Source: Candidatus Omnitrophota bacterium (GTDB taxonomy: Bacteria > Omnitrophota > Gorgyraeia > Zapsychrales > JANLHA01). Taken from it: a DNA stretch of 64,000 nt. Both the position numbers and the translations under genes were made by a program. Positions within the stretch are counted from its first letter, which is position 1. Every line of letters starts with the position of its first letter. The stretch lies in NCBI GenBank assembly GCA_963662715.1, contig OY759724.1, positions 3,293,845-3,357,844 of the forward strand, written 5' to 3'. The notes under the pieces are model-generated. The model was not told where the DNA came from, ran no database searches, and worked only from the letters and a program-made list of their open reading frames with translations. This document shows positions 1 through 64,000 of the stretch, one piece after another.

Positions 1-941
1 GTCTCACCAATGCCTTCATTAACACATTCGGCGGCTTTATTTAACTTCATCTCTTTGAGTTTTTGATAAATCGCCTGGGCTTTGTTAAAGGCGGCTGACG
101 AACATTCTTGGGCATGAATAGCTTTTAGCATGGTGGCAACCGTCTTAATTTTTCCGTTTGGCACATAACGGAAAACATTTCTGTAGAAATGAACCATACA
201 TCTTTGCCATTTAGCCATGGGATATATTTCTTCTGCGGCATTGAGCAATCCCAGACATTTATCGGTGATCAATAATTGAATCCGGTTAAGTCCTCGTTGC
301 TTTAAATGTCTCATCAACGCTTGCCATCCCGTCTTGTCTTCCCGGGCCCCCTCTATAATCCCGATGATCTTTCGATATCCATGCCAATCAACTCCTATGG
401 CAATTAAGACGGATACATTGCTGACTTCACCACCCCAGCTCCGCTTTAAGCTAATCCCATCCATATAAACATACGGATATTCTTCATCTAAAGGCTCATG
501 TCTCCATTGATTGATCCGTTCATAGATCTTCTTGTTTACTCGGCTGACTGTGCTAGCCGATACTTTTGATCCCCATAATGCTTCAGTTATATCTTCAACT
601 CGTCTTACCGACACTCCTGCTAAATACATCTCCATCATCGCTTCTTCTACTGATATCTCTCGTCGTTTATATCGTTCAACTATGGCTGTCTCAAACGGTA
701 ATTTTCTTAGCTTCGGCATTCTTAATTTTACTTTTCCTACTCGTGTCTGCAATTGCCGCTCATAATAGCCCGCCCGTGTGTCCTTCCGGGCTTCTGTGCG
801 TTGATATCTCTCGGCTCCAACCAAGTGATCGGCTTCTGCATTCAATAAATTATTCAATGTCTCTTCCACGCTGCCCCGAATCTTCTCATCAAGTTTTTCT
901 TGGATTTTTTCTTCATTAACTGTAATAATAGTATTGTTCAT
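1..941 (-). mobile_element. IS256-family (mutator-type) transposase, partial; the 3' end runs off the left window edge
   Basis: The reverse-complement translation from the ATG at 941-939 (AGGAGG RBS just upstream) reads MNNTIITVNEEKIQEKLDEKIRGSVEETLNNLLNAEADHLVGAERYQRTEARKDTRAGYYERQLQTRVGKVKLRMPKLR...VHFYRNVF..., which matches the conserved IS256/MULE transposase N-terminal and DDE-region motifs. It is absent from the ORF track because no stop codon lies inside the window. Confidence 0.85.
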
Positions 942-1065
942 TGAGTCCTCCTTTTTGGTTAGGTTTGGTTGCCTAGTTATTATACCAATTGGAGGACTTT
1001 TTTTGTCCCTTCTGCAAATGTGCGAAAAATATTATACGTTATCCCAGGAGAAACATCTGTTGCGA

Positions 1066-1143
1066 GGACTGTCTGAGCGAAAAGGGTTCTCCCTCTCCGT
1101 GGAAAGCTAATTTATTTGCCCTGTCCCTTTTTGGGGACTGGCA
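1066..1143. repeat. Copy A of a two-module intergenic repeat: 'GAGCGAAAAGGGTTCTCCCTCTCCG' followed by the 'TTGCCCTGTCCC-N6-GGGGACTGGC' hairpin module
   Basis: Near-identical to the element at 11552-11616. The hairpin module also occurs at 10411-10437, and a half-copy at 12758-12776. All four sit at or just past the 3' end of a minus-strand gene. Confidence 0.5.
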
Positions 1144-1166
1144 CTTTCATTCTTTCATTTAACTGT

Positions 1167-1628
1167 TTACAGAAGGAATAAACATACAATCAATGACAAA
1201 ATATAGAATGTTAGGGAGACAATAAGAACAAAAAGAATATAAAAAATACTTCTAGAAATATTTTTAGCGAAAAATGATAACGTATTTAAAGGAATTAAAA
1301 ACAGTATACAACCTACCCCCCCTAATAATGCACCTTCTAAATGAGAAAAAGATATCAATCTACTACTTAAAGCCCCTAGAATAAATCCAACTACGGAACC
1401 CAACAATAATCTTTTAAGTATAAATTTAAAATAGCTATTCTTATCAGTTTCTAACATTTCACTTAAATTATGACTTAATACAATCCCTACGCCTAAAATA
1501 ACAAAAAATAAAATTTCACTAATATCTTTTCCAATAAATAAGATTGAATAGATACCCCCCAAAATAATAGCAAGGAGAATTAGTCGAAAATTAACGAATA
1601 AAAGATCTTTAAAAGATTTAATACTCAT
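1167..1628 (-). CDS. Small polytopic membrane protein (153 aa); candidate cognate immunity protein for the upstream RHS toxin
   Basis: The ORF begins 13 nt after the RHS stop, with an AGGAGA-like RBS. It is very hydrophobic (I/L/F-rich, about 4-5 predicted TM segments). An ORF directly downstream of the toxin is the canonical immunity position in RHS/polymorphic-toxin loci. Confidence 0.45.
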   Translation of the reverse strand: MSIKSFKDLLFVNFRLILLAIILGGIYSILFIGKDISEILFFVILGVGIVLSHNLSEMLETDKNSYFKFILKRLLLGSVVGFILGALSSRLISFSHLEGALLGGVGCILFLIPLNTLSFFAKNISRSIFYILFVLIVSLTFYILSLIVCLFLL

Positions 1629-1640
1629 ATACCATATCTC

Positions 1641-4600
1641 CTATTTTGGACAAATTTTATTTAATTCTTCCTTCGCCCTATTGTACTCCTCATTTCCAAT
1701 TTCACCGAGATCATCCCAAGGCAGATTTGGATTAATTTCTTTTAACTCCTCAAGCAATAAATCACCCTCTTCTTTTGACTTATCTAACATCTCATTTAAT
1801 TCTTTTAAATCTTGAGAAGTCAATTCACCTTTGTCGTAAATTTCTTTTGTTCTTTCTTCTCGCTTTTGAATATTTTTAATATCTTTTAATGTAAGTTTAT
1901 CAGCGATAGCTTCAGCCATTGCGTTTCTAGTTTTTTCACTTATTTTAGGTAATTTAGATTTAATTTGGTCAGAAATTTTATTCCTTGCAATTCTCCATAC
2001 TGGATTGGACTTCATCGGACCTCTAGGTACTAATCCAAAAGAATCAATCAAGTTAACTGGATCATCCAAAGCGTAAACATATAGATCCGCATCCCCATCG
2101 GCAAAGCCAATCGGGTCTTTGGCAGTCCAACGGCCGGTCTCGGGCGAATAATCTCTCATCCCAAAGCGAACGAGGCCAGTATCCCGGTCATGCAAACCCC
2201 CTGCGAACCCGAAAGGCACCTCAAAGGACGGGTCAGAATCAGCAATGATGTTGCCGAATGAATCATAGTCGATCTGCTTGATGATGGTTCCGGTTGAATC
2301 CGCAACAGCCCGCAAAGAGCCGACCTGGTCATACGTCAGGTAATACGTGGTCCCTGACTTGTTCATGCTAAGCGGCATGCGGCTGTCAGCATATTCAAAC
2401 CGCATCAGGAGATTATCCGAGCCATCATAAATAGCGAGTAATCGCGTTAACCCAAGCCATAAATACTTCTCGGTAATACTTCCATTGACTACCTTGGCGA
2501 TCCGCCGGCCTAAAGGATCATGTTGATAGGTGATGATATCGCCTGAAGGCAAGTCGACCTGCAGCAGTTCCCCTCTCGAAGAATAATCATAAGATGTTGT
2601 ATCCGCGCCATCAACCTTATTCCACAGGAAACCATCCTGATCATACTGATAGGTCGCTGTTCCTACGCTTAAGAGCTGATCCTCAGTATTATATGATAAA
2701 GAACGTCCCGCAATCCCCCTTAAACTGTTCATCTCATACGTCCGCACTCCCAGGGGATCAGTATCATTATAGCGGTATTCCTCTACCAGCACACCATCTT
2801 TTTCCACATGCGTCAACCGCCCCACCTCATCGTAAGTGTAAACATAATTTACGTTTACCCCAGCTACCGATTCCGACTTGGTCGCGATCTGTCCGTTATT
2901 ATCATGCGTCAGCGTCCAGGACGAAACGGCTGTCCCGCTCACCGACGACGCCTGACTGGCCACTTCCCCGTAACCGTTAAAGGTGCGCACCGTATCAAAT
3001 GTCCCGTTGCCCACCCCCTCCGGCAGACCGTTCGACGCATTATTCGTAATAATAAAGCCCGAAGCCTGCGTGAGGAGCCCGTCATCATCGTAGATGTAAT
3101 TGCTCGTCCCCCCGGCATAGGTGAAAGCGGTGAGGTTGAAATCATCGTTGTAAGTGTAAGACAAGGTTTGACTGACCGTTCCCAATAAAGTCTGGGAGGT
3201 GAGCAGGTCCCCGTCATAACCATAGAAGATCTGCTCCCCGCCTTTAGAGGTGGACTGCACCTGGCCCGATGCCAGGTAGCTCAGACTCACATGGCCTTCC
3301 GGGGTCTGAATCTCAGTGAGCTGCCCGCCGGTGTAAACATTCACGATCTGCGCGCCGGAAGGATAGGTGGTCTGCGTGAGCCGCCGGTCCCGGTCATACG
3401 TATAGGTCGTGGAACCGGAAAGCGGCGGGTCGTATTCTTCCGCGAGGTTAACGTTATTATATTGAAAACCATGGTCAATGCCTGACGGGTTGGTCAGCAC
3501 CGTCATATTGCCGTTGTTGTCATAATCATAATACAGGTCGGTACCGTCCGGCCGGTGCACCGCTGTGGTGCGGCCCAAGGCGTCGTACTCAAAGGTGGTC
3601 AGATGGTTTTCCGGGTCAAGGATCGAATAGACGTTGCCGTCAGCGTCATACTCAAATCTTGTCTGGCGCGTCCCGGTCTGCACGGTTTCAACCCGGCCCC
3701 GGGTATCATAGGTGTAACTTGTATCTAACAGCCCCGGCACGCTCACGCTACTGGTCAGCAAAGTTGCCGGATCATACGTGGTTGTCACCACCCGGCCTTC
3801 CGGGGACGTGGCCGTGCTCTGAGACGTTAACAGATCCTGCACCACGGCTGTCGTCTTTCCGTTGAGGGAAGCCGTGCGGGTAATACGGTCGGTATCCCCA
3901 TCGGAATTCGTATCTTCATAGAGCCGGTTATAAACCATCTGGGCGGTTAGCCCGGCCGGGGTGACGGTCGTTGCCTGCCGCGTATATTTAAAGCGGTATT
4001 TGGGATCATAATCTATAATATATTCCCGCTCGGTTTCATTCGGCTGGGTGACCTGGGTCGTGAAGCCGTCGGATGACCGGAAATACACCGTGGAATTCGT
4101 ACTGGATGACGTGGTCACGGTGGTCTGCGCCCCGCCGGCAACCTCCTGGTCAAGATAGGTTGTGGCATAGCCTTCAACCGTGGTCACTCCTGATTCCACA
4201 TCACCGCTGACCAAAACCTGCCGGGTAAAAGGATTCTGCTTTCCGGCCTGGTCTTCAGTGGTGTTTATCCGGCCGTCAGCATTAAACGTGTGAATAAAGA
4301 AATTGCCGTTAGGTTCGGTTTCCTGAGTCATCAAGCCGTTGTTGTACAAGAAATGATACGCTGTCGCATCCGGGTAGCTGATCTGGCTGAGCAGATAGCT
4401 GCTCGGGTTAACAGCCAGTTCTGTCCGTATGCCGTCCGGAGAAATAATGGCCGTCGGCACCCCTCCGGCGGTGCGTTCGACCGTGACCTGATTGCCGAAC
4501 CTATCGGTCACTGAAACCAGCCGGTCGCTGGCATCATAATTAAAAGTTTCCAAGACCATACCTGTATTCAGGTCCACCGTCTCTTTATGCCGGCCGTCGG

Positions 4601-7600
4601 CATAAAAAATATACCCCACGCCTTCTTCAATAAACTGATTATCGGTCGGGTCGGAAGAAAGGGCAAACGCCGTGCTTTGTGAAGCTTCGACCTTGCGGAC
4701 GCGCTTATTGTACCAGTCAGCGATATACACGCTGCCGCCGTCATCCACCGCCACGTCCTGGGCATAACTTATCTGGGCTTCGTTCGCCGGGCCGCCGTCC
4801 CCGCTGAACCCGCTCAGCCCGGTGCCGGTTATGGTCGTGATGATCCCGTTGGTATCGACTTTACGGACCACGGAAAAGTAAAGTTCGCCGATATACAAAT
4901 TTCCGTTGGTGTCCATAGCCAGACCGTTTGGATTCGGCAAGCCTGCGCTGGTGGCCGGGCCGCCGTCCCCGCTGGGTTCTATGATATCCCCGCCCTGCCA
5001 GATTTTTCCGGCCACGGTTGTGATAATACCGCTGGCCGCATCGACTTTACGGACCCGGCTGTAATCCGCGATATAAAAATTGTCCGAACTGTCTACGATG
5101 ACGTTTTTGGCATTGGTCAGAATAACGGACGCGGCCGGGTCTCCGTCATCATAATAAGGAAGGCCTCCTCCGGCAACAGTGGTGATGATCCCGCTGGTAT
5201 CGACTTTTCTTATCCGCAGGTTCCCTGAATCAGCGATATAAAGATTGCCCGCGCTGTCCACGGCAATGCCGGAAGGGGCATTGAGCTTCGCAGATGTGGC
5301 CGGGCCGTTATCCCCGCTGAACCCGACACTCCCGTTACCGGCTACAGTGGTGATAATCCCGCCGGTGTCGATCTTACGGATACAATTGTTCCCATTATCC
5401 GCGAAGTAAATGTTGCCCGTATTGTCCACGGTCAACCTGCGGGGATTGTTCAAACCGGCAGAGGTCGCCGGGCCGCCGTCCCCGGTGTAATCCGCGCTGC
5501 CGTTACCGGCAACATGGTAAATATATCCGTCCGGTTCGACTCTGAAAATACGGTTGGAATAATATAAGGCAATATAGAAATTACCGGAACTGTCCGTGGC
5601 CAGACCGGAGATATGGCTCATATCCCTGTTTACCGCCAGCGGATCTGCCCCGTTGCCGTTACCCGGATCCCCAGTCCCGGCAACCGTCGTGATAATCGTG
5701 CTCCCGGACTCAAGCTGACGGCCGTTGCCTTTATTGAGGATCCTCGTATCTTTAGGAGTAATGAACAGGTGATGGTGGTTGGATAAAGTCCAGCCTTCGG
5801 CAAGTTTGCTCGGTAAAGCGGCTATGTTATAAAGGGTCTGCATCTCCTCTGTCCAGGAGATGATTTCATTCCGGGCCGGAACTTCGGTGACGGTTGTGCC
5901 CGGAGTGCCGAAGGACGGCATGGTCGGGGTTGAGCCGAAACCGTAATAGATCGCGTCATACACAAAACCGACACGGATCGAAGCGGTCGGGGCCAAGACT
6001 CTTTGCCCTAAATAATCCAAACCGTCCCAGGAAAACACCGCCTGCTGGTCCGGCAAGGCCGGAAGCGTCTGTTCAAATAAACGTCCGCCCACTTCAACCT
6101 GGACAATAATTTCTTTTAAACTGGCCGGCACGGTGGAACCGCTGGCCGGAACGGTAATGACCGTGTGATACCCGCCCGTGCGGCTGGTGGCATAATGCAG
6201 GGTCAGGCCGGTCCCGGCAACAGGGATATCTTCATGATAAACCCGGCTGCGGCAAGAGACGTAAGAATCTTCAGAAACATCGCTTCTAACGGCATGAGCT
6301 TTACATTGATCTGTCTGCTGTTCGACATTAGAGCTTTTTCCGGAATTCGGGTCAGTCGAACCTTCCGGAGGGCCGGACGGATAATTGCAGTCCCAGGCCG
6401 AAAAATGAGGCACCTCAACCCGCCAGTATGTATCGCCGGGTGTGTATTCAGATGGGTCATCAAGTCCCGCAACTTCATCCGCATAATCTCCGTCACTGTC
6501 CAGATCATCCGGAAGAAAATCGCCGTCCATATCCAGGCTGTCAACAATACCGTCGCTGTTATCATCCAGCAGGGTCACCACCCTGCCGTTTTCTGAAGCG
6601 ATCCATTCCGCCTGGTCCGGGTCGTAATATCCGACCGGAACAATTTCCCCCACGTCAAACCCTAAAAAGTTATCGATCCAGGTGATAACCGGGTTCTCAA
6701 ACCGCACGTTGGCAACACCGTCCACGCTCAATTCCACACAATACGTGTAGGATGTGGTCGGCGGCAGGATCGCGGGCATGGATTCCGGGGTTTTAAACTC
6801 CGTGGCCCGGATGGTCATCGTCGAAAGAGCGAAAAGGTCATCGCCGTTTTCATCAACGGCAAAAGCCTGATTGTCGCCGGTCATCACCACAGTGGCTTTA
6901 CGGGTGCCGAACGTGTCGGTCACCGGGCTGCTTTCATGCAGCAACACGGTTTGTGCATTGCCGTCCAGGGTAAGTGTCGTGGCTTTTTGGTCTTCGGCTA
7001 ATAATACCGGGGTTTCAACAATAACCACATCGTTGATAGGCACCTCGACTTTACGGTACGCGGTTATCAGCCCCTGCTTTTGAAAAATCACGTTAAGAGT
7101 TGCGTCGCCTTCAACCGGCAGAGAATATTCGCCGCTGGTGTCGGTCTGTACTGTGCCGTATTCCGGATGACCGTCAATTGTGACCAGGACATCAGGAACA
7201 GGGTCGTCATAAATATCCAGCACCTGGCCTCTTATCACGGCAAAAGTATCCGGATCGTATTCTGCGATAGTGGCATCGTCCGGGACAAGCTGTTCATATT
7301 GCTGGCCGTAAGCCCCGTCCGGCTGAGAAGCAGGTTCCGACTGCACGGAAACCAGCACCTGCGCGCTGGCCGAGCCGTTAGGCCCGGTGGCCGTGACAGT
7401 ATACGTTGTCGTATGCTGGGGCGTCACTTCGAGTGTTCCGCTCACCCCGACAGCCCCCATATCCTGATCCATATACACGTCATAAGCATCTGTTGACGTC
7501 CAGGAAAGGGTTGTGGATTCTCCGGCCTGAATCACCGCCGGGTTGGCGGAAATTTCAATAGCGGGCCGTCCATCATCCACCAAAACTGTTACGGTATCTC

Positions 7601-9956
7601 TGGCCGTGCCTTCGGGCCCGGTCGCGGTAATGGTATAAGTCGTATCCGTGACCGGATAAACAGCCACAGCCCCGTTAGGATCTACTGCTCCGATTTCAGG
7701 TTCGATCGTACAAGTATCCGCATCCGTGGAAATCCAGTACAGGGTTGTAAACTCCCCGGCCTGAATCGCCGTAGGCTCCGCCTCAATGCTCACGGTCGGC
7801 GGAAGCGTGGTATATTCGGTGACGACATCAAAATTCGTGTCATGGTTCAGCCAGCCGTTGGCATCGCCATACTGAATATAATAATAGGCGATATCATTAT
7901 CAGCGATATCTCCGTAATCCGGGATACTAGTCCAGGCAAATGTCACTGTTATTGTATCCGTGCCGATCACGACTTCGCTGTCCCCAGCCTGCAAATTTAT
8001 GAATTCAGAGCCGTACCCGCCTTCCTTAATAAACCCCGTATCCTTATACCAGCTTAAGTATCCCCGGTTGGGATTGCCCGAATCATCCTGGTAATTGATC
8101 AGAATCGACACCCTCTCCATGGAATCCGGTTCCGGCACGTTAAACACCAAGGTCGCCTTCTGCACATCCGCACTATTGGCCAGCACGGTTTGTTTATCCA
8201 CAGTCAAAGAAGAAAGGCCGGCCCGCATATCCTGCACGTCAAAGTTCGTGTCATGGTTCAGCCAGCCGTTGGCATCGCCATACTGAATATAGTAATAGGC
8301 GATATCATTATCCGTTATGCCGCCGTAATCCGGCAGACTCCTCCAGGCAAACGTCACGGTTATTGTATCCGTGCCGGTCACGATTTCGCTTTCTGCTGTC
8401 TGCAAATCGATGTACTGAGAGCCGTAACCGCCTTCCTTAATAAATCCCGTATCCTTATACCAGCTTAAATACCCCCGGTTGGGATTGCCCGAATCATCCT
8501 GGTAATTGATCAGAATCGACACCCTCTCCATGGAATCCGGTTCCGGCACGTTAAACACCAAGGTCGCCTTCTGCACATCTGCACTATCAGCCAGCACGGT
8601 CTGTTTATCCACGGTCAGGGAGCCTAAACTTGCCCGCATGTCCTGCACGTCAAAGTTCGTGTCGTGGTTCAGCCAGCCGTTAGCGTCGCCATACTGAATA
8701 TAGTAATAGGCGATATCATTATCCGTTATGCCGCCGTAATCCGGCAGACTCCTCCAGGCAAACGTCACGGTTATTGTATCCGTGCCGGTCACGATTTCGC
8801 TTTCTGCTGTCTGCAAATCGATGTACTGAGAGCCGTAACCGCCTTCCTTAATAAATCCCGTATCCTTATACCAGCTTAAATACCCCCGGTTGGGATTGCC
8901 CGAATCATCCTGGTAATTGATCAGAATCGACACCCTCTCCATGGAATCCGGTTCCGGCACGTTAAACACCAAGGTCGCCTTCTGCACATCTGCACTATCA
9001 GCCAGCACGGTCTGTTTATCCACGGTCAGGGAGCCTAAACTTGCCCGCATGTCCTGCACGTCAAAATTCGTGTCATGGTTCAGCCAGCCGTTAGCATCGC
9101 CATACTGAATATAGTAATAGGCGATATCATTATCCGTTATGCCGCCGTAATCCGGCAGACTCCTCCAGGCAAACGTCACGGTTATTGTATCTGTACCGGT
9201 CACGACCTCGCTGTCCCCGGCCTGCAAATCGATGTACTGAGAACCGTAACCGCCTTCCTTAATAAATCCCGTATCCTTATACCAGCTTAAATACCCCCGG
9301 TTGGGATTGCCCGAATCATCCTGATAATTGATCAGAATCGACACCCTCTCCATGGAATCCGGTTCCGGCACGTTAAACACCAAAGTCGCCTTCTGCACAT
9401 CCGCACTATTGGCCAGCATGGTCTGTTTATCTACGGTCAGGGAACCTAAACTCGCCCGCATGTCCTGCACGTCAAAGTTCGTGTCATGGTTCAGCCAGCC
9501 GTTAGCGTCGCCATACTGAATATAGTAATAGGCGATATCATTATCCGTTATGCCGCCGTAATCCGGCAGACTCCTCCAGGCAAACGTCACGGTTATTGTA
9601 TCTGTACCGGTCACGACCTCGCTGTCCCCGGCCTGCAAATCTATAAATTCAGAGCCGTAACCGCCTTCCTTAATAAATCCCGTATCCTTATACCAGCTTA
9701 AATACCCCCGGTTGGGATTGCCCGAATCATCCTGGTAATTGATTAATATCGAAACCCTTTCGATTGTCTCGGGTTCGCTGGTGCTGAATTGCAAAGTCGC
9801 TGTCTGAAGGTCAGAATTATTAGCCAGCACCGTTGTTTTCCCGACAGTTAAAGACTCCAAGACCGCGGGATCTTCGGCAAAAACCGGAGAAGAAAAACAG
9901 GCGATTAATAATACGGCGGCTACTCCTTTGAGAATTTTTTTGCAGTGGCTGGACAT
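1641..9956 (-). CDS. Secreted RHS/YD-repeat (teneurin-like) polymorphic toxin, 2771 aa
   Basis: Domains read from the translation, N- to C-terminus: a Sec-type signal peptide (MSSHCKKILKGVAAVLLIACFSSPVFA); five tandem 137-aa repeats; two Ig-like domains; a CarboxypepD_reg-like domain; DxDGD Ca-binding-like acidic clusters; NHL-type beta-propeller repeats (…GNLYIADSGNLRIRKVDTSGIITTVAG…); many YD repeats (YDxxGRL/YxYDxxG); and the RHS core terminus RFGMRDYSPETGRWTAKDPIGFADGDADLYVYALDDPVNLIDSFGL. A ~135-aa charged C-terminal tip of unknown function follows. Confidence 0.9.
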   Translation of the reverse strand: MSSHCKKILKGVAAVLLIACFSSPVFAEDPAVLESLTVGKTTVLANNSDLQTATLQFSTSEPETIERVSILINYQDDSGNPNRGYLSWYKDTGFIKEGGYGSEFIDLQAGDSEVVTGTDTITVTFAWRSLPDYGGITDNDIAYYYIQYGDANGWLNHDTNFDVQDMRASLGSLTVDKQTMLANSADVQKATLVFNVPEPDSMERVSILINYQDDSGNPNRGYLSWYKDTGFIKEGGYGSQYIDLQAGDSEVVTGTDTITVTFAWRSLPDYGGITDNDIAYYYIQYGDANGWLNHDTNFDVQDMRASLGSLTVDKQTVLADSADVQKATLVFNVPEPDSMERVSILINYQDDSGNPNRGYLSWYKDTGFIKEGGYGSQYIDLQTAESEIVTGTDTITVTFAWRSLPDYGGITDNDIAYYYIQYGDANGWLNHDTNFDVQDMRASLGSLTVDKQTVLADSADVQKATLVFNVPEPDSMERVSILINYQDDSGNPNRGYLSWYKDTGFIKEGGYGSQYIDLQTAESEIVTGTDTITVTFAWRSLPDYGGITDNDIAYYYIQYGDANGWLNHDTNFDVQDMRAGLSSLTVDKQTVLANSADVQKATLVFNVPEPDSMERVSILINYQDDSGNPNRGYLSWYKDTGFIKEGGYGSEFINLQAGDSEVVIGTDTITVTFAWTSIPDYGDIADNDIAYYYIQYGDANGWLNHDTNFDVVTEYTTLPPTVSIEAEPTAIQAGEFTTLYWISTDADTCTIEPEIGAVDPNGAVAVYPVTDTTYTITATGPEGTARDTVTVLVDDGRPAIEISANPAVIQAGESTTLSWTSTDAYDVYMDQDMGAVGVSGTLEVTPQHTTTYTVTATGPNGSASAQVLVSVQSEPASQPDGAYGQQYEQLVPDDATIAEYDPDTFAVIRGQVLDIYDDPVPDVLVTIDGHPEYGTVQTDTSGEYSLPVEGDATLNVIFQKQGLITAYRKVEVPINDVVIVETPVLLAEDQKATTLTLDGNAQTVLLHESSPVTDTFGTRKATVVMTGDNQAFAVDENGDDLFALSTMTIRATEFKTPESMPAILPPTTSYTYCVELSVDGVANVRFENPVITWIDNFLGFDVGEIVPVGYYDPDQAEWIASENGRVVTLLDDNSDGIVDSLDMDGDFLPDDLDSDGDYADEVAGLDDPSEYTPGDTYWRVEVPHFSAWDCNYPSGPPEGSTDPNSGKSSNVEQQTDQCKAHAVRSDVSEDSYVSCRSRVYHEDIPVAGTGLTLHYATSRTGGYHTVITVPASGSTVPASLKEIIVQVEVGGRLFEQTLPALPDQQAVFSWDGLDYLGQRVLAPTASIRVGFVYDAIYYGFGSTPTMPSFGTPGTTVTEVPARNEIISWTEEMQTLYNIAALPSKLAEGWTLSNHHHLFITPKDTRILNKGNGRQLESGSTIITTVAGTGDPGNGNGADPLAVNRDMSHISGLATDSSGNFYIALYYSNRIFRVEPDGYIYHVAGNGSADYTGDGGPATSAGLNNPRRLTVDNTGNIYFADNGNNCIRKIDTGGIITTVAGNGSVGFSGDNGPATSAKLNAPSGIAVDSAGNLYIADSGNLRIRKVDTSGIITTVAGGGLPYYDDGDPAASVILTNAKNVIVDSSDNFYIADYSRVRKVDAASGIITTVAGKIWQGGDIIEPSGDGGPATSAGLPNPNGLAMDTNGNLYIGELYFSVVRKVDTNGIITTITGTGLSGFSGDGGPANEAQISYAQDVAVDDGGSVYIADWYNKRVRKVEASQSTAFALSSDPTDNQFIEEGVGYIFYADGRHKETVDLNTGMVLETFNYDASDRLVSVTDRFGNQVTVERTAGGVPTAIISPDGIRTELAVNPSSYLLSQISYPDATAYHFLYNNGLMTQETEPNGNFFIHTFNADGRINTTEDQAGKQNPFTRQVLVSGDVESGVTTVEGYATTYLDQEVAGGAQTTVTTSSSTNSTVYFRSSDGFTTQVTQPNETEREYIIDYDPKYRFKYTRQATTVTPAGLTAQMVYNRLYEDTNSDGDTDRITRTASLNGKTTAVVQDLLTSQSTATSPEGRVVTTTYDPATLLTSSVSVPGLLDTSYTYDTRGRVETVQTGTRQTRFEYDADGNVYSILDPENHLTTFEYDALGRTTAVHRPDGTDLYYDYDNNGNMTVLTNPSGIDHGFQYNNVNLAEEYDPPLSGSTTYTYDRDRRLTQTTYPSGAQIVNVYTGGQLTEIQTPEGHVSLSYLASGQVQSTSKGGEQIFYGYDGDLLTSQTLLGTVSQTLSYTYNDDFNLTAFTYAGGTSNYIYDDDGLLTQASGFIITNNASNGLPEGVGNGTFDTVRTFNGYGEVASQASSVSGTAVSSWTLTHDNNGQIATKSESVAGVNVNYVYTYDEVGRLTHVEKDGVLVEEYRYNDTDPLGVRTYEMNSLRGIAGRSLSYNTEDQLLSVGTATYQYDQDGFLWNKVDGADTTSYDYSSRGELLQVDLPSGDIITYQHDPLGRRIAKVVNGSITEKYLWLGLTRLLAIYDGSDNLLMRFEYADSRMPLSMNKSGTTYYLTYDQVGSLRAVADSTGTIIKQIDYDSFGNIIADSDPSFEVPFGFAGGLHDRDTGLVRFGMRDYSPETGRWTAKDPIGFADGDADLYVYALDDPVNLIDSFGLVPRGPMKSNPVWRIARNKISDQIKSKLPKISEKTRNAMAEAIADKLTLKDIKNIQKREERTKEIYDKGELTSQDLKELNEMLDKSKEEGDLLLEELKEINPNLPWDDLGEIGNEEYNRAKEELNKICPK
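7811..9866 (-). repeat. Five tandem near-identical 411-bp (137-aa) repeats encoding the N-terminal domain array of the RHS protein
   Basis: The protein repeats begin SLTVDKQTVLA...YLSWYKDTGFIKEGGYGSQYIDLQ...AWRSLPDYGGITDNDIAYYYIQYGDANGWLNHDTNFDVQDMRA, and copies 3 and 4 are identical at the protein level. Antisense ORFs in the track recur with exact 411-bp spacing (8095, 8506, 8917, 9328 and 8664, 9075, 9486). Confidence 0.85.
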
Positions 9957-10220
9957 GAACTTTTCCTTTCGAGGATAAAATTGGATAAGGAATAAAAAAT
10001 TATAAATGGGGTATTTAATAAATTAAAAAACAGAAAATCTATTCAAAGAATCAGGGGAAAAAATTTATCTCACCCTTCTCTTTTTGAGATAACCCGTCAC
10101 TGAAAACACATTCATCTCTTTAGAAGGGCGATGATTTATTTAAGGGGTAGTATTATTTTACCAGGGGAAAATTTTTTGCCAATCGGCTGACTTGACATTA
10201 ACTGACTTTTCTTACTGCTT

Positions 10221-10246
10221 TTGTGAAATTTTTTTAAATTTCACAA
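10221..10246. promoter_or_regulatory. Perfect 11-bp inverted repeat TTGTGAAATTT-tttt-AAATTTCACAA in the rhs upstream region; candidate operator
   Basis: Read directly from the sequence, about 265 bp upstream of the rhs start in a 550-bp AT-rich intergenic region. The arms are exact reverse complements. The AT-only stem makes a terminator function unlikely. Confidence 0.3.
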
Positions 10247-10410
10247 AACATAAAGCAAAAAAAGCCCGCGCTCACTTTCTGTTTGACGAAAATTCCTGTA
10301 GTAAAATATTTAATTTATGGGGATAGATAGGGGAAAAATGTGTGAATCTGGGGTAGTAAAATTATTATAAGATGATTTTATGCAAAAATCAATATGACAA
10401 ACCAGGACAT

Positions 10411-10437
10411 GTTGCCCTGTCCCTAAAAGGGGACAGC
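10411..10437. repeat. Copy C of the hairpin module GTTGCCCTGTCCC-TAAAAG-GGGACAGC, with a perfect 7-bp stem
   Basis: It lies 70 nt downstream of the 3' end of the minus-strand sulfotransferase-like gene and has the same core as 1118-1143 and 11590-11616. Confidence 0.45.
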
Positions 10438-10506
10438 TCCTTTCTTTTTCTTGACCATCCAGACTACAAAACGTATTTTTGAAACCATTAAAGGGCATTC
10501 TATAAC

Positions 10507-11406
10507 TTATAGATAACCCAAATCTTTCAAAACAGGACCTGTAATAGAAACAATTTCCTCAATAGGTTTAGGATCAGAGTTCTTCCATTTTCCAATTCGA
10601 TTCTTGTTAGGAATCTCACACAATTGCTCCATATTTTTATAATCTCTCATCCCGACATGATCAAGCATTTTGGAAATGATCTCTTTTGGATTTTGACACA
10701 AATCCTCATATCGAAGGACCAAAACCCGCGTATGGTCTCTGTGCGCAATAAGCCGAGACGTACTCTCCTTCCAAAGAAGGGCTCCAAACATATTTTTTCT
10801 AGGAGGATTTTTAGCCTCTTTAGAATGAATGGAATCGAAAGATAATCCCTCATACTCTTTTATATCAATCTTATTAAAAAAACATTTCTTTTTCAATTTT
10901 GTAAACATATACCAATCCGCACGAAATAACAGACAAAATTTAAGATAACCAAGGATGTGAGGAAATTCACTAGCCGTTAGACATCGAGTCGGAACACCCA
11001 TCCCCAACCCCGAAAGAACAACATCCCGACTATCACGAACGATTCCGATAATCTGGCCACGAGGAAACAATTTAAGCATATACGGAATCATGTATGACAA
11101 GAAGGGCATCTTAAAACCCCACGGACGAGAAAAATCAAAGTATTGAGACAAAATTTTATAAGCTCTCTTGATTTCATTTTGAGTAGGACTCCGTAAACCT
11201 TCATGGCGAAGAAAGGCCTTTTGACATAATCGATTAAACTCTTTATTAGAAAAGTCGTTATTATCGGCTATTATAGCTTTTTTCCCACGACCAAAATCGA
11301 CCCCCCTCTTTTCAAAAATCTCAACCAGCATCCTCGTTCCCGCATGCCACATACCTGTGAGAATGATCGGCTTATCAAAAAATAAAAGTCTTTCTTCTTG
11401 AGCCAT
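10507..11406 (-). CDS. Sulfotransferase-family protein (299 aa)
   Basis: It carries a P-loop-like 5'-PSB motif (IILTGMWHAGTRML), a 3'-PB-like motif (IVRDSRDVV) and the C-terminal LVLRYEDLCQNP, which is typical of the Sulfotransfer_1/3 families. Confidence 0.5.
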   Translation of the reverse strand: MAQEERLLFFDKPIILTGMWHAGTRMLVEIFEKRGVDFGRGKKAIIADNNDFSNKEFNRLCQKAFLRHEGLRSPTQNEIKRAYKILSQYFDFSRPWGFKMPFLSYMIPYMLKLFPRGQIIGIVRDSRDVVLSGLGMGVPTRCLTASEFPHILGYLKFCLLFRADWYMFTKLKKKCFFNKIDIKEYEGLSFDSIHSKEAKNPPRKNMFGALLWKESTSRLIAHRDHTRVLVLRYEDLCQNPKEIISKMLDHVGMRDYKNMEQLCEIPNKNRIGKWKNSDPKPIEEIVSITGPVLKDLGYL

Positions 11407-11551
11407 CGTTAACCTCCCTTTATAATTCCTTTAATTTCGAAGCCAAGGGCCTTCATTGAAACATCCTTAACGTAGATTCAGCGAAGAATCCTTCAAAGCG
11501 AGTTCCGCAGCCGTTCCGCTTTCATTGTCCAAGAGTCGCGGAACGCTGAAA

Positions 11552-11616
11552 GGACTGTTTAAGCGAAAAGAGTTCTCCTCTCCGAAAAGTTGCCCTGTCC
11601 CTAAACGGGGACTGGC
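11552..11616. repeat. Copy B of the two-module intergenic repeat; its hairpin loop spans the tal stop codon
   Basis: The sequence is GGACTGTTTAAGCGAAAAGAGTTCTCCTCTCCGAAAAGTTGCCCTGTCCCTAAACGGGGACTGGC. About 80% of positions match copy A. Confidence 0.5.
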
Positions 11617-12734
11617 CCCTCCTTCTTCTTTTCGATGGCATGGAACAAATCAGCGAAGGATTTCTTGAAAGCATCTACGCCGTCTGCGAGCAGGCTCCGG
11701 CAGATATCGTCTATCTGAATTCCGGTTTGCGGAAGGACTTTAAAAACTGTGCGCGCTTCCTGTTCATCCAAGGCCAGATCATGTTTCAGCTGACCATGGT
11801 CTAAATAGGCAAATAGCGTCTTTTCCGGCACGGTGTTGACGGTGTCTTTCGCGATAAGCTCTTCCACATATTTGATATCACTGTAGGCGGGGTTTTTGGT
11901 CGATGTCGACGCCCATAAAACACGCTGGGGACAGGCCCCTTTCTTTTTCAGCTGAAGCGCCTGACCGGAAGAAAACAGCTGCCGGTATTTTTCGTAAATG
12001 AGCCGGGCATTGGCCACGGCAACCCGGCCCTGCAGAGAGGAAAAGATCGCTCTTTCATGATCCGTCTGCGCGGCAAGCAGTTTTTCTTTCAAAACCTGAT
12101 CGACCTTTGTATCAACACGGCTCACAAACACACTCGCCACCGAATGAATCCGGCGTAAATCCTTTTGCCGGGCATTGGCCTGCTGAAGTCCGTCCAAATA
12201 AGCGGCCGCTGTCTGACAGTATTGTTCGATGGAGAAAATGAGCGTCACATTCACATTGACCCCCTGCGCCAACAGGGCTGTCACAACCGGGAACCCGGCT
12301 TCTGTAGCCGGCACTTTGATCATCACGTTCGGGCGGTGAACAGCGTCAAAAAGCCGCAGCCCTTCCTTAATAGAGGCCTCTGTATCGTCAGCCATCAGGG
12401 GATTGATCTCCAGGCTCACGTAACCATCCAGAGCATTGGACTGTTCATAAACCGGGTTAAAACAATCGGCCGCGTCCTGAATATCCCTGATCGTCAAAGC
12501 ATCGTAAATATCAGGGACAGAACAGCCCTCCTGATGCATGCGGGTGATCACATCATCATAATCCGTCCCCCGGCTGATCACCTGGTTAAAAATGGCGGGA
12601 TTGGAGGTCATGCCTTTCAGGCCTTGCGCGATCCATTCATTCAACGCACCGCTTTCGATCAGCTGACGGTTGATATAATCAAGCCATATGCTCTGTCCGA
12701 AAACAGCCAATTGTTCGAGCTTGTCGGCCGGCAT
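11601..12734 (-). CDS. tal: Transaldolase (377 aa)
   Basis: Motifs GMTSNPAIF (the TTNPSL-type motif), MIKVPATEAGFPVVTALLAQGVNVNVTLIFS (the Schiff-base Lys region) and ASVFVSRVD are all present. Confidence 0.85.
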   Translation of the reverse strand: MPADKLEQLAVFGQSIWLDYINRQLIESGALNEWIAQGLKGMTSNPAIFNQVISRGTDYDDVITRMHQEGCSVPDIYDALTIRDIQDAADCFNPVYEQSNALDGYVSLEINPLMADDTEASIKEGLRLFDAVHRPNVMIKVPATEAGFPVVTALLAQGVNVNVTLIFSIEQYCQTAAAYLDGLQQANARQKDLRRIHSVASVFVSRVDTKVDQVLKEKLLAAQTDHERAIFSSLQGRVAVANARLIYEKYRQLFSSGQALQLKKKGACPQRVLWASTSTKNPAYSDIKYVEELIAKDTVNTVPEKTLFAYLDHGQLKHDLALDEQEARTVFKVLPQTGIQIDDICRSLLADGVDAFKKSFADLFHAIEKKKEGPVPV

Positions 12735-12757
12735 AACTTTCCTCTATGATTTCTTCC

Positions 12758-12776
12758 GAGAAGTTGCCCTGTCCCC
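12758..12776. repeat. Half-copy D of the hairpin module (GAGAAGTTGCCCTGTCCCC) followed by a T-run
   Basis: It shares the 21-nt core TCCGARAAGTTGCCCTGTCCC with copy B and lies between the tal start and the transketolase C-subunit stop. Confidence 0.35.
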
Positions 12777-12794
12777 TTTTATTTTTTTTATCTT

Positions 12795-13733
12795 TTATTT
12801 CCGTTTGACCGCTTTCTTGGCCGCGACCGCGATATCCACATCTTTCAGATGATAGGCTTTGAGCAGTTCCTGCGGAGAACCGGTTTCCCCGAAACGGTCC
12901 TGTACGGCAACCATCTCCATGGGAACAGGACAAAAACGCACAAGCACTTCCGCCACAGCGCTGCCCAGCCCGCCGTGGATCTGGTGCTCTTCAGCCGTAA
13001 CAATCGCCCCGGTTTCGGCTGCCGCCTGCTGGATGGCGGAAATGTCGATCGGCTTAATCGTGTGCATATTGATCACACGGGCCTCGATCCCGTCCTTCTT
13101 CAATATCTCTGCGGCCTGCAGGGACTCGTAGACCATGAGTCCGCAGGCAATAAGAGTGACATCCGTGCCTTCTCTCATGACCACAGCCTTGCCGACCTCA
13201 AAAGGATCCGACTCTTTGGTCATAACCGGAAAAGGCGCCCGGGACGTTCTCATGTAAACAGGGCCTTCTGCCTGGCTGATCACGCGCGTGGCTTTGGCGG
13301 CTTCAACGGCATCCACCGGGCAGATCACCTGTATATTCGGAAGGACACGCATAATCGCCAAATCCTCCAGGCATTGCGCGGAAGCGCCGTCTTCCCCGAC
13401 CGTAATCCCGGCGTGGGAACAAACAAATTTCACATTGCGGTTGTTATAGCAGACGTCCAGCCGGATCATATCATAAGCGCGGTTGGTCATGAAAACGGCA
13501 AAAGAACAGGCAAACGGGATAAAGCCATGGAAACTCAACCCGGCCGCCGTGCCCACGACATCCTGTTCGGCTATCCCCAGGTTATAAAATCTCTCGGGAA
13601 AAGCTTCCTTAAAATATTCCGCCCGGGTCGCGTCTTCCAAATCACCGGATAAGACCACAATTTTCTCATTCGTTTTTCCTAATGCCACCAGTTCATTGCC
13701 GAAACCGTCCCTGGTCGGGATCATTTCACTCAT
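12795..13733 (-). CDS. Transketolase, C-terminal (pyrimidine-binding/C-terminal) subunit of a split transketolase
   Basis: The sequence YNLGIAEQDVVGTAAGLSFHGFIPFACSFAVFMTNRAYDMIR... is typical of the TktB-type subunit. Confidence 0.85.
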   Translation of the reverse strand: MSEMIPTRDGFGNELVALGKTNEKIVVLSGDLEDATRAEYFKEAFPERFYNLGIAEQDVVGTAAGLSFHGFIPFACSFAVFMTNRAYDMIRLDVCYNNRNVKFVCSHAGITVGEDGASAQCLEDLAIMRVLPNIQVICPVDAVEAAKATRVISQAEGPVYMRTSRAPFPVMTKESDPFEVGKAVVMREGTDVTLIACGLMVYESLQAAEILKKDGIEARVINMHTIKPIDISAIQQAAAETGAIVTAEEHQIHGGLGSAVAEVLVRFCPVPMEMVAVQDRFGETGSPQELLKAYHLKDVDIAVAAKKAVKRK

Positions 13734-13762
13734 CTTTTTCTCCTGTTGACTTCTCTGTAAAT

Positions 13763-14599
13763 TTAATTCGAATTAACCTGTTCCAATTCCGTTAAAGCAG
13801 CCTGCAGCTGGTCCGCCTTCGGCGCCTTGCCGTGCCACTGGGATTTTCCCTCCATGAAAGACACGCCTTTGCCTTTAACCGTATGGGCGATGATAACAAA
13901 AGGCTTTTCCGGGACGCTGTCAAACTGGTCCAGCGCGCTGAACAATTCATGAAAATCATGTCCGTTCACCTCAACGGCATGCCACCCGAAACTGTTCCAT
14001 TTGGATAAAAGCGGCTCAAGGTTCTTGATGTCATTCGTCGGACCGTTTTCCTGGACTTTATTATAATCAACGATGGCGCACAAATTATCTAATTTATAAT
14101 GGGCGGAGGTCATGGCCGCCTCCCAGATGGATCCTTCCTGGATTTCCCCGTCGCCTAAAATACAGTAGGTCTTAAAATCTTTTTTCAGCATCTTGGCGCC
14201 CAGGGCGATGCCGTTGGCCACAGCCAGGCCGTGACCGAGCGACCCAGTATTAAATTCGACGCCGGGTGTCTTGACATGGACATGCCCCTGCAGAGGGCTG
14301 CCGTACTTGCGGTAACGCTTCAGCTCCTCTTCCGGGAAATATCCGCTGTCGGCCAAAGCCACATAAGCGACCGGAGTGCAGTGCCCCTTGGAAATAATGC
14401 ATCTGTCCCGGTCCGCCCAGTCAGGGTTATCCGGACGATGGTTCATTTTATAATGATACAGCGCGATAAAAATCTCCACGGCCGAAAGAGAACCGCCGGG
14501 ATGGCCGGAACCGGCAGAATGGACGATTTGTAAAATCTTCTTCCGGAATTCTGTTGCCTTTTCTTTCAGTTCGTTCATATCAACTCTTTTGGTTGTCAC
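13763..14599 (-). CDS. Transketolase, N-terminal (TPP-binding) subunit of a split transketolase
   Basis: The sequences HSAGSGHPGGSLSAVEI...GSLGHGLAVANGIALG...ILGDGEIQEGSIWEA are TPP-binding motifs. Confidence 0.85.
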   Translation of the reverse strand: MTTKRVDMNELKEKATEFRKKILQIVHSAGSGHPGGSLSAVEIFIALYHYKMNHRPDNPDWADRDRCIISKGHCTPVAYVALADSGYFPEEELKRYRKYGSPLQGHVHVKTPGVEFNTGSLGHGLAVANGIALGAKMLKKDFKTYCILGDGEIQEGSIWEAAMTSAHYKLDNLCAIVDYNKVQENGPTNDIKNLEPLLSKWNSFGWHAVEVNGHDFHELFSALDQFDSVPEKPFVIIAHTVKGKGVSFMEGKSQWHGKAPKADQLQAALTELEQVNSN

Positions 14600-14784
14600 A
14601 AAATCCTCCTTTACTAAGCAGAAAATCAGCTTATAACTAAACCGTTGACTTGTATCATTGTATTACATATTTAAACAGTAAATATAGGGAAAGATGGCCA
14701 AGGTGATTGTCATGGAATAAACGTCCATTCTTTTTGAAACAATGATTTTTGCGGAAAACAGCCGAGACATAAGAAGAAATAAAA

Positions 14785-14858
14785 TGGGCCATGGAGGACT
14801 CGAACCTCCCGCCCTCTGATTAAGAGTCAGATGCTCTACCAAGATGAGCTAATGGCCC
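14785..14858 (-). tRNA. tRNA-Lys (anticodon CTT)
   Basis: The reverse complement folds as a cloverleaf. It has a 7-bp acceptor stem (GGGCCAT/ATGGCCC), a D-arm (GCTC...GAGC), an anticodon stem (TCTGA/TCAGA) with loop CTCTTAA, a T-arm (GGAGG-TTCGAGT-CCTCC) and discriminator A. CCA is not encoded. Confidence 0.85.
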
Positions 14859-15101
14859 AAATGTTACAACTTATTTATTTTCAATTTTTTAGCACAAAAG
14901 GATCTGGTCATCTTTATTCATAATCATCCAATATGCTAAAATAGCGCTATTTTCAGAGTCTTTATTATACCTGATATACATAGCGTGTAAATTATTTTTT
15001 TCGTATATTTGATAGCCATACTCAGTCCTGTGGCCTCCCCTTATCCCTGATCCACAGCCCCAATAACAGTCCCTTTACGATAACTGATTTATTATCCTGT
15101 C

Positions 15102-15575
15102 TTAATTGAATAAAATAAAGGTAATGATTCCGCCCATGTATCCCAGGAAAACCGGGAAGCTCATTTTCCGGACATACCAGCCAAAGTCCATTTTCTCCAT
15201 GCCCATCACGACCACACCCGCCGCAGAGCCGATAACCAGCAAACTTCCCCCTGTCCCCACACAATAGGCAATGAGCTGCCAAAGCGGCGCGTCTTTGGGA
15301 TAAACGTTGACATCAAACATCCCCATGGTTGAAGCCGTTAAAGGGACATTATCCACCACAGAGGATGTGACACCCAGGAAAGCGACCATGACATTCTTGT
15401 TCCGGAACATTGTGTCCAGCACATGAGCGATTCGCAACAGGATGCCGGCTGAATCCAGAGCCGCAACGGTTAGAAGGATGCCTAAAAAAAACAGAAGACT
15501 CGAATAATCGACTTGTTTCAATATGCGCGGGACCTGAAGCCTGGCCTTCTTTTTATGGGCTTTGTCCGTATACAC
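15102..15575 (-). pseudogene. C-terminal fragment of a disrupted NhaD/ArsB-superfamily ion transporter gene
   Basis: The fragment reads ...VVDNVPLTASTMGMFDVNVYPKDAPLWQLIAYCVGTGGSLLVIGSAAGVVVMGMEKMDFGWYV... and is the apparent continuation of the N-terminal fragment at 18144-18911. The two are separated by about 2.6 kb that carries an IS1182 transposase and an orphan RHS tip cassette. Confidence 0.5.
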
Positions 15576-15960
15576 CGATAGTGTCGGAAAACCTATTGTA
15601 GAAACAAATCTGTACTCTTATACCGGAAATGACCCCGTAAATTGGATAGATCCTTTGGGTTTGTTGAAGAGGGATCATCGTTTCTGGGAGAATGTCAAAG
15701 AAGGGGTAATGAATAATCTTAAAAAGAAGTATGCTAAGTTTAAGAAAGAGAATCCCTGTGAAGAAGCTCCGCCAATTGCCGGGGAAGATTTGGAGAGCTC
15801 ATTAGATAAATTTGCAGAAGCTTTTGCCGATGAATTAACAGAGAAAGAATTCGGTTTCTTGGGCAGGGGCGTTGAAAAAAATAGTGATGCTGTTAAGGAA
15901 CGCTTAAAAATTAAATATCCTGATTGGCCATGGGAAGAATGGGACATAATTTTTAAATGA
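15562..15960 (+). CDS. Orphan RHS C-terminal fragment: residual core end plus alternative toxin tip (132 aa)
   Basis: It begins ...YTDSVGKPIVETNLYSYTGNDPVNWIDPLGL, which is the RHS core terminus (PxxxxDPxGL motif), followed by a ~100-aa charged tip. There is no upstream RHS body, and the ORF starts with TTG inside the transporter fragment. Confidence 0.6.
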   Translation: MSVYTDSVGKPIVETNLYSYTGNDPVNWIDPLGLLKRDHRFWENVKEGVMNNLKKKYAKFKKENPCEEAPPIAGEDLESSLDKFAEAFADELTEKEFGFLGRGVEKNSDAVKERLKIKYPDWPWEEWDIIFK

Positions 15961-16334
15961 GAAATAACCTGAGAGAGCACGTTCCAAGGCGGAAACTAAT
16001 ATTGGGATGTTTTATGGGGTTTTGCTTTGGTATTCTAATAATCGTTTGCGGGGATTTTGTTTCAAATATTCCGAATTATTCAAGCAGCTTTTTCCTGAAT
16101 TCAATTTATTGGGTATGTACCTATTTAGCCAGTGTGGCGGCAATACTGGCAAAGCTAATATTAGGAACATTCTTTAATAAATGGTACTCAGTGGTATTAA
16201 ATTTAATCGCATTGATGTATTTTTCAGTATTGGGAATGTGTTGTGTTGTTCTGTTTAGAAGGGGTAAAAAAATTTTTATATTTGTTTTCATTGCTCTTCT
16301 GGTCGTTCATGGAGCAGGTCTGTATTTATTCTGA
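15957..16334 (+). CDS. Small polytopic membrane protein (125 aa); candidate immunity protein for the orphan RHS tip
   Basis: It overlaps the orphan tip ORF by 4 nt and is hydrophobic with about 4 TM segments, the same architecture as the 1167-1628 ORF that follows the full-length RHS. Confidence 0.4.
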   Translation: MRNNLREHVPRRKLILGCFMGFCFGILIIVCGDFVSNIPNYSSSFFLNSIYWVCTYLASVAAILAKLILGTFFNKWYSVVLNLIALMYFSVLGMCCVVLFRRGKKIFIFVFIALLVVHGAGLYLF

Positions 16335-16448
16335 GATGTCCGTAATTTCAAAAAGGGATTTTCCTGTAAAATAATATATAAAACAATAATGTCGTCGAGA
16401 TTATGAAGTATAATAGAGGTGTCCGAATAAAAGAAAGGAGCCTCTTGA

Positions 16449-18044
16449 ATGTTAAAGAATCCCCAAAACCAAGCCTCATTTTTTGATGCTGAGTATATCT
16501 GCGAAGACTTAATCCCTGCCGATAGTTACTACCGCAAGTTCAGGGAAATAGTCTTCCCGCTCATGGATGAGTTGGATTTTGAATCCATGTATTGTCAGGA
16601 TAATGGCCGTCCGCCGATCTCGCCGAAGTTGTTGGCCATGGCGTTGCTGTTGCAATTCCATAAGAATTTGTCAGATCGGGGAATGGAGCGGGCATGCATG
16701 TATGATATTGAGATCAAGTATGCCTTGGGATTAAAACTCAACGAGCGACCGTTCGATCATTCAAGTCTGGGAGATTTTAGGAAGCGATTGTATGAGCATG
16801 GACAAAGCAAGAGGGTTTTTGACCAGATACTCAACAAGTTGATTGAGGCAGATTTGATAGAGCGTGATGAAATTCAGCGGATTGATGCGACGCATATGAT
16901 TGCTGATATTGCGATACCGACGGTGGTGGCGTTGGTCAAGAAAGGCATTCGTGAAATATTAAAACCGTTGAAAGGCCAAAAGCCCGAGTTATACGCTAAG
17001 GTTATAAAAAATATCGATGTCGAAGAATATACGCGGGAAAAAGTCAACCAGGCGGATGAAGGACGGCTGGATATTGAGAAACGGCAAAGAAAGCTGGTCA
17101 AGGTCGTTACCGATGCGCGAAACCTTTTGAGAGAAGTCGAGGATGTTAACATGAGTCGTGGATTGCGAAAGCGGATTGAATTGCTTCAGAGGATACTGCA
17201 GGAGAACGTTAAGGAAGCCGACGAGGGCAAGATTGAGGAACGCAAATATAAAGATAAACCGCCGGACTTGCTGGTAAGTCCGATTGACGAAGACGCGCGG
17301 TATGGCGCAAAGTCGGATACAAAAAGATTTATGGGATACAAGGCAAATGTGACAGAGAGTGTGAAAAATCGGTTGATCACAAATATTGAAGTGATGCCCG
17401 GAAACAGACGGGATGGTGAGCCGACAGTGAAGATGGTGGTGGAGCAGAAACTGAACGGATTAGTCCCTAAGAAGCTGGTAGGAGACGCGGCGTACGCGGA
17501 CGGGATGTATAGAAAATTGCTCAAAGATAATGAAACCCTGCTGGTCGCACCGTTAAGAAAAGTTAATGAAAGTGCACAAAAAATTTACCCCAAAAGCATG
17601 TTTTATTACGATGAGAAAACAGGAACAGTAACGTGTCCGCAAGGCGTAAAAACAAAAACATGTTTTGAAGATCGTCGCCATGGGTTAAAGCAATTTCATT
17701 TTCCGATGAGCGCGTGCAATCAGTGTGGCGTTCAGAAAGAGTGTACAAAAGCAAAAGAAGGACGCCGGACGATAGGGATCAGTATCTTTAATAAAGAGCT
17801 GCGCGAAGCCGAAGTATACAACGAAACAGAACAATTCAAAAAGGACATGAAGCTGCGTCCACCGATTGAAGGAAAGCTGTCGGAGTTGACGCGGTATCAC
17901 GGCTTAAGGCGCGCACGATATCGAAGGTTATATAAAGTGCGGCTTCAGGGTTATTTTACAGCGGCTGCGGTGAACATCAAGCGGTGGTTCAAGCTGATTA
18001 TCGAAGGAATAGCAAGGCACCCGGAGGTTGCGATGGGCTTTTAG
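16449..18044 (+). mobile_element. IS1182-family (IS5 group) transposase, 531 aa, apparently intact
   Basis: The N-terminal GRPPISPKLLAMALLLQFHKNLSDRGMERACMYDIEIKYALGL...FDHSSLGDFRKRL and the C-terminal YHGLRRARYRRLYKVRLQGYFTAAAVNIKRW are hallmark IS1182-family motifs. Confidence 0.8.
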
Positions 18045-18143
18045 AAGATTGAAGGGCGTAAAATAAGTGCGCCCCAAAAATAATGCTCTTTGAAACTGGA
18101 CCAAAAGTCCAACGGCGGAAAAATACCGGGTTTTCAGACGGTA

Positions 18144-18911
18144 TCACACCCATAATAACCCTAATCCCAATAAAACGCTCAGATAAGGCGGCAGATCGAA
18201 AACGGCTTTTAAAACAGGGACCAGCAATAAAGCACCCGTCCCTATCAAAAAGACCGTATTGGTTTCAACGGAGCTGACGCACCGCACTGGCATAAGCCCC
18301 TTGGCGTTTTTGCCCTTGATCCGGAAAGAGAAATACAACAAAGGAAGCAATACGCTCACGAGACTGGAAAAAAACACTTTTTGAATCACCGCAGCAGATG
18401 TTAGATATCCTTTTATCCACAACATTGTTGTTGTCACATCCCCTATAGGCGTCCACGCCCCGCCGGCATTCGCCGCGACAATAATCATGCTGGCGAAGGT
18501 CAGGCGCTCTGCTGTTTTCGGCAGGAATTGATGCAGAAGCGTCATCATAATGATAGACGTTGTCACAAAAGCGGAAAGGAAGAACGTCATGAACGTGGTC
18601 AGCCAAAGCAGGGACAAATGGCTCCTGGCCTGAATCAGGCGGGAAATAACGCAAAAGCCGTGATAAGAATCAATAATTTCCACGATCGTCATCACCCCCA
18701 TCAAGAAAAAGAATATCTGTGCGATATCCGAGACATGGTCATTCAGCTGCTGGAGCACCACGGCATCATGATGCCAGCTGTCGATTAAAACAATGCTCCA
18801 GCAAAAGAAAGCGAGCAGTATCGCGACGGCAGATTTATTCACTTCAAACTTCTGTTCGAAAGAAATAAAAACATAGCCGCCGATAAAAACAATTAAGAGG
18901 ATGATATCCAT
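18144..18911 (-). pseudogene. N-terminal fragment (255 aa) of the same disrupted NhaD/ArsB-superfamily transporter gene
   Basis: The fragment is polytopic and contains ...ANAGGAWTPIGDVTTTMLW... . It ends with a stop codon immediately before the inserted segment. Confidence 0.5.
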
Positions 18912-18932
18912 AATGTCATTATCTTCTGTCTG

Positions 18933-19889
18933 TTATTTCCGGATAAGGAGGATCACGATGTATCCCACATAACACAGGCAGAAAACCACCCCTTCCCATC
19001 TGTCTAACTTGCGTTTTCCTCCGGTAAACATGAACAGGAACAACAGCAGGCTGGCAAGGACAGCGACCCCGATATCAAAATTGACGGCATGAGGAAACGG
19101 GATCGGCTTTATGACCGACGTTATTCCTAACACAAAAAATATGTTGAAAATATTAGAGCCCACAATATTACCGACGGCAATCTCGGGATTCTTCTTTAAC
19201 GCCGCCATGACAGAGGTCGCTAATTCAGGCAGGGAGGTCCCGACCGCCACGACCGTTAAGGCAATCAGCGTCGTGCTGACATTTAAGGCTTGGGCGGCCG
19301 AGACCGCCCCGTCCACGATCAACTTCCCCCCTAATGTTAAACCTAAAAGCCCGAACACCACCATACTTCCGGCCTGAAGCATCCCCGCGGTTTGCGCGGG
19401 GACATGCTGGGACATACCGTCAATCTGCTGGGCTATGCTGAAGGAATAGTATAAAAAGATAATAAAAAAAGATAACAGGACAAGGCCGTCTGTGCGGGTT
19501 AACGCGGAGTCCTGTGCCCGGTCGATGACCTGATCGTTCGCCATAATCGCAAGCAGAACAATAGCCAAAAGACTTAAAGGGATCTCTTTCCAAACGGTCC
19601 CTTTTGACACGGCCAAAGGCGTTATGGCCGAAGATATCCCAAGGATCAGCAGGATGTTGGCAATATTGCTCCCGAGGATGTTCCCCACGGCAATATCGGT
19701 TGTGCCTTTTAAGGCTGAAAGGACATTGACAGCCAGTTCAGGGGTAGAGGTCCCAAAAGCGACGACCGTGAGCCCGACCACCAGATCAGAAACCTTCCAT
19801 TTCCTGGCCAAACTCGACGCCCCGTCCACCAGGATATCCGCGCCTTTTATCAGCAGAGTGAAGCCGATGATGATCCACACATAGGACAT
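18933..19889 (-). CDS. Ca2+/Na+ antiporter (CaCA, YrbG-like), 318 aa
   Basis: It contains the two alpha-repeat signatures GTSTPELAVNV and GTSLPELATSV, and is polytopic. Confidence 0.8.
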   Translation of the reverse strand: MSYVWIIIGFTLLIKGADILVDGASSLARKWKVSDLVVGLTVVAFGTSTPELAVNVLSALKGTTDIAVGNILGSNIANILLILGISSAITPLAVSKGTVWKEIPLSLLAIVLLAIMANDQVIDRAQDSALTRTDGLVLLSFFIIFLYYSFSIAQQIDGMSQHVPAQTAGMLQAGSMVVFGLLGLTLGGKLIVDGAVSAAQALNVSTTLIALTVVAVGTSLPELATSVMAALKKNPEIAVGNIVGSNIFNIFFVLGITSVIKPIPFPHAVNFDIGVAVLASLLLFLFMFTGGKRKLDRWEGVVFCLCYVGYIVILLIRK

Positions 19890-19958
19890 AGACGGACTCT
19901 GTTTCTTAAAAAAAGTTATCGCCCTTTAAAACGCTTCCCCCGGCCGGACAGTGCGGCA

Positions 19959-20402
19959 TTACAGCTGGGACATCCTCTTTGTGATTGTCCTGTCATTCTG
20001 CGTAATGACGCGCAGTCTTTCCTTCGGGGCATGGCTGAATTTCCCGATCTTCTTCACGTCCATGACGATACGCCACAAAACCTGAGGCAGGGTTTTGGTT
20101 TTTTTGTCGCCGAACTTATGGCCTTCCAAAAACGCCAACGTCTGCATTTCCGTGACTTGCCCCGTCAACCCGAACCCTTCATCTTTATTTTCGTCCCAGA
20201 CCAACAAGGTGCAATTTTTATTATCATACAGGTTCATGACCGTGCAGTCGCAGAGCCATTCCTTAATCACGACCCTGTTCCTGGAATCCAATTTGATCGT
20301 TTTGACAGTGTCTATCCCCGGCTCACCGTCTTTGTTCGCCGTGGCGATAAAAACATATTCCACCTTCCTGCTGAAGGCCATGACATCTTTAAGGTTTTTC
20401 AT
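19959..20402 (-). CDS. Small soluble protein, possibly of the pyridoxamine-5'-phosphate-oxidase-like/FMN-binding split-barrel family (147 aa)
   Basis: Based on the general pattern only (...VFIATANKDGEPGIDTVKTIKLDSRNRVVIKEWL...CTLLVWDEN...). The assignment is weak. Confidence 0.3.
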   Translation of the reverse strand: MKNLKDVMAFSRKVEYVFIATANKDGEPGIDTVKTIKLDSRNRVVIKEWLCDCTVMNLYDNKNCTLLVWDENKDEGFGLTGQVTEMQTLAFLEGHKFGDKKTKTLPQVLWRIVMDVKKIGKFSHAPKERLRVITQNDRTITKRMSQL

Positions 20403-20513
20403 AATCGGCTCCGTAAAGACTTAATCTTATATTTCATCTATGGAATTCAGGCTTTGTGTCCTTAAAAAACAGGGCGCCCCCTCTTCAGACAAGTCCGGGC
20501 ATTCTTTTAAAAT

Positions 20514-21419
20514 CTAACGGGATCCGGGAATCTTCTTTCCTGGCCGCGGCGGGGACAGCAGGCCCCCTGTTTTAACGGAAAAGGTCGTGGACCCTGTCTT
20601 TCCGACCATCACAGGCGTTGCCGTGATAAGGTACCCGTCCTCTTTTAAGTCGCAGTGGATGAGAAACCCGTTTCTGTTCTGGCCGCAGTAGTTCTCTTCA
20701 ATCCGGGGAGGCATGCCCACGATCCAGTCAGGATTCACCGGGTACTTTTTGTCGTGACTTGCCGCGTATCTTTCCAAAACATTTGATATTCTCCGGACAA
20801 TCTGCAGGGCTTTCTTGTCGTTATCTTCAAGATATTTGTGTTTCGGAACATAAAAAACGGCGAATAAAAAACCCAACACCACGACCGTCGGCATAGTAAA
20901 AACGATACACGCCCTGACCGTACTTAAAGCATGGACTTTTTTCAGGCCGAGAACCCCGAGGTATATTCCCCAGACCATGCTGATTAAAATCCCGGCCAAG
21001 GGAATGACCTGAAAAATGGCCGTAACACTGCTGAAAGCCATAACGCCGTAAGTCGCCTTGTAACCGCCCTGTCCGCCCAGAAGCCTGACAAAAATGTGGG
21101 CAAACCCGCTGATGGCAAAAAGGCTGACGATGATGATCGGGACAATGAAAATGAACATGATCACGAAGCCGACATAAGATTCAAGGGGACGGAACAGCAC
21201 CTGCAGAATCGTCATAGATAAAACCGTTAACAGCTGTATTGTTAAATAAAAAAGCAGATGCTCCCCCAGGTCCTGGTGGGTTTTGACCCGGGCAAAAACA
21301 ATTTCCGGCCGCGTCAGCAACAGTTTTACGGTCTGCCCCAAGGCCTTAAAAAAGCCGATGCGCCTGCGCTGATCCCAGGGCACTGTGTTTTCACTGGTTG
21401 TTTTTGTTATTTCTTCCAT
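20514..21419 (-). CDS. Polytopic membrane protein (Yip1-like N-terminal domain) with a C-terminal soluble domain, 301 aa
   Basis: The call rests on the hydrophobicity pattern. No catalytic motif was recognised. Confidence 0.35.
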   Translation of the reverse strand: MEEITKTTSENTVPWDQRRRIGFFKALGQTVKLLLTRPEIVFARVKTHQDLGEHLLFYLTIQLLTVLSMTILQVLFRPLESYVGFVIMFIFIVPIIIVSLFAISGFAHIFVRLLGGQGGYKATYGVMAFSSVTAIFQVIPLAGILISMVWGIYLGVLGLKKVHALSTVRACIVFTMPTVVVLGFLFAVFYVPKHKYLEDNDKKALQIVRRISNVLERYAASHDKKYPVNPDWIVGMPPRIEENYCGQNRNGFLIHCDLKEDGYLITATPVMVGKTGSTTFSVKTGGLLSPPRPGKKIPGSR

Positions 21420-21572
21420 AATAAAGCTGACATCCCGTTGCAGACATAGAACCGGCGGTGAAAGACAAAGACGTATATCTCAAGCACGGCAGACAATGTC
21501 CGGCAGTATCTTTTAATTTAATAACAAATTTCGATTTGGTCAAGCCCGTATTTATCATATATACTTATATTT

Positions 21573-22349
21573 ATGAGTACTGGTTTCTCTCAAAAGGCTT
21601 TCCTACCCATCGTCTTTCTCTTTTTTTCCTGTCTTTTGATTCATACGGCCTCGGCCCAGGAATCCATTATTTCCCAGATGACAGCCGCCCAAGAATCTTT
21701 GGTCGAAATTTCCGCGGAAAATTTCAATCTGTCGAAATCTCCCGCCTACGGACCGGTTCTAGATCCCCAATCCGGACGCATCGGGGTCATCCGCAATGTC
21801 CAGCAATCCTTTTACCGCCGGACCGGTTCCGGCGTCATTATCCATAAATCCGGAATCATCGTGACCAACGCGCACACAGTCAACCGCGCCCAGCAGATTC
21901 TGGTGAAACTGCACAATAACCTTGAGGTGCCGGCAGAAGTCATCCGTCTGGTCAGCCATATCGACCTGGCTTTACTGCGCGTCCGGGTTCCTTACCCGCT
22001 GACGCCTGTCCCCCTGGCGGATTCCAACAAAATACAGCTTGGAGATGATGTCCTGACCATAGGAAATTCTCCCCTGTTAAAACAAACGCTATCCGGCGGC
22101 AAGATCATCGGCCTTGGACGAAACCGGACCGCAGCCCAGCGGGGAGAGACCCGGAATGATTTCTTTCAGACCACGTTTAACGTCTATGAAGGGGACAGCG
22201 GCGGCCCGTTATTTAACCGGCAAGGGTCTCTCATAGGGCTGATGACAGCCAAGGAGACGGGGGCTGACCGGTCCAGCTTTGCCATACCCGCCAACCAAAT
22301 CTTTTTTTATTTGTCAGACTATCTTCATGGAACAAAACAAAAAAAATAA
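21573..22349 (+). CDS. Secreted trypsin-like serine protease (S1 family, DegP-like protease domain without PDZ), 258 aa
   Basis: It has a signal peptide and a catalytic triad in the contexts TNAHTV (His), DLALLRV (Asp) and GDSGGPLF (Ser). Confidence 0.75.
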   Translation: MSTGFSQKAFLPIVFLFFSCLLIHTASAQESIISQMTAAQESLVEISAENFNLSKSPAYGPVLDPQSGRIGVIRNVQQSFYRRTGSGVIIHKSGIIVTNAHTVNRAQQILVKLHNNLEVPAEVIRLVSHIDLALLRVRVPYPLTPVPLADSNKIQLGDDVLTIGNSPLLKQTLSGGKIIGLGRNRTAAQRGETRNDFFQTTFNVYEGDSGGPLFNRQGSLIGLMTAKETGADRSSFAIPANQIFFYLSDYLHGTKQKK

Positions 22350-22379
22350 TGTAAACCTTATGTCCCTTTTACTATAATC

Positions 22380-24938
22380 ATGGTCAAGACTATGAACGCG
22401 ACCAAGACATATTTTCTGTCTGTTCTTAAATCATGCCGCTGCCGGGGTTTTCTGCTGGCCTGGATTATTGTTTCTGCCATCGGCATCCACATGCGGCTTT
22501 ATCCGTTAAGACACCATACTTCGGATGAAGTCAAGGATAAGGCTTCGCTTTTGGTCATCACCCAGATCAAACAAACCGTCCAGAAGGCGGTGGCCGCCAA
22601 CTTTCCGCAGCTCAGTGCCGTCGAAAAAGAGTTGCTCATCCAAAAACAGTTCAACCGGATCCTGCGCACGGAAAAAGCCAATGTCAGGAAAAGCATTCAC
22701 GAGTTAAGCCGCAAACTTCAGGAACAGGACCCGGAACAAAGCCCGTTTTACCTCCTCGCTTCCGACTCATTTTATTATTACGACTTAACAAAAAACATCC
22801 TGAAAACCGGCCGGATCAGCGACAAAATCAAAGGGAGCAAATATTATAATAACAAAATGAACGCCCCGCACGGGTACTGGGAACCGTTCAACCTGCATCC
22901 CTATACCGGAGCCCTGATACACCGCTGCCTGTCCCGGATAAAACCCGGGATTCCGCTTATGTCCTCGGTCAGCGTTACGCCTTTAATCATTATGTGTATC
23001 AGCCTCCTGCCTTTTATCTGGATATGCCGGCACCTCCAGTGTTCTCTGCCCGGGACTATCACAGCCGCGCTTTTTCTCGTCTCCGCGCCCATCTTTCTTA
23101 AACGCAGCATGTACGGCTGGTATGATAACGACCCTTACAGCATCCTGTTTCCGCTGACCATCCTGTCTGTGGCCTTTTCAGGATTCAAAAGCATTCAGGA
23201 GCAGCGGCCCTGGCTCCCTCCCGCGCTTTTCTGCGGTTTGAGCATCTGGCTCTACTCCCTTTTCTGGCACGGGTGGGTTTTCCTGGAAGCCCTGCTTTTT
23301 GCCGGAGGGGTTCTTTACGGGCTTTATACTTTATTTTTCCTTAAACAAAGGTCCCGGGCCAAACGCCTGTTTCATTTTTTTACGATCGTCATCTCAACCA
23401 GCTTTCTGGGGGTGAGCCTCTTCTTCGGATGGCGGGAATTTTTCATATTATTTCAGGAAGGCCTTGCGGCATTAAAACATTTCTGGCAGCCTTCCTTCTC
23501 TTTATGGCCGGACCTGTACATTGCAGTCGGGGAACTGAAAAGGGCAAGCCTTCCTTTCCTCGTTGAACTGTGCGGAGGATATCTGTTTTGCCTTCTGGCT
23601 TTTCTGGGGTTGGGGAGCTGTGTCTGGCAGCTTATCACAAAGAAAACAGACTTTCCCGGAGAAAACATTTTTCTGATTCTTTTCGTGGGCGTGATCGTTC
23701 CCATGACCCTAGGGGCGCAAAGGTTTGCCCTGCTCTGCATCGTCCCCGCATCTCTACTGGCAGCGGTGGGGATCAAACAGGCCCTTTGCTTTATCAGGCA
23801 AGCCTGTCTGCGGCTGCCCCGGACAGCACTGCCCGTTCAAGCCGTCCAGACCATACTCACATCCCTGGTTCTGCTGGCATTGGCCTGTTTCCCTGTGGCC
23901 CGCGCCTATCACAACACGGAATCTCTGCTGAACCCCATCTTCAACGCGACCTGGGACCAGGCCTTGACCCGGGTTAAGAACGGCACTCCGGCTGACAGCA
24001 TCATCAATACCTGGTGGCCGCCCGGTCATTTTATAAAAGCCATCGCTGAACGCCGGGTCACGTTCGACGGCGCAACCATCAACCAGCCGCAGGCCTACTG
24101 GCTGGCGAATATCCTCCTGGCCGAGGATGAAGATACCGCCCTGGGTCTGTTGCGCATGTTAAACAATTCCTCTAATGAGGCCACGGACTACCTGCTGAGT
24201 ACCGGGATGAAGTTATCCGAGGCTGTCGCGACGCTTCATGAAATTTCCAAACTTGATAAAGACCGCGCACGGGATGATTTAAAGGATAAGTTGAACGAAG
24301 TCCAGCAGACGCATTTACTGAATTTAACGCATAGCCGGCCGCCGCCCAGTTATCTCTTGATCTATAATGAGCTCATTGAAGCTCACATCCTTATCAGTTT
24401 TACGGGACGGTGGGACTTTCAGGAAGCCGAAAACATCAATGAAGATCCCGCCCGGATGAAAAAGGTCCCGCGGGCCGGGTCAAAAGAATACATCTCTTTT
24501 CTCTGGGGAATTGCCGGGGGATACCCCCGCTACAGCGGCATCCTCAGCCCTGTCCATTCAGAAGAGAACAAAGTGCTCTTCTCAGACAATGTCCTCTGCC
24601 AAACAGACACCAAAGAATGCCTGATCAATTCTCCGACTTACGGCAAAGGCGTCCCCAAGTATATTCACTTCCTGGACAGCGGAAAAATCGTCGAGAAAGA
24701 ACTTCCCAACGCAAACCTCAATTACTCTGTCTTATTGAGTCCAACGGAAAGCGGCTATCAGTGCGCGTTAATGGACCATAACCTGGCCCGGTCCCTGCTG
24801 ATGCGGCTCTATTTTTTCAAAGGCGCCGGTTTCCGGGATATCAAACCCTTCCTGCAGACAAAAGACCTCACCACCCGCACCCAGATTTCCGTCTATGAAG
24901 TCGATTGGAATGCTTATCTGAGCCGCACGGCCCCTTAA
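22380..24938 (+). CDS. Large polytopic membrane protein (852 aa) with a C-terminal soluble domain; possibly an STT3/PglB-like oligosaccharyltransferase or another GT-C glycosyltransferase
   Basis: About 12-13 N-terminal TM segments are followed by NTWWPPGHFIK, which is reminiscent of the WWDYG motif of OST catalytic subunits. The resemblance is not exact, so the call is tentative. Confidence 0.3.
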   Translation: MVKTMNATKTYFLSVLKSCRCRGFLLAWIIVSAIGIHMRLYPLRHHTSDEVKDKASLLVITQIKQTVQKAVAANFPQLSAVEKELLIQKQFNRILRTEKANVRKSIHELSRKLQEQDPEQSPFYLLASDSFYYYDLTKNILKTGRISDKIKGSKYYNNKMNAPHGYWEPFNLHPYTGALIHRCLSRIKPGIPLMSSVSVTPLIIMCISLLPFIWICRHLQCSLPGTITAALFLVSAPIFLKRSMYGWYDNDPYSILFPLTILSVAFSGFKSIQEQRPWLPPALFCGLSIWLYSLFWHGWVFLEALLFAGGVLYGLYTLFFLKQRSRAKRLFHFFTIVISTSFLGVSLFFGWREFFILFQEGLAALKHFWQPSFSLWPDLYIAVGELKRASLPFLVELCGGYLFCLLAFLGLGSCVWQLITKKTDFPGENIFLILFVGVIVPMTLGAQRFALLCIVPASLLAAVGIKQALCFIRQACLRLPRTALPVQAVQTILTSLVLLALACFPVARAYHNTESLLNPIFNATWDQALTRVKNGTPADSIINTWWPPGHFIKAIAERRVTFDGATINQPQAYWLANILLAEDEDTALGLLRMLNNSSNEATDYLLSTGMKLSEAVATLHEISKLDKDRARDDLKDKLNEVQQTHLLNLTHSRPPPSYLLIYNELIEAHILISFTGRWDFQEAENINEDPARMKKVPRAGSKEYISFLWGIAGGYPRYSGILSPVHSEENKVLFSDNVLCQTDTKECLINSPTYGKGVPKYIHFLDSGKIVEKELPNANLNYSVLLSPTESGYQCALMDHNLARSLLMRLYFFKGAGFRDIKPFLQTKDLTTRTQISVYEVDWNAYLSRTAP

Positions 24939-24953
24939 ACCCAGACGGACGAC

Positions 24954-26486
24954 TCACCTATATAACCCCCCGCTATATGCTCCCCTGGCATCCCTTCTCT
25001 GCTGTGCTGGAGAGTCCAATTTTTGATATCTTTGAAATTGCCTATTATAATTATCTGAAATCCTTGAATCAGAAATATTCGATCTAATATGATTGGTCCT
25101 ACTATTAATACGAGAAGAAGCTGATATCGCTTCCCTAGCCCTAATAGCATCCCTGGGGCTAATAGTATTTCTAGACCTATTATTCTTAAGTTGGTCATCA
25201 ACGCTGGAAAGATTTGATTTTACTGGATCGGAAGCTCTCCAATTTGTAGATGTCCCGTTTATTTGTGAATATTCACTATTTTTCGCATTTCTATTACTTA
25301 ATTCAATTATCTGATTTCTTGAATTAATCATATCATTTATTAAATCTTGCGTCTGCTGCCAATGACCTTTTATATCTTGGCTTAAAACGATCTCGTTAGA
25401 TTCAAATTGTCTTAATAAATTGCTTCGCTCAGTGTTCCAAGCGTTGCGAGCATTTACTAAATCACTGAAATCCTTACCATACATTTTCTTTAACTGTTCT
25501 ATTGCGTTATTTATAATCGTTTCTACTCTTTCCTCAGCTTGCTTAAAACGAACAAGACTAATCTCTAAATTTTCTAACACCATATCCTGTTCTTCCTTTA
25601 ATTCCGCATAAAGATTCATCAAGTCCCTGAATTCCCCTTCAGTAATGTCTACCAGCTGTTCGCTTAAATCCTTCAGTTCACTTTCAATTTTCTGATTGTT
25701 CTCCTGCAAGTAGCCTTCAGAAGATTCGAAAGTTTCGATTAACAAATCATACTCGTTTCCCAACAAATCTGTTATTTCCGATAATTCTTCAAGTTTTGCT
25801 TTTTCTCTTTCAATATTCTTACTAAAAATTTCCTTAAAATAACTGTCGATATCTGTGACATATCTATTCAAACATTCTTCAAATCCCCCGCAATACGCGA
25901 TATCATTCTTTTCTTGCCCAACGGCTATCTTCTCTATGGTACTTAAATTATTCTCTAATCTAACGGCGTCTGCTCTTCTTATTCTACCGGATTTCTCGGC
26001 AATCGACGCTAAAAGTTCTTCTTTGATTTCTTGATACTTTTTTGCCCGCAAGTCTTGATCGCTTATATTTTTAAATTCAACAATGTCTTTTTGAAATTTA
26101 TCTAACTCAGGGAATTCATTTAAAAAAGCCTCCCTTTCTTTTTCAATTATTTCTGCAAACGTTGCCGCCTCCTCTTGCAGGTGTCCGTTAACTTCCTTTA
26201 TTTGTTTTAAAATCTCTCCTCTCTTACGTATCAATTCTATCCGCTTCTCCTGAATCTCTTTATGAAATTTTTTTAATTCTCCCAATTTATTTTGCAATCT
26301 GACTTGGCTTTGCTTTCTAACTATTTCTACGGATGGCTCTTTCTTGGAATAGTCGGCTATTCCCGCAAAATCAATGATCTGGCCCACCAAACTTAATTCT
26401 CCCTTATTAATAAGATATTGGTTATAGGAAAAAAAACCAACCATCAGAAAAAGAACTATTAAATATACATAAGGTTGTCCCGCCAT
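24954..26486 (-). CDS. N-terminally anchored long coiled-coil protein (510 aa) with a Ser/Arg/Asn-rich disordered C-terminus; last gene of the T2SS-like array
   Basis: An N-terminal TM segment (LIVLFLMVGFFSY) is followed by heptad-like E/K/L-rich sequence. No catalytic motif was found. Confidence 0.45.
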   Translation of the reverse strand: MAGQPYVYLIVLFLMVGFFSYNQYLINKGELSLVGQIIDFAGIADYSKKEPSVEIVRKQSQVRLQNKLGELKKFHKEIQEKRIELIRKRGEILKQIKEVNGHLQEEAATFAEIIEKEREAFLNEFPELDKFQKDIVEFKNISDQDLRAKKYQEIKEELLASIAEKSGRIRRADAVRLENNLSTIEKIAVGQEKNDIAYCGGFEECLNRYVTDIDSYFKEIFSKNIEREKAKLEELSEITDLLGNEYDLLIETFESSEGYLQENNQKIESELKDLSEQLVDITEGEFRDLMNLYAELKEEQDMVLENLEISLVRFKQAEERVETIINNAIEQLKKMYGKDFSDLVNARNAWNTERSNLLRQFESNEIVLSQDIKGHWQQTQDLINDMINSRNQIIELSNRNAKNSEYSQINGTSTNWRASDPVKSNLSSVDDQLKNNRSRNTISPRDAIRAREAISASSRINSRTNHIRSNISDSRISDNYNRQFQRYQKLDSPAQQRRDARGAYSGGLYR

Positions 26487-26700
26487 ATTGCATATTCCTT
26501 TCTTTTACAATTAATAAGGAGCTTCGCAACTCTGTCGTTTAGGGCGCGTTCCAAATCTAGCGTAAAATCATCTTTTATTTTATCATATTTCGTCATTCCT
26601 TCAACCAATCCGAAGAATGGGGAAATGCCGGACGACAAGCGAATCCGAAACATCTCTTAAAGGCCGGACGCGTACGGCACGGGATCAAGTTTAAAAAGGA

Positions 26701-27612
26701 TTACTCCGGAGATAAGGAGCCTGGATGGATAAACGGCGTCGGGGTGGGAACGACACGTCCGGTCCCGTCATCGGCCTGGGGGATGGTGTTCAAGGTGCCC
26801 TTCAGACGGATCTTCATCGTGGGGCCGCCCCCGGCCGGAGCGTTTGTCACCGCCGGTTTGGGTTTAGGCGTCGACTCCACCAGATGACCTGATGTTGCCG
26901 CCGAAGGAGAATGATAAAGGAACTGCTCCTGGGAAATCCGGGCCTCTTCCGGGTTGACAATGGATCTTTCCAGCTGTCTGGCTAAATTGTTTTCCCCCAT
27001 ATGCCGTAAAAGGGTGATAACTTCCAGGACCCTGGCCCGCTCATTGTTCTGCGCATAGGCCAATCCCAGCCCAAAATACACCATCGGACTCTGAACCTTT
27101 TCCGCAACGTCATTAAAATATAAGATGGCATCGGCCGGCTGTTGCTTGCCGACCAGGTAAATCCAGGCCAAAGAAAGTTTTACGCCGGCCAGTTCCGGGT
27201 TAATCGCCAAAGCTTTCCGGCAGGCCTGTTCGGCTTCATTATGTTTTCCGGCCTGATAATAAACCCTGCACATATTATGGTAAGCGTCCGTGTTTTGGGG
27301 ATCAATATCCACAGCCACTTTAAAGAACCATATCACGTCAGAGAGCGGGTCCTGTATGGCCTGATGAGCCAAACCCAGGGCGTTATAAACCGGGGCAAAA
27401 TTAGGATCAACCTCAACCGCCTTTTCATAATGCTGTATGGCCTGGGCATAATTGCCGCTATGGTATTCTGTTTCTCCTTTTTCATAAAGTTCTCGGAAAG
27501 ACTGGGCCCCCGCTGTTGCCGGCCCCAACAGGCTGAAGCTTATAAAAACAAAAAACAGCGATAAACATTTCCTCATAATCCTGCACTCCTTGTTAGCTAG
27601 AATAAGGCTCAT
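26701..27612 (-). CDS. Secreted tetratricopeptide-repeat protein (303 aa)
   Basis: A signal peptide is followed by several TPR units (YAQAIQHYEKAVEVDPNFAPVYNALGLAH..., DAYHNMCRVYYQAGKHNEAEQACRKALAINP). Confidence 0.65.
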   Translation of the reverse strand: MSLILANKECRIMRKCLSLFFVFISFSLLGPATAGAQSFRELYEKGETEYHSGNYAQAIQHYEKAVEVDPNFAPVYNALGLAHQAIQDPLSDVIWFFKVAVDIDPQNTDAYHNMCRVYYQAGKHNEAEQACRKALAINPELAGVKLSLAWIYLVGKQQPADAILYFNDVAEKVQSPMVYFGLGLAYAQNNERARVLEVITLLRHMGENNLARQLERSIVNPEEARISQEQFLYHSPSAATSGHLVESTPKPKPAVTNAPAGGGPTMKIRLKGTLNTIPQADDGTGRVVPTPTPFIHPGSLSPE

Positions 27613-27616
27613 GACA

Positions 27617-29851
27617 TTAGGGTTTTATCATGCGCTCCCAGACATTCGTTTCTTCCTCTTCTTCCGCTTCTTCCGACGCATCATCCTGTAAAGCTTTTAA
27701 TCCTTTTCTGACCGGTCTGGAACTCTTTTCCTTGGATGATTTCTTCTTGCTGGAAGTCTTTTTAGACTTCGTCTGAGATTCCTCGCTTGCTTTGTCTTCC
27801 GATCCCCAGAACTGCCTCCACAAGGTGTACAAGTCATCCAAACGGAAACCTTTGGCTTTACGGCTGTTTAACAATTTATCAAAATCCTTTGTATGTTCCT
27901 TAATCGGCTGGATATACGCCGGGGGTGTCGGTTGCGGCGTGGGTGTCCCCCGGGGAGATTCTTTTCCCTCCTGAGTTTCTTCACCGCCTCCCGTGCCTCT
28001 TCCGCGGGCGTCTTCGTCGTTACCCCCGCCCTCTCCGCCGGAACCGCTCCCGCTTTCCTGCGCGCCTTCCCCCTCGCCTTCGCCAGCGCCCTGCCCTTCT
28101 CCCCGGGCTCCCTCGCCTTCGCCTCCGCCTTGAGACTCGTCACTCTGATCCCCCACGCCTTGAGATTCGCCGTCACCTCCCTGAACGTCTCCACTCCCCT
28201 CGCCTTCGCCTTCCCCGCCGCCTTGCCCTTCACCTTCTCCGGACCCGCTTCCCGCTCCGCTGCCTTCCCCGGCCCCTGTCCCTTCACCGCCGCTGTCTCC
28301 TTCTCCTTCGCCGGATGTATCACCCTGCCCTCCGGCATCCCCTCCGCCGTCCATGGAAATATCACTTCCCCCGTCGCCGGCCCCTCCCCCGGAACCGTCA
28401 GCCCCTCCGCCGTCTCCCTGCCCGCCGCCTGATCCATCCTGCCCGCCGGAACCTTCACCCGAACTTCCGGCACCGCTTCCCGCTCCGGCCCCCTGCCCGC
28501 TCCCGGCGCCGTCGCCGGAACTGGACCCGCCTCCTCCGTCACCCTGCCCGGCACCCGTACCGCCCTGCCCTCCGGAAGACCCCTGCCCCTGCCCTGCCCC
28601 GGAACCGCCCGCCGATGAACCAGCACCGCCTCCGCCGGGCCCCTGACCGCCCTGCCCGGCGCCGCCATCACCGGTACCGGCGCCCTGGCCGCTGCCGGTG
28701 CCGCTGCCGAGACCTGATCCGGCCCCTTCTCCGCCGTCACCGGAGCCGCTTTGCTGCGAATCACCTCCGCCGGTCGTCCCTTTCCCCTCTCCGCCGGCTC
28801 CCTGCCCGCCGCCATCGCCCTGCCCCTGGGCATTTCCGCTCTGCCCTCCGGCGCCCTGGCCGTCGTTCTGTCCCTGCCCCTGGGAGTCTGCCGAGCCGCT
28901 GCCTCCCCCTTGCGCCGAACCGTCTTCTGAACCTCCGTCCTCCGATTCATTTCCTTCGGTCTTCTGGGCCTGTCCTTCGGCACCCTCCCCTTCCGGGGAC
29001 GCGCCGCCCTCCTGCGCCTGTCCCTGCGTTTCTGTCTCCTGCCCTTTTTGACCGGCAACATCATCATCCGCCGAGGAAGCTCCGTCCTTTGTTTCCTGTC
29101 CGGGAATATCTCCTCCGTCTTTTCCCTCCTGCCCGTCCGAACCTTCGCCTTTCCCGTCTCCGTCAGAATCAGACCCGCCCTCTCCCGAGCCCGCCCCCTT
29201 GCCTTTGGCCTCTCCGTCTCCCGGCGCCCCGTCTTCCGCGGTCCTGTCCGCCCCGGCCGAAAAATCAATATCATCTTCCGAAAATTCCACACTGCCGATC
29301 GTCTTGGGATCAATAATCAATTTCGCGACCTTAAAAGCGGCGGTGACTCCGTCGGCCGAAGCTTTCTGTCCGGAAATGCTCATTTTGACAATCTTTAACA
29401 AATTCGTCGTCGTGTCGATCTTGTACATAAAACTGACCATATCCTCCAGCCGGCCGGAACATTCCATGTTGGCATAATATTCAACATACCCTTTTTTCTG
29501 GGTCATATCCGAAGAGATCAGTTTGATAAGATTGATATTCGCTTCTGACGCTAAATTTTCAATCGTCTGCAAAAAGGCAGCAATGATCTCTTCTTCCGAC
29601 TCCGGCGTTTTCTCCAGATAAATGCTGTATTCCTGCTCTTCCTGCAGGATCTTACTTTCATACGAGAGAAACCGGGAACTGTTTTTAATCCCGATCATCT
29701 TTTCTTTTGTTTCTGTATCGATAGCGTGTTTCTTGCTCGTATACGGGCGGAAAACAAGCCCGTCAAACAAAGCCAGGACAGCCACTCCGACGGCAATATA
29801 AAAGATTTTTCTTTCCTGCTCAGACAATTTGCTGTAAAAATTCTGAAACAA
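27617..29851 (-). CDS. GspM-like T2SS inner-membrane component (N-terminal ~190 aa) with a ~500-aa Gly/Ser/Glu/Asp-rich low-complexity insert and a Lys-rich C-terminus, 744 aa
   Basis: A short cytoplasmic N-terminus, a single TM segment (IFYIAVGVAVLALFDGLVF) and a periplasmic domain of GspM/PilO size lie immediately downstream of the GspL-like gene. These are followed by GxGxGEGEG... low complexity. Confidence 0.4.
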   Translation of the reverse strand: MFQNFYSKLSEQERKIFYIAVGVAVLALFDGLVFRPYTSKKHAIDTETKEKMIGIKNSSRFLSYESKILQEEQEYSIYLEKTPESEEEIIAAFLQTIENLASEANINLIKLISSDMTQKKGYVEYYANMECSGRLEDMVSFMYKIDTTTNLLKIVKMSISGQKASADGVTAAFKVAKLIIDPKTIGSVEFSEDDIDFSAGADRTAEDGAPGDGEAKGKGAGSGEGGSDSDGDGKGEGSDGQEGKDGGDIPGQETKDGASSADDDVAGQKGQETETQGQAQEGGASPEGEGAEGQAQKTEGNESEDGGSEDGSAQGGGSGSADSQGQGQNDGQGAGGQSGNAQGQGDGGGQGAGGEGKGTTGGGDSQQSGSGDGGEGAGSGLGSGTGSGQGAGTGDGGAGQGGQGPGGGGAGSSAGGSGAGQGQGSSGGQGGTGAGQGDGGGGSSSGDGAGSGQGAGAGSGAGSSGEGSGGQDGSGGGQGDGGGADGSGGGAGDGGSDISMDGGGDAGGQGDTSGEGEGDSGGEGTGAGEGSGAGSGSGEGEGQGGGEGEGEGSGDVQGGDGESQGVGDQSDESQGGGEGEGARGEGQGAGEGEGEGAQESGSGSGGEGGGNDEDARGRGTGGGEETQEGKESPRGTPTPQPTPPAYIQPIKEHTKDFDKLLNSRKAKGFRLDDLYTLWRQFWGSEDKASEESQTKSKKTSSKKKSSKEKSSRPVRKGLKALQDDASEEAEEEEETNVWERMIKP
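27784..29269 (-). repeat. GC-rich low-complexity coding tract (imperfect GGx/GAx/GSx codon repeats) inside the GspM-like gene
   Basis: The translation is dominated by G, S, E, D and A with no regular unit. The opposite strand gives Pro/Arg-rich pseudo-ORFs. Confidence 0.6.
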
Positions 29852-29869
29852 AACGACACTCCTTAATGA

Positions 29870-31393
29870 CTATTCTTCTTTACCTTCTTCCTCTCCGGCG
29901 CCTTCCCCGTCTTCTAACACATCCTCCGCCGCCGGGATCTCTTCTTCATCATCAGCCCATTCCAGCTTAAAGGCAATCTCAAAAGCCGCCACATCCTTCC
30001 CCCGTTCCTTTTTGGCCGATGTCGATCTTGTCTTAACATTCTTGAACAACTCCGATTCTTCAAGCGCCGTAACGAAATTGAAAACCCGGGACATCGTTTC
30101 GGAAACACCGGTGATCTCAACGCTGCCGTTTTCTGTCATGCTGATGGACTGGAGATAAATTTCATCCGGGATAAGTTTATACAGGGTCGTCACAACTTCC
30201 AATCCGACCATACGGCTTTGCAAGTACCCCTTCATGATACGGGTCTTTTGCGCTTTACGGTCAAGCGCCAGGACTTTCTTCCGTTTTTCCTGATAGTCTG
30301 TCCGCAGGCGTTCAAGGTAGAGGTTATTGAAATGTTCCTTGCTGACGAAGATAAAAGCAAAAATAATAAAAATGAGAAAAGCTAATATTCCCGTCTTAAT
30401 GACCTGCCGGCCTTTTTCTTCGATGACCCGCTGGGTTTTAATTTCCTCCGGCGTCAGGTCAACCTTCATTTGCTCAAGGCTCCATCCGCAGCCGATTATA
30501 GTGAAGAAGGAATCGTCGTTGTACTCCGAAACAAGCTTCATCATCTCCGGCTGCCCCGCCTGGATGATATCCAGATAAGGCATCATCTTAATGTTGGCTT
30601 TCAGTTTTTCCTGCAGAAGCGGCTGCATCTCTTTCAGCGTGGCGTCATCGCTCGTTATAATAAACGTTTCCGGAAGGCGGTTAATATCCTCGTTCTGATA
30701 AGCTTCAACGGATTGACTTAACTCCATCAACAATTTGTCCCGCGCCTCGGCCCCTTCCTTAAGGAGGTGCGACAGACCGATAGGGATATGCCGGTACATA
30801 GCTACGGTTTTATTGGATTCGATCAGGAAAGACGTGTACGGGTTGGCCACATCAATGATCCCCAGGGGGATATCATCCTCTTTGAGGTTCATGGCTTTGG
30901 CATAAAAATGAGCCATGCCTTCCGGGGCGAAAAGGACCTTATCCACCTTAATACCCGCTTCATCAAGCACTTCCAGTTGTTTCTTCACGACGTTCCGGTT
31001 GACAAGAATCAACAGGACCTTGGTGTAATTACGCTGGAAAACGCCGATCTTAATATAGCCGACGAGGATCTCCTCTCGGGAGAAAGGCGTGTGCCGTCCG
31101 GCCTGCAGCTCGATAATGGACTGTATTTCCTCGGCATCCAAAGAAGGGATTTCGATGTTTTTTGTGATCACCTGGCTGGGAGGAAGAGTACAGATGGCCG
31201 GCGTCTTTTTGATATGGATATCCGCCAGGCAAGAATGGATTGTTTTGGCCAGCTCTTCTTCGGGGAGATCCCGCAGGTCCCCTTTGGTCACGTGAAGAAG
31301 TCTTTTATCAGACTCCTTGCCCCTGATCTGAGCGACCTTGATGGAGACATCATCCAGACTGACGATAACGGTTTCTTTATCTTTGCTAAACAT
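29870..31393 (-). CDS. GspL-like protein (PilM-like cytoplasmic actin-fold domain, TM segment, PilN-like periplasmic domain), 507 aa
   Basis: The call rests on domain order, on the position between gspK and the gspM-like gene, and on an acidic C-terminal tail. Confidence 0.5.
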   Translation of the reverse strand: MFSKDKETVIVSLDDVSIKVAQIRGKESDKRLLHVTKGDLRDLPEEELAKTIHSCLADIHIKKTPAICTLPPSQVITKNIEIPSLDAEEIQSIIELQAGRHTPFSREEILVGYIKIGVFQRNYTKVLLILVNRNVVKKQLEVLDEAGIKVDKVLFAPEGMAHFYAKAMNLKEDDIPLGIIDVANPYTSFLIESNKTVAMYRHIPIGLSHLLKEGAEARDKLLMELSQSVEAYQNEDINRLPETFIITSDDATLKEMQPLLQEKLKANIKMMPYLDIIQAGQPEMMKLVSEYNDDSFFTIIGCGWSLEQMKVDLTPEEIKTQRVIEEKGRQVIKTGILAFLIFIIFAFIFVSKEHFNNLYLERLRTDYQEKRKKVLALDRKAQKTRIMKGYLQSRMVGLEVVTTLYKLIPDEIYLQSISMTENGSVEITGVSETMSRVFNFVTALEESELFKNVKTRSTSAKKERGKDVAAFEIAFKLEWADDEEEIPAAEDVLEDGEGAGEEEGKEE

Positions 31394-31418
31394 AGATCAT
31401 GAGCCTAATGTTAAAAAA

Positions 31419-32462
31419 TCATAATTCTTTCCAATAGACAATTTTTTGCTCCGGCGCGAAAAAAACGCAGGAAATGAGTTTTTTGCCCTTGGACGACGCT
31501 ATAGTGGCGTAACTGTGAATACGGTAATAGTACGATTGTGTTCCCAGCCAGCCCTGGGCATTGAGTTCCTCGATAAGCTGAATATCCTCCTTTTCTATGG
31601 ACTTCTGAGCCGCCATAAAAGACACGAGTTGGGGGAGATCAGGGAAGACCATATCATCGGCCGTCCAGTCCATCCCGTCGACCCCTCTTCTTATAGCCAG
31701 AAAACGGCTCACAAAAACATCAGGGAATCCCAGCGACAGCAGGACAGGACGGGATGCGGTATTTATGTTCACCTTCCCGCTGCCGAAGACCGTCAGGTAA
31801 GGAAGGAGTTGCCCCGCCACTTCGGGAGTCCAGCCCCGAAGAAGAGCTAATTCGTGCGTGGTCTCAAAATTCGCCTTTTTCTCCGGGAAAGGGAACTCCA
31901 GGTTATCATAATACTCGTCACTGTAGAACCCGACGATTTCACTGTCGCCGTACTTGCGCCAGTCAATAACGGCCTGAGCCAGATCGTTAGCATCCTCCTC
32001 ATCCATAGACAAAACAGTCTGGATCAGCTTTGTCAGGACATCTTCATCGGCCTTGTTGATATTGATTCTTCTTTCCTCATCGGTAAAGCCGTATAAGACC
32101 CGTGCCCGGCCGGCCGCGGACTCTTCCTCTGAGCGGTATTTCAACTCAAAAGAGCCCGGCCCCCGGGAAGCATCCTTGAAGACAGCCGGGTTATTCATCC
32201 ACTGAATTCTCCGGACAGCAGGAGGCGTCCGGGTCCCCGCTTTATTCTTATGGGCTTCATAAAAAATATACATCGCCTTGGCGACTCCTGATTTAGCCAG
32301 CCAATAAAGGTCCTGGCGCTGTTCCAGCCGTGAAACGAGCGTCATCTTTTGACGGATCTGCGCCCCGAGGCTGACGGTCAGAAAGCCCAGCAGGCCCAAC
32401 GCCCATATGGCCAGAATAAGAATCGTCCCTTCTTTTTTCTGCAGCTTACGCATGTTCATCAA
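31419..32462 (-). CDS. gspK: GspK-like minor pseudopilin (347 aa)
   Basis: An N-terminal hydrophobic segment (GTILILAIWALGLLGFL) and a helix-hairpin-helix-like GSGKVNINTASRPVL motif are characteristic of GspK. Confidence 0.6.
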   Translation of the reverse strand: MMNMRKLQKKEGTILILAIWALGLLGFLTVSLGAQIRQKMTLVSRLEQRQDLYWLAKSGVAKAMYIFYEAHKNKAGTRTPPAVRRIQWMNNPAVFKDASRGPGSFELKYRSEEESAAGRARVLYGFTDEERRININKADEDVLTKLIQTVLSMDEEDANDLAQAVIDWRKYGDSEIVGFYSDEYYDNLEFPFPEKKANFETTHELALLRGWTPEVAGQLLPYLTVFGSGKVNINTASRPVLLSLGFPDVFVSRFLAIRRGVDGMDWTADDMVFPDLPQLVSFMAAQKSIEKEDIQLIEELNAQGWLGTQSYYYRIHSYATIASSKGKKLISCVFFAPEQKIVYWKEL

Positions 32463-33100
32463 CCCGCAATAGGCAGATCCAGTAAACGTGTTAATGTTCT
32501 TGTATCCCCGTTCCGTTCCCGGACCTGTATTTCAACAAGCACGGCAACCGGCAAAACATGATCGAGCTCTTTCTTCCAGATATAATCCTGTCCGTCAGGG
32601 ACAAGATAGGACAATTTCAGCGCCTGAACCGGGGAGACCACAACGCGCTGGGTCCCGAATTCCGATTTTAAGGCCTGGCTGTAATTCGCCTGTTTGCGGA
32701 TAACCGCATGACTCGCCTTGTCATATAAGTATTCAACTTTTCCGATCTGGTCAACATAGCGGACAGAGTGCTCGGATATCTTCTTGTCCTGCGGGACACG
32801 CACCAAGGTCGGGATGGAAAGCCGGGTTTCTTCCCCTTCAAAATTAAACTGAGAAAAAGCAAAAGCATTACGCAGGTCAACGCCTATTTTATCCAGGAAA
32901 ACAATGGCATCCTCCTCAAGGGTAAAATGCCGGCTCAACTCCCACAATTTAAGGCTGTTGACAACAGACCGGTTAACGGCCAGCCCGATCATGGCCAGGA
33001 TTGAAATGACAAGAGTCATTTCAATGACGGTAAAGGACCTGAGCGAACGCCTGTTTTCCGATATTTTATCGCGGTGAATTCTCATGACACCATCCGTCAA
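32459..33100 (-). CDS. Minor pseudopilin (GspJ-like) with a prepilin-type N-terminal domain, 213 aa
   Basis: It contains ...LRSFTVIEMTLVISILAMIGLA with the conserved Glu at +5. The residue at -1 is Ser rather than Gly, which is non-canonical. Confidence 0.5.
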   Translation of the reverse strand: MTDGVMRIHRDKISENRRSLRSFTVIEMTLVISILAMIGLAVNRSVVNSLKLWELSRHFTLEEDAIVFLDKIGVDLRNAFAFSQFNFEGEETRLSIPTLVRVPQDKKISEHSVRYVDQIGKVEYLYDKASHAVIRKQANYSQALKSEFGTQRVVVSPVQALKLSYLVPDGQDYIWKKELDHVLPVAVLVEIQVRERNGDTRTLTRLLDLPIAG

Positions 33101-33549
33101 AAATAAGACAAGTACGCTGACCGGCTGAGCCTGGCCGTCCGGCTGCGTTCCGGCCAGGAAAGGGTCATCTCCATCTCATAAAAATCTTTTTCCGTGTTGA
33201 GCGGTTTCATGCTCACCGAAAGCCGGAACGGAATCAGTCGCTTGTTTAATCTGACCGCATGCACGGACCCGTTTAAGTCCTTGGGGAGAGCGGCCCCGCT
33301 CTTAAAAAGGTATTGTATACGGGTAGCCTGATGATCAAGATAATTCTTGGCAAACAACCGGTTCGTTAAATGCTGCTGATAATCAAAAGACAGCAGCATC
33401 GCCTTGTGGATCATCACGAGGCCGAGGGAGAAAACGACAACGGTGACCATAACTTCGAAGAAGGTAAACCCCCGCCTCTTCAGACAACGCAGCTCCCCGG
33501 CGCTATCTTCATTCCCAGTTAACGATATCATCCTCGTCCGTATTTTCAT
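33097..33549 (-). CDS. Minor pseudopilin (GspI/H-like) with a prepilin-type N-terminus
   Basis: It contains ...KRRGFTFFEVMVTVVVFSLGLVMI. I moved the start from the track ORF start (33645) to an internal Met to avoid a 137-nt overlap with gspG. Confidence 0.45.
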   Translation of the reverse strand: MKIRTRMISLTGNEDSAGELRCLKRRGFTFFEVMVTVVVFSLGLVMIHKAMLLSFDYQQHLTNRLFAKNYLDHQATRIQYLFKSGAALPKDLNGSVHAVRLNKRLIPFRLSVSMKPLNTEKDFYEMEMTLSWPERSRTARLSRSAYLSYF

Positions 33550-33952
33550 CCTTCCCCTTTGAATAAAGGTCATAATCCATGCGATGATCCCCGGGAGAGC
33601 GATACTCGTATACCTGCCCCCAGGGATCAACGGGCCTTTTTTCAATATAAGGACCGTTCCAGTTCGTCGGGACCGGACTGCTCGTCGGCTGCTTCAGCAG
33701 GGCTTCCAGGCCCTGGCTGGTCGTCGGGAAATGGCCATTATCCAGCTCGTACAATTTCAAAGCTGTCGCTAAATTGGTCTCTATATCCGCCTTGGCCACG
33801 GCCTTTTTCGCTTGCTCTGAACGCCCGGTTAACCGGGGGACAACCATGGCGGCCAGCGCCCCGATGATAACCACCACCATAATGATTTCCACCAGGGTAA
33901 AACCTGCCTCTCGGGATCTATAAGAATTTTTCCTGCAAGGCATTCCTTTCAT
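33509..33952 (-). CDS. gspG: Major pseudopilin GspG
   Basis: The leader MKGMPCRKNSYRSREAG precedes FTLVEIIMVVVIIGALAAMVVPRL; the downstream sequence ...ADIETNLATALKLYELDNGHFPTTSQGLEALL...NWNGPYIEKRPVDPWGQVYEYRSPGDH..DYDLYSKGKDENTDEDD is a strong GspG signature that includes the Ca-binding loop. I moved the start to the internal Met at 33952. Confidence 0.85.
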   Translation of the reverse strand: MKGMPCRKNSYRSREAGFTLVEIIMVVVIIGALAAMVVPRLTGRSEQAKKAVAKADIETNLATALKLYELDNGHFPTTSQGLEALLKQPTSSPVPTNWNGPYIEKRPVDPWGQVYEYRSPGDHRMDYDLYSKGKDENTDEDDIVNWE

Positions 33953-33996
33953 TTTCGTATCACCTCTCTCCCGTTGATTCATCATAATCTCTAAAA

Positions 33997-34857
33997 TTAC
34001 CGCCCATCCATCATGGACGACTGTTTCATAAACGAGATCCATTTTCTTTCAAGGTCATTCAAATCCTTGATCGTGCTGGGATACACGCGTTGAAGGGCGG
34101 ACTCAAAATCCCGCCCGTCGCGTATCTGACGGCAAAGCCGGCCAAAGGCATCACTGCCGTGCTTTTTAATCAGGAACTCTACGATGGAAAGACTTTGAGC
34201 GTAAAAAACCGCAACCTTAAGAGGATCCGTTTCCTGCTGTATATCCCAGATCATCAGATGTTCCAAAGGGATATATTGATCCTGGGCAAGAAAAGACCGC
34301 ATGATTTTAAATGCTGATTCACTTTTGCCGGCCTCATAGAGCTGCGCGATCCCTTCGTCAAACCACATCGGGATACGCTCCGTGTCCGGGATGAAATCAT
34401 GCAGTATTAAATGACCGATCTCATGAGGCAAAAGCCCGTCAAAGAATTCCTGGTCCTGCCGATACGTCACGATGACCCTCCCCAGCAGAGTATAGGAGTC
34501 TTTGTTGACATACCCGGTGGACCATTCAGGCTGTCCGGTCTGCTCGGAGAAAGTCTTCCGGTCCGGGAACAGATAAATGTTGACCCGCTGCTCCCAGGTC
34601 CAGAAATTACCGTAACGGGTAAACCCGATCTTAGCTCCGATGTTCTGATAGTAACGTTCCGCCTCCCGGAGGATCCGCTGGGCTGTTTTTTTATCTTTCG
34701 TTTCCTGGAAATGCACAACAAAATGCTTGTCTTTTAACTGCTGCCAGTCTTCTTCCTGAAAAACATTTTGGAGGCGAGGTTCTCCATAAACTGTCCCCGG
34801 AGAAAGGACCAGCACCTGCCAAAGAACAAAGATATGAATCATTTTTCTGCGCACCAT
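33997..34857 (-). CDS. Secreted zinc metalloprotease (HExxH, peptidase MA clan), 286 aa
   Basis: A signal peptide and an LLPHEIGHLILH zinc-binding motif are present. The gene is embedded between gspF and gspG. Confidence 0.5.
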   Translation of the reverse strand: MVRRKMIHIFVLWQVLVLSPGTVYGEPRLQNVFQEEDWQQLKDKHFVVHFQETKDKKTAQRILREAERYYQNIGAKIGFTRYGNFWTWEQRVNIYLFPDRKTFSEQTGQPEWSTGYVNKDSYTLLGRVIVTYRQDQEFFDGLLPHEIGHLILHDFIPDTERIPMWFDEGIAQLYEAGKSESAFKIMRSFLAQDQYIPLEHLMIWDIQQETDPLKVAVFYAQSLSIVEFLIKKHGSDAFGRLCRQIRDGRDFESALQRVYPSTIKDLNDLERKWISFMKQSSMMDGR

Positions 34858-34874
34858 AATCGTCCTTGGAAATT

Positions 34875-36086
34875 CTATCCGGCAAAAACATCCAGCTGAA
34901 AAATGGGTAATAACATCGCGATAACAATAAACCCGATAACAGCCCCGATAATAACAATCATAAGCGGTTCCAGCATTGTCGTCATGATCTTAATCTTTTC
35001 ATTCGTCTCCTGCTCATAATTTTCTGCGATATCCAGCAAAGTTTCCCCTAACAGCCCTGATTCCTCTCCCACACTAATAAGATGACTGACCATTTCAGGG
35101 ATCATCGGGGATTCCCCCAGAATTTCCCCAAAAGACCGCCCGGCCACCAACTCTTCCTGACACGTTTTAAGGTGATCCTGAAGGATAGAATTGCCGGTCA
35201 CCGGGATGGACAGTTGAAAAGCCCTGACGACAGGGACTCCGCTCTGAATAAGTAAACGCAAGGCCCTGGCAAAACGGGCTATCTCAAGTTTCAGCAGAAA
35301 GTCCCCCCAAAAGGGAGTTGCCAGACTCAATTGATTAAGGAATAACCGTCCCGCGGAGGTTCTCGCCCACTGCTTCAACAGGGCCGTCAGAACAATGACC
35401 GCCACCCCGCAGAAAAATCCGTACTGCAGCAAGAAATCACTCATATTCATAACCATCAGGGTCGGCGCCGGGAGGGTTTGGTTAAAATTCTCATATAACG
35501 CCGTTATTTTCGGCATCACGTACGTTAAGGTGAAAATGATGGACGCGATACCAAAAACAAGCATAAAAAGAGGGTACGCAAGCGCAGACCGCACTTTTGA
35601 TAGGATCTCTTCCTGCTGTTTCTGATATTCCGTGATACTCAGCAAAGACTCCTTCAAACGGCCGCTTTCTTCCCCGGCCTTCACGAGAGTGACATATAAC
35701 GGAGAAAATATTTTGGGATAATCCGCAAAGGATTCTGAAAGCGATTTACCTCCCCGCACCTTCGCCTGAATGGAATCGATGATAAAACGGGAATACGAAT
35801 TCTTTGTCTGCTGGCTTAAGACTTCCAAGGCTCTTAAAATCGGGACCCCGGCCTTGATTAAACTGACGAGCTGCTTGCTGAAAAGGTACCGCTCCTTTGA
35901 GCTGATCCGCCCGAAACGGTACGCCTTGCGGTCCGGCGCCGTTACCGGGGAGATTTCTTCAACGGAGACAGGAACGTAGCCCAGCTGATGGACCTTTTCA
36001 ATAGCGTCTTCCCGGCTTTCCGCTGTCAGACGTCCGACGATTGTCTCAGCGTTTTGTTGTTTGGCTTTATAATGATATTGTGGCAT
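34875..36086 (-). CDS. gspF: T2SS/T4P inner-membrane platform protein GspF (403 aa)
   Basis: Two GspF repeats are present, with ...LVKAGEESGRLKESL... and ...LISVGEESGLLGETL... motifs, and three TM segments. Confidence 0.85.
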   Translation of the reverse strand: MPQYHYKAKQQNAETIVGRLTAESREDAIEKVHQLGYVPVSVEEISPVTAPDRKAYRFGRISSKERYLFSKQLVSLIKAGVPILRALEVLSQQTKNSYSRFIIDSIQAKVRGGKSLSESFADYPKIFSPLYVTLVKAGEESGRLKESLLSITEYQKQQEEILSKVRSALAYPLFMLVFGIASIIFTLTYVMPKITALYENFNQTLPAPTLMVMNMSDFLLQYGFFCGVAVIVLTALLKQWARTSAGRLFLNQLSLATPFWGDFLLKLEIARFARALRLLIQSGVPVVRAFQLSIPVTGNSILQDHLKTCQEELVAGRSFGEILGESPMIPEMVSHLISVGEESGLLGETLLDIAENYEQETNEKIKIMTTMLEPLMIVIIGAVIGFIVIAMLLPIFQLDVFAG

Positions 36087-36120
36087 AAGCTTCCCTGATC
36101 ATGATGTCCGGTGAAATTGT

Positions 36121-38337
36121 TTAACTTTCCTGGTTTTGCTGCTTCCCTTTTTTCCGTTGTTCCCGGACAAAATGATTAATATGAACACGGTCGGCGCTCG
36201 AAATATCCAGATAATAAACGACAATGTTAAACATCGCTGAAAGGTTGTCGTCTTCAACACGGCAAACCCGGGCCAGACAATTGACCCGTTTTTCCGCTCC
36301 CGGCAATTGGATGCGAAGGTCAACGATAGCCCCGACCGGGAGCGTGTAGCCGGAGACGAAACGCAGTCCTCCGGCACTGATGTCGCGCGTCACAGAAGCG
36401 TGCTCGACCTGGTCATAAAACAATTTCAACGGGTTTTTCGGATCCTGCCGTACGATCGAGTACCGTATGCTGACCTTCTCCTCGGCCCGGTCATAAGCGC
36501 GTGAATTGTAGTCATCCTTGACCGAAAGGATTTCCTTGTTGATGACCCGGACATTTTCCGGGTTTTTGTTTAACCCTGTGACGATCAGGCCCTGCGACAA
36601 AGCCGGAGCTTCTTCACCTTGACTGAGATCATCTTTCACCGTAACGTTAATGACTTCGCCGGGGGTCGTAATCCCGGCCAGGACTTTTTGCCACCCATTC
36701 TGTCTCAATGTCGTCATACCCCGTTTAACGGCCAGCCGTTTAATCTGATCTGCACGCTGTTTCTCCAGGATGGCGCCACGGATATCTTCATCAATAACCA
36801 GAATCTCATAAAGAGCCGTGCGGCCGTAATACCCTGTCTGATGACAGAAATCGCATCCCCGTCCCTGAAAAATTTTTATGTGACGCGGGTCCGTGATCCC
36901 CAGGGAAGCAGCCATCTCCTGCCTAATCTCCTGGGGCTGACTCAAATCTTCTTTTTTGCATTGAGGACAGATCGTCCGCACAAGCCGCTGCGCTATAAAA
37001 GCCTCTATGCTGGAAGACACCAGAAACGGCTCCATCCCCATTTCTATAAGCCGGGTGATTCCGCTGGAGGCATCATTGGTATGCAGGGTCGAAAAAACCA
37101 AATGTCCTGTTAAAGCCGTACGGATCGCGATTTCCGCTGTTTCAAGATCCCTGATCTCCCCGACCATGATAATGTCCGGATCATGCCGCAAAACACTTCT
37201 CAATCCCGTGGCAAAATCGAACTCCACCCGGGGATTGATTTGAATTTGCGTAATCCCCTCCATCTCATATTCCAGGGGATCCTCCAGTGTCACGATCTTT
37301 CTGTCGGGGGAATTGATCTCATGAAGACAGGCATAAAGCGTCGTTGTTTTTCCGCTGCCGGTCGGGCCGGTCACTAAAATGATCCCGTGCGGCCGTTTGA
37401 CCAGATCACGGAAGACATCCAGGTTTTTCTGATCCAGCCCCAATTTCTCAAGGCTTAACAACATAACATTCGTGGGAAGAATACGGATCACCATACTTTC
37501 GCCATGAGAAGTCGGGATCGTGGAAATACGAAGATCCAGGGTCTGTTCTTTGGTTCTAACGACCGCGCTGCCGTCCTGAGGAAGCCGTTTTTCAACAATA
37601 CTGAGGTTGGCGATGATTTTAATTCTGGATATGATGGACGGCAGAAAACCTTTAACCGCCTGAGGAATATTGGCGTCGAGCAAACGTCCGTCTATGCGGT
37701 AACGCACCCGGACAATATTCCGGTAAGGCTCAATATGAATATCGGTCGCCCTTTTCTTATGGGCTTCCAGGAGAATCTGGTTAACTAATCTTGTTATCGT
37801 AACTTCATCGGCACCTTCGTCCAGATCCTCAACCGCTGTTTCCGCCTGTCTTGAAGGGGCCGATTCCCTGGACAACCGCTCAAGAGTATCAGCCGCCAGG
37901 CCGTAATATTTATTCAGAGCGTTCATAACATCAGCTTCCCTGGCAAGAACGATTTTCGGCTCCAAGGACAAATGCACCCGGATTTCATCCTGGGATTTGA
38001 CATTCAGAGGATTGGCACAAGCCAAAAGAACGCTTTTGTCCGTTATCTTAACGGGCATAAACTTGTAATACCAGGCGAACCGGACAGGAACCCGGGTCAG
38101 GACCGTTTGATCGACAGGATAACTCTGCAGGGAAATAATTTCAAGCTGATACAAATCCGAAAGAATCTGCAAAAGCTGATCTTCGGGAAGGATTTTCTTC
38201 TCCACGAGAATATCCTTAAGAGAAACAGGGGAATTCTCAACAGCGCGCAGCTGTTCTTCAACAAGCGCCCCTGTTAACAGGCCTCTTTTAACAAGTTCTT
38301 TAGCGAGTATTTTATCGGATTGCTTCATCGGGAACAC
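36121..38337 (-). CDS. gspE: T2SS ATPase GspE with a C-terminal PilZ domain (738 aa)
   Basis: It has an N-terminal T2SSE_N domain, Walker A (VTGPTGSGKTTTLYA), an Asp box/Walker B (IMVGEIRDLETAEIA) and a His box (LVFSTLHTNDA). The additional ~115-aa C-terminus carries the PilZ signatures RYSIVR (RxxxR) and DISAGGLRF (DxSxGG). Confidence 0.9.
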   Translation of the reverse strand: MFPMKQSDKILAKELVKRGLLTGALVEEQLRAVENSPVSLKDILVEKKILPEDQLLQILSDLYQLEIISLQSYPVDQTVLTRVPVRFAWYYKFMPVKITDKSVLLACANPLNVKSQDEIRVHLSLEPKIVLAREADVMNALNKYYGLAADTLERLSRESAPSRQAETAVEDLDEGADEVTITRLVNQILLEAHKKRATDIHIEPYRNIVRVRYRIDGRLLDANIPQAVKGFLPSIISRIKIIANLSIVEKRLPQDGSAVVRTKEQTLDLRISTIPTSHGESMVIRILPTNVMLLSLEKLGLDQKNLDVFRDLVKRPHGIILVTGPTGSGKTTTLYACLHEINSPDRKIVTLEDPLEYEMEGITQIQINPRVEFDFATGLRSVLRHDPDIIMVGEIRDLETAEIAIRTALTGHLVFSTLHTNDASSGITRLIEMGMEPFLVSSSIEAFIAQRLVRTICPQCKKEDLSQPQEIRQEMAASLGITDPRHIKIFQGRGCDFCHQTGYYGRTALYEILVIDEDIRGAILEKQRADQIKRLAVKRGMTTLRQNGWQKVLAGITTPGEVINVTVKDDLSQGEEAPALSQGLIVTGLNKNPENVRVINKEILSVKDDYNSRAYDRAEEKVSIRYSIVRQDPKNPLKLFYDQVEHASVTRDISAGGLRFVSGYTLPVGAIVDLRIQLPGAEKRVNCLARVCRVEDDNLSAMFNIVVYYLDISSADRVHINHFVREQRKKGKQQNQES

Positions 38338-38370
38338 CCCGGTAACCGTCTCTGCAGCAAGACGCCGTTA

Positions 38371-40771
<2,401 letters not shown>

Positions 40772-40783
40772 AGCCTTTCATCC

Positions 40784-41542
40784 TTAACTCAGGATGCCCT
40801 TCTCCAATTTCTCTTTAACCTGTTCCCCGGTGTTATTCAGGGCGCTTTTTAAAGTGCCGTCCAGCGACAGGGTTCCGAATTTGCACAAAATACCTCCGAT
40901 AATACTTTGGTCAACTTTTTTGTCGATCTGCATATCCCTGTTAAGCCGCTTATTTAAAATATCGCGCAATCTCTGTTCCAGTTTTTCATCCAAAGGACGG
41001 GCCGTCATGATTTCGATGGTGGTCACATCGTCAGCGATCATCCCGGTATCGACATTTTCCATATCATTGAAGAATTCCGAAATAATCGTCTCATCCAGGG
41101 CTTCAAAAGAACGGCTCGTGAAGAATTCTTCCATGAGCAGAATACAGTAATCAATGGCTTGCAGCTTCATCTCCTTTTCCAGTTCCAGCCGGACCTGGTC
41201 TTTCGTGTGATGGGCTTTATTGATAATTTCTTCCGCGTCCTGGCGCGCCTTTTGAATAATCTTCTCCCTTTCCTGGTTCGCTTTCTCCTCCGCGTCGTCT
41301 TTCATCTTAGCCACCAGGGCATCGGCTTCCTTTCTGCGCGTGACCAACTCTTCATTCGCTTCCTTGATTTTGGCATTCAGTTCGGTTTGTTTATTCCGGA
41401 CGTCTTCCGTCTCTTTGTTCAGCCGGCCGACAGCCGTTTCCGTGTGCCTTGACATATAACGGATAAAAAAGAACCCCAGCACCCCGGTAAAAATCATCCC
41501 AAAAATCAATGCTTTAATAAGTAACATGGTTGCTTCACCCAT
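40784..41542 (-). CDS. F-type ATPase b subunit fused to a delta (OSCP) domain, 252 aa
   Basis: An N-terminal TM segment and a long charged helix (b-like) are followed by the C-terminal DKKVDQSIIGGILCKFGTLSLDGTLKSAL, which matches the delta C-terminal motif. Confidence 0.5.
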   Translation of the reverse strand: MGEATMLLIKALIFGMIFTGVLGFFFIRYMSRHTETAVGRLNKETEDVRNKQTELNAKIKEANEELVTRRKEADALVAKMKDDAEEKANQEREKIIQKARQDAEEIINKAHHTKDQVRLELEKEMKLQAIDYCILLMEEFFTSRSFEALDETIISEFFNDMENVDTGMIADDVTTIEIMTARPLDEKLEQRLRDILNKRLNRDMQIDKKVDQSIIGGILCKFGTLSLDGTLKSALNNTGEQVKEKLEKGILS

Positions 41543-41559
41543 AACAATCTCCTCATTGT

Positions 41560-41787
41560 TTATTCAGAAACTAATGCTTTAAAAAATGTTAATATCAGCG
41601 CAAAGGAAACGGTTTCAACAATAACTAGCTTCAGTAAAATACTCATTTGTATAGCCGGTGTCTTGCTGGGGGCCCGGCCTAACCGGTTAATAAGCTGCAC
41701 CCCCACCCAAGCGGCGCCGATACAGGGGATAATAATCAAAATCCAGAAAATGATAATAAAAACCAGGGCAACATTCGCCATAAACAC
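41560..41787 (-). CDS. ATP synthase c-subunit paralog (75 aa, divergent)
   Basis: It is a two-TM hairpin with a loop LGRAPSK and a conserved carboxylate in helix 2 (VIVETVSFALIL). Confidence 0.55.
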   Translation of the reverse strand: MFMANVALVFIIIFWILIIIPCIGAAWVGVQLINRLGRAPSKTPAIQMSILLKLVIVETVSFALILTFFKALVSE

Positions 41788-41805
41788 CTCTTCCGATAAT
41801 GACTC

Positions 41806-42027
41806 TTACTTTCCAAAAAGCTGAAAAATAACTAATATCGCGATAACGGAAATGGCTTCGACAAAAATAAGCATGACGACCATTCCCATAAAAATTTTCG
41901 ATGCCGCTGAAGGATTCCGGCTCAAAGCCTTAATAACAGCATACCCTAAAACAGCGATAACAATGGAAGGGCCCAAGACAGCGATCAACATAATGGAGAC
42001 AATTAATAAGGTTTCTGCCCACTGCAC
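41806..42027 (-). CDS. atpE: ATP synthase c-subunit (73 aa)
   Basis: The sequence ...ALSRNPSAASKIFMGMVVMLIFVEAISVIAILVIFQ has the RNP loop and the ion-binding Glu. Confidence 0.75.
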   Translation of the reverse strand: MQWAETLLIVSIMLIAVLGPSIVIAVLGYAVIKALSRNPSAASKIFMGMVVMLIFVEAISVIAILVIFQLFGK

Positions 42028-42097
42028 AACACAACTCCTTTTTCATCATTGTATTCAGAAAGCACGGATAGTCCGGCTATAACATGTTTCCTCTCGG

Positions 42098-42430
42098 CTA
42101 AAGGTGATGGACTTCATCATCCGAATCCGTAAGGATATCTTGATCTTTCTTCCCTTTCTTTGGACGGAAGCGTTCAATTTCTTCAACAAGCACAATGCAA
42201 TCGTTGGCGAAAAACTTAAGAATTCCGAACTTGATAGGCACGGCTTCCCGCCAATTGATGATGATATTACTTTGATTTAAGATTCCCAGGACCGGATAAT
42301 GATACGGCAATAATTCGTATTCTCCGGTGTCCCCGGAGAAAAAAACACTTTCAACCTCTCCCTGGTAAAGCAGAGCCTCGGGTGTCATAATGGAAATTTT
42401 AAATGTCGGACGGTAAGTCGTGCCGGCCAT
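42098..42430 (-). CDS. atpC: ATP synthase epsilon subunit (beta-sandwich domain only; C-terminal helices absent), 110 aa
   Basis: The sequence FKISIMTPEALLYQGEVESVFFSGDTGEYELLPYHYPVLGILNQSNII fits the epsilon N-terminal domain consensus. Confidence 0.55.
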   Translation of the reverse strand: MAGTTYRPTFKISIMTPEALLYQGEVESVFFSGDTGEYELLPYHYPVLGILNQSNIIINWREAVPIKFGILKFFANDCIVLVEEIERFRPKKGKKDQDILTDSDDEVHHL

Positions 42431-42447
42431 AAGCCCAAGGAATCTCC

Positions 42448-43992
42448 TTATTCTTTTTTCTTTGATGTGGCGCGGTCTAAAACATCAACGCCCACATTAC
42501 TGCTGTCCTCATCTGATTCAAACGACTCTTTCGGCCGTTTCGCGATGAGCTCTTCCAAATACTCGGCCAAAAGGTCATCCAGGATTTTCTTCATCTCGTC
42601 ATCCAGATCCCGTTTCGCACGCATTGTTTTTAAAAGTTCTTCATTCTTCCTCTTCACGTAGTCATAAATATCATCCTGAAAAGCGATAACTTCTTCAATC
42701 ATCATCTCATGTAAAACACGCTTATTGTAGGCATAAAGGATAATCACCAAAGACTCCATCGGAACAGGTTTCCCGGGGCCCTGTTTCAGCAACTCTGTCA
42801 AAATGCTCCCGGTCTTTAACTGCTGTTCAGCTTCTTCAGATTGACCGGATGTTTTCAACTTCGAGACACGCAAAACTTCCCGGTACTGCAGATACTCCAA
42901 ACGTAAAGGTCCGCTTAACTTCTTGATGATAGGCCACTGGACTTTACTTCCGACCCGGGAAACAGAAAGCCCCAGGTCAACCGCCGGTTTTTGTCCTTCA
43001 CCAAAAAGCGGAGCGCTGACCATGATTTGCCCGTCCGTCATAGAGACCAAGTTCGACTGAACGTATCCGGTAAGGTCTCCCTCGAGTGTTTCGACAATCG
43101 GCAAATGCGTCATAGACCCGCCGCCATGGTCTTTCGACAAATATGCTGCTCTTTCAACGAGTTTGGAATGTAGATAGAAAATATCCCCCGGGTAGGAATC
43201 ACGGCCCGGAGCGCGTTCCAACAGCAGGGAAATTTCCCGATAGGCCCAGGCATGTTTCGTAAAGTCATCAAAAACGACGAATACATCTTTCCCCTGGTTC
43301 ATAAAATATTCTCCGATCGCACAGGCAATGTAGGGGGCGAGGTACAACTGTCCCGGAGGCGCCGCTGCCGTAGCGGAAATAATACATGTATACTTAAAAC
43401 AATCTTTATCTAAAAAAAGCTGAACGACCTTCCCCAAGGAAGATTGGGCCTTACCGATACAGCAATAAACGCAAATAACCCCCGTATGTCTTTGGTTAAT
43501 AATCGCATCGGTGCCGATCGTCGTTTTCCCGGTCATTTTATCTCCGAGGATCAACTCCCTCTGCCCAAAACCTATCGGGATCATGGAGTCAATAACTTTG
43601 ATCCCCGTTTCAAGTGTTTTTTCCAAGATTCCACGCTGTAAGATGGAAGGGGCATCAATGAAAATCTGAGTATTCTTATTCGGTTTAAGCGGACCCAGCC
43701 CATCCATCGGTTCTCCCAGGGGATTAATGATGCGTCCGATGTAATTATCACCCACAGGAGTCGTAAAAGGCTCCAAAGTCGCCTTGGCTTTATCCCCGGT
43801 TTTTAACTGAGATTGCTGCCGGATGATGAGAACCTGGGCTTCATCCTCAGAAAAACCGATAATAACACCTAACGTGCCATATCCGAAACGGATGACCTGA
43901 CCGTTAATACAGTTCTTAAACCCTTCCACAATAACGATACAGCCCCGAATGACACGGATGGTTCCTTCTTCAGAGTACTTTAAATCACCCAT
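42448..43992 (-). CDS. atpA: F1 ATP synthase alpha subunit with an extended charged C-terminus (514 aa)
   Basis: Walker A (GDKMTGKTTIGTDAIINQ) and the alpha-type central domain are present. Confidence 0.85.
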   Translation of the reverse strand: MGDLKYSEEGTIRVIRGCIVIVEGFKNCINGQVIRFGYGTLGVIIGFSEDEAQVLIIRQQSQLKTGDKAKATLEPFTTPVGDNYIGRIINPLGEPMDGLGPLKPNKNTQIFIDAPSILQRGILEKTLETGIKVIDSMIPIGFGQRELILGDKMTGKTTIGTDAIINQRHTGVICVYCCIGKAQSSLGKVVQLFLDKDCFKYTCIISATAAAPPGQLYLAPYIACAIGEYFMNQGKDVFVVFDDFTKHAWAYREISLLLERAPGRDSYPGDIFYLHSKLVERAAYLSKDHGGGSMTHLPIVETLEGDLTGYVQSNLVSMTDGQIMVSAPLFGEGQKPAVDLGLSVSRVGSKVQWPIIKKLSGPLRLEYLQYREVLRVSKLKTSGQSEEAEQQLKTGSILTELLKQGPGKPVPMESLVIILYAYNKRVLHEMMIEEVIAFQDDIYDYVKRKNEELLKTMRAKRDLDDEMKKILDDLLAEYLEELIAKRPKESFESDEDSSNVGVDVLDRATSKKKE

Positions 43993-44023
43993 TTTGATAT
44001 CCCTTGTGAATATTCATACTTGA

Positions 44024-44060
44024 TAAAAAATTATAGCAAAAGGTGTGGCTGAAATCGAAA
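44024..44060 (-). promoter_or_regulatory. Candidate sigma70-type promoter with an extended -10 (TGcTATAAT on the minus strand) upstream of atpA
   Basis: The reverse complement of 44030-44038 is TGCTATAAT, about 38 nt upstream of the atpA ATG, and an AAGGGA RBS lies 8 nt before the ATG. No good -35 element was found. Confidence 0.3.
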
Positions 44061-44095
44061 ACAAATTCATTATTTTTCCGTCGACTAATCATCAT

Positions 44096-45478
44096 TTACT
44101 CCTCCGCAGCCCCTTCTTCTCCCGGTTTGGGAACGACCCGGATTCCCCCACCGTCTTTAACAGCGAGATCTTCTCCCATTTTCCCAGAGCGCTTCGCCCA
44201 CAGCACAAAATGAATGGTTGTGAATGTTGCGACAAAAATGATCGTCCCAAAAACAATCTTCCACGTCATGGTAACGGAAATCCCTCGCTTAAATATCGCA
44301 TCGGATAATGCGGACAGCCCTCGCAGCGCTTTTAAGCGCTGCAACACGTTTTGAACCTTTCCGACTTCTATATCTCTCAACTTTTTAGCCCGGACGATAC
44401 TCATCATTTTTTCTAATCTTTCGACATCCTTTTTCGCCTCATCATATCTCTTTTCATTCAGCCGAAATATTCCGATATGCTGTTCAATAGGCAATTCCAA
44501 AGCCTTTGATTCTTTGATGGCTTTGACCCTCTCCTGAATTTCTTCAAACAAATACGTGGCACTCTGTTCATATATTGTTTCCTTTAATTCCCCCATAGCG
44601 AGATCCGCCCTCACCTGCAGAGCCTCAGCCTTGTTCTGGGGGAAGTCCCATATATCTTTTATCAATATTTCATACGTCTTTTTTTCTCCGGGGTTAAACT
44701 TTTCTTCCTTTGTTAAGAACGCCTGTTTCTTTTTTTCATCAAACCGGACATCAAAATCCTTTTTCTCAACGATATCCCCTTCCCGCACCTCTGCCGGCAA
44801 ATAATGTTTATGTTTGATTTCCTTCAGCTCCTCATGCGGATTCTGAACCTCAATAATAAACTTAACCAGCTTTCTCTGCTCAATTTCATCCAAGGCTTTT
44901 GATTCGTGTTCAAGGTAATCAAGATCATAGGCATTGTTCCGGATTTTCTCCAGAGCGGCTTTATAAGCGCGGTATTCTTCGATACGACGGTCTATATTAT
45001 CGGAATAACTCTCCTGCTGGCCATAAATAAAATCAATGTCCTTGATCATCTGATCCCGGGCCTTGACCGCATAATCATAATTCTCACTGCCTTCCAGGAG
45101 TTTTAAATTCTCTTCAACCTGATTCTTCAGGACATTAATCTCTTCCTCCGTAATACGCCAGACATCTCTCACGACCACTTTAAAAGTCTTGGACTCTTTA
45201 GCATTAAATTGCATCTTCTTACTGACAAAATACAATCCCTTATCAACATCATAATCCACATCCAGATCACCTGTACTTACGATATCCTCCGGCTGCAATT
45301 CATCGGGCAGGTAGTACTTAACATCTATTTCTTTAGAGTCTGTTTCCGAAGCATTCACGGCAATAAAACGGATGGCAACCTGCGCATAAGCCAGCAGAGG
45401 CTGCACGAGCAAAAGGAGGAAAAACAGCCATGCGACAAACCTCTTCTTCATCCAATACATCATCTTCACCCCGGACAC
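44096..45478 (-). CDS. Secreted, C-terminally membrane-anchored protein with two internal ~75-aa repeats (460 aa); function unknown
   Basis: It has a signal peptide, a duplicated KYYLPDELQPEDIV.../KHYLPAEVREGDIV... module, a coiled-coil middle, and a C-terminal TM segment followed by an acidic tail. It sits between the giant gene and atpA. Confidence 0.45.
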   Translation of the reverse strand: MSGVKMMYWMKKRFVAWLFFLLLLVQPLLAYAQVAIRFIAVNASETDSKEIDVKYYLPDELQPEDIVSTGDLDVDYDVDKGLYFVSKKMQFNAKESKTFKVVVRDVWRITEEEINVLKNQVEENLKLLEGSENYDYAVKARDQMIKDIDFIYGQQESYSDNIDRRIEEYRAYKAALEKIRNNAYDLDYLEHESKALDEIEQRKLVKFIIEVQNPHEELKEIKHKHYLPAEVREGDIVEKKDFDVRFDEKKKQAFLTKEEKFNPGEKKTYEILIKDIWDFPQNKAEALQVRADLAMGELKETIYEQSATYLFEEIQERVKAIKESKALELPIEQHIGIFRLNEKRYDEAKKDVERLEKMMSIVRAKKLRDIEVGKVQNVLQRLKALRGLSALSDAIFKRGISVTMTWKIVFGTIIFVATFTTIHFVLWAKRSGKMGEDLAVKDGGGIRVVPKPGEEGAAEE

Positions 45479-45510
45479 TTCCTCAGTATCAATTTCGTTT
45501 ATAATAAAAA

Positions 45511-48500
45511 CTATTCAGCACTTTCAAACCAAGTTTTAACCACGACTTCATCTGTCTCTATGGCTTCCTTCAGAGCATTCAATTTGGCATTAATCTCATC
45601 CAGTTTGGAGTATATCTTTTCATCTTCCCCGGCCTCTTCTTCCGTCAAATCCTCAACAGTCATGTCCGAATCCCCCAACCCTAAAGCCTCTGCCGCTTCA
45701 TTCACGAAATTCGTTAAAGTTGACAATATCTGGGAGGCCACGTTATTAGCTGAAACCTGCTCTTCCGAAATAGTCGTCATAGACGTTTTTAATTCCGTAA
45801 GAGTGGATTCCAATTGTTTAAGTTTGTTGTAAGTGTCCGGGCTCTGTCCGGCGGCACCCAGCTCATCCCGGATACTTTGGGCCTCTGTTAATGCTGCGCC
45901 CGCGCTGCTTTTGGCCGAATCCACATTCGTTTTGATCTCTTCCAGTTTACTCAACTCCCCAAAAACTGTTTCCGAAGACTCATCATCCTCATAGATTCCG
46001 ACCAGGACCTCTAAAGTATCCACATACTCAATAATTTCCTGCAAGTTACCAAAAACCGTATCTGCTGAAGACGTGTCTGTGGCTGTCCCAATAAGCGTCG
46101 TCAGGGATGTAATATTATCGTTAAGGGTGGTCACGTCCAAATCCTGTAAAGATTCAATAGCCGTAGTAAGCGCCGTAACGTCTAAACCGTTAAGAAGACC
46201 AAACAGTGTCCCGTCAGCCGCCGTATCAGCAGGATCCCCAATGTTATTATTCAGCGTCGTTACGGTTGTCAATATGGAGGCGACATTGGCGACCAAAGTC
46301 TGCGCATTGTCTGCTAAATAAGCGATGTCACTCCAATTAATATTTGCAGAAGTCATGGCAGATAAATCAGACCAGTTGATTCCCGCCGTAGATGTAATTC
46401 CCAAATCAACCCAGTTGACTCCTGCCCCCGTCATTTCCGTTAGATCCAGCCAGTTAACCGCAACATTTGTCATACTGCTCATATCTGTCCAATTGACGGC
46501 AGCAGACGACATGACAGCCAAATCCTGCCAATTAATTCCCGCATCGCTCATCACATCAATATCCAGCCAGTTAACTCCGGAGCCGGATAAAACTCCGATA
46601 CTGGACCAATTAACACCTGCCGATGCCATCACCCCGACATCCTGCCAGTTAACCCCTGCACGGCTTAGGCTGTTCATATCATTCCAATTAATACCGGCTC
46701 GAGTTAAATCATTAATCGATGTCCAATTAACACCACTTGTCGTGAGCGTCTGCATATCCTCCCAGTTGATCCCGGCCAAAGTCAAAGTACTTATATCATA
46801 CCAGTTGATGCCGGAAGACGAGAGAACTCCCAAATTCGTCCAGTTGATCCCTGAAGCGCTCATTTCATTAACATTATCCCAATTGATGCCGGCCTCGGAT
46901 AAAGAATCAATACTATCCCAGTTGATTCCCGTACTGCTCATAAGATCTATACTTGTCCAATTAATACCTCTACTTGTCATCACCTCAAGATCCTGCCAGT
47001 TAATTCCCACATCCGACATCACCTCGATATCCAGCCAGTTGATCCCCGCATCACTCAGCATATTGATACTGCTCCAATTGACTCCTGAATCACTTAACAC
47101 ATCAATGTCTGCCCAGTTGATCCCTGCATCACTTAACACATCAATATCTTTCCAGTTTATGCCGAATCCGCTCATTATACCTATATCTAACCAATTCACC
47201 CCGGCGTCGCTCATATCATTAATGCTTTCCCAGTTTATACCCGCATTAGCTAGTTCTCCGATATTTGTCCAATTAATACCTGTGGTAGACAGTTCGTTAA
47301 TATTATTCCAATTGATCCCGATATCCGACATTCTACCGATATCAGACCAATTAATACCTTGCGTTGACATTTCTGATATATTAGTCCAGTTAATATTTGA
47401 ACTTGACATTTCATCAATGCTGAGCCAATTAACTCCGGAATCTGATAATTCACTGATATTGGTCCAATTAATTTGCTGACTCGACAACACATCCAGATCT
47501 ATCCAGTTAATCCCCGCATCACTCATCTCGTTAATACTCAGCCAATTAATGCCTGTCTCACTCATAGAACTGATATCATTCCAATTAATACCACTACTGG
47601 TTAACTCCTCGATGTTATACCAGTTAACAGCAGCACTACTCATTACATCGATATCCAGCCAGTTGATCCCCGCTTCACTTAACACATCCAAATCCTTCCA
47701 ATTAATTCCCGCATCGCTTAACACGTCAATATCCAGCCAGTTGATCCCTGACGTACTCATAAGCCCTAGATGACTCCAGTTTATCCCCGTATCACTCATC
47801 ACATTGATATCCTGCCAGTTGATCCCTGCCTCACTCATGTCATTCACGCTTACCCAGTTGATCCCCATATCACTCAGAACATTGATATCCTGCCAGTTAA
47901 CTCCTGCATCACTTAATTCCGCAATACTCGTCCAGTTGATCCCCGTGTCCGAAAGCTCACTGATGTTCTCCCAGTTGATCCCCGTGTCCGACATCTCACT
48001 GATGTTCTCCCAGTTGATTCCCGTATCCGACAGCTCGCTGATGTTCTCCCAGTTGATCCCCGTGTCCGACATCTCGCTGATGTTCTCCCAGTTCACCCCG
48101 CTTGAGGACATCTCCCCGATGTTCACCCAATTGATCCCCGTCGTTGTCAATTCACTAATATTGCTCCAATTCACTCCGCTCGATGTCATCTCCCCAATAT
48201 TAACCCAGTTGATCCCCGTAGCACTCATATCCCCGATATTCACCCAATTGATCCCCATATCACTCATCACATTTATGTCCTGCCAGTTGATCCCCGTATC
48301 GCTCAGCACATCAATATCCAGCCAGTTGATCCCCGCATCGCTCAACACATCAATGTCCAGCCAATTGATCCCCGCGTCACTCATCACATTGATATCCTGC
48401 CAGTTGACTCCTGCATCACTTAATTCCGCAATACTCGTCCAGTTGATCCCCGTGTCCGACATCTCGCTGATATTCTCCCAGTTGATCCCCGTATCCGACA

Positions 48501-51500
48501 GCTCGCTGATACTCTGCCAGTTGATTCCCGTATCCGACAACTCGCTGATATTCTCCCAGTTCACCCCGCTTGAGGACATCTCCCCGATGTTCACCCAATT
48601 GATCCCCGTCGTTGTCAATTCACTAATATTGCTCCAATTCACTCCGCTCGATGTCATCTCCCCAATATTAACCCAGTTGATCCCCGTAGCACTCATGTCA
48701 CTGATGTTTGTCCAATTAATCCCTCTGTCACTCATCACATCAATATCCTGCCAATTGATTCCCGCTTCACTTAAATCATTCACACTCACCCAGTTGATCC
48801 CCGCGTCACTTAATACCCCTAAGTCCTGCCAATTAATCCCTGTATCACTTAATACATCCACATCCAGCCAGTTGATCCCCGCATCACTCATCACATCGAT
48901 ATCCAGCCAGTTGATCCCCGCATCGCTCATATCACTCACACTCACCCAATTGATCCCCGTATCACTTAACACATCCACATCCAGCCAGTTGATTCCCGCG
49001 TCACTCAAAATATCAAAATCTGCCCAGTTAATTCCTGCATCACTCAATACATCCACATCCAGCCAGTTGATCCCCGCGTCACTTAACACATCGATATCTG
49101 TCCAATTGACTCCCGCCTCTGTCATTTCTCCTATATTCAACCAGTTTATCCCTTGCGTTGTCATCTCTCCGATGTTTGCCCAATTCACTCCCGTTGTACT
49201 CATCTCGCTGATGTTCTCCCAGTTGATCCCCGTGTCCGATAACTCACTGATATTTTCCCAGTTCACCCCGCTTGAGGACATCTCCCCGATATTCGCCCAG
49301 TTGATCCCCGTACTGCTCATCTCACTGATATTGACCCAATTCACTCCCCGCGAGGACATCTCCCCGACATTTGCCCAATTGATCCCCGTCGTACTCATCT
49401 CGCTGATATTTTCCCAGTTAATTCCTGTATCTGACAACTCGCTGATGTTCTCCCAGTTAATCCCCGTATCTGACATCTCGCTGATGTTCTCCCAGTTGAT
49501 TCCCGTGTCCGATAACTCGCTGATATTTTCCCAATTGATTCCCGTTGTACTCATCTCACTGATATTTTCCCAATTTACTCCGCTTGATGACAACTCTCCA
49601 ATATTTACCCAATTAATCCCTGCGGCACTCATATCATAAACATTAGTCCAATTAATCCCCTTATCACTCATCACATCGATGTCCGACCAATTGATTCCTG
49701 ATTCACTCATATCTCCAATACTCGTCCAATTAATCCCTGCCGTTGTCAATTCTCCAATATTTACCCAGTTGATCCCCGTCGTACTCATCTCGCTGATATT
49801 TTCCCAGTTGATCCCCGTATCCGACAGCTCGCTGATGTTCTCCCAGTTGATCCCCGTATCCGACATCTCGCTGATGTTCTCCCAGTTGATCCCCGTATCC
49901 GACAGCTCGCTGATGTTCTCCCAGTTGATCCCCGTATCCGACATCTCGCTGATATTCTCCCAGTTGATCCCCGTATCCGACAATTCGCTGATATTCTCCC
50001 AGTTGATCCCCGTACTGCTCATCTCGCTGATATTTTCCCAGTTAATCCCTGTATCACTCATCACATCGATGTCCAGCCAGTTGATCCCCGCATCACTCAT
50101 ATCATTCACACTCACCCAGTTGATCCCCATATCACTCATCACATTGATATCCTGCCAGTTGATCCCTGCCTCACTTAACTCCGCAATACTCATCCAGTTG
50201 ATCCCCGTATCCGACAGTTCACTGATGTTCTCCCAGTTGATCCCCGTACTGCTCATCTCGCTGATGTTCTCCCAGTTGATCCCCGTATCCGACATTTCAC
50301 TGATGTTTTCCCAGTTAATCCCCGTGTCCGACATCTCACTGATATTCTCCCAGTTGATCCCCGTATCCGACAGCTCGCTGATGTTCTCCCAGTTGATCCC
50401 CGTACTGCTCATTTCGCTGATATTTTCCCAGTTCACTCCGCTTGACGATAACTCCCCGATATTCGTCCAATTAATTCCCGCAACACTCATATCATTCATA
50501 TTGGTCCAGTTAATCCCCGTATCACTCAATACATCCACGTCTAACCAATTAATCCCCGCATCACTTAAATCATTCACGCTCACCCAGTTGATCCCCGCAT
50601 CACTCATTACATCAATATCCAGCCAGTTGATCCCCGTCTCTGTCATAACATCCAAATCCTTCCAATTAATCCCCGCCGTTGTTAGCTCCCCTAAATCAAC
50701 CCAATTAACTCCTGAACTGCTTAATTCATCTATCCCGATCCAGTTAATTCCTGTATCACTCATCACATCGATATCCAGCCAGTTGATCCCCGCATCACTC
50801 ATATCATTCACACTCACCCAGTTGATCCCCATATCACTCATCACATTTATATCCTGCCAGTTAACTCCTGCGTCACTTAATTCCGCAATACTCATCCAGT
50901 TAATCCCCGTATCCGAAAGCTCACTGATGTTCTCCCAGTTGATCCCCGTGTCCGACATCTCACTGATGTTCTCCCAGTTGATCCCCGTATCCGACAGCTC
51001 ACTGATGTTCTCCCAGTTGATCCCCGTGTCCGACATCTCACTGATATTCTCCCAGTTAATCCCCGTATCCGACAGCTCGCTGATGTTCTCCCAGTTGATC
51101 CCCGTACTGCTCATCTCGCTGATATTTTCCCAGTTCACTCCGCTTGACGATAACTCCCCGATATTCGTCCAATTAATTCCCGCAGCACTCATATCATTCA
51201 TATTGGTCCAGTTAATCCCCGTATCACTCAACACATCCACGTCTAACCAATTAATCCCCGCATCACTTAAATCATTCACACTCACCCAGTTGATCCCCGC
51301 ATCACTCATCACATCAATATCCAGCCAGTTGATCCCCGTATCTGTCAGAACATCCAAATCCTTCCAATTAATCCCCGCCGTTGTTAGCTCCCCTAAATCA
51401 ACCCAATTAACTCCTGAACTGCTTAATTCATCTATCCCGATCCAGTTAATTCCTGTATCACTCATCACATCGATATCCAGCCAGTTGATCCCTGCTTCAC

Positions 51501-54500
51501 TCATATCATTCACACTCACCCAGTTGATCCCCATATCACTCATCACATTGATATCCTGCCAGTTAACTCCTGCGTCACTTAATTCCGCAATACTCATCCA
51601 GTTGATCCCCGTATCCGAAAGCTCACTGATGTTCTCCCAGTTGATCCCCGTGTCCGACATCTCACTGATGTTCTCCCAGTTGATTCCCGTATCCGACAGC
51701 TCGCTGATGTTCTCCCAGTTGATCCCCGTGTCCGACATCTCGCTGATGTTCTCCCAGTTCACCCCGCTTGAGGACATCTCCCCGATGTTCACCCAATTGA
51801 TCCCCGTCGTTGTCAATTCACTAATATTGCTCCAATTCACTCCGCTCGATGTCATCTCCCCAATATTAACCCAGTTGATCCCCGTAGCACTCATATCCCC
51901 GATATTCACCCAATTGATCCCCATATCACTCATCACATTTATGTCCTGCCAGTTGATCCCCGTATCGCTCAGCACATCAATATCCAGCCAGTTGATCCCC
52001 GCGTCACTCATCACATCTATGTCCAGCCAATTGATCCCCGCATCACTCATCACATCTATGTCCAGCCAATTGATCCCCGTTTCTGTTAACTCCCCAATAT
52101 TTAACCAATTAATTCCTCCCGTACTCATCTCACTGATATTCTCCCAGTTCACCCCGCTTGAGGACATCTCTCCGATATTCACCCAATTCACACCCGTTGT
52201 GCTCATCTCGCTGATATTCTCCCAGTTCACCCCGCTTGAGGACATCTCCCCGATGTTCACCCAATTGATTCCCGTCGTCGTTAATTCACTAATATTGCTC
52301 CAATTCACTCCGCTCGATGTCATCTCCCCAATATTAACCCAGTTGATCCCCGTAGCACTCATGTCACTGATGTTTGTCCAATTAATCCCTCTGTCACTCA
52401 TCACATCAATATCCTGCCAATTGATTCCCGCTTCACTTAAATCATTCACACTCACCCAGTTGATCCCCGCGTCACTTAATACCCCTAAGTCCTGCCAATT
52501 AATCCCTGTATCACTTAATACATCCACATCCAGCCAGTTGATCCCCGCATCACTCATCACATCGATATCCAGCCAGTTGATCCCCGCATCGCTCATATCA
52601 CTCACACTCACCCAATTGATCCCCGTATCACTTAACACATCCACATCCAGCCAGTTGATTCCCGCGTCACTCAAAATATCAAAATCTGCCCAGTTAATTC
52701 CTGCATCACTCAATACATCCACATCCAGCCAGTTGATCCCCGCGTCACTTAACACATCGATATCTGTCCAATTGACTCCCGCCTCTGTCATTTCTCCTAT
52801 ATTCAACCAGTTTATCCCTTGCGTTGTCATCTCTCCGATGTTTGCCCAATTCACTCCCGTTGTACTCATCTCGCTGATGTTCTCCCAGTTGATCCCCGTG
52901 TCCGATAACTCACTGATATTTTCCCAGTTCACCCCGCTTGAGGACATCTCCCCGATATTCGCCCAGTTGATCCCCGTACTGCTCATCTCACTGATATTGA
53001 CCCAATTCACTCCCCGCGAGGACATCTCCCCGACATTTGCCCAATTGATCCCCGTCGTACTCATCTCGCTGATATTTGTCCAATTAATCCCTCTGTCACT
53101 CATCACATCGATATCGTCCCAATTGATCCCCGCATCACTCAAATCATTCACACTCACCCAGTTAATCCCCGCGTCTGCAAGAACTCCGAGATCTCGCCAA
53201 TTAACCCCCGTATCACTCAATACATCAATGTCCAGCCAGTTAATCCCCGCATCACTCAATACATCGATGTCCAGCCAGTTGATCCCCGCATCACTTAAGT
53301 CATTCATACTTACCCAATTTATCCCGGTATCACTTAGCACATCGATATCATTCCAATTTATCCCTGCCTCACTCATATCTCCAATATTTGTCCAATTAAT
53401 TCCCGCTCTTGTAAAGACACCTAGATCACTCCAATTAATTCCTGAACGAGTTAATTCATTCATTTCAACCCAGTTGATCCCTGTATCACTCATCACATCG
53501 ATGTCCAGCCAGTTGATCCCCGCATCACTCATATCATTCACACTCACCCAGTTGATCCCCATATCACTCATCACATTGATATCCTGCCAGTTGATCCCTG
53601 CCTCACTTAACTCCGCAATACTCATCCAGTTGATCCCCGTATCCGACAGTTCACTGATGTTCTCCCAGTTGATCCCCGTACTGCTCATCTCGCTGATGTT
53701 CTCCCAGTTGATCCCCGTATCCGACATTTCACTGATGTTTTCCCAGTTAATCCCCGTGTCCGACATCTCACTGATATTCTCCCAGTTGATCCCCGTATCC
53801 GACAGCTCGCTGATGTTCTCCCAGTTGATCCCCGTACTGCTCATTTCGCTGATATTTTCCCAGTTCACTCCGCTTGACGATAACTCCCCGATATTCGTCC
53901 AATTAATTCCCGCAACACTCATATCATTCATATTGGTCCAGTTAATCCCCGTATCACTCAATACATCCACGTCTAACCAATTAATCCCCGCATCACTTAA
54001 ATCATTCACGCTCACCCAGTTGATCCCCGCATCACTCATTACATCAATATCCAGCCAGTTGATCCCCGTCTCTGTCATAACATCCAAATCCTTCCAATTA
54101 ATCCCCGCCGTTGTTAGCTCCCCTAAATCAACCCAATTAACTCCTGAACTGCTTAATTCATCTATCCCGATCCAGTTAATTCCTGTATCACTCATCACAT
54201 CGATATCCAGCCAGTTGATCCCCGCATCACTCATATCATTCACACTCACCCAGTTGATCCCCATATCACTCATCACATTTATATCCTGCCAGTTAACTCC
54301 TGCGTCACTTAATTCCGCAATACTCATCCAGTTAATCCCCGTATCCGAAAGCTCACTGATGTTCTCCCAGTTGATCCCCGTGTCCGACATCTCACTGATG
54401 TTCTCCCAGTTGATCCCCGTATCCGACAGCTCACTGATGTTCTCCCAGTTGATCCCCGTGTCCGACATCTCACTGATATTCTCCCAGTTAATCCCCGTAT

Positions 54501-57500
54501 CCGACAGCTCGCTGATGTTCTCCCAGTTGATCCCCGTACTGCTCATCTCGCTGATATTTTCCCAGTTCACTCCGCTTGACGATAACTCCCCGATATTCGT
54601 CCAATTAATTCCCGCAGCACTCATATCATTCATATTGGTCCAGTTAATCCCCGTATCACTCAACACATCCACGTCTAACCAATTAATCCCCGCATCACTT
54701 AAATCATTCACACTCACCCAGTTGATCCCCGCATCACTCATCACATCAATATCCAGCCAGTTGATCCCCGTATCTGTCAGAACATCCAAATCCTTCCAAT
54801 TAATCCCCGCCGTTGTTAGCTCCCCTAAATCAACCCAATTAACTCCTGAACTGCTTAATTCATCTATCCCGATCCAGTTAATTCCTGTATCACTCATCAC
54901 ATCGATATCCAGCCAGTTGATCCCTGCTTCACTCATATCATTCACACTCACCCAGTTGATCCCCATATCACTCATCACATTGATATCCTGCCAGTTAACT
55001 CCTGCGTCACTTAATTCCGCAATACTCATCCAGTTGATCCCCGTATCCGAAAGCTCACTGATGTTCTCCCAGTTGATCCCCGTGTCCGACATCTCACTGA
55101 TGTTCTCCCAGTTGATTCCCGTATCCGACAGCTCGCTGATGTTCTCCCAGTTGATCCCCGTGTCCGACATCTCGCTGATGTTCTCCCAGTTCACCCCGCT
55201 TGAGGACATCTCCCCGATGTTCACCCAATTGATCCCCGTCGTTGTCAATTCACTAATATTGCTCCAATTCACTCCGCTCGATGTCATCTCCCCAATATTA
55301 ACCCAGTTGATCCCCGTAGCACTCATATCCCCGATATTCACCCAATTGATCCCCATATCACTCATCACATTTATGTCCTGCCAGTTGATCCCCGTATCGC
55401 TCAGCACATCAATATCCAGCCAGTTGATCCCCGCGTCACTCATCACATCTATGTCCAGCCAATTGATCCCCGCATCACTCATCACATCTATGTCCAGCCA
55501 ATTGATCCCCGTTTCTGTTAACTCCCCAATATTTAACCAATTAATTCCTCCCGTACTCATCTCACTGATATTCTCCCAGTTCACCCCGCTTGAGGACATC
55601 TCTCCGATATTCACCCAATTCACACCCGTTGTGCTCATCTCGCTGATATTCTCCCAGTTCACCCCGCTTGAGGACATCTCCCCGATGTTCACCCAATTGA
55701 TTCCCGTCGTCGTTAATTCACTAATATTGCTCCAATTCACTCCGCTCGATGTCATCTCCCCAATATTAACCCAGTTGATCCCCGTAGCACTCATGTCACT
55801 GATGTTTGTCCAATTAATCCCTCTGTCACTCATCACATCAATATCCTGCCAATTGATTCCCGCTTCACTTAAATCATTCACACTCACCCAGTTGATCCCC
55901 GCGTCACTTAATACCCCTAAGTCCTGCCAATTAATCCCTGTATCACTTAATACATCCACATCCAGCCAGTTGATCCCCGCATCACTCATCACATCGATAT
56001 CCAGCCAGTTGATCCCCGCATCGCTCATATCACTCACACTCACCCAATTGATCCCCGTATCACTTAACACATCCACATCCAGCCAGTTGATTCCCGCGTC
56101 ACTCAAAATATCAAAATCTGCCCAGTTAATTCCTGCATCACTCAATACATCCACATCCAGCCAGTTGATCCCCGCGTCACTTAACACATCGATATCTGTC
56201 CAATTGACTCCCGCCTCTGTCATTTCTCCTATATTCAACCAGTTTATCCCTTGCGTTGTCATCTCTCCGATGTTTGCCCAATTCACTCCCGTTGTACTCA
56301 TCTCGCTGATGTTCTCCCAGTTGATCCCCGTGTCCGATAACTCACTGATATTTTCCCAGTTCACCCCGCTTGAGGACATCTCCCCGATATTCGCCCAGTT
56401 GATCCCCGTACTGCTCATCTCACTGATATTGACCCAATTCACTCCCCGCGAGGACATCTCCCCGACATTTGCCCAATTGATCCCCGTCGTACTCATCTCG
56501 CTGATATTTGTCCAATTAATCCCTCTGTCACTCATCACATCGATATCGTCCCAATTGATCCCCGCATCACTCAAATCATTCACACTCACCCAGTTAATCC
56601 CCGCGTCTGCAAGAACTCCGAGATCTCGCCAATTAACCCCCGTATCACTCAATACATCAATGTCCAGCCAGTTAATCCCCGCATCACTCAATACATCGAT
56701 GTCCAGCCAGTTGATCCCCGCATCACTTAAGTCATTCATACTTACCCAATTTATCCCGGTATCACTTAGCACATCGATATCATTCCAATTTATCCCTGCC
56801 TCACTCATATCTCCAATATTTGTCCAATTAATTCCCGCTCTTGTAAAGACACCTAGATCACTCCAATTAATTCCTGAACGAGTTAATTCATTCATTTCAA
56901 CCCAGTTGATCCCTGTATCACTCATCACATCGATGTCCAGCCAGTTGATCCCCGCATCACTCATATCATTCACACTCACCCAGTTGATCCCCATATCACT
57001 CATCACATTGATATCCTGCCAGTTGATCCCTGTGTCACTTAACACATCGATATCCATCCAGTTGATCCCTGCTTCGCTTAACTGCCCGATATTTTGCCAA
57101 TTAATCCCTGATCTACTTAACTCACTGATATTCTCCCAGTTGATCCCCGTATCCGACATTTCACTGATGTTTTCCCAGTTAATCCCCGTGTCCGACATCT
57201 CACTGATATTCTCCCAGTTAATCCCCGTATCCGACAGCTCGCTGATGTTCGCCCAGTTAATCCCCGTACTGCTCATCTCACTGATATTCTCCCAGTTCAC
57301 CCCGCTTGATGACATCTCCCCGATATTCAACCAGTTGATCCCCGTACTGCTCATCTCCCCAATATTTAACCAGTTGATCCCTCGGTCACTTAACACATCT
57401 ATATCCAGCCAGTTGATCCCTGCATTCGTCATATCACTCATACTCACCCAATTCATCCCTGCATCACTCATCACATCGATGTCCTCCCAGTTAATCCCCG

Positions 57501-60500
57501 CATCACTCAATACATCAATATCTTCCCAGTTGATCCCCGCCGTTGTTAGCTCCCCTAAATCAACCCAATTAACTCCTGCCCGGCTCAACTCGTCTATTCC
57601 CGACCAATTGATCCCTGCATCACTTAACACATCTATGTCCGCCCAGTTGATCCCCGCTTCACTCATATCATTCACACTCACCCAATTGATTCCCATATCA
57701 CTCATCACATTTATATCCTGCCAGTTGATCCCCGTATCACTTAACACATCGATATCCGTCCAGTTGATCCCTGCTTCGCTCAGAACATCCAAATCTAACC
57801 AGTTAACCCCTGCATCACTTAACACATCTATGTCCGCCCAGTTGATCCCCGCTTCACTCATCACATCTACGTCCAACCAGTTTATCCCCGCGTCACTTAA
57901 ATCATTCACACTCACCCAGTTGATCCCCGCATCACTCAATACATCTACGTCCTGCCAGTTGATCCCCGCTTCACTTAACACATCCAAATCTAACCAGTTA
58001 ACCCCCGCATCACTCAATACATCTACGTCCTGCCAGTTGATCCCCGCGTTCGTCATATCACTCATATTTACCCAGTTCATCCCCGCATCACTCATCACAT
58101 CCACATCCAGCCAATTGATCCCCGCGTCACTCATATCATTCACACTCACCCAGTTGATCCCCATATCACTCATCACATTTATATCCTGCCAGTTGATCCC
58201 CGTATCTGAGAGTACATCCAAGTCCACCCAGTTGATTCCCGCATCCGATAATACATCTAAATCCAACCAATTAACCCCTGCATCACTCAGCGCATCCACA
58301 TCCTGCCAGTTAATCCCCGCATCACTTAACACATCTATGTCCGCCCAGTTGATTCCCGCGTCACTCATATCATTCACACTCACCCAGTTGATCCCCGCCT
58401 CACTCAGTACATTTATATCCTCCCAATTAATCCCCGTATCACTTAACACATCGATATCCGCCCAGTTGATTCCCGCGTCACTTAACTCCCCGATATTCGC
58501 CCAGTTAATTCCTTCTGTACTCATCTCACTGATATTCGCCCAGTTCACCCCGCTTGACGACATCTCCCCAATATTCAACCAGTTCACTCCTGTCGTACTC
58601 ATCTCACTGACATTCGCCCAGTTCACCCCGCTTGACGACATCTCCCCGATATTCAACCAGTTGATCCCCGTATCCGACATCTCACTGATATTCGCCCAGT
58701 TCACCCCACTCGTGGATAACTCCCCGATATTCAACCAGTTCACTCCTGTCGTACTCATTTCACTGACATTCGTCCAGTTGATCCCCGCATCACTCAATAC
58801 ATCCACATCCTGCCAGTTGATCCCCGCGTCACTCATATCATTCACACTCACCCAGTTGATCCCCGCATCACTCAATACATTTATATCCTCCCAGTTAATC
58901 CCCGTATCACTTAACACATCTATATCCGCCCAGTTGATTCCCGCGTCACTTAATTCCCCGATACTCTCCCAGTTAATTCCTGTCGTACTCATTTCACTAA
59001 TATTAATCCAATTAATCCCATTTGATGACATCTCCCCGATATTCGCCCAATTGATACCCGTGTCCGACATCTCGCTGATATTCTCCCAGTTCACCCCACT
59101 CGTGGATAACTCCCCGATATTCAACCAGTTCACTCCTGTCGTACTCATCTCGCTGATATTCTCCCAATTTACCCCACTCGTGGATAACTCCCCGATATTC
59201 AACCAGTTCACTCCTGTCGTACTCATTTCACTGACATTCGTCCAGTTGATCCCCACATCACTCATCACATCTATGTCCTGCCAATTGATCCCCGCTTCAC
59301 TTAAATCATTCACACTCACCCAATTAATTCCTGCATCTGACAAAACGTCCACATCCAGCCAGTTTATCCCCGTATCACTTAACACATCCAGGTCCACCCA
59401 ATTAATTCCTGCATCTGACAGAACGTCCACATCCAGCCAGTTGATCCCCGCATTCGTCATATCACTCATACTCACCCAGTTCATCCCTGCATCACTCATC
59501 ACATCAATATCCGCCCAGTTGATCCCCGCATCACTTAAATCATTCACACTCACCCAATTGATTCCCGCGTCACTTAATACATCAATATCATCCCAGTTGA
59601 TCCCCGTATCACTTAACACATCGATATCCAGCCAGTTGATCCCTGCTTCACTCAATACTTCTACGTCCAGCCAGTTGATCCCCGCATTCGTCATATCACT
59701 CATACTCACCCAGTTCATCCCCGCATCACTCATCACATCGATGTCCTGCCAATTAACCCCCGTATCACTTAACACATCGATATCCGTCCAGTTAATTCCT
59801 GCTTCACTCAATGCATTAATATCCGTCCAGTTGATCCCCGTATCACTTAACACATCCAGGTCCACCCAGTTAATTCCTGCATCACTCAGTATATCTACGT
59901 CCAGCCAGTTGATCCCCGCATTCGTCATATCACTCATACTCACCCAGTTCATCCCTGCATCACTCATCACATCAATATCCGTCCAGTTGATCCCCGCGTC
60001 ACTTAGATCATTCACACTCACCCAATTAATTCCTGCATCACTTAACACATCGATGTCCTGCCAGTTTATCCCCGTATCACTCAGCACATCTATGTCCGCC
60101 CAGTTGATTCCCGCGTCACTCAATACTTCTACGTCCAGCCAGTTTATCCCCGCATTCGTCATATCACCCATGCTCACCCAGTTCATCCCCGCGTCACTCA
60201 TCACATCGATATCCTGCCAGTTTATCCCCGTATCACTTAACACATCGATATCCGCCCAGTTGATCCCCGCGTCACTTAACACATCCAGATCCAGCCAATT
60301 AATCCCCGTATCACTTAATACATCCAAATCCAACCAGTTAACCCCTGCATCACTCATCACATCCACATCCAGCCAGTTGATCCCCGCGTCACTTAACACA
60401 TCTATATCCGCCCAGTTGATCCCTGCTTCACTCATCACATCGATGTCCTGCCAGTTGATCCCTGCGTCACTTAATTCCCCAATACTTTCCCAATTGATCC

Positions 60501-63500
60501 CCGCCGTTGTCATCTCCCCGATATTTTCCCAATTAATCCCTGATCTACTTAACTCACTGATATTCTCCCAGTTGATCCCCGTATCCGACATTTCACTGAT
60601 GTTTTCCCAGTTAATCCCCGTGTCCGACATCTCGCTGATATTCTCCCAGTTCACTCCGCTTGATGACATCTCCCCGATATTCGCCCAGTTAATCCCCGTA
60701 CTGCTCATCTCACTGATATTCTCCCAGTTCACCCCGCTTGATGACATCTCCCCGATATTCAACCAGTTGATCCCCGTACTGCTCATCTCCCCAATATTTA
60801 ACCAGTTGATCCCTCGGTCACTTAACACATCTATATCCAGCCAGTTGATCCCTGCATTCGTCATATCACTCATACTCACCCAATTCATCCCTGCATCACT
60901 CATCACATCGATGTCCTCCCAGTTAATCCCCGCATCACTCAATACATCAATATCTTCCCAGTTGATCCCCGCCGTTGTTAGCTCCCCTAAATCAACCCAA
61001 TTAACTCCTGCCCGGCTCAACTCGTCTATTCCCGACCAATTGATCCCTGCATCACTTAACACATCTATGTCCGCCCAGTTGATCCCCGCTTCACTCATAT
61101 CATTCACACTCACCCAATTGATTCCCATATCACTCATCACATTTATATCCTGCCAGTTGATCCCCGTATCACTTAACACATCGATATCCGTCCAGTTGAT
61201 CCCTGCTTCGCTCAGAACATCCAAATCTAACCAGTTAACCCCTGCATCACTTAACACATCTATGTCCGCCCAGTTGATCCCCGCTTCACTCATCACATCT
61301 ACGTCCAACCAGTTTATCCCCGCGTCACTTAAATCATTCACACTCACCCAGTTGATCCCCGCATCACTCAATACATCTACGTCCTGCCAGTTGATCCCCG
61401 CTTCACTTAACACATCCAAATCTAACCAGTTAACCCCCGCATCACTCAATACATCTACGTCCTGCCAGTTGATCCCCGCGTTCGTCATATCACTCATATT
61501 TACCCAGTTCATCCCCGCATCACTCATCACATCCACATCCAGCCAATTGATCCCCGCGTCACTCATATCATTCACACTCACCCAGTTGATCCCCATATCA
61601 CTCATCACATTTATATCCTGCCAGTTGATCCCCGTATCTGAGAGTACATCCAAGTCCACCCAGTTGATTCCCGCATCCGATAATACATCTAAATCCAACC
61701 AATTAACCCCTGCATCACTCAGCGCATCCACATCCTGCCAGTTAATCCCCGCATCACTTAACACATCTATGTCCGCCCAGTTGATTCCCGCGTCACTCAT
61801 ATCATTCACACTCACCCAGTTGATCCCCGCCTCACTCAGTACATTTATATCCTCCCAATTAATCCCCGTATCACTTAACACATCGATATCCGCCCAGTTG
61901 ATTCCCGCGTCACTTAACTCCCCGATATTCGCCCAGTTAATTCCTTCTGTACTCATCTCACTGATATTCGCCCAGTTCACCCCGCTTGACGACATCTCCC
62001 CAATATTCAACCAGTTCACTCCTGTCGTACTCATCTCACTGACATTCGCCCAGTTCACCCCGCTTGACGACATCTCCCCGATATTCAACCAGTTGATCCC
62101 CGTATCCGACATCTCACTGATATTCGCCCAGTTCACCCCACTCGTGGATAACTCCCCGATATTCAACCAGTTCACTCCTGTCGTACTCATTTCACTGACA
62201 TTCGTCCAGTTGATCCCCGCATCACTCAATACATCCACATCCTGCCAGTTGATCCCCGCGTCACTCATATCATTCACACTCACCCAGTTGATCCCCGCAT
62301 CACTCAATACATTTATATCCTCCCAGTTAATCCCCGTATCACTTAACACATCTATATCCGCCCAGTTGATTCCCGCGTCACTTAATTCCCCGATACTCTC
62401 CCAGTTAATTCCTGTCGTACTCATTTCACTAATATTAATCCAATTAATCCCATTTGATGACATCTCCCCGATATTCGCCCAATTGATACCCGTGTCCGAC
62501 ATCTCGCTGATATTCTCCCAGTTCACCCCACTCGTGGATAACTCCCCGATATTCAACCAGTTCACTCCTGTCGTACTCATCTCGCTGATATTCTCCCAAT
62601 TTACCCCACTCGTGGATAACTCCCCGATATTCAACCAGTTCACTCCTGTCGTACTCATTTCACTGACATTCGTCCAGTTGATCCCCACATCACTCATCAC
62701 ATCTATGTCCTGCCAATTGATCCCCGCTTCACTTAAATCATTCACACTCACCCAATTAATTCCTGCATCTGACAAAACGTCCACATCCAGCCAGTTTATC
62801 CCCGTATCACTTAACACATCCAGGTCCACCCAATTAATTCCTGCATCTGACAGAACGTCCACATCCAGCCAGTTGATCCCCGCATTCGTCATATCACTCA
62901 TACTCACCCAGTTCATCCCTGCATCACTCATCACATCAATATCCGCCCAGTTGATCCCCGCATCACTTAAATCATTCACACTCACCCAATTGATTCCCGC
63001 GTCACTTAATACATCAATATCATCCCAGTTGATCCCCGTATCACTTAACACATCGATATCCAGCCAGTTGATCCCTGCTTCACTCAATACTTCTACGTCC
63101 AGCCAGTTGATCCCCGCATTCGTCATATCACTCATACTCACCCAGTTCATCCCCGCATCACTCATCACATCGATGTCCTGCCAATTAACCCCCGTATCAC
63201 TTAACACATCGATATCCGTCCAGTTAATTCCTGCTTCACTCAATGCATTAATATCCGTCCAGTTGATCCCCGTATCACTTAACACATCCAGGTCCACCCA
63301 GTTAATTCCTGCATCACTCAGTATATCTACGTCCAGCCAGTTGATCCCCGCATTCGTCATATCACTCATACTCACCCAGTTCATCCCTGCATCACTCATC
63401 ACATCAATATCCGTCCAGTTGATCCCCGCGTCACTTAGATCATTCACACTCACCCAATTAATTCCTGCATCACTTAACACATCGATGTCCTGCCAGTTTA

Positions 63501-64000
63501 TCCCCGTATCACTCAGCACATCTATGTCCGCCCAGTTGATTCCCGCGTCACTCAATACTTCTACGTCCAGCCAGTTTATCCCCGCATTCGTCATATCACC
63601 CATGCTCACCCAGTTCATCCCCGCGTCACTCATCACATCGATATCCTGCCAGTTTATCCCCGTATCACTTAACACATCGATATCCGCCCAGTTGATCCCC
63701 GCGTCACTTAACACATCCAGATCCAGCCAATTAATCCCCGTATCACTTAATACATCCAAATCCAACCAGTTAACCCCTGCATCACTCATCACATCCACAT
63801 CCAGCCAGTTGATCCCCGCGTCACTTAACACATCTATATCCGCCCAGTTGATCCCTGCTTCACTCATCACATCGATGTCCTGCCAGTTGATCCCTGCGTC
63901 ACTTAATTCCCCAATACTTTCCCAATTGATCCCCGCCGTTGTCATCTCCCCGATATTTTCCCAATTAATCCCTGATCTACTTAACTCACTGATATTCTCC
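45511..64000 (-). CDS. Giant repeat protein, 3' portion (at least 6160 aa here); the gene continues beyond the right window edge
   Basis: One minus-strand frame is open for 18.4 kb, whereas the antisense frames break into pieces of 2 kb or less. The body is about 450 tandem 13-aa units [LM]S[DES]xG[IV]NWx[DN][IV][DSG][EVD]. A unique ~270-aa C-terminal domain (coiled-coil-like, D/E/T-rich) leads in-frame to the stop at 45511. The repeat pattern continues unchanged to position 64000, so the true start lies outside the window. Confidence 0.85.
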   Translation of the reverse strand, partial: ENISELSRSGINWENIGEMTTAGINWESIGELSDAGINWQDIDVMSEAGINWADIDVLSDAGINWLDVDVMSDAGVNWLDLDVLSDTGINWLDLDVLSDAGINWADIDVLSDTGINWQDIDVMSDAGMNWVSMGDMTNAGINWLDVEVLSDAGINWADIDVLSDTGINWQDIDVLSDAGINWVSVNDLSDAGINWTDIDVMSDAGMNWVSMSDMTNAGINWLDVDILSDAGINWVDLDVLSDTGINWTDINALSEAGINWTDIDVLSDTGVNWQDIDVMSDAGMNWVSMSDMTNAGINWLDVEVLSEAGINWLDIDVLSDTGINWDDIDVLSDAGINWVSVNDLSDAGINWADIDVMSDAGMNWVSMSDMTNAGINWLDVDVLSDAGINWVDLDVLSDTGINWLDVDVLSDAGINWVSVNDLSEAGINWQDIDVMSDVGINWTNVSEMSTTGVNWLNIGELSTSGVNWENISEMSTTGVNWLNIGELSTSGVNWENISEMSDTGINWANIGEMSSNGINWINISEMSTTGINWESIGELSDAGINWADIDVLSDTGINWEDINVLSDAGINWVSVNDMSDAGINWQDVDVLSDAGINWTNVSEMSTTGVNWLNIGELSTSGVNWANISEMSDTGINWLNIGEMSSSGVNWANVSEMSTTGVNWLNIGEMSSSGVNWANISEMSTEGINWANIGELSDAGINWADIDVLSDTGINWEDINVLSEAGINWVSVNDMSDAGINWADIDVLSDAGINWQDVDALSDAGVNWLDLDVLSDAGINWVDLDVLSDTGINWQDINVMSDMGINWVSVNDMSDAGINWLDVDVMSDAGMNWVNMSDMTNAGINWQDVDVLSDAGVNWLDLDVLSEAGINWQDVDVLSDAGINWVSVNDLSDAGINWLDVDVMSEAGINWADIDVLSDAGVNWLDLDVLSEAGINWTDIDVLSDTGINWQDINVMSDMGINWVSVNDMSEAGINWADIDVLSDAGINWSGIDELSRAGVNWVDLGELTTAGINWEDIDVLSDAGINWEDIDVMSDAGMNWVSMSDMTNAGINWLDIDVLSDRGINWLNIGEMSSTGINWLNIGEMSSSGVNWENISEMSSTGINWANIGEMSSSGVNWENISEMSDTGINWENISEMSDTGINWENISELSRSGINWENIGEMTTAGINWESIGELSDAGINWQDIDVMSEAGINWADIDVLSDAGINWLDVDVMSDAGVNWLDLDVLSDTGINWLDLDVLSDAGINWADIDVLSDTGINWQDIDVMSDAGMNWVSMGDMTNAGINWLDVEVLSDAGINWADIDVLSDTGINWQDIDVLSDAGINWVSVNDLSDAGINWTDIDVMSDAGMNWVSMSDMTNAGINWLDVDILSDAGINWVDLDVLSDTGINWTDINALSEAGINWTDIDVLSDTGVNWQDIDVMSDAGMNWVSMSDMTNAGINWLDVEVLSEAGINWLDIDVLSDTGINWDDIDVLSDAGINWVSVNDLSDAGINWADIDVMSDAGMNWVSMSDMTNAGINWLDVDVLSDAGINWVDLDVLSDTGINWLDVDVLSDAGINWVSVNDLSEAGINWQDIDVMSDVGINWTNVSEMSTTGVNWLNIGELSTSGVNWENISEMSTTGVNWLNIGELSTSGVNWENISEMSDTGINWANIGEMSSNGINWINISEMSTTGINWESIGELSDAGINWADIDVLSDTGINWEDINVLSDAGINWVSVNDMSDAGINWQDVDVLSDAGINWTNVSEMSTTGVNWLNIGELSTSGVNWANISEMSDTGINWLNIGEMSSSGVNWANVSEMSTTGVNWLNIGEMSSSGVNWANISEMSTEGINWANIGELSDAGINWADIDVLSDTGINWEDINVLSEAGINWVSVNDMSDAGINWADIDVLSDAGINWQDVDALSDAGVNWLDLDVLSDAGINWVDLDVLSDTGINWQDINVMSDMGINWVSVNDMSDAGINWLDVDVMSDAGMNWVNMSDMTNAGINWQDVDVLSDAGVNWLDLDVLSEAGINWQDVDVLSDAGINWVSVNDLSDAGINWLDVDVMSEAGINWADIDVLSDAGVNWLDLDVLSEAGINWTDIDVLSDTGINWQDINVMSDMGINWVSVNDMSEAGINWADIDVLSDAGINWSGIDELSRAGVNWVDLGELTTAGINWEDIDVLSDAGINWEDIDVMSDAGMNWVSMSDMTNAGINWLDIDVLSDRGINWLNIGEMSSTGINWLNIGEMSSSGVNWENISEMSSTGINWANISELSDTGINWENISEMSDTGINWENISEMSDTGINWENISELSRSGINWQNIGQLSEAGINWMDIDVLSDTGINWQDINVMSDMGINWVSVNDMSDAGINWLDIDVMSDTGINWVEMNELTRSGINWSDLGVFTRAGINWTNIGDMSEAGINWNDIDVLSDTGINWVSMNDLSDAGINWLDIDVLSDAGINWLDIDVLSDTGVNWRDLGVLADAGINWVSVNDLSDAGINWDDIDVMSDRGINWTNISEMSTTGINWANVGEMSSRGVNWVNISEMSSTGINWANIGEMSSSGVNWENISELSDTGINWENISEMSTTGVNWANIGEMTTQGINWLNIGEMTEAGVNWTDIDVLSDAGINWLDVDVLSDAGINWADFDILSDAGINWLDVDVLSDTGINWVSVSDMSDAGINWLDIDVMSDAGINWLDVDVLSDTGINWQDLGVLSDAGINWVSVNDLSEAGINWQDIDVMSDRGINWTNISDMSATGINWVNIGEMTSSGVNWSNISELTTTGINWVNIGEMSSSGVNWENISEMSTTGVNWVNIGEMSSSGVNWENISEMSTGGINWLNIGELTETGINWLDIDVMSDAGINWLDIDVMSDAGINWLDIDVLSDTGINWQDINVMSDMGINWVNIGDMSATGINWVNIGEMTSSGVNWSNISELTTTGINWVNIGEMSSSGVNWENISEMSDTGINWENISELSDTGINWENISEMSDTGINWENISELSDTGINWMSIAELSDAGVNWQDINVMSDMGINWVSVNDMSEAGINWLDIDVMSDTGINWIGIDELSSSGVNWVDLGELTTAGINWKDLDVLTDTGINWLDIDVMSDAGINWVSVNDLSDAGINWLDVDVLSDTGINWTNMNDMSAAGINWTNIGELSSSGVNWENISEMSSTGINWENISELSDTGINWENISEMSDTGINWENISELSDTGINWENISEMSDTGINWENISELSDTGINWMSIAELSDAGVNWQDINVMSDMGINWVSVNDMSDAGINWLDIDVMSDTGINWIGIDELSSSGVNWVDLGELTTAGINWKDLDVMTETGINWLDIDVMSDAGINWVSVNDLSDAGINWLDVDVLSDTGINWTNMNDMSVAGINWTNIGELSSSGVNWENISEMSSTGINWENISELSDTGINWENISEMSDTGINWENISEMSDTGINWENISEMSSTGINWENISELSDTGINWMSIAELSEAGINWQDINVMSDMGINWVSVNDMSDAGINWLDIDVMSDTGINWVEMNELTRSGINWSDLGVFTRAGINWTNIGDMSEAGINWNDIDVLSDTGINWVSMNDLSDAGINWLDIDVLSDAGINWLDIDVLSDTGVNWRDLGVLADAGINWVSVNDLSDAGINWDDIDVMSDRGINWTNISEMSTTGINWANVGEMSSRGVNWVNISEMSSTGINWANIGEMSSSGVNWENISELSDTGINWENISEMSTTGVNWANIGEMTTQGINWLNIGEMTEAGVNWTDIDVLSDAGINWLDVDVLSDAGINWADFDILSDAGINWLDVDVLSDTGINWVSVSDMSDAGINWLDIDVMSDAGINWLDVDVLSDTGINWQDLGVLSDAGINWVSVNDLSEAGINWQDIDVMSDRGINWTNISDMSATGINWVNIGEMTSSGVNWSNISELTTTGINWVNIGEMSSSGVNWENISEMSTTGVNWVNIGEMSSSGVNWENISEMSTGGINWLNIGELTETGINWLDIDVMSDAGINWLDIDVMSDAGINWLDIDVLSDTGINWQDINVMSDMGINWVNIGDMSATGINWVNIGEMTSSGVNWSNISELTTTGINWVNIGEMSSSGVNWENISEMSDTGINWENISELSDTGINWENISEMSDTGINWENISELSDTGINWMSIAELSDAGVNWQDINVMSDMGINWVSVNDMSEAGINWLDIDVMSDTGINWIGIDELSSSGVNWVDLGELTTAGINWKDLDVLTDTGINWLDIDVMSDAGINWVSVNDLSDAGINWLDVDVLSDTGINWTNMNDMSAAGINWTNIGELSSSGVNWENISEMSSTGINWENISELSDTGINWENISEMSDTGINWENISELSDTGINWENISEMSDTGINWENISELSDTGINWMSIAELSDAGVNWQDINVMSDMGINWVSVNDMSDAGINWLDIDVMSDTGINWIGIDELSSSGVNWVDLGELTTAGINWKDLDVMTETGINWLDIDVMSDAGINWVSVNDLSDAGINWLDVDVLSDTGINWTNMNDMSVAGINWTNIGELSSSGVNWENISEMSSTGINWENISELSDTGINWENISEMSDTGINWENISEMSDTGINWENISEMSSTGINWENISELSDTGINWMSIAELSEAGINWQDINVMSDMGINWVSVNDMSDAGINWLDIDVMSDTGINWENISEMSSTGINWENISELSDTGINWENISEMSDTGINWENISELSDTGINWENISEMSDTGINWENISELSDTGINWENISEMSTTGINWVNIGELTTAGINWTSIGDMSESGINWSDIDVMSDKGINWTNVYDMSAAGINWVNIGELSSSGVNWENISEMSTTGINWENISELSDTGINWENISEMSDTGINWENISELSDTGINWENISEMSTTGINWANVGEMSSRGVNWVNISEMSSTGINWANIGEMSSSGVNWENISELSDTGINWENISEMSTTGVNWANIGEMTTQGINWLNIGEMTEAGVNWTDIDVLSDAGINWLDVDVLSDAGINWADFDILSDAGINWLDVDVLSDTGINWVSVSDMSDAGINWLDIDVMSDAGINWLDVDVLSDTGINWQDLGVLSDAGINWVSVNDLSEAGINWQDIDVMSDRGINWTNISDMSATGINWVNIGEMTSSGVNWSNISELTTTGINWVNIGEMSSSGVNWENISELSDTGINWQSISELSDTGINWENISEMSDTGINWTSIAELSDAGVNWQDINVMSDAGINWLDIDVLSDAGINWLDIDVLSDTGINWQDINVMSDMGINWVNIGDMSATGINWVNIGEMTSSGVNWSNISELTTTGINWVNIGEMSSSGVNWENISEMSDTGINWENISELSDTGINWENISEMSDTGINWENISELSDTGINWTSIAELSDAGVNWQDINVLSDMGINWVSVNDMSEAGINWQDINVMSDTGINWSHLGLMSTSGINWLDIDVLSDAGINWKDLDVLSEAGINWLDIDVMSSAAVNWYNIEELTSSGINWNDISSMSETGINWLSINEMSDAGINWIDLDVLSSQQINWTNISELSDSGVNWLSIDEMSSSNINWTNISEMSTQGINWSDIGRMSDIGINWNNINELSTTGINWTNIGELANAGINWESINDMSDAGVNWLDIGIMSGFGINWKDIDVLSDAGINWADIDVLSDSGVNWSSINMLSDAGINWLDIEVMSDVGINWQDLEVMTSRGINWTSIDLMSSTGINWDSIDSLSEAGINWDNVNEMSASGINWTNLGVLSSSGINWYDISTLTLAGINWEDMQTLTTSGVNWTSINDLTRAGINWNDMNSLSRAGVNWQDVGVMASAGVNWSSIGVLSGSGVNWLDIDVMSDAGINWQDLAVMSSAAVNWTDMSSMTNVAVNWLDLTEMTGAGVNWVDLGITSTAGINWSDLSAMTSANINWSDIAYLADNAQTLVANVASILTTVTTLNNNIGDPADTAADGTLFGLLNGLDVTALTTAIESLQDLDVTTLNDNITSLTTLIGTATDTSSADTVFGNLQEIIEYVDTLEVLVGIYEDDESSETVFGELSKLEEIKTNVDSAKSSAGAALTEAQSIRDELGAAGQSPDTYNKLKQLESTLTELKTSMTTISEEQVSANNVASQILSTLTNFVNEAAEALGLGDSDMTVEDLTEEEAGEDEKIYSKLDEINAKLNALKEAIETDEVVVKTWFESAE
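46330..64000 (-). repeat. 39-bp coding tandem repeat array (about 450 units) with superimposed ~3.43 kb near-identical higher-order repeats
   Basis: Exact 39-nt periodicity is visible, for example CTCACTGATGTTCTCCCAGTTGATCCCCGTGTCCGACAT. Positions 57101-60532 and 60533-63964 match at an offset of 3432 bp (88 x 39), and a third copy starts near 63913. A second higher-order family occurs around 46.5-57 kb (for example ~50.0 kb and ~53.5 kb). Confidence 0.9.

Follow-up and report, generated by a model that had tools for sequence, protein, structure and literature searches.

Organisation of the locus and its teneurin-like protein

At one locus of the window, the 64,000-nucleotide stretch of DNA analysed here, a long minus-strand gene is followed by a small gene for a membrane protein and then by a transposase gene (Table 1). 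The long gene, initially annotated as full-length, is indeed a single 2771-aa frame with an ATG start, and the downstream 153-aa ORF that had been pointed out beside it begins 12 nt past its stop codon, preceded by a GGAG ribosome-binding site. From N- to C-terminus the large protein comprises a signal peptide, five 137-aa repeats, two Ig-like units, a TTR domain, a TIP-equivalent region, an FN-plug, an NHL propeller, a YD-shell, an RHS core and a C-terminal tip.

Table 1. Features of the locus, by position in the window (aa, residues of the 2771-aa protein).
Feature	Position	Strand	Remarks
IS256/Mutator-family transposase gene	3..941	minus	PF00872 E 3e-89, six-frame translation, runs off window
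Candidate immunity gene	1167..1628	minus	153-aa integral membrane protein, ~5 TM helices, from hydropathy
TLP ORF	1641..9956	minus	2771 aa, ATG start, uninterrupted
Signal peptide (probable)	9876..9956	minus	aa 1-27, MSSHCKKILKGVAAVLLIACFSSPVFA followed by ED, read from the translation by inspection
Five tandem 137-aa repeats	7806..9860	minus	aa 33-717, beta-rich module
Two Ig-like (BIG) units	7257..7805	minus	aa ~718-900, two similar ~85-aa units seen in the translation
Teneurin TTR-like domain	7011..7253	minus	aa 902-982, PF25020 E 3.4e-12, 46.6 bits vs cut-off 27
TIP-equivalent region	6312..7010	minus	aa 983-1215, aligns between TTR and FN-plug of BiTLP
FN-plug	5757..6311	minus	aa ~1216-1400, PF24329 28.0 bits vs cut-off 27.8 at aa 1270-1335
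NHL beta-propeller	4857..5729	minus	aa ~1410-1700, PF25021 TEN_NHL E 9.6e-36, PF01436 NHL E 7.5e-24
YD-shell	2268..4616	minus	aa 1781-2563, PF25023 TEN_YD-shell E 7e-38 (aa 1781-2614)
RHS-associated core	2031..2267	minus	aa 2564-2642, aspartyl autoprotease plug, TIGR03696 67.8 bits vs cut-off 32.5
C-terminal tip (CTD)	1644..2030	minus	aa 2643-2771, 129 aa, ~15 kDa, after ...IDSFGL2642

Since this protein matches the solved teneurin-like protein of Bacillus inaquosorum (BiTLP; PDB 9ifo, 9pt5) at E ~1e-262 and carries teneurin-specific Pfam families, it is almost certainly, as judged from sequence, a bacterial teneurin-like protein (TLP), a class of shell-packaged polymorphic toxins that has been described structurally and functionally (Raoelijaona et al., Nat Commun 2026; PMC13018210). 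TLPs are rare, with 139 genomes encoding one in that survey, and 96% of them contain the TIP domain defined there, while an immunity gene directly follows almost every TLP (PMC13018210). Residues 905-2642 are colinear with residues 400-2144 of BiTLP (9ifo_A/9pt5_A, E 2.8e-262), and FN-plug, NHL and YD-shell are all present in that order (PF24329, PF25021, PF25023). This match, together with the TTR, FN-plug, NHL and YD-shell families, supports the initial annotation as an RHS/teneurin-like polymorphic toxin with a Tc BC-like arrangement. The NHL, YD-shell and RHS repeat assignments all lie above Pfam thresholds, with PF05593 RHS_repeat (E 1.4e-31) and TIGR01643 also matching in the YD-shell region and PDB NHL and 'Pizza' propellers matching at aa 1414-1589. 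The domains listed at the outset stand, but the list had missed the FN-plug (PF24329) and the TIP-equivalent region; aa 903-1352 match residues 401-834 of 9ifo_A at E 5.4e-71 (phmmer; aa 903-1338 aligned, spanning TTR, TIP and FN-plug). Likewise, a domain does lie where a CarboxypepD_reg-like one had been proposed, but the score for that family is 19.9 bits against a threshold of 32.2 and a TTR-like domain (PF25020) fits better. The two Ig-like domains are visible as similar units, but the Pfam match there, to Big_12 (E 0.009), is below threshold.

By inspection, the N-terminus looks like the Sec signal peptide that had been proposed. It is possible to see a lipobox in LIAC17-20, as four lipobox positions fit. 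However, the PROSITE lipobox pattern PS51257, applied by hand, fails at K10, within a stretch that is required to be charge-free, and for this reason cleavage by SPI after VFA27 appears to be the most likely reading of the signal peptide rather than lipoprotein processing. None of the larger window ORFs scanned against Pfam matched a PAAR, VgrG, Hcp or Tss family, in agreement with the earlier remark that type VI secretion genes are absent from the window, and the same scans revealed no TcA-like ORF. Three assignments were rejected in this context: an association with type VI secretion (no such genes among the window ORFs scanned, no PAAR domain); a T6SS-delivered Rhs effector, the N-terminus consisting of a Sec signal and repeats with no PAAR, PAAR-like or VgrG-binding domain; and a Tc toxin BC subunit, there being no TcA gene among the window ORFs scanned and the plug and propeller being of the teneurin type, not TcB.

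The five 137-aa repeats, also noted initially, are backed at the DNA level by a tandem repeat of period 411 at 7828..9758 (4.7 copies, 94% matches by TRF), the copies sharing 79-98% pairwise DNA identity. No family matched the repeats in a Pfam search, and a k-mer-seeded homology search with one repeat returned no homologue from an index that also lacks this TLP itself. Related loci contain no copy, nor did a scan of viral contigs yield one. A single-sequence AF2 model of the repeat unit is a beta-sandwich of low confidence (pLDDT 61.6) to which Foldseek returned only weak Ig-V-like matches (E at least 0.02, TM 0.3-0.4); we read these matches as reflecting only the generic beta-sandwich of the model. 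Presumably, the repeats act as an adhesin or spacer.

Two autocleavage sites of BiTLP have counterparts in this protein. In BiTLP, R2103, D2116 and D2140 are the catalytic residues for C-terminal autoproteolysis (PMC13018210), and R2601, D2614 (within KDPIG) and D2637 (within PVNLIDSFGL) align with them (against residues 2085-2145 of 9pt5_A). The RHS aspartyl-protease motif had been named beforehand as the check on the RHS assignment, and all three residues are present, with Ser in place of Pro in the second DPxG motif (DSFG). Cleavage is predicted between L2642 and V2643. The N-terminal autocleavage site of BiTLP lies in the FN-plug, at E722-G723 followed by S724, with C719 (PMC13018210). The equivalents here are C1218 and E1229-D1230 followed by S1231, with S1231 aligning with S724, and a second cut in the FN-plug between D1230 and S1231 is likely by analogy.

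The C-terminal tip and its membrane-protein neighbour

As had been noted, a charged C-terminal tip follows the RHS core, but it is 129 aa long, not 135. It has 26 K/R and 27 D/E residues (net charge -1), no His and a single Cys (C2769), and is predicted to be a compact soluble five-helix bundle (all-alpha AF2 model, pLDDT 84.9, pTM 0.76). The tip is strongly hydrophilic, with neither a colicin-type hydrophobic hairpin nor a TM segment like that of BiTLP, an observation that in itself speaks against action at a membrane. A colicin-like pore former was rejected on the same features, the maximum 19-residue Kyte-Doolittle mean being 0.02.

The tip had not been recognised as a known toxin domain, and it has no match in Pfam, among PDB sequences or by Foldseek. 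The best Foldseek hits of the tip model were at E 1.6 against the PDB and E 0.69 against BFVD, a four-sequence tip profile reached at best E 0.29 against PDB sequences, and no meaningful family was shared by the members of the tip family when each was searched against Pfam (E <= 10). Nor does the tip contain a recognisable motif of a nuclease, deaminase, ART or other enzyme. A k-mer-seeded homology search returned nothing for the tip from an index that also lacks this TLP itself, the tip alignment found no match in genome contigs and a scan of viral contigs found none. Among 1.84 billion representative proteins, P0004 (E 1e-6) and P0005 (E 7e-4) match the tip, and with two contig collections added to these proteins, tip relatives occur on only four other contigs, two of them near-identical. 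The sole relatives are P0004, P0005 and the tips in L001, L004 and L005, and the tip family rests on these four contigs, which are short and metagenomic. Invariant across the family are N2651, W2654, P2670, K2675, M2680-A-E2682, A2685-D2686, K2739, L2745-P-W-D2748 and N2759. The tip matches none of the fold classes in PMC13018210, and neither the tip motifs, nor the length 2771, nor '1-153' were found in the supplementary files of that paper, a weak check given a gapped and truncated sequence file and a machine-read CTD list. Judging from these searches, the tip is very rare and uncharacterised.

Wherever upstream sequence exists, a tip relative directly follows an RHS core, and the cores preceding the tip homologues in L002 (which encodes P0004), L004 and L005 end in D(I/P)xGL. 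P0005 was considered as a stand-alone toxin and rejected, the same sequence being fused to an RHS core in L004 and L005. The next ORF after the tip, in the window and in L001-L005, lies 8-17 nt downstream and encodes a hydrophobic membrane protein. In L001, this protein is a 73%-identical homologue of the 153-aa protein. Two downstream relatives are complete, both polytopic and of 154-155 aa, and the 154-aa protein of L005 has a five-TM hydropathy profile that can be superimposed on that of the window's protein. Between the 153-aa protein and its 154-aa counterparts at the distant loci, BLASTP finds no significant similarity (E = 1), and their kinship rests on position, size and hydropathy. 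Many of the downstream genes listed for other TLPs encode multi-TM proteins, none of which has been studied (PMC13018210). None of the membrane-type proteins in Supplementary Data 6 of that paper is significantly similar to the 153-aa protein. As to topology, the positive-inside tally (8 K/R inside vs 1 outside) is consistent with an N-in/C-out orientation, which we favour from the sequence. The larger loops are predicted to be cytoplasmic and almost nothing to be exposed to the periplasm, which speaks against a simple periplasmic capture of a soluble toxin.

The base composition changes sharply along the locus: the scaffold has a GC3 of 0.61, the tip one of 0.23 and the candidate immunity gene one of 0.19. 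GC steps down at nt ~2040, the first nucleotide of the tip is nt 2030, and GC3 drops exactly at the predicted cleavage site. Downstream, an 80% DNA similarity to L001 ends at the stop codon of the immunity gene. The closest scaffolds, one from a Syntrophales MAG and one from a Nitrospirae MAG, are 48% identical and both diverge completely right after the RHS core, where each bears a different tip, in one case unknown and in the other weakly YkuD-like, and unrelated downstream genes. By these signs the tip and the candidate immunity gene form an AT-rich cassette of foreign origin, apparently joined to the scaffold by recombination precisely where the protein is predicted to be cleaved. The IS256 transposase gene, which begins 225 nt downstream of the immunity gene, is context for the mobility of the cassette and lies outside the toxin system.

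This exchange also bears on what the 153-aa protein is. It gives a weak match to Phage_holin_3_2 (E 0.035, 15 bits vs a cut-off of 25) and is small and polytopic, as would be expected if it were a holin-like or export accessory that releases the TLP or its cargo rather than an immunity protein. However, the match does not reach the threshold, a Sec signal is already present in the TLP, and the charged C-terminal tail that is typical of holins is absent from the 153-aa protein. Moreover, it is the tip rather than the scaffold with which the ORF co-varies, as its foreign composition and the unrelated genes downstream of the 48%-identical scaffolds indicate. We find such a role barely credible, and a holin was rejected on the sub-threshold match and the co-variation.

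Possible function of the pair

Since the tip relatives follow an RHS core and a membrane ORF comes next, the tip and the 153-aa protein probably constitute a toxin/immunity pair. That the downstream ORF encodes an immunity protein had been proposed initially, with its co-conservation alongside the tip as a test set beforehand, and the two do recur together, a membrane ORF accompanying the tip relative in all four of the other contigs. Both this co-occurrence and the compositional break are observed; the toxicity of the tip is what we infer. An alternative is that the tip is not toxic but serves as cargo or as a signal by which cells recognise kin or communicate, with the membrane protein as its receptor or anchor. 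A communication role for TLPs was left open in the TLP paper, in which only 3 of the CTDs tested (9 in the text, 10 in the figure legend) inhibited E. coli (PMC13018210), and the tip has no enzymatic signature. Against this, the strict pairing with a private downstream gene, the RHS-core+tip fragments that occur as orphans beside an integrase or IS (L002, L004) and the foreign composition of the cassette are the classic signature of polymorphic toxin and immunity, making a purely communicative function quite improbable.

Taken as a whole, the locus is therefore best described as probably a two-gene TLP toxin/immunity operon, which could work as follows. The 2771-aa protein would be exported by Sec, and the repeats, Ig-like units, TTR and TIP may keep it at the cell surface or beyond. 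The FN-plug, the NHL propeller and the YD-shell would form a closed cocoon, in which the RHS-core protease (R2601, D2614, D2637) would cut after L2642, while a second cut at D1230 and S1231 in the FN-plug would occur by analogy with BiTLP. The freed 129-aa CTD would then wait inside the shell until its release onto a neighbouring cell. At ~15 kDa its size is compatible with both the cavity of BiTLP (~44,000 cubic angstroms) and the average TLP CTD (~15 kDa; PMC13018210). The tip would be the toxic cargo, and the 153-aa five-helix inner-membrane protein would protect against it as its immunity protein.

Where such a toxin would act is less evident. Since every instance of the tip precedes a small hydrophobic membrane protein, it is possible that the tip has its site of action at or in the cytoplasmic membrane and is not a cytosolic nuclease or NADase; it might depolarise the membrane, make it permeable or attack a target embedded in it. 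We put this forward tentatively, with a confidence somewhat short of even. A different scenario is that the tip is a toxin that acts on a soluble target in the cytoplasm, and that the five-TM protein blocks or replaces its entry route or captures it on basic cytoplasmic loops. The tip is hydrophilic and a globular helical bundle in AF2, its invariant residues E2682, D2686, D2748, K2675, K2739 and N2759 could form an active site, and the larger loops of the immunity protein are predicted to be cytoplasmic, all of which would suit a cytoplasmic toxin. However, toxins of this polymorphic kind that act in the cytoplasm are normally paired with soluble cytoplasmic immunity proteins, and the tip has no His, no enzymatic motif and no family or fold match. 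The sole immunity protein tested in the TLP paper is also soluble (PMC13018210). We therefore consider action in the cytoplasm unlikely.

A more far-reaching scenario than membrane-directed action as such is that the tip and its five-TM partner represent a new toxin/immunity family, in which a polytopic membrane protein with next to nothing exposed outside the bilayer neutralises a fully hydrophilic, all-helical cargo of ~15 kDa. We regard this as rather doubtful. If true, the cytoplasmic membrane would be affected in a novel manner, for example through an attack on a lipid-linked or membrane-embedded target via the invariant Trp, Asp and Glu, or through an entry pathway that is blocked by the immunity protein. 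In that case the five 137-aa repeats, which are unique, might serve as a novel module for surface targeting. More generally, the pair bears on whether TLP cargo has a separate branch directed at membranes, recognisable by immunity proteins that are themselves embedded in the membrane.

Comparison with known systems

The nearest relative of known structure, BiTLP, has the same colinear order of BIG/Ig, TTR, TIP, FN-plug, NHL, YD-shell and RHS core with a ~15 kDa CTD, and shares the C-terminal protease residues, the Cys/Ser site in the FN-plug, the Sec signal and a private gene immediately downstream. The two proteins differ in the five 137-aa repeats, which were met in no other protein or locus searched, in the second protease motif, which is DSFG here with Ser replacing Pro, and in the tip, which is hydrophilic, all-helical and unrelated, whereas the CTD of BiTLP is hydrophobic with a TM segment. 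The latter permeabilises E. coli only from the periplasm (PMC13018210). The scaffold is ordinary for the TLP class and by itself adds nothing to the published picture; novelty is confined to the tip/immunity cassette. The locus presents an intact TLP whose cargo fits no fold class reported so far, in a class for which the delivery of cargo and the functions of most cargo domains are still open questions in the field.

A precedent for a shell-enclosed toxin countered in the membrane is Tse5/Tsi5 of Pseudomonas aeruginosa (PDB 8cp6), in which an integral membrane protein, Tsi5, neutralises the pore-forming Rhs toxin Tse5-CT (PMC9637101, PMC10684867). As predicted for our locus, a YD/RHS shell with a homologous RHS core surrounds a self-cleaved C-terminal toxin that has no predicted enzymatic function, and the immunity protein resides in the inner membrane; Tse5 acts on the cytoplasmic membrane. 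In contrast, Tse5 is delivered by VgrG4/type VI via a PAAR-like N-terminus, where we find a Sec signal, FN-plug and NHL, Tsi5 has 2 TM regions rather than ~5, and the tips have no sequence similarity. The Tc BC components (TcdB2-TccC3, YenB/YenC2) also share the YD-shell cocoon, a beta-propeller, the RHS-core aspartyl autoprotease and a hypervariable C-terminal toxin, but Tc toxins need the TcA pentamer for translocation and target eukaryotic cells, and the propeller and plug found here are of the teneurin type. Finally, the metazoan teneurins (Ten1-4, Ten-m), whose ancestors are the bacterial TLPs, have the same FN-plug/NHL/YD-shell superfold, with PDB sequence matches down to E 2.4e-84. Unlike the protein described here, teneurins have no DPxG protease motif; their C-terminus remains uncleaved and exits the shell as ABD/Tox-GHH domains, and the proteins themselves, which contain EGF repeats, serve as type II membrane receptors (PMC13018210).

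A bacterial teneurin-like protein

The initial annotation had read this gene as encoding a secreted, teneurin-like RHS polymorphic toxin, and both the observation and its interpretation prove essentially correct. The reading frame stands, with an ATG start. As had been claimed, the N-terminus, MSSHCKKILKGVAAVLLIACFSSPVFA/ED, is built like a Sec signal, and cleavage after VFA27 agrees with the -3/-1 rule. Although LIAC17-20 is similar to a lipobox, it fails the PROSITE lipoprotein pattern, applied by hand, at K10; signal peptidase I is therefore the likelier enzyme and lipidation the less likely alternative. The five 137-aa repeats described before are present as well, with 79-98% identity between copies in pairwise comparison. 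The repeat unit has no match in Pfam, no homologue in a k-mer-seeded search and no counterpart in viral contigs or in any related locus, and its low-confidence model is a beta-sandwich with weak Ig-like matches only. Most simply, the repeats are a recently amplified adhesin or spacer module. The two Ig-like units proposed to follow are there, but their Big_12 support is sub-threshold only, while the match behind the supposed CarboxypepD_reg-like domain lies under the threshold and the domain at that place is a teneurin TTR.

Scanning with Pfam returned teneurin-specific families in order along the protein (see the table). Among PDB sequences the two best matches, 9ifo_A (E 2.8e-262) and 9pt5_A (E 2.6e-260), both bear the name 'Teneurin-like protein', and residues 905-2642 are colinear with residues 400-2144 of 9ifo_A; animal teneurins come next among the PDB matches (~1e-84), and the shells of T6SS Rhs and Tc toxins lower still. 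The construct lengths (2144 and 2237 residues) and residue numbering of both entries are those of the Bacillus inaquosorum teneurin-like protein, BiTLP (Raoelijaona et al., Nat Commun 2026; PMC13018210). Bacterial teneurin-like proteins (TLPs) form a rare yet widespread class (139 genomes, six phyla) with an invariant FN-plug/NHL/YD-shell superfold, variable N-terminal adhesion modules, a TIP domain in 96%, an RHS-type autoproteolytic site and a polymorphic ~15 kDa C-terminal domain (CTD) concealed within the shell; nearly every TLP gene has an immunity gene behind it, and for one pair immunity conferred by this downstream gene has been demonstrated by experiment (PMC13018210). In Supplementary Data 6 of that study, the downstream 'immunity' proteins include many small multi-TM ones, for example in Syntrophobacter fumaroxidans, Desulfurivibrio alkaliphilus, Thioalkalivibrio nitratireducens and Desulfobotulus pelophilus; none of them is characterised there, and none has sequence similarity to the protein encoded downstream of the window TLP.

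By every sequence-level criterion, the window protein belongs to this class. The RHS-core aspartyl-protease motif, on which the RHS assignment had been made to depend, aligns with that of BiTLP: all three catalytic residues, one Arg and two Asp, are kept (R2601 in MRDY, D2614 in KDPIG and D2637 in IDSFGL, equivalent to R2103, D2116 and D2140), the sole departure being Ser instead of Pro after the second Asp, and one relative of the tip has a comparable departure (YDIDGL). C-terminal autocleavage is predicted after L2642. The FN-plug site is also kept (C1218 and E1229-D1230/S1231, equivalent to C719 and E722-G723/S724). The only cysteine of the tip is C2769; as BiTLP has a disulfide between C719 and a cysteine of its CTD, one may speculate by analogy that C2769 pairs with the FN-plug cysteine. 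The TLP class is already published and structurally characterised, and the new element here is the tip family only.

Features of the window and domains of the TLP (nt, window positions; aa, TLP residues)
Feature	Position	Strand	Remarks
IS256/Mutator-family transposase gene	nt 3..941	-	PF00872, E 3e-89; starts 225 nt past the immunity gene; runs off the window's left end
Putative immunity gene, 153 aa	nt 1167..1628	-	begins 12 nt past the TLP stop codon
TLP gene, 2771 aa	nt 1641..9956	-	
Tip	aa 2643-2771 (nt 1644..2030)	-	
RHS-associated core	aa 2564-2642	-	NCBIfam, 67.8 bits (cut-off 32.5)
RHS repeats		-	Pfam match
TEN_YD-shell	aa 1781-2614	-	Pfam, E 7e-38
TEN_NHL and NHL	after FN-plug	-	Pfam
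FN-plug_TEN1-4	aa 1270-1335	-	Pfam, barely over cut-off
TTR_TEN1-4	aa 902-982	-	Pfam, E 3.4e-12
Two Ig-like units	aa ~718-900	-	
Five 137-aa repeats	aa 33-717	-	
411-nt tandem array (same repeats in DNA)	nt 7828..9758	-	4.7 copies, 94% matches
Sulfotransferase gene	nt 10507..11406	-	directly upstream of the TLP gene
CitMHS-family transporter gene, two pieces	nt 15102..15575 and 18144..18911	-	
DDE transposase gene	nt 16449..18044	+	DDE_Tnp_1_6/DUF772
STT3-type oligosaccharyltransferase homologue, 852 aa	nt 22380..24938	+	12 kb from the TLP gene
Type II secretion/type IV pilus-like cluster	nt 27617..38337	-	~20 kb from the TLP gene
F/N-type ATP synthase subunit genes (alpha/beta-like, gamma, delta/b)	nt 38371..43992	-	between secretion cluster and giant repeat ORF
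Giant repeat ORF, 6144 aa	nt 45511..63945	-	

A foreign cassette behind the RHS core

The tip, put at 135 aa in the initial annotation, is 129 aa long. It is highly hydrophilic (26 K/R and 27 D/E), basic in its first third and acidic in the rest, and its sequence holds neither His nor a hydrophobic segment. GC3 drops from 0.61 in the scaffold to 0.23 in the tip and 0.19 in the ORF behind it, with the GC step at nt ~2040, a few codons from the predicted cleavage site. That next ORF, as had been noted, encodes 153 aa; GGAG lies upstream of its start. The encoded membrane protein has about five TM helices, and the positive-inside rule (8 K/R inside against 1 outside) favours an N-in/C-out topology for it. 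Similarity of the window to the DNA of L001, a locus with a tip relative, is 80% and ends at the stop codon of this ORF, which sets the 3' boundary of the cassette. Tip and partner are a foreign cassette.

The closest scaffolds among species-representative genomes come from two MAGs, one of Syntrophales and one of Nitrospirae; each is 48% identical and diverges completely directly behind the (D)PxGL motif. Of their tips, one is unknown and the other weakly YkuD-like, and a different signal-peptide protein is encoded after each. Such divergence is what one expects of a polymorphic toxin. The Syntrophales locus (DATESZ010000001.1, 920..8127) consists of two overlapping ORFs, 920..4387 and 4333..8127, and is a pseudogene with a frameshift or else an artefact of assembly.

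As a domain the tip had not been recognised, and indeed it has no match in Pfam or, even by profile, among PDB sequences, nor did a k-mer-seeded search give a homologue. Besides the protein itself, a complete HMMER scan over 1.84 billion representative proteins gave just P0004 (E 1e-6) and P0005 (E 7e-4). In all, relatives lie on four further contigs, including a Logan contig to which the putative immunity protein led and two contigs from JGI. In L001, where the upstream part is lost at the contig end, the last 50 residues of the tip are 86% identical and precede a 155-aa protein 73% identical to that of the window. The P0004 locus (ENA ERZ27258955 k141_80350, 1..2579) holds an orphan RHS-core and tip fragment of 260 aa that starts within shell sequence, its tip (30% identical) being followed by the first part of a hydrophobic ORF (MNIKKDGYDIYAVSIISVLFG...). 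A tyrosine recombinase gene (Phage_integrase, E 1.8e-44) and a 104-aa ORF precede this fragment by ~1 kb, which suggests that the cassette moves with recombinase-bearing elements. The remaining tips are ~26% identical: in L004 the tip follows an RHS core ending VDPLGL and precedes a 97-aa hydrophobic ORF, behind which an IS3-type transposase gene lies in opposite orientation after 25 nt, and in L003 and L005, near-identical copies, a core ending DPLGL (seen in L005) and a hydrophobic ORF (154 aa, complete in L005) flank it. The 154-aa protein has no significant sequence similarity to the window's 153-aa protein, yet the two are about equally long and their five-TM hydropathy profiles are superimposable. 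Co-conservation of tip and downstream ORF, which had been proposed as a check, thus holds, with a small hydrophobic ORF downstream of every relative and five TM segments where it is complete. Residues N2651, W2654, P2670, K2675, MAE2680-2682, AD2685-2686, K2739, LPWD2745-2748 and N2759 are invariant. The family is very rare, a fold-orphan and always has a small hydrophobic membrane protein beside it.

Genomic surroundings

Type VI secretion genes had been reported absent from the window, and none was seen there, nor were PAAR or TcA, in Pfam scans that covered its larger ORFs. The neighbours of the TLP gene are sulfotransferase, transaldolase, split transketolase and tRNA-Lys genes; the sulfotransferase or the STT3-type enzyme could modify surface proteins. 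The secretion cluster encodes a GspE-type ATPase (MshEN and PilZ domains), GspF, GspG, pseudopilins, GspK, a PilM/PilN fusion and a 744-aa Pro-rich PilO-like protein (GC 61%), with a Peptidase_MA gene embedded; no secretin was recognised in it, and it could be an outer-membrane route for the TLP or the giant repeat protein. The latter is nearly all ~450 tandem copies of a 13-residue unit (SDAGINWxDIDVL consensus, 39-nt period), with 24 Pfam Lysostaphin_N stretches, no evident signal peptide (start MTTAGINW...) and a non-repetitive, acidic, helical tail, and it accounts for an extreme GC skew of about -0.5 over 46-64 kb. The CitMHS gene is interrupted by the insertion that bears the DDE transposase gene.

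Possible membrane action and known systems

The supported part of our model is a Sec-exported TLP that would cleave itself and store a 129-aa cargo, with a private membrane protein encoded beside it. That the cargo would be a toxin, the adjoining protein its immunity protein and the cytoplasmic membrane its site of action, we infer from the polytopic membrane proteins with which this tip family is strictly paired, and from two precedents. Other readings exist: the cargo might be a non-toxic signal, which we consider improbable, or the small ORF might have a holin-like role, which is less probable still. Both are less likely than the main rival, a cytosolic target with immunity acting at the membrane entry point, itself an unlikely reading. 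Three features argue against a simple pore former: the tip is without a hydrophobic element, it is a predicted soluble bundle, and its putative immunity protein would have hardly any periplasmic exposure. Of the two precedents, one is the BiTLP CTD, which permeabilises E. coli from the periplasm only (PMC13018210), and the other is the Rhs toxin Tse5-CT, a pore former that the membrane protein Tsi5 neutralises.

What the first reader, a model, noticed from the sequence alone, without database searches (positions are those of the whole stretch)
15562..18143. Displaced orphan RHS tip plus immunity cassette, carried with an IS1182 transposase inside a disrupted transporter gene
The ORF at 15562 begins with a residual RHS core end (LYSYTGNDPVNWIDPLGL) and then an alternative ~100-aa tip, followed by a 125-aa membrane protein, which matches the toxin-immunity module layout. 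The cassette lies about 14 kb from the main rhs gene and on the opposite strand, and it sits next to an intact IS1182-family transposase. Together these occupy the gap between the two halves of an NhaD-like transporter gene (15102-15575 and 18144-18911). This looks like IS-mediated relocation of an rhs tip and immunity module that could be recombined back into the main rhs. Both tips end with a similar P-x-(L/W)-P-W-(D/E)-(D/E) motif (NPNLPWDDLGE versus YPDWPWEEWDI), which hints that they belong to one tip family.
Basis: partly seen in the sequence, partly recalled or inferred. Interest (0 to 1): 0.55.

Follow-up and report, generated by a model that had tools for sequence, protein, structure and literature searches.

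The report
Transposon that swaps RHS toxin tips
The toxin tip and immunity gene are not a stray fragment next to an insertion sequence but built-in cargo of an IS1182-type transposon whose left end is itself coding sequence, so that when it lands in an rhs toxin gene it replaces the toxin tip in frame; the copy in this window has landed off-target in a sodium/proton antiporter gene.

Summary
A 2569-bp insert (15577-18145) splits an nhaD gene. It is bounded by 17-nt imperfect inverted repeats and a 5-bp duplication (ACACC), and removing it in silico restores one 411-aa NhaD reading frame. The interpretation needs changing. The RHS core end, tip and membrane ORF lie inside the inverted repeats. 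The left repeat itself encodes DSVGK, followed by NLYSYTGNDPVNWIDPLGL, the tip, an immunity-type ORF and the IS1182 transposase. Every related element whose left end could be read (15 copies, transposases 60-87% identical) has this layout, with differing cargo. In at least five unrelated rhs lineages the element sits at the same codon, position 64 of the 76-position RHS-associated core domain. It is in frame there, with a perfect 5-bp duplication in every copy where both flanks could be read, and the host's own tip and immunity gene are pushed downstream. Two of three non-rhs sites, including this nhaD site, mimic the rhs target DNA (Y-V/T-x-N-N-P), which suggests sequence-directed insertion. 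The source genome holds at least two further copies with the identical tip, one fused to an rhs fragment. Eight full-text literature searches found no description. Toxicity, immunity, autocleavage and transposition are untested.

The parts
15572..15576 (.). Left copy of the 5-bp target-site duplication (ACACC)
   Evidence: Identical pentamer at 18146-18150. Deleting the element plus one copy restores the nhaD frame.
15577..15593 (+). Left inverted repeat (IRL) GATAGTGTCGGAAAACC, which also forms codons D-S-V-G-K-P of the adaptor
   Evidence: 14 of 17 complementary to 18129-18145. The same 17-mer, with at most 2 changes, sits at the left end of 15 related elements.
15577..15663 (+). Adaptor coding sequence DSVGKPIVETNLYSYTGNDPVNWIDPLGL: a replacement for the end of the RHS-associated core domain, including the DPxGL motif
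   Evidence: Matches TIGR03696 positions 57-76 of 76. Conserved at the DNA level with L001, L002, L003 and L008 (element positions 1-88).
15664..15960 (+). Cargo toxin tip, 98 aa plus stop, all-helical, function unknown (motifs AEAFAD and YPDWPW)
   Evidence: Homologues are C-termini of RHS proteins directly after DPxGL (P0127-P0130). AF2 model pLDDT 92.9. No PDB fold match and no Pfam match.
15957..16334 (+). Cargo immunity candidate, 125 aa, about 4 transmembrane segments, start codon overlapping the tip's stop
   Evidence: ORF and hydropathy. The same slot in L001 holds an ORF that hits Pfam Imm32. No family match for this protein.
16335..16448 (+). Spacer before the transposase gene; the conserved IS backbone resumes at about 16409-16434
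   Evidence: blastn of the window element against eight others: similarity resumes at element positions 833-858 in the six closer relatives (L001-L003, L005-L007) and only inside the transposase gene (903-1011) in L008 and L010. Promoter-like matches are at chance level.
16449..18044 (+). IS1182-family DDE transposase, 531 aa, intact
   Evidence: NF033551 342 bits (cutoff 270), full profile length. 400 database proteins with E <= 1e-50.
18129..18145 (-). Right inverted repeat (IRR), GATACCGTCTGAAAACC read inward
   Evidence: The identical IRR occurs in L003, L008, L009, L010, L012 and L013.
18146..18150 (.). Right copy of the target-site duplication (ACACC)
18146..18911 (-). 5' part of the disrupted nhaD gene
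   Evidence: CitMHS positions 1-215. Rejoined ORF matches NhaD.
15102..15576 (-). 3' part of the disrupted nhaD gene. Its antisense strand at the junction reads V-Y-T|H-N-N-P-N-P-N, mimicking the rhs target.
2054..2081 (-). Unoccupied candidate landing site in the main rhs (DLYVYA|LDDPVNLIDSFGL; the pentamer that would be duplicated is about 2070-2074)
   Evidence: Second-best match in the whole window to a 28-nt matrix built from occupied rhs sites; rank 409 with the 12-nt matrix. Sequence.
1641..9956 (-). Main rhs/teneurin-type gene, 2771 aa; its tip is a distant relative of the cargo tip
   Evidence: Pfam TEN_YD-shell, RHS_repeat, NHL. Tip comparison.
1167..1628 (-). Immunity candidate of the main rhs, 153 aa, multi-pass membrane protein
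   Evidence: No significant similarity to the cargo immunity candidate.

Best explanation
Window 15577-18145 is one transposable unit: an IS1182-family element that carries an RHS toxin tip and its immunity gene as built-in cargo. Its left inverted repeat is coding sequence (DSVGK) and opens a 29-codon adaptor that re-creates the end of the RHS core domain (NLYxYTGNDPxNxIDPLGL). The variable tip, an overlapping immunity ORF, the transposase and the right repeat follow. When the element inserts into an rhs gene between the codons for ..LYxY(V/C) and xNNPxNxxDPxGL (position 64 of the 76-position core domain), the host RHS shell reads straight through the left repeat into the new tip. The new immunity gene comes with it. 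The host's former tip and immunity gene are pushed behind the transposase as a promoterless orphan. Shown here: the unit's boundaries, the coding repeat, the conserved layout with variable cargo, in-frame occupancy of one codon position in unrelated rhs genes, and recent mobility. Inferred: the fused protein is cleaved at the adaptor's DPLGL, delivered and toxic; the second ORF gives immunity; and the transposase (or a partner) recognises the DNA that encodes Y-V-x-N-N-P. The window copy is an off-target insertion into an nhaD sequence that mimics this site. There the tip has no RHS shell and is probably inert, nhaD is inactivated, and the intact element could still move into the unoccupied site of the main rhs about 13.5 kb away.
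For: The unit and its ends: IRs and the ACACC duplication lie exactly at the nhaD junctions, and excision restores NhaD.

The same architecture appears in all 15 related copies whose left end is present: window, L001 (2 copies), L002-L008, L010, L012 and L013 (3 copies). Perfect 5-bp duplications were found in 8 of the 9 elements with both flanks available: ACACC, ATGTT twice, ACTGT, ACGTT, ATGTC, ACGTG and AACAT. The stacked L013 array shows the same pentamer ATGTG at its left flank and at both internal junctions.

The backbone is conserved at element positions 1-88 and from about 833-858 to the end; the segment between them is variable.

In-frame rhs fusions: the upstream in-frame host ORFs are 135-1100 aa long. 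The host part matches TIGR03696 positions 1-64 and the adaptor supplies positions 57-76. After the right repeat the host sequence continues as xNNPxNxxDPxGL plus a different tip and a small ORF. An uninterrupted paralogue in L001 reads DLYGYV-ESDPINFVDPYGL.

The host cores share only 22-51% amino-acid and 47-60% nucleotide identity, apart from the L001/L002 pair (88% and 78%). Spread by homologous recombination therefore cannot explain the shared position.

Clean non-rhs insertions occur in nhaD (window) and in an ABC-F ATPase gene (L008). In L008 excision restores the ORF, and the adaptor frame differs from the host frame.

Target mimicry: a matrix was built from the 12 nt to the right of the duplication at six rhs sites. 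With it the nhaD site ranks 1 of 122,830 positions in the window and the L008 site ranks 18 of 11,838. Matrices of 9 nt and 16 nt also place both in the top 1.3%.

Recent mobility: two other loci in the source genome carry the identical tip, one fused to an rhs fragment (P0121 and P0123). The copies in L012 and L013 differ by 1-2 nt in 2720.

Cargo identity: the tip's homologues are RHS C-termini. The L001 cargo ORF hits Imm32.
Against: Nothing functional was tested: transposition, autocleavage, toxicity and immunity are all unexamined. The insertion adds 16 residues between the two DPxG-type motifs of the RHS C-terminal aspartyl-protease plug. PMC8636562 describes these motifs as 17 residues apart with the second Asp catalytic, so cleavage of the fused protein is not guaranteed.

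One of three non-rhs sites (L012) does not resemble the rhs target in register; its rank lies between the 9th and 25th percentile depending on matrix length. L003 has non-matching flanks (ACGTG and ATATT).

The stacked elements in L013 abut a resident left repeat rather than an xNNP sequence. Target choice is therefore not explained by the right-flank motif alone.

In L001 the elements sit in 365-aa rhs fragments, not in the full-length gene. The sample is small: about 16 copies, mostly on short metagenomic contigs.
Confidence: 0.8

Rival explanations
1. Same element and same architecture, but no sequence-directed targeting. The transposase inserts at loosely defined T|A-rich pentamers anywhere, and rhs insertions at this codon are seen because only in-frame fusions at that point give a working toxin and are kept by selection.
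For: The duplicated pentamers are degenerate (ACACC, ATGTT, ACTGT, ACGTT, ATGTC, ACGTG, AACAT, ATGTG). The L012 site does not fit the rhs-derived matrix. The adaptor can only complete the core domain if it joins near position 64, so selection alone would narrow the observed positions.
Against: The two non-rhs sites with restored host genes have no selection for an rhs-like flank, and the motif lies antisense to or out of frame with the host gene. They nevertheless rank 1 of 122,830 and 18 of 11,838 against the rhs-derived right-flank matrix. The duplication starts at the same base of the Tyr codon in all rhs sites.
Confidence: 0.25
2. One reading: an ordinary IS1182 inserted beside an orphan rhs tip, and a one-off event (a surrogate end or composite mobilisation) carried that neighbouring fragment into nhaD.
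For: IS elements are often found near rhs orphan arrays. The tip is distantly related to the main rhs tip of the same window.
Against: The same left repeat and adaptor sit at the left end of every related element, across transposases 60-87% identical and with many different tips. The left repeat matches the right repeat in 14 of 17 positions and abuts the duplication. Other copies in the same genome carry the identical unit at other loci. There is no usable homology to the main rhs.
Confidence: 0.04
3. Assembly chimera: the insert in nhaD is a mis-join of repeated sequence.
For: Related elements are multi-copy and often break assemblies; several contigs equal one element in length.
Against: Both junctions carry the same 5-bp duplication, and excision restores an exact NhaD frame. 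The equivalent structure occurs in independent assemblies.
Confidence: 0.01

Closest known systems
Orphan rhs-CT/rhsI modules and tip replacement by homologous recombination (Salmonella LT2, PMC3967940; review PMC4436062)
   Same: A silent alternative tip plus immunity gene becomes expressed by fusion to the RHS core, and the previous tip is displaced. The boundary is the DPxGL motif.
   Different: Here the module is not a passive fragment with core homology downstream of the main gene. It sits inside a transposon, carries its own minimal adaptor instead of a core fragment, moves with 5-bp duplications to new loci and new genomes, and creates orphans itself by pushing the resident tip downstream.
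IS elements with passenger genes (the 'transporter IS' of ISfinder usage; own knowledge) and Tn3-family transposons carrying toxin-antitoxin or effector passengers (PMC7157771, PMC4337579)
   Same: A DDE transposon with extra genes between its inverted repeats; the cargo varies on a conserved backbone.
   Different: Known passengers are complete genes expressed on their own. Here the passenger is a gene fragment whose reading frame starts in the terminal repeat and depends on in-frame fusion to a target gene. The insertion site is one conserved codon position of that target family.
IS1182 family insertion sequences
   Same: Transposase is a full-length match above the NCBIfam cutoff; short terminal inverted repeats; short duplications.
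   Different: About 870 bp of adaptor, tip and immunity gene lie between the left repeat and the transposase gene; coding left repeat; apparent preference for rhs core-end DNA.
H-rpt (ISAs1-family) elements inside E. coli Rhs elements (own knowledge, not checked here)
   Same: A transposase-encoding element habitually associated with rhs loci, downstream of the core.
   Different: H-rpt belongs to another IS family and, as far as I know, does not carry the tip or fuse in frame. No sequence relationship was tested.
IS30- or IS911-type insertion next to a resident IS end, giving tandem IS copies (own knowledge)
   Same: L013 shows head-to-tail copies separated only by the 5-bp duplication.
   Different: This was seen in one locus only. 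The mechanism (end-targeting, circle integration or unequal exchange) was not resolved.

Membership tests
IS1182 family insertion sequence | Transposase scores above the curated cutoff of the family model over its full length | tested here: met
   NF033551 342.3 bits against cutoff 270, profile positions 3-488 of 488. Pfam DUF772 plus DDE_Tnp_1_6 plus DDE_Tnp_1.
IS1182 family insertion sequence | Terminal inverted repeats at both ends, flanked by a direct target duplication | tested here: met
   17-nt IRs with 14 of 17 matching, at 15577-15593 and 18129-18145; ACACC duplication; host gene restored on excision.
IS1182 family insertion sequence | Moves as a unit | tested here: inconclusive
   Indirect only. 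The identical tip occurs at two or more other loci of the source genome. 2720-bp copies differ by 1-2 nt at separate loci. Two host genes are restored by excision.
IS with passenger genes (transporter IS) | Non-transposition genes lie between the inverted repeats | tested here: met
   The tip and the 125-aa ORF lie between the left repeat and the transposase gene; this slot is variable in relatives.
RHS C-terminal toxin / immunity module | Tip preceded by the PxxxxDPxGL end of the RHS-associated core domain | tested here: met
   PVNWIDPLGL; TIGR03696 positions 57-76 of 76, E 5.3e-6.
RHS C-terminal toxin / immunity module | Tip is the C-terminus of a protein with an RHS/YD shell | tested here: not met
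   In the window only 13 non-RHS codons precede the element. The feature is met for a sister copy (P0123, core domain positions 1-64), for tip homologues P0127-P0130, and for related elements, including one behind a host rhs reading frame open for 1100 codons (L013).
RHS C-terminal toxin / immunity module | Downstream gene neutralises the tip; the tip is toxic | not testable with these tools
   Layout only: overlapping start and stop codons. No family hit for this ORF. A relative's cargo ORF hits Imm32 below the gathering score.
Orphan rhs-CT module (Poole/Koskiniemi sense) | Lies downstream of a main rhs and keeps a stretch of core homology that allows recombination with it | tested here: not met
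   Opposite strand, about 13.6 kb from the main tip, inside nhaD. 61% identity over 57 nt; longest exact match 12 nt.
NhaD Na+/H+ antiporter (the disrupted host gene) | Full-length match to the family model | tested here: met
   The rejoined ORF scores 110.6 bits on NF038006 NhaD_1 (cutoff 80). On TIGR00775 it scores 328 bits in one stretch 4-409, below that equivalog's cutoff of 577.

The most novel reading that the evidence does not exclude
A widespread clade of IS1182 transposons, found in Omnitrophota and in other metagenomic lineages, acts as a site-directed injector of toxin cassettes. The transposase complex recognises the DNA that encodes the universally conserved RHS core end. It inserts so that its coding terminal repeat fuses a new toxin tip, with its immunity gene, in frame to any rhs gene. 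Repeated hits build the orphan tip arrays seen behind rhs genes. This would be a natural in-frame gene-replacement transposon and a second route, independent of recombination, for diversifying polymorphic toxins and spreading them horizontally.
Probability: 0.5. Interest if true: 0.9.

Novelty: new variant of a known kind. Interest (0 to 1): 0.82.

Why it matters
RHS and other polymorphic toxins are thought to change their warheads by homologous recombination with nearby orphan modules. How new tips enter a genome, and how orphan arrays arise, has been left vague. This element gives a concrete and testable answer. A transposon brings a complete tip-plus-immunity cassette and plugs it in frame into the conserved end of any rhs gene, even ones whose cores share only 22-51% identity, and it leaves the old tip behind as an orphan.

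For transposon biology it is a rare case of a terminal inverted repeat that doubles as coding sequence designed to continue a target gene's reading frame. There are also signs of recognition of a protein-motif-encoding DNA target.

If the targeting is real, the transposase could be of practical interest as a sequence-directed DDE integrase. For annotation, it means that 'orphan tip next to a transposase' should be checked for this architecture.

Tried and rejected
Exact-sequence look-ups of the window transposase and of P0121 returned nothing, so the other copies in the source genome could not be read as DNA.

A profile of the adaptor was too short. When lengthened it gave only 9 short hits, because of the word index, so it could not serve as a census.

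The tip query in the indexed database found only itself plus one adaptor match. The full HMMER scan was needed to find the family.

The single metagenome DNA scan for the left repeat plus adaptor gave one decayed copy (L004). The viral-contig scan gave none. The genome-collection scan with the transposase gave one locus.

Promoter and terminator scans were at chance level.

Direct BLASTP of the two tips (E 0.001 over 36 aa) and of the two immunity candidates (no significant match) was not convincing on its own. Only the profile comparison supports kinship of the tips.

Rejected: recombination back into the main rhs, spread among rhs genes by homologous recombination, and misassembly.

The 28-nt target matrix is dominated by the conserved rhs left flank and gave weaker ranks for the pseudo-sites (379 of 122,798 and 109 of 11,806). 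I report it together with the right-flank matrices rather than choosing one.
Full report
**What is at the coordinates**

The flanking ORFs 18144..18911 and 15102..15575 (minus strand) match Pfam CitMHS positions 1-215 and 237-336.

A repeat search found a 17-nt inverted pair exactly at the two junctions: GATAGTGTCGGAAAACC at 15577-15593, and its imperfect complement at 18129-18145, with 14 of 17 positions matching (pair I6). Each arm abuts the pentamer ACACC (15572-15576 and 18146-18150). Deleting 15577-18150 in silico yields one 411-aa ORF. This ORF matches TIGR00775 NhaD in a single stretch (4-409 against 5-412 of 420) and NF038006 NhaD_1 above its cutoff.

The insert is therefore 2569 bp with inverted repeats and a 5-bp target duplication.

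**Contents of the insert**

- ORF 16449..18044 is a full-length IS1182-family transposase: NF033551 scores 342 bits against a cutoff of 270.
- The ORF that begins nominally at 15562 matches the last 20 positions of the RHS-associated core domain (TIGR03696 57-76 of 76, E 5.3e-6). It then runs into a 98-aa tip.
- A 125-aa ORF with about four hydrophobic segments overlaps the tip's stop codon.

The decisive point is position. All of this lies inside the inverted repeats, and the reading frame starts in the left repeat itself: GAT AGT GTC GGA AAA encodes D-S-V-G-K. Only 13 non-RHS codons of nhaD antisense sequence lie upstream.

**Related elements**

The transposase has many relatives: 400 proteins with E <= 1e-50, with a close clade at 71-87% identity and a large one at 60-66%. 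I read 15 loci.

Every copy whose left end is on the contig begins with the same 17-mer, with at most 2 changes. There are 15 such copies: window, L001 (2 copies), L002-L008, L010, L012 and L013 (3 copies). Each reads D-(S/N/T)-V-G-K, then a short linker, N-(L/P)-Y-x-Y-x-x-N-(D/N)-P-x-N-x-x-D-P-x-G-x, a tip, a small ORF, the transposase and the right repeat.

DNA comparison with the window element shows two conserved blocks: element positions 1-88, and from about 833-858 to the end. Between them lies a variable slot holding the tip and the second ORF. Tips differ between elements. One cargo ORF hits Pfam Imm32 at E 2.9e-5, below the gathering score.

Perfect 5-bp duplications flank 8 of the 9 elements for which both flanks were available.

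**Where the elements sit**

In L001 (both copies), L002, L005, L006, L007 and L013 the left repeat directly follows host rhs codons ..LYxY(V/C), in frame. The upstream open frame is 135 to 1100 codons long, except in L007, where the contig ends 10 codons upstream.

The host part matches TIGR03696 positions 1-64, so the element enters at position 64 and supplies positions 57-76 itself.

Where the contig continues beyond the right repeat and the duplicated pentamer (L001's first copy, L002, L005, L006, L007 and L009), the host sequence resumes as xNNPxNxxDPxG(L/H). A different tip and a small ORF then follow. In L001 an uninterrupted paralogue shows the empty site, DLYGYV-ESDPINFVDPYGL.

The host cores are unrelated lineages, sharing 22-51% amino-acid and 47-60% nucleotide identity, with L001 and L002 the only close pair. 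These are therefore independent insertions, not spread by homologous recombination.

One contig without DNA shows the same gene order: rhs, small ORF, transposase, two small ORFs.

In L013 three elements are stacked behind a host rhs reading frame that is open for 1100 codons upstream (called gene 1237 aa). Each junction reads right repeat, ATGTG, left repeat. The first two copies differ by 2 nt in 2720, and a third copy 150 kb away (L012) differs by 1 nt.

L014 and L015 keep the left repeat, adaptor, tip and a second ORF in an rhs fragment but have lost the transposase.

**The same genome**

Database proteins on the same 3.36-Mb contig as the 100%-identical transposase include the identical tip behind two other flanks. 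P0121 reads MSLYEYA|DSVGK.., and P0123 is an rhs fragment ending ..NRYSYV|DSVGK... Neither flank occurs in the window, so the genome has at least three copies, one of them in frame in rhs sequence.

**Target choice**

The non-rhs insertions are informative because no selection for a toxin fusion acts on them.

In the window the rejoined target reads, on the element's strand and frame, V-Y-T|H-N-N-P-N-P-N. This is antisense to nhaD. In L008 the element splits an ABC-F ATPase gene, and excision restores ..AELRDEQSRVLKPFEKNIEEL... There the site reads S-Y-V|M-S-N-P in a frame different from the host's.

I built a weight matrix from the 12 nt to the right of the duplication at six rhs sites:

| Site | Rank with the 12-nt matrix | Matrices of 9 and 16 nt |
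|---|---|---|
| Window nhaD site | 1 of 122,830 | within the top 1.3% |
| L008 ABC-F site | 18 of 11,838 | within the top 1.3% |
| L012 site | 5,784 of 37,744 | 9th and 25th percentile; no fit in register |

With a 28-nt matrix the ranks are 379 of 122,798 and 109 of 11,806, and the unoccupied site in the window's main rhs ranks second. L003 has non-matching flanks and is probably a recombinant between two copies.

I conclude that sequence-directed insertion is likely but not established. Selection for working fusions may also contribute.

**The cargo in the window**

A full HMMER scan found that the 98-aa tip belongs to a small family found at RHS C-termini directly after DPxGL (P0127-P0130). 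Conserved motifs are CPxIPG, AEAFAD and YPDWPW.

The AF2 model is confident (pLDDT 92.9) and all-helical. It has no PDB fold match and no Pfam match. The two membrane immunity candidates show no significant similarity. What the tip does remains unknown.

**Mechanism, and which steps are shown**

Shown here:
- the transposable unit and its boundaries;
- the coding left repeat;
- variable cargo on a conserved backbone;
- in-frame occupancy of one codon position in unrelated rhs genes, with displacement of the resident tip;
- recent mobility.

Inferred:
- the fused RHS is cleaved after the adaptor's DPLGL and delivers the new tip;
- the second ORF protects the host;
- the transposase recognises DNA encoding the core end.

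One caution applies. The insertion lengthens the spacing between the two DPxG-type motifs of the C-terminal aspartyl-protease plug by 16 residues. PMC8636562 describes these motifs as 17 residues apart, with the second Asp catalytic. Cleavage of the fused protein therefore needs testing.

In the window the element is off-target. The tip lacks a shell, nhaD is inactivated, and the main rhs about 13.5 kb away offers an empty site. Homologous recombination with that gene is implausible: identity is 61% over 57 nt, and the longest exact match is 12 nt.

**Comparison with what is known**

Tip replacement from orphan modules by recombination is established (PMC3967940, PMC4436062). IS elements and Tn3-family transposons with passenger genes are also known (PMC7157771, PMC4337579).

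Eight full-text searches combining Rhs or polymorphic toxin with IS1182, transposase, passenger, in-frame, cargo or Omnitrophota found no description of a transposon that carries an RHS tip behind a coding terminal repeat. The library lacks most subscription journals, so absence there is not proof of novelty.

I file the element as a member of the IS1182 family and as an IS with passenger genes. I do not file it as an orphan rhs module. I rate it a new variant of a known kind.

Noticed in passing
L013:6293-13100 (1.9-Mb contig ERZ25039512 contig_56649): Three elements are stacked head to tail behind an rhs gene (called product 1237 aa; 1100 codons open upstream of the first element). Each junction is right repeat, ATGTG, left repeat. 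The first two differ by 2 nt in 2720; the third has different cargo and a truncated transposase. This could be how orphan arrays are built, but the insertion point abuts a resident left repeat rather than an xNNP flank.
   Followed up: partly
L014:1532-2692 and L015:1753-2913: An rhs fragment with a perfect left repeat, adaptor, a different tip and a 168-aa ORF, but no transposase or right repeat. It looks like a fossil of the element. It lies next to a weak or faint Y1_Tnp (IS200/IS605-type) hit.
   Followed up: partly
L007:553-1719: A second, unrelated transposase gene (DUF4372 plus DDE_Tnp_1, IS4-like) is nested inside the cargo region of an element, making that copy 3855 bp long.
   Followed up: no
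window 300-1100 (minus strand): One reading frame gives ...YPYVYMDGISLKRSWGGEV, which I recognise (not tested against any library) as an IS256/mutator-type transposase motif, but no long ORF remains. It is probably a decayed IS just downstream of the main rhs immunity gene. It was also the top hit of the 28-nt target matrix, by chance resemblance (YPYVY).
   Followed up: partly
window 45511-63945 (minus strand): A single 6144-aa ORF. A preprint on giant genes in Omnitrophota (10.1101/2023.11.21.568195) appeared in the literature search. The closest loci to this window are Omnitrophota MAGs, so the source is probably of that phylum.
   Followed up: no
window 1641-9956 (minus strand): The main rhs has teneurin-type TTR, FN-plug, NHL and YD-shell domains. 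Its N-terminus carries about five near-identical repeats of roughly 125 aa (…RGYLSWYKDTGFIKEGGYGS…).
   Followed up: no
L003:361-2889: This element has perfect repeats but non-matching flanks (ACGTG on the left, ATATT on the right), and a short rhs-like remnant (EDVQGYRYV) lies to the left. It is probably the product of recombination between two copies.
   Followed up: partly
L004 (JGI contig Ga0182022_1207526): A decayed copy at a non-rhs flank, with frameshifts in both the tip and the transposase. It shares the ACGTG left flank pentamer with L003 and L008, although the upstream sequences differ.
   Followed up: partly
window 12795-14599 (minus strand): Two adjacent ORFs (278 aa and 312 aa) look by eye like the N- and C-terminal halves of a split transketolase. 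They were not scanned and are unrelated to the finding.
   Followed up: no

What the first reader, a model, noticed from the sequence alone, without database searches (positions are those of the whole stretch)
24954..38337. T2SS-like operon (E-F-protease-G-I/H-J-K-L-M plus TPR and coiled-coil genes) with no secretin or GspC in the window, directly fused to the ATP synthase operon
Gene order follows the canonical gsp synteny from E to M with 4-nt overlaps. However, there is no gspD secretin, gspC or prepilin peptidase in this window, and the operon starts only 33 bp after atpD. This could be a Sec-dependent secretion or pseudopilus apparatus that uses an unlinked or non-secretin outer-membrane channel. 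Alternatively it could be a novel GspG-based filament system.
Basis: partly seen in the sequence, partly recalled or inferred. Interest (0 to 1): 0.7.

Follow-up and report, generated by a model that had tools for sequence, protein, structure and literature searches.

The report
Omnitrophota ATPase-linked secretin-less pseudopilus module
This is one copy of a gene block shared by many Omnitrophota bacteria, joining a type II secretion-like pseudopilus machine (no outer-membrane pore gene of its own) to an unusual F-type ATPase and a giant repeat protein; the ATPase–pilus linkage was published in 2023, but how the machine works is unknown.

Summary
On the minus strand, 38337..26701 encodes GspE, GspF, an MA-type metalloprotease, GspG, GspI-like and GspJ-like pseudopilins, GspK, a PilM-PilN fusion (GspL-like), a PilO/GspM-like protein and a TPR protein. 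It starts 33 nt after an F1 beta gene. The 64-kb window has no secretin, GspC/PilP, prepilin peptidase or PilT.

The organism is a Candidatus Omnitrophota. The locus matches the 'symbiotic F-type ATPase/T4aP locus' of Seymour et al. 2023, so the linkage is already known.

About 60 related loci keep the same block: a giant 13-residue 'GINW'-repeat protein, a 460-aa membrane protein, alpha-epsilon-c-c'-b/delta-gamma-beta with no a subunit, then the pseudopilus genes, often with a convergent STT3 gene. None carries a secretin. The 510-aa coiled-coil gene is window-specific.

PilQ-type secretins are common in other Omnitrophota pilus loci, and prepilin peptidase is unlinked there too. An unlinked pore and peptidase is therefore the most likely arrangement, but I could not show it for this genome.

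GspE carries a C-terminal PilZ domain with fully conserved c-di-GMP-binding motifs.

Verdict: a new member of a known kind, with moderate interest.

The parts
45511..64000 (-). Giant repeat protein, more than 6160 aa visible. The reading frame stays open to the window edge. It has about 447 tandem 13-residue 'G-[IV]-N-W-x-D/N-I-x-x-M/L-S-D-A' repeats and a ~330-aa helical C-terminal domain. It is the first gene of the conserved block.
   Evidence: The same protein lies upstream of the 460-aa gene in relatives. The reciprocal search starting from its C-terminal domain recovers the ATPase and GspE/F genes in 30 of 30 loci as far as each contig reaches.
44096..45478 (-). 460-aa protein with an N-terminal hydrophobic helix, two copies of [beta-sandwich + helical bundle], a long helix and a C-terminal TM helix. 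The family is restricted to this module. Function unknown.
42448..43992 (-). F1 alpha subunit
   Evidence: Pfam ATP-synt_ab. TIGR00962 atpA scores 518.9, above its cut-off of 484.45. Best PDB matches are canonical F1 alpha, E 1e-132.
42098..42430 (-). Epsilon-like subunit (110 aa, divergent)
   Evidence: TIGR01216 scores 40 bits, below its cut-off of 67. ATP-synt_DE_N is annotated in the orthologues.
41806..42027 (-). c-like subunit (73 aa, two TM helices; Glu in helix 2)
   Evidence: ATP-synt_C is annotated in the orthologues.
41560..41787 (-). Second c-like hairpin protein (75 aa, two TM helices, Glu in helix 2). No family hit.
   Evidence: Conserved position.
40784..41542 (-). b/delta fusion (stator stalk with one N-terminal TM helix)
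   Evidence: Pfam OSCP plus ATP-synt_B. TM helix.
39920..40771 (-). Gamma subunit (divergent)
   Evidence: Pfam ATP-synt. TIGR01146 scores 75 bits, below its cut-off of 194.
38371..39891 (-). F1 beta subunit with a ~45-aa acidic N-terminal extension
   Evidence: TIGR01039 atpD scores 534.4, above its cut-off of 462.85. Best PDB matches are canonical F1 beta, E 1e-139; the Mycoplasma G1-ATPase beta scores only 1e-99.
36121..38337 (-). Assembly ATPase GspE/PilB with an N-terminal MshEN-type domain and a C-terminal PilZ domain
   Evidence: In 120 orthologues the Walker A residues and the CxxC...CxxC cysteines are conserved, and the PilZ RxxxR and DxSxxG motifs are 92-100% conserved.
34875..36086 (-). 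Platform protein GspF/PilC (3 TM helices)
33997..34857 (-). Exported MA-clan metallopeptidase (HEIGH). Accessory member, missing in some subclades.
   Evidence: phmmer detects it in most ATPase-linked loci, but not in L013, L022-24, L026 and L030-32.
33509..33952 (-). Major pseudopilin GspG (prepilin motif G|FTLVE)
   Evidence: TIGR01710 above cut-off. The globular domain matches solved GspG structures at E 3e-27.
33097..33531 (-). Minor pseudopilin, GspI-like (G|FTFFE)
   Evidence: N_methyl plus a weak TIGR01707 match. The motif is conserved in 27 orthologues. The orthologue profile has no PDB hit.
32459..33100 (-). Minor pseudopilin, GspJ-like (S|FTVIE; Ala, Ser or Gly at -1 in nearly all orthologues)
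   Evidence: The orthologue profile hits Vibrio EpsJ at E 0.002. Motif conserved.
31419..32462 (-). Minor pseudopilin GspK (no Glu5, as is usual for GspK)
   Evidence: T2SSK_1st and NF037980.
29870..31393 (-). PilM-PilN fusion: cytoplasmic actin-like domain, one TM helix, periplasmic PilN domain. This is the GspL architecture.
27617..29851 (-). PilO/GspM-like protein (~200-aa core with one TM helix) plus a lineage-specific ~550-aa Gly/Ser/Asp/Glu-rich disordered tail
   Evidence: Weak PilO and GspM hits. The tail ranges from 0 to ~550 aa among orthologues.
26701..27612 (-). Exported TPR protein, the last conserved gene of the unit
   Evidence: Conserved position. A terminator-like site lies at 26720..26703.
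22380..24938 (+). STT3-family oligosaccharyltransferase-like membrane protein. It is convergent with the unit and is a frequent neighbour of the block in relatives.
   Evidence: Pfam STT3. Detected convergent to the TPR gene in about half of the related loci that extend that far.

Best explanation
The region is the type IV-filament half of a conserved Omnitrophota module of about 20 genes. How it most likely works is set out below; steps 1, 2 and 5 rest on sequence and synteny evidence, steps 3, 4 and 6 are inferred.

1. GspF, the PilM-PilN fusion (GspL-like) and the PilO/GspM-like protein form an inner-membrane platform.
2. GspE powers assembly of a short GspG pseudopilus capped by GspI-like, GspJ-like and GspK proteins. 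GspE is probably switched by c-di-GMP through its C-terminal PilZ domain.
3. The four prepilins need a prepilin peptidase encoded elsewhere in the genome.
4. To reach the cell surface, the machine most likely borrows an unlinked PilQ-type secretin, such as Omnitrophota encode in separate pilus loci.
5. The genes lie on one strand with short gaps (103 nt or less) directly after a specialised F-type ATPase (alpha, epsilon, two c-like proteins, b/delta, gamma, beta; no a subunit), a 460-aa membrane protein and a giant repeat protein. They are probably one transcription unit.
6. Together they probably build or expose a surface structure used for attachment to other cells, as Seymour et al. proposed. 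The ATPase partner's role is unknown.
For: - Component identities.
- Prepilin motifs with Glu5 are conserved in the G, I-like and J-like proteins and absent in K.
- PilZ RxxxR/DxSxxG motifs are 92-100% conserved in 120 orthologues.
- The same gene order occurs in 32 loci reached through GspE/GspF (GspE 79-54% identical among the top 120 hits; GspF down to 37-39%) and in 30 loci reached independently through the giant protein.
- The GspF proteins of these loci form a single clade in a quick NJ tree. Its sister is a secretin-GspE-GspF locus.
- Intergenic gaps are 103 nt or less from the 460-aa gene to the TPR gene, and there is no convincing terminator inside the unit.
- Secretins exist in the phylum in other loci: L043 has PilMN-PilO-PilQ-TPR-PilC-pilins-PilB and L054 has secretin-GspE-GspF-GspG. 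There are 2068 PilQ-type hits, and the named ones among the top 120 are labelled Omnitrophota/Omnitrophica.
- The secretin-bearing locus L043 also lacks a prepilin peptidase, so components acting in trans are normal here.
- Published ATPase/T4aP co-location in all Omnitrophota classes: PMC10066038.
Against: - No secretin or prepilin peptidase was shown in this genome or in any genome carrying the module. None of the long contigs carrying the module (3.36 Mb, 917 kb, 659 kb, 397 kb, 292 kb) appears among the top 120 secretin hits, though that list is far from complete.
- No GspC/PilP-type connector to a secretin is present. The 460-aa protein shows no such fold.
- Absence of a secretin from about 60 loci could also mean the machine never crosses the outer membrane.
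- Co-transcription, c-di-GMP binding and any physical link to the ATPase are inferred, not tested.
Confidence: 0.55

Rival explanations
1. Secretin-independent machine. The pseudopilus stays in the periplasm or uses a non-secretin route. Together with the a-less F-type ATPase and the 460-aa protein it forms a composite envelope motor that moves, extrudes or tensions the giant repeat protein.
For: - No secretin, GspC or PilP in the window or in about 60 related loci.
- In an outgroup locus (L025) the secretin gene lies directly upstream of gspE, the position occupied here by the ATPase genes.
- Giant protein, 460-aa protein, ATPase and pseudopilus genes are linked in every locus, whichever end the search started from.
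- The secretin-bearing pilus locus L043 has its own assembly ATPase, platform protein and pilins.
Against: - No candidate alternative pore was found. The TPR and 460-aa proteins are predicted to be soluble or single-pass, not beta-barrels.
- Unlinked secretins and peptidases are common in type IV filament systems (established knowledge).
- There is no evidence of physical coupling between an F-type ATPase and a type IV filament platform in any organism.
Confidence: 0.2
2. A true type IVa pilus, as annotated by Seymour et al.: a long external, possibly retractile fibre used for attachment or twitching, sharing PilQ, PilD and PilT encoded elsewhere.
For: - The ATPase is as similar to PilB/PilF as to GspE and has the full PilB-like N-terminal region.
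- The platform proteins match PilM, PilN and PilO models.
- The published annotation is T4aP.
Against: - The major subunit passes the GspG equivalog cut-off, and its globular domain matches only GspG structures.
- The minor subunits are GspK, GspJ-like and GspI-like.
- The window has no PilT/PilU, PilP or PilQ.
- GspF scores higher against the GspF model than against the PilC models.
Confidence: 0.2
3. The ATPase genes are simply the cell's housekeeping ATP synthase and the adjacency to the pseudopilus operon has no functional meaning.
For: - Alpha and beta pass the atpA/atpD equivalog cut-offs and resemble canonical F1 more than the Mycoplasma F1-like ATPases.
- Both c-like proteins keep the helix-2 glutamate.
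Against: - No a subunit in the cluster in any locus.
- Non-canonical gene order, a b/delta fusion and two c paralogues.
- Gamma, epsilon, c and delta all score below their family cut-offs.
- The adjacency is kept in about 60 loci, across GspF divergence down to ~37-39% identity in the GTDB set.
- Seymour et al. report a separate 'respiratory' alpha clade in the phylum.
Confidence: 0.05

Closest known systems
[quoted passage not shown] 2023, Nat Microbiol, PMC10066038)
   Same: Same phylum and the same defining feature: F-type ATPase genes directly next to type IV filament genes. The paper reports 57 of 66 contigs co-located within 10 kb and presence in every class, including V. archaeovorus LiM. 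This window is another instance.
   Different: In the text I could read, the paper calls the filament genes T4aP and the ATPase 'type 2/3' Mycoplasma-like. Term searches of its main text returned no mention of secretin, a-subunit or c-subunit, and I saw no description there of a PilZ fusion, the 460-aa protein or the GINW-repeat giant. Here the pilins are GspG/I/J/K-type, and alpha/beta score as ordinary atpA/atpD, not as the Mycoplasma families.
Canonical type II secretion system (GspC-O, Proteobacteria)
   Same: GspE, GspF, GspG, GspK and GspI/J-like minor pseudopilins in the E-F-G-...-K-L-M order. A GspL-like one-protein PilM-PilN architecture and a GspM/PilO-like protein.
   Different: No GspD, GspC, GspO or GspH in the locus. 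The L and M equivalents match Pil models rather than Gsp models. GspE has a PilB-like N-terminus and a PilZ domain. A metalloprotease gene is inserted between F and G. The unit is fused to ATPase genes.
Type IVa pilus machinery (PilA, PilBCD, PilMNOPQ, PilT)
   Same: PilB-like ATPase, PilC-like platform protein and PilM/N/O domains. Multi-locus organisation with unlinked PilD is usual for T4aP (established knowledge).
   Different: The major subunit is GspG-type, not PilA-type. No PilP, PilQ or PilT here. A separate Omnitrophota locus type (L043) looks like the real T4aP-like system with PilQ.
Mycoplasma type 2/type 3 F1-like ATPases (gliding motor MMOB1660/1670; MSC_0618/0619)
   Same: An F1-type alpha/beta pair in a non-canonical cluster thought not to make ATP. 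Seymour et al. place the Omnitrophota alpha near them.
   Different: All four family models score far below their cut-offs: 398 against 600, 412 against 850, 304 against 520 and 392 against 570. The solved G1-ATPase beta is a poorer match than canonical F1. This cluster also keeps epsilon, two c-like proteins and b/delta. From my own knowledge, not tested here, the Mycoplasma clusters lack those.
Secretin-less type IV filament machines of monoderms (Com pseudopilus, Gram-positive T4P)
   Same: ATPase, platform protein and pseudopilins working without a secretin (established knowledge).
   Different: Those organisms have no outer membrane. Omnitrophota encode STN-Secretin proteins, so they presumably do have one.

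Membership tests
Canonical T2SS (Gsp) | Secretin GspD belonging to the system | tested here: not met
   The secretin HMM finds nothing in the 64-kb window or in about 60 related loci. Presence elsewhere in the source genome could not be tested.
Canonical T2SS (Gsp) | GspC (HR domain, with or without PDZ) linking the platform to the secretin | tested here: not met
   No T2SSC, PDZ or PilP hit in any scanned ORF. The 460-aa protein model shows no HR-like match.
Canonical T2SS (Gsp) | GspE ATPase and GspF platform protein | tested here: inconclusive
   Strong family hits, but below the equivalog cut-offs: GspE 571.7 against 630 and GspF 340 against 424. GspE scores almost equally as PilB, 551.7.
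Canonical T2SS (Gsp) | GspG major pseudopilin | tested here: met
   TIGR01710 scores 152.4 bits against a cut-off of 88.85. Matches solved GspG structures at E 3e-27.
Canonical T2SS (Gsp) | Minor pseudopilins H, I, J, K | tested here: inconclusive
   K: clear domain hit, below the equivalog cut-off. J-like: profile hit to EpsJ at E 0.002. I-like: only a weak N-terminal hit and no PDB match. No fourth minor pilin (H) gene.
Canonical T2SS (Gsp) | Prepilin peptidase GspO/PilD | tested here: not met
   No Peptidase_A24 hit in the window. Not testable for the rest of the genome.
Type IVa pilus | PilA-type major pilin, PilQ secretin, PilP, PilT retraction ATPase | tested here: not met
   The major subunit is GspG-type. 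No PilQ, PilP or PilT in the window.
Type IVa pilus | PilB, PilC, PilM, PilN, PilO | tested here: met
   Pfam PilM_2, PilN and (weakly) PilO. Best PDB matches are PilB, E 2e-125. M and N are fused.
Omnitrophota F-type ATPase/T4aP locus (Seymour 2023) | F-type ATPase genes within 10 kb of type IV filament genes in an Omnitrophota genome | tested here: met
   33-nt gap between beta and GspE. Omnitrophota assignment from homologues. Same arrangement in relatives.
Mycoplasma type 2/3 F1-like ATPase | Alpha/beta belong to the MMOB1660/1670 or MSC_0619/0618 families | tested here: not met
   All four models score far below their cut-offs, while atpA and atpD are passed. A phylogenetic placement was not redone.
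F0F1 ATP synthase (housekeeping) | Full subunit set including the a subunit (proton channel) | tested here: not met
   The cluster is alpha, epsilon, c, c', b/delta, gamma, beta. No ATP-synt_A in the window or in L001-L004. An a subunit elsewhere in the genome was not testable.
PilZ c-di-GMP receptor | RxxxR and (D/N)xSxxG motifs | tested here: met
   R613 and R617 are 100% conserved; D652 92%, S654 99% and G657 100% in 120 orthologues. Binding itself was not tested.
MshEN c-di-GMP receptor | Two RLGxxL(L/V/I)xxG(L/V/I)(L/V/I)xxxxLxxxLxxQ motifs | tested here: not met
   The Pfam MshEN fold hit is present, but the key Arg/Gly/Gln positions are not conserved. The NF053729 motif model scores 16.7 bits against a cut-off of 38.

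The most novel reading that the evidence does not exclude
The a-less F-type ATPase, the 460-aa membrane protein and the secretin-less T2SS-like platform are one composite envelope machine. ATP-driven rotation and pseudopilus assembly together export, extend or move the giant GINW-repeat fibre. That would make it a new class of type IV filament-based apparatus that does not use a secretin.
Probability: 0.12. Interest if true: 0.85.

Novelty: new member of a known kind. Interest (0 to 1): 0.45.

Why it matters
Omnitrophota are uncultured, mostly ultra-small bacteria thought to live on or prey on other cells. This module is one of the few conserved candidates for how they attach to or act on hosts.

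The analysis sharpens the published picture in four ways:
- The filament part is T2SS-like rather than a classical pilus, and it never carries its own pore, connector or peptidase.
- In one subclade, which includes this window, it is wired to c-di-GMP through a PilZ fusion.
- The partner ATPase keeps rotor and stator parts but has no proton channel.
- A giant repeat protein and a module-specific membrane protein always travel with it.

This gives concrete, testable targets. Do the genomes hold a secretin? What does the ATPase turn? Is the giant protein the cargo?

It is not a new kind of system by itself, because the ATPase–pilus linkage has been in the literature since 2023.

Tried and rejected
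1. Locating the source contig to search the whole genome. The exact GspF and GspE proteins are not in the contig index, and the genome is not among the GTDB representatives (best GspF match 70%).
2. 'Contig-length fingerprint' test for a secretin in the same genome. I searched with Omnitrophota secretins and looked for hits on the 3,360,633-bp contig or other long module-bearing contigs. None appeared in the 120 rows shown. This is uninformative because 2068 hits exist.
3. Supplementary tables of Seymour et al. for per-genome PilQ/PilD calls. The relevant sheets were truncated in the stored copy.
4. Searches for Velamenicoccus or other Omnitrophota secretin literature found nothing specific.
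5. The secretion locus next to giant genes described by West-Roberts et al. is a different, Tad-like system with gspD/rcpC, next to a different kind of giant protein. I rejected it as the same thing.
7. The TPR protein as an orthologue of the TPR gene next to PilQ in L043. Only generic TPR similarity.
8. The N-terminus of the giant protein, to see a signal peptide or prepilin motif. Every ORF in 30 metagenome loci and all GTDB loci runs to the contig or locus edge.
9. The fold of the giant's repeats. The single-sequence model has mean pLDDT 60 and shows regular short beta-strands. Foldseek found nothing significant.
10. Literature on GspE-PilZ fusions. None was found in the two papers I checked.
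11. Promoter and terminator scans are at chance level and only weakly support one long transcription unit.

Full report
**What is in the sequence**

All genes from 63945 down to 26701 lie on the minus strand.
- A 738-aa ATPase with T2SSE (E 6e-133), an N-terminal MshEN-type domain and a C-terminal PilZ domain.
- GspF.
- An exported Peptidase_MA_2 protein (HEIGH motif).
- GspG.
- Two small proteins with prepilin motifs.
- GspK.
- A single protein carrying PilM and PilN domains.
- A protein with weak PilO/GspM similarity and a very long Gly/Ser/Asp/Glu-rich tail.
- A TPR protein.
- A 510-aa coiled-coil protein.

GspG passes its NCBIfam equivalog cut-off (152 against 88.85 bits), and its globular domain matches only solved GspG structures. 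A profile of orthologues of the 213-aa protein hits Vibrio EpsJ (GspJ) at E 0.002. The 144-aa protein has only a weak GspI hit. The prepilin cleavage motif with Glu5 is conserved in the G, I-like and J-like proteins and absent from K, as in type II systems.

The 33-nt gap to the preceding F1 beta gene and the two 4-nt overlaps are correct. The window has no secretin: a secretin HMM finds nothing among its six-frame ORFs. It has no GspC/PilP, no prepilin peptidase and no second PilT-like ATPase.

**Where it comes from and what was already known**

The 738-aa ATPase is identical to a public protein on a 3,360,633-bp contig. Its 120 best relatives (79-54% identity) all have the same MshEN-T2SSE-PilZ architecture, and every one that carries a source name is labelled Candidatus Omnitrophota or Omnitrophica.

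Seymour et al. 2023 (PMC10066038) described 'symbiotic' F-type ATPase genes next to type-4a pilus clusters in every class of this phylum: 57 of 66 contigs co-located within 10 kb, including V. archaeovorus LiM. Term searches of that paper's main text returned no mention of secretin, a-subunit or c-subunit.

**The conserved unit is bigger than the flagged span**

Four relatives with precomputed Pfam annotation, 28 loci from one genome per species in GTDB and 30 metagenome loci show one fixed order:
1. A giant repeat protein.
2. A 460-aa protein.
3. F1 alpha, epsilon, c, a second c-like hairpin, a b/delta fusion, gamma and beta.
4. GspE, GspF, the metalloprotease (absent in some loci), GspG, the I-like and J-like pilins, GspK, PilM-N, the PilO-like protein and the TPR protein.
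5. A convergent STT3-family gene in about half of the loci that extend that far.

The metagenome loci were found starting from the C-terminal domain of the giant protein, not from the pilus genes. All 30 have the 460-aa gene next, and then the ATPase and GspE/GspF genes as far as each contig reaches. The linkage therefore holds in both directions.

In a quick neighbour-joining tree the GspF proteins of these loci form one clade. Its sister is an Elusimicrobia-labelled locus with secretin-GspE-GspF. In that outgroup the secretin gene lies directly upstream of gspE, the position occupied here by the ATPase genes.

The coiled-coil gene 26486..24954 is in none of the relatives. It follows a 214-nt gap with a terminator-like and a promoter-like site, so I exclude it from the unit.

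Variation within the family:
- The PilZ fusion is confined to the window's subclade. Other subclades have ~590-aa or ~560-aa GspE without it.
- The metalloprotease was not detected in several loci.
- The disordered tail of the PilO-like protein ranges from 0 to ~550 aa.

**The ATPase partner**

Alpha and beta are ordinary F1 subunits by sequence. They pass the atpA and atpD equivalog cut-offs, and their best solved relatives are canonical F1 at E 1e-132 and 1e-139. They score far below the cut-offs of the Mycoplasma gliding (MMOB1660/1670) and MSC_0618/0619 families. The solved Mycoplasma G1-ATPase beta is a poorer match, at 1e-99. I could not redo the published phylogeny, but membership of the Mycoplasma families is not supported by these models.

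Several features are unusual:
- The gene order.
- The b/delta fusion.
- Two c-like hairpins, both keeping the helix-2 glutamate.
- Divergent gamma, epsilon, c and delta.
- No a subunit in the cluster, in the window or in L001-L004.

'Fused to the ATP synthase operon' should therefore read 'fused to a specialised F-type ATPase cluster without its proton channel'. Whether an a subunit elsewhere serves it is unknown.

**The secretin question**

No secretin lies within 10 kb of the query match (GspE, GspF or the giant's C-terminal domain) in any of the ~60 loci. Omnitrophota do have secretins, though:
- L043, on a complete 1.5-Mb chromosome, has PilMN-PilO-PilQ(STN, Secretin_N, Secretin, TPR)-TPR-PilC-pilins-PilB.
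- L054 has secretin-GspE-GspF-GspG.
- A profile of these two secretins finds 2068 proteins at E<=1e-10. The top 120 share the PilQ-type domain set, and the named ones are labelled Omnitrophota/Omnitrophica.

The L043 locus also lacks a prepilin peptidase and PilT, so unlinked shared components are normal in this phylum. The four prepilins of the window's operon cannot mature without an unlinked peptidase in any case.

This makes an unlinked secretin the most economical reading. I could not show that any genome carrying the module also carries a secretin. The contig-length check was negative but has little power.

**Mechanism**

Shown by sequence and synteny:
- An inner-membrane type IV filament platform with a GspG-type major subunit and an I/J/K-type tip.
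- A PilZ domain with intact c-di-GMP-binding motifs: R613 and R617 at 100%, D652 at 92%, S654 at 99% and G657 at 100% in 120 orthologues. The MshEN motif is degenerate.
- Tight same-strand packing with the ATPase genes.

Inferred:
- One transcription unit.
- c-di-GMP gating.
- A short pseudopilus rather than a long retractile pilus. The locus has no PilT and the subunits are T2SS-type.
- Use of an unlinked PilD and PilQ.
- A role in presenting a surface structure for cell-cell contact.

The rivals are a secretin-independent composite machine with the ATPase (0.2), a true type IVa pilus (0.2) and a meaningless adjacency to the housekeeping ATP synthase (0.05).

**The other conserved members**

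The giant protein has about 447 near-perfect 13-residue repeats with invariant G-x-N-W, followed by a conserved helical C-terminal domain. Its frame is still open at the window edge, and its N-terminus was not seen in any locus. A single-sequence model suggests regular short beta-strands at modest confidence and has no structural match.

**Verdict**

This is a new member of a known kind, the published Omnitrophota ATPase-linked type IV filament locus. The details added here are:
- T2SS-type pilins.
- Consistent lack of secretin, connector and peptidase.
- The PilZ fusion.
- An ATPase without an a subunit.
- Obligatory linkage to a giant repeat protein and a module-specific membrane protein.

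Interest is moderate: the machine is unexplained and phylum-wide, but its existence is not news.

Noticed in passing
window 45511-64000 (-); also L001-L004, L085-L114: Giant protein (more than 6160 aa here, frame open at the window edge) made of ~447 tandem 13-residue repeats with invariant G-x-N-W, almost no Lys/Arg/Pro/His/Tyr/Phe, and a conserved ~330-aa helical C-terminal domain ending ...KTWFE. It always sits directly upstream of the 460-aa/ATPase/pseudopilus block. Pfam reports only a spurious 'Lysostaphin_N' repeat match. It causes the extreme GC skew (-0.5) at 48-64 kb. It differs from the TM-rich 'archaeovorin' giants described by West-Roberts et al.
   Followed up: partly
window 22380-24938 (+): STT3-family oligosaccharyltransferase-like membrane protein, convergent with the operon and kept in that position in about half of the relatives that extend that far. 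The giant protein has 163 N-x-S/T sequons (shuffled mean 130 +/- 10), none with the bacterial D/E-x-N-x-S/T form. A link to glycosylation of module proteins is only a guess.
   Followed up: partly
window 41560-42430 (-) and the whole ATPase cluster 38371-43992: The F-type ATPase cluster has two different c-like hairpin genes, both keeping the helix-2 glutamate, but no a subunit. Alpha aligns from residue ~4 to position ~22-31 of canonical alpha, so the usual N-terminal segment is missing. Beta has a ~45-aa acidic N-terminal extension.
   Followed up: partly
window 27617-29851 (-), esp. ~27900-29300: The PilO-like protein carries a ~550-aa Gly/Ser/Asp/Glu-rich low-complexity tail (local GC 0.61), which generates long spurious ORFs in other frames and on the opposite strand. 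Tail length varies from 0 to ~550 aa among orthologues. Where a tail is present, several orthologues end with a short (N/S)-(L/I/V)-W-E-(K/R) motif.
   Followed up: partly
window 24954-26486 (-): 510-aa coiled-coil protein with an N-terminal hydrophobic segment and a Ser/Arg/Asn-rich tail. No family hit, and absent from all related loci. It looks like a lineage-specific insertion between the TPR and STT3 genes.
   Followed up: partly
window 1641-9956 (-): 2771-aa teneurin-like/RHS protein (TTR-like, FN-plug, NHL and YD-shell domains with RHS repeats), probably a polymorphic toxin. A 153-aa ORF with no family hit lies just downstream (1167-1628).
   Followed up: no
window 15102-18911: A CitMHS-family transporter gene appears split. 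The N-terminal part is at 18911..18144 and the C-terminal part at 15575..15102 (both minus strand), with a DDE transposase gene (16449..18044, plus strand) between them. This is probably an IS insertion. The terminal repeats were not checked.
   Followed up: no
L026, L029, L031, L032 and several 'Planctomycetales'-labelled loci: Module-bearing contigs from MAGs labelled Kiritimatiellia, Victivallis, 'bacterium' or Planctomycetales. Either the module also occurs in other PVC-group lineages, or these MAG labels or bins are wrong. L026/L031/L032 form a divergent subclade with a ~560-aa GspE and, as far as phmmer detects, one c-like gene.
   Followed up: no
L043 (CP070797.1) 3911-14055; L054: Omnitrophota have at least two other type IV filament locus types that do carry a secretin: TPR-PilMN-PilO-PilQ-TPR-PilC-pilins-PilB, and secretin-GspE-GspF-GspG. 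In L043 the PilQ protein itself ends in a TPR motif.
   Followed up: partly

Follow-up and report, generated by a model that had tools for sequence, protein, structure and literature searches.

A PilO-family protein of Omnitrophota with a long glycine-rich linker and a conserved C-terminal module, a possible periplasmic tether

A three-part PilO protein

An open reading frame from an uncultured Omnitrophota bacterium (27617-29851, minus strand) is an intact, genuine single gene and codes for one membrane protein of a pilus machine. Its product is a PilO-family protein of 744 amino acids, in which a PilO core is followed by a long low-complexity linker and a C-terminal module. This three-part design is common to a whole family and apparently undescribed; literature searches on PilO proteins extended at the C-terminus or by disordered or glycine-rich sequence returned nothing relevant. 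The most likely reading, to which we give an even chance, is that the tract is a flexible periplasmic tether through which the C-terminal module is offered to a target farther away. We infer this role, and likewise the identity of the target, from the data laid out below.

The pilO gene and its operon

All positions are those of the window, the stretch of 64,000 nucleotides that was analyzed. The original prediction had the boundaries of the reading frame exactly right. The gene is complete, starts with TTG and ends with a TAA stop codon at 27617-27619. The TTG start of the 744 amino acid frame fits the homologues (MIQNFYSKLS...), and the Shine-Dalgarno motif AAGGAG (29859-29864, minus strand), read from the sequence, is located 7 nt 5′ of the TTG and 5 nt past the stop codon of the upstream gene. 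Look-up of the exact protein sequence returned no record.

The upstream gene encodes a PilM-PilN fusion of 507 amino acids (29870-31393, minus strand; Pfam PilM_2 and PilN) that is functionally GspL-like. It ends 18 nt 5′ of pilO and is found directly upstream in all related loci. The downstream gene (26701-27612, minus strand) codes for a secreted TPR protein of 303 amino acids, assigned with Pfam TPR families and the junction sequence. Its ATG is located 4 nt past the pilO stop codon, and the gene lies 3′ of pilO in every locus long enough to show it. The order of the operon is F-type ATPase, GspE, GspF, peptidase, GspG, two minor pseudopilins, GspK, PilM-PilN fusion, pilO and TPR, with the GspG, GspK, GspE and GspF families identified by profile scans, and this order is kept in 27 GTDB loci and four metagenome loci. 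It corresponds to the T4aP cluster published for Omnitrophota, which lies beside a non-respiratory F-type ATPase (PMC10066038).

PilP and the secretin PilQ, which would complete a pilMNOPQ unit, were not found at the locus. Among the 27 window ORFs scanned, which include all plausible ones of 200 amino acids or more, none matched Pfam Secretin. With E. coli GspD, GspC and GspM as queries, phmmer gave no match among the ORFs of at least 100 amino acids in the window and +/-10 kb around 31 related loci; these single-sequence searches are of limited sensitivity and had no positive control from Omnitrophota. The literature search for an Omnitrophota secretin or PilQ gave nothing relevant.

The N-terminal domain is a PilO domain

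The N-terminal domain (amino acids 1-185; 29297-29851, minus strand) is of the PilO type according to Pfam PF04350, the AF2 model and Foldseek. Amino acids 1-195 are of ordinary composition. They contain a single TM helix at amino acids 16-34 (IFYIAVGVAVLALFDGLVF; 29750-29806, minus strand), which is the top Kyte-Doolittle 19-mer (mean 2.39) and the sole hydrophobic segment within this part. In the AF2 model (pLDDT 86 for the domain) the TM segment falls inside a long helix (11-78), followed by an alpha-beta-beta-alpha-beta-beta core at amino acids 86-180, with helices at 86-103 and 135-147 and strands at 107-119, 122-134, 152-161 and 168-180.

The original prediction had described this part as GspM- or PilO-type and bitopic; the bitopic layout and the PilO assignment hold, GspM does not. 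Profile search does relate the domain to PilO: PF04350 scores 22.9 bits with the full protein and 26.5 bits with amino acids 1-195, a small margin over the gathering score of 22. The PilO profile is matched by 18 of 21 family members, T2SSM_b by only two of the 21. The best PDB fold matches of the domain model are PilO of Myxococcus xanthus (3jc8_O, E 3e-8) and of Pseudomonas aeruginosa (2rjz, E 2e-6; 5uvr was also matched). Amuc_1100 follows at E 3e-4 and PulM just at E 0.04, and the NCBIfam GspM profile NF040576 reaches 20.3 bits vs. a cut-off of 60. An operon with GspC, GspD and GspL, as expected for GspM, was not found, GspC and GspD being undetected in the window. With a profile above the cut-off, the bitopic layout and the adjacency to pilM/pilN, the domain is PilO and not GspM. 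Its likeness to solved PilO proteins is visible at the level of fold and Pfam only: sequence identity to them is about 11-12%, and a search of the PDB sequences with a profile from the N-domain alignment gave chance matches only (E at least 0.036, choline kinase and others).

The tract is a degenerate compositional repeat

Amino acids 191-653 (27893-29281, minus strand) form a linker of Gly, Ser, Gln, Asp and Glu that is predicted to be disordered, as judged from composition, pLDDT, GC content and dN/dS. The linker is acidic in the two outer thirds and close to neutral in the middle one, which is composed of G/S/Q/A. The insertion had been expected to be about 500 amino acids long and rich in Gly, Ser and acidic residues; the composition was confirmed, while the measured length is about 450-460 amino acids. 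Over amino acids 196-645 Gly accounts for 41%, Ser for 11%, Asp and Glu together for 18% and Gln for 9%. With 82 acidic and 14 basic residues in this region the net charge is -68, so that the tract is indeed strongly anionic. Entropy per 30-residue window is 2.0-2.7 bits in the tract and 3.0-3.8 bits in the flanks. AF2 assigns a pLDDT below 50 and no secondary structure to amino acids 191-654, and the prediction thus bears out the proposed intrinsic disorder.

At the DNA level the tract has a GC content of 70% and the remainder of the gene one of 43%. Gly is encoded by all four codons, just six of 1,330 15-mers recur, and TRF detected tiny arrays only. The tract is a degenerate compositional repeat and not a DNA microsatellite. 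The alternative-frame ORFs at 27868-29313 (minus strand) and 27925-29316 (plus strand) are Arg/Ala/Pro-rich by-products of the stop-poor, GC-rich tract and were rejected as genes.

Such a region might also result from a fusion of two genes or from mis-assembly, and several observations show that it is error-prone: the three minus-strand frames are mostly open across the tract, the contigs of two orthologues (L005 and L006) break within it, and in a third orthologue (L001) a frameshift close to homopolymer runs divides the gene. An artefact is nevertheless largely refuted here and is extremely improbable. The N-terminal and C-terminal modules are in one frame in the window and also in two intact orthologues with the same three parts from independent assemblies (L007, 761 amino acids; L009, 713 amino acids). 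The translation is uniformly G/S/D/E/Q and never switches to the Arg/Ala/Pro-rich alternative frames, and the tract DNA is almost devoid of exact repeats that could collapse. In addition, comparison of sequences indicates purifying selection on the tract in the PilO frame: dN/dS is 0.25 for the pair L007/L006 and 0.18 for L007/L005 (N-domain: 0.04), and for L007/L006 the dS of the tract is 0.153, the same as in the N-domain.

Binding of Ca2+, Mg2+ or other metals in the envelope by the GEGEG/GDG tract, suggested originally as a cation- or mineral-binding function, would be in line with the 82 Asp and Glu residues per 450 residues, and yet we consider it very unlikely. Anionic character is limited to a single subclade and most tails in the family are near neutral; at E <= 0.1 Pfam matched PilO only and neither RTX/HemolysinCabind nor any other binding family. 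A Ca-binding beta-roll like that of RTX proteins was rejected as well. RTX beta-rolls consist of GGxGxDxUx nonapeptides in which a hydrophobic position is conserved, and Val, Ile, Leu, Phe and Met together make up less than 2% of the tract, which is too few for this fold. Also rejected was N-glycosylation of the tract by an STT3/PglB-type enzyme: Asn is rare (four residues, 0.9%), and only one D/E-x-N-x-S/T sequon is present, which is not conserved in L007 or L009. A gene for an STT3/PglB-type enzyme is a conserved neighbour of pilO.

A conserved module at the C-terminus

The C-terminal module comprises amino acids 654-744 (27620-27892, minus strand) and is defined by a module HMM and by short helices in the AF2 model (654-664, 671-682 and 737-742). 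It contains motif A, LDDLYTLWRQFWG, at amino acids 671-683 (27803-27841, minus strand), an aromatic amphipathic helix. A Lys/Ser-rich basic spacer with a net charge of +10 according to its composition (amino acids 691-720; 27692-27781, minus strand) comes next, and motif B, TNVWERMI, at amino acids 735-742 (27626-27649, minus strand), is located just behind an acidic patch. The AF2 confidence of the motif helices is 53-65 only. The Lys-rich tail described earlier is real, Lys contributing 17% of the last 99 amino acids, and the two conserved motifs within it had been overlooked.

The module HMM matches only PilO-family ORFs, namely those of the window and of 12 related loci, with E <= 5e-8 in 11 of the 12 and E 0.065 in the remaining one (L020). 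Searching 5.8 billion sequences with the module alignment gave 399 candidates, none with E <= 0.001, the module being too short for significance. Among the 74 members with 240 or more amino acids, 33 carry motif A (LWxxF[WFI]G or the variant SQRFxMK), always 39-79 residues from the C-terminus; 52 carry motif B ([SN]-h-[WFY]-E-[KR]-h-h), which lies within the last 8-35 residues in all carriers but one. In most relatives basic clusters flank motif A.

The comparison of orthologues proposed in the original prediction confirmed that the insert varies in length, from 0 to about 576 amino acids among orthologues in the same operon; among the best 148 representatives the tails have 0-344 amino acids. 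In dozens of PilO proteins from Omnitrophota the spacing of motifs A and B from the C-terminus is fixed, independent of tract length. A variable spacer with a fixed end-piece identifies the tract as a linker that joins the PilO core to the conserved module, and not as the free-ending polymer originally envisaged. Tracts of about 450-530 amino acids are kept across lineages with only 56-75% identity in the N-domain.

The charge of the tract allows another explanation, which we regard as possible but unlikely. If each machine contains about a dozen copies of PilO, the tails might form a polyanionic entropic brush, a hydrated anionic cloud around the filament conduit in the periplasm that excludes or spaces peptidoglycan and proteins; there would be no distal docking, and the C-terminal motifs would merely cap or organize the brush. 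Consistent with this are the absence of predicted structure in the tract, the extreme charge in the clade of the window (beside the tract itself, the whole tails have 108 acidic and 42 basic residues in L007 and 138 and 48 in L009) and the conservation of composition rather than sequence (the tract is 55% identical to that of L007 at a dN/dS of about 0.2). However, strong negative charge is limited to this subclade. Most members have tails that are short or near-neutral (near-neutral in P0029, L008, L012 and most others) and yet keep the C-terminal motifs, which points to the end-piece as the functional element. The copy number, moreover, is assumed from other T4aP machines.

A possible tether in the periplasm

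The tract is probably periplasmic, as had been proposed. The partner PilN follows the sole TM helix of the PilM-PilN fusion, the PilM part of which is cytoplasmic. For the TM helix of PilO the positive-inside rule gives no clear answer, so that the topology rests on homology.

In the tether model, a type IV filament machine of Omnitrophota would mix T4aP-like PilM/N/O with T2SS-like GspG/K pseudopilins, and the protein would serve as the PilO subunit in its alignment platform at the inner membrane. By homology, the bitopic PilO domain should pair with the PilN half of the upstream fusion. The anionic, glycine-rich linker of about 460 residues would be intrinsically disordered in the periplasm, where negative charge and glycine might keep the chain expanded, soluble and non-sticky. 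The C-terminal module of about 90 residues would offer two short aromatic amphipathic helices (LWxxFWG; N-h-W-E-R/K-h-h) amid basic clusters, and the linker would allow it to contact and retain a target remote from the inner-membrane platform, most plausibly the periplasmic side of the outer membrane or a partner in the outer envelope. A polymer-scaling estimate gives a random-coil end-to-end distance of about 18 nm and a contour length of about 165 nm, suggesting a reach of periplasmic order. Because the tract ranges from 0 to about 576 amino acids within the same operon, a fixed span is not a requirement across the family.

Against the tether speaks that the module might instead have a partner close by, either PilN/PilO or the TPR protein encoded next to it. 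As a ball-and-chain regulator it would fold onto the PilN/PilO core or bind the co-translated TPR protein, with the tract as a permissive, drifting spacer. The position of the TPR gene, immediately 3′ of pilO, would suit this arrangement, and TPR domains commonly recognize short peptides, in many cases acidic ones from a C-terminus; the wide length range suggests in addition that length is not critical. We nonetheless judge such a regulator improbable. The presence of the TPR gene does not track that of the tail: the tail-less orthologues L029 and L030 keep the gene, which indicates that the TPR protein is independent of the motifs. The dN/dS of about 0.2 and the retention of long tracts across diverged lineages likewise oppose pure drift.

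The original prediction had seen in the tract a stand-in for missing outer-membrane components, a view that is weakened by orthologues with tails of 0-54 amino acids (L029, L030, L026 and L027), all of which are encoded in the same secretin-less operon. The tract is therefore not required to compensate. A bolder version of the tether is that in ultra-small Omnitrophota about 12 PilO tails per machine, polyanionic chains of some 460 residues that each end in an aromatic/basic module for binding a membrane or a partner, form a disordered periplasmic sleeve that couples the inner-membrane platform to the outer envelope. We hold this to be a long shot. If true, the sleeve would do the job of folded PilP/GspC and secretin N-domains in classical machines, and the filament machine would have an intrinsically disordered polymer brush as its trans-periplasmic connector.

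Comparison with known systems

T4aP PilO (P. aeruginosa 2RJZ/5UVR; M. xanthus 3JC8) resembles the protein in being bitopic, with a TM and coiled-coil helix and a ferredoxin-like core, and in being encoded directly after pilM/pilN. Canonical PilO stops at the core with about 200 amino acids, whereas here a linker of about 460 and a module of about 90 amino acids are added, and pilP and pilQ do not follow pilO. GspM (PulM 5HL8, XpsM) shares the fold class and the role as partner of GspL, which is structurally a PilM and PilN fusion. The operon also carries GspG- and GspK-type pseudopilins as in GspM systems; unlike in these, GspC and GspD were not seen and the role of GspL is taken by the PilM-PilN fusion.

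The fold match to Amuc_1100 concerns a PilO-like protein of Akkermansia muciniphila (6LAD/6KNY) from the pilus cluster Amuc_1098-1102. Akkermansia belongs to the Verrucomicrobiota and thereby to the PVC group, to which Omnitrophota are likewise assigned in the NCBI taxonomy. The PilM-PilN protein has a weak match to the Amuc_1101 family. Amuc_1100 is not known to have a long low-complexity linker or LWxxFWG or NLWERhh motifs. The Amuc cluster includes a secretin (Amuc_1098 family), whereas none was seen at the locus studied here.

Tethers of the TonB, TolA, GspB (OutB) and LpoB type are alike in principle only, having a membrane anchor, a long periplasmic spacer that is extended or disordered, and a small C-terminal element for contact with a partner across the periplasm. 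Homology is absent: the Pfam search did not return TonB_C, TolA or GspB, and no ExbB/D or TolQ/R families were present among the scanned operon proteins. Spacers of the TonB/TolA type are Pro-rich or helical, unlike the Gly/Ser/acidic spacer of this PilO. GspB/OutB links the T2SS secretin to the inner membrane (PMC9239104).

Implications for Omnitrophota

In type IV pilus and type II secretion machines, alignment across the periplasm is thought to depend on folded domains, namely PilN/O, PilP and the N-domains of the secretin. The PilO family described here, which is Omnitrophota-wide and carries a conserved, putative docking module at the end of a disordered linker of 0-576 residues, hints at a different means of connecting or organizing envelope-spanning parts, and it offers a natural length series for testing the effect of length and charge of a periplasmic linker. 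Omnitrophota have been described as host-dependent nanobacteria, with pili proposed to serve attachment or predation (PMC10066038). In metagenome assemblies the pilO gene is often truncated, split or mis-called, as in L005 and L006, which end in the tract, and in the frameshifted L001, and PilO may for this reason be under-annotated in Omnitrophota.

The N-Terminal Domain Is a Divergent PilO

The target gene (27617-29851, minus strand) has 744 codons and a TTG start, with an AAGGAG Shine-Dalgarno sequence 7 nt upstream. The stop codon of the preceding gene lies 18 nt before the start, and 4 nt separate the TAA stop from the ATG of the next gene. Residues 1-195 are of ordinary composition and contain a single strongly hydrophobic 19-mer (residues 16-34). 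This N-terminal domain is a divergent PilO. The original prediction had called it GspM/PilO-type; the class was correct, and PilO is the better label. Pfam PilO scores 22.9 bits with the full protein and 26.5 bits with residues 1-195 (gathering score 22), whereas NCBIfam GspM reaches 20.3 bits against a cut-off of 60. Pfam analysis of 21 family members gave PilO for 18 and T2SSM_b for two.

The AlphaFold2 model of residues 1-195, computed from a 21-sequence input, has a mean pLDDT of 86. It consists of a helix (residues 11-78) that includes the transmembrane segment, followed by an alpha-beta-beta-alpha-beta-beta core (86-180). A sequence-only search of the PDB with this domain gave no match. 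The best Foldseek match in the PDB is PilO in the model of the Myxococcus xanthus type 4a pilus machine (3jc8_O, E 3e-8), followed by Pseudomonas aeruginosa PilO (2rjz, E 2e-6; also 5uvr) and the PilO-like Amuc_1100 of Akkermansia (E 3e-4). The GspM protein PulM scored no better than E 0.04.

The Acidic Tract Is Translated and Under Selection

Residues 196-645 are composed of 41% Gly, 11% Ser, 9.6% Glu, 8.9% Gln, 8.7% Asp and 8.7% Ala, with 82 acidic and 14 basic residues (net charge -68) and a sequence entropy of 2.0-2.7 bits per 30 residues. By composition and charge the predicted long low-complexity insertion is thus present, at nearer 450-460 aa than the ~500 aa proposed. Residues 646-744 contain 17% Lys and an acidic patch. 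The tract DNA (27893-29281, minus strand) has a GC content of 70%; the remainder of the gene has 43% and the surroundings ~48%. Gly is encoded by all four of its codons, with a usage resembling that in neighbouring genes, only 6 of 1330 15-mers occur more than once, and TRF found arrays of only 2-6 copies; together these observations rule out a microsatellite.

A search with the N-terminal 208 residues retrieved homologues of 170-364 aa from Omnitrophota, including one that NCBI labels "PilO, partial". Their alignment with the window protein reveals a common plan of N-domain, Gly/Ser-rich stretch of variable length and conserved C-terminal end. A scan of GTDB species genomes identified 27 related loci. 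Two of them contain intact orthologues with the C-terminal motifs in frame as in the window: L007 (761 aa, 576-aa tail, N-domain 75% identical) and L009 (713 aa, N-domain 56% identical).

The tract could in principle be an artefact of a frameshift or of two artificially fused genes, as the original prediction had cautioned. Its warning that such a region is error-prone was borne out: in the closest metagenome relative, L001, a frame change among homopolymer runs (G6/A-rich; L001:10762-10849) divides the orthologue into two ORFs (282 and 395 aa), with the C-terminal motifs as well as the Gly-rich tract in the second, and two GTDB contigs (75% identical) break off inside the tract (L005:10001-11582 and L006:10001-11231). 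Damage to this gene is thus systematic in assemblies. The window copy, however, is intact and agrees with the independent intact copies. Codon-level comparison of L007 with L006 gave a dS of 0.153 in N-domain and tract alike, and dN/dS values of 0.044 for the N-domain and 0.25 for the tract (0.18 for the tract in L007 versus L005). The tract is therefore translated in the annotated frame and under purifying selection, which is weaker than on the folded N-domain. Both the intact orthologues and this comparison contradict an artefact, which we consider most improbable. Long ORFs in other frames (27868-29313, minus strand; 27925-29316, plus strand) are not genes; they are Arg/Ala/Pro-rich by-products of stop-poor sequence.

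Tail Length and Charge Vary Within the Family

A profile search of 1.84 billion representatives yielded 1660 matches at E <= 0.001. Among the best 150 of these, 147 have a complete N-domain; for these and the window protein the stretch past the N-domain measures 31 aa at the median and 150 aa at the upper quartile. The longest tail among those representatives measures 344 aa (P0029), that of the window copy 559 aa (106 acidic/37 basic residues). Comparing orthologues, as the original prediction had suggested, showed that the insert length varies among relatives, with tails of 0-576 aa. Long tails occur in L007 (576 aa, 108/42), L009 (528 aa, 138/48), L001 (about 420 aa in the second, frameshifted ORF, 53/41), L012 (336 aa, 45/26) and L008 (335 aa, 44/37), and the partial copies L005 and L006 belong likewise to the long-tail class. 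A strong negative charge marks the subclade comprising the window, L005-L007 and L009; most other tails are near neutral. The window copy stands at the extreme end of the family in length and charge.

The original proposal of cation or mineral binding found no specific support. A cation-binding polymer is very unlikely, since the charge is clade-specific, PilO is the only Pfam match of the target at E <= 0.1, and the hydrophobic residues of the tract are too few to make an RTX beta-roll.

The Conserved Part of the Tail Is a C-Terminal Module

The end-piece (residues 654-744) is the conserved part of the tail. Motif A, LWxxF[WFI]G or the variant SQRFxMK, is present in 33 of the 74 members of at least 240 aa among the best representatives, 39-79 residues from the C-terminus and flanked by basic clusters. 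Motif B, [SN]-h-[WFY]-E-[KR]-h-h after acidic residues, is found in 52 of the same 74 and lies, with one exception, within the last 8-35 residues. An HMM of the module matched PilO-family ORFs only, in the window and the related loci. In the full-length AlphaFold2 model residues 191-654 have a pLDDT below 50 and lack secondary structure; short helices are predicted at 654-664, 671-682 (motif A) and 737-742 (motif B), with pLDDT values of 53-65.

The Operon Matches Type 4a Pilus Clusters, With No Secretin Detected Locally

The operon is encoded on the minus strand and its gene order is conserved in all 27 GTDB and four metagenome loci, as far as the contigs reach. F-type ATPase genes (38371-43992; subunits alpha, beta and gamma, a fused b/delta, two c-like ones and an epsilon-like ORF) lie directly upstream of a GspE/PilB-type ATPase (36121-38337), whose MshEN-like N-domain and PilZ-like C-domain suggest double c-di-GMP control. 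GspF (34875-36086), an MA-clan peptidase (Peptidase_MA_2, 33997-34857; position kept in most loci), GspG (33509-34042), two minor pseudopilins, GspK (31419-32462) and a PilM-PilN fusion (29870-31393) precede the target gene, and a secreted TPR protein (26701-27612) follows it. The fusion ends in a short charged low-complexity tail with ~30 acidic residues in the window copy (29870-29960); its L001 counterpart (8226-9905) has a Lys/Glu/Gly-rich tail of ~55 residues. This arrangement agrees with the type 4a pilus clusters beside a "symbiotic", non-respiratory F-type ATPase that are typical of Omnitrophota (Seymour et al., 2023, PMC10066038).

Scanning 27 ORFs of the window, including all plausible ones of 200 aa or more, gave no match to the Secretin, PilP or GspC families, and phmmer with Escherichia coli GspD and GspC found no match in the window or the 31 related loci. 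The operon contains no prepilin peptidase (PilD/GspO). The idea that the tract is a stand-in for missing outer-membrane components is weakened by orthologues with tails of 0 (L029), 2 (L030), 31 (L026) and 54 aa (L027) in the same secretin-less operon, which therefore works, or fails, without the tract.

Downstream and convergent, genes for an 852-aa STT3/PglB-type oligosaccharyltransferase and for a trypsin-like protease (21573-24938, plus strand) are kept in place in nearly every related locus. They may point to N-glycosylated pilus or envelope proteins; the tract has one sequon only, which is not conserved.

A Proposed Tether

A membrane-anchored folded domain, a very variable spacer and a conserved end-piece at fixed distance from the C-terminus together have the anatomy of a tether. 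PilN should be periplasmic, because PilM is cytoplasmic and one transmembrane helix separates the two in the fusion. In characterised type 4a machines the PilO core pairs with PilN, which would place this core in the periplasm as well, and we infer the same location for tract and end-piece. Of the original suggestion that the tract is periplasmic, disordered and anionic, the last two properties are supported by pLDDT and net charge and the first is reasonably deduced from PilM-PilN. Textbook random-coil scaling, rather than simulation, gives for 463 residues an Rg of ~7.6 nm and a contour length of ~165 nm, with the two ends ~18 nm apart (r.m.s.), an estimated reach of periplasmic order; repulsion between charges would swell the chain and glycine would make it more compact.

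The end-piece combines predicted aromatic amphipathic helices with polybasic stretches, a type of element that binds membrane interfaces or docks in the groove of a partner. We therefore favour, at about even odds, a tether whose flexibility lets the module meet a distal target, either the inner leaflet of the outer membrane or an outer-envelope protein. The anionic Gly-rich chain would then act as an expanded, non-sticky spacer. That the same chain instead forms a polyanionic brush without specific docking appears unlikely, and somewhat less likely still is a local ball-and-chain in which the end-piece binds PilN/PilO or the adjacent TPR protein.

In our view the target gene encodes a member of the PilO family whose tether module is lineage-specific, not a new system. 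In the literature searched, neither these C-terminal motifs nor a PilO or GspM extended by a long disordered region had been described; papers on Omnitrophota discuss pilus and ATPase clusters and giant genes, not a tailed PilO. Low-complexity linkers are common; what is unusual, and experimentally tractable, is a filament machine whose alignment complex has a conserved, putative docking module on a periplasmic disordered region of 0-576 aa.

Other Features of the Window

A coiled-coil ORF of 510 aa (24954-26486, minus strand) occupies a patch of 35% GC between the genes for the TPR protein and STT3. It had no Pfam or NCBIfam match and no detectable homologue across the related loci, and therefore looks like a lineage-specific insertion. 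Beside the ATPase/pilus cluster, an ORF of 6144 aa (45511-63945, minus strand) has an extreme GC skew of about -0.5 over ~17 kb and contains 16 or more Pfam Lysostaphin_N domains; "giant genes" of this type have been reported for Omnitrophota. A 2771-aa teneurin-like/RHS YD-shell protein (1641-9956, minus strand) with NHL repeats and TTR-like and FN-plug domains is probably a polymorphic toxin. A DDE transposase (DUF772 and DDE_Tnp_1_6; 16449-18044, plus strand) is located in a patch of reversed GC skew and lower GC content.
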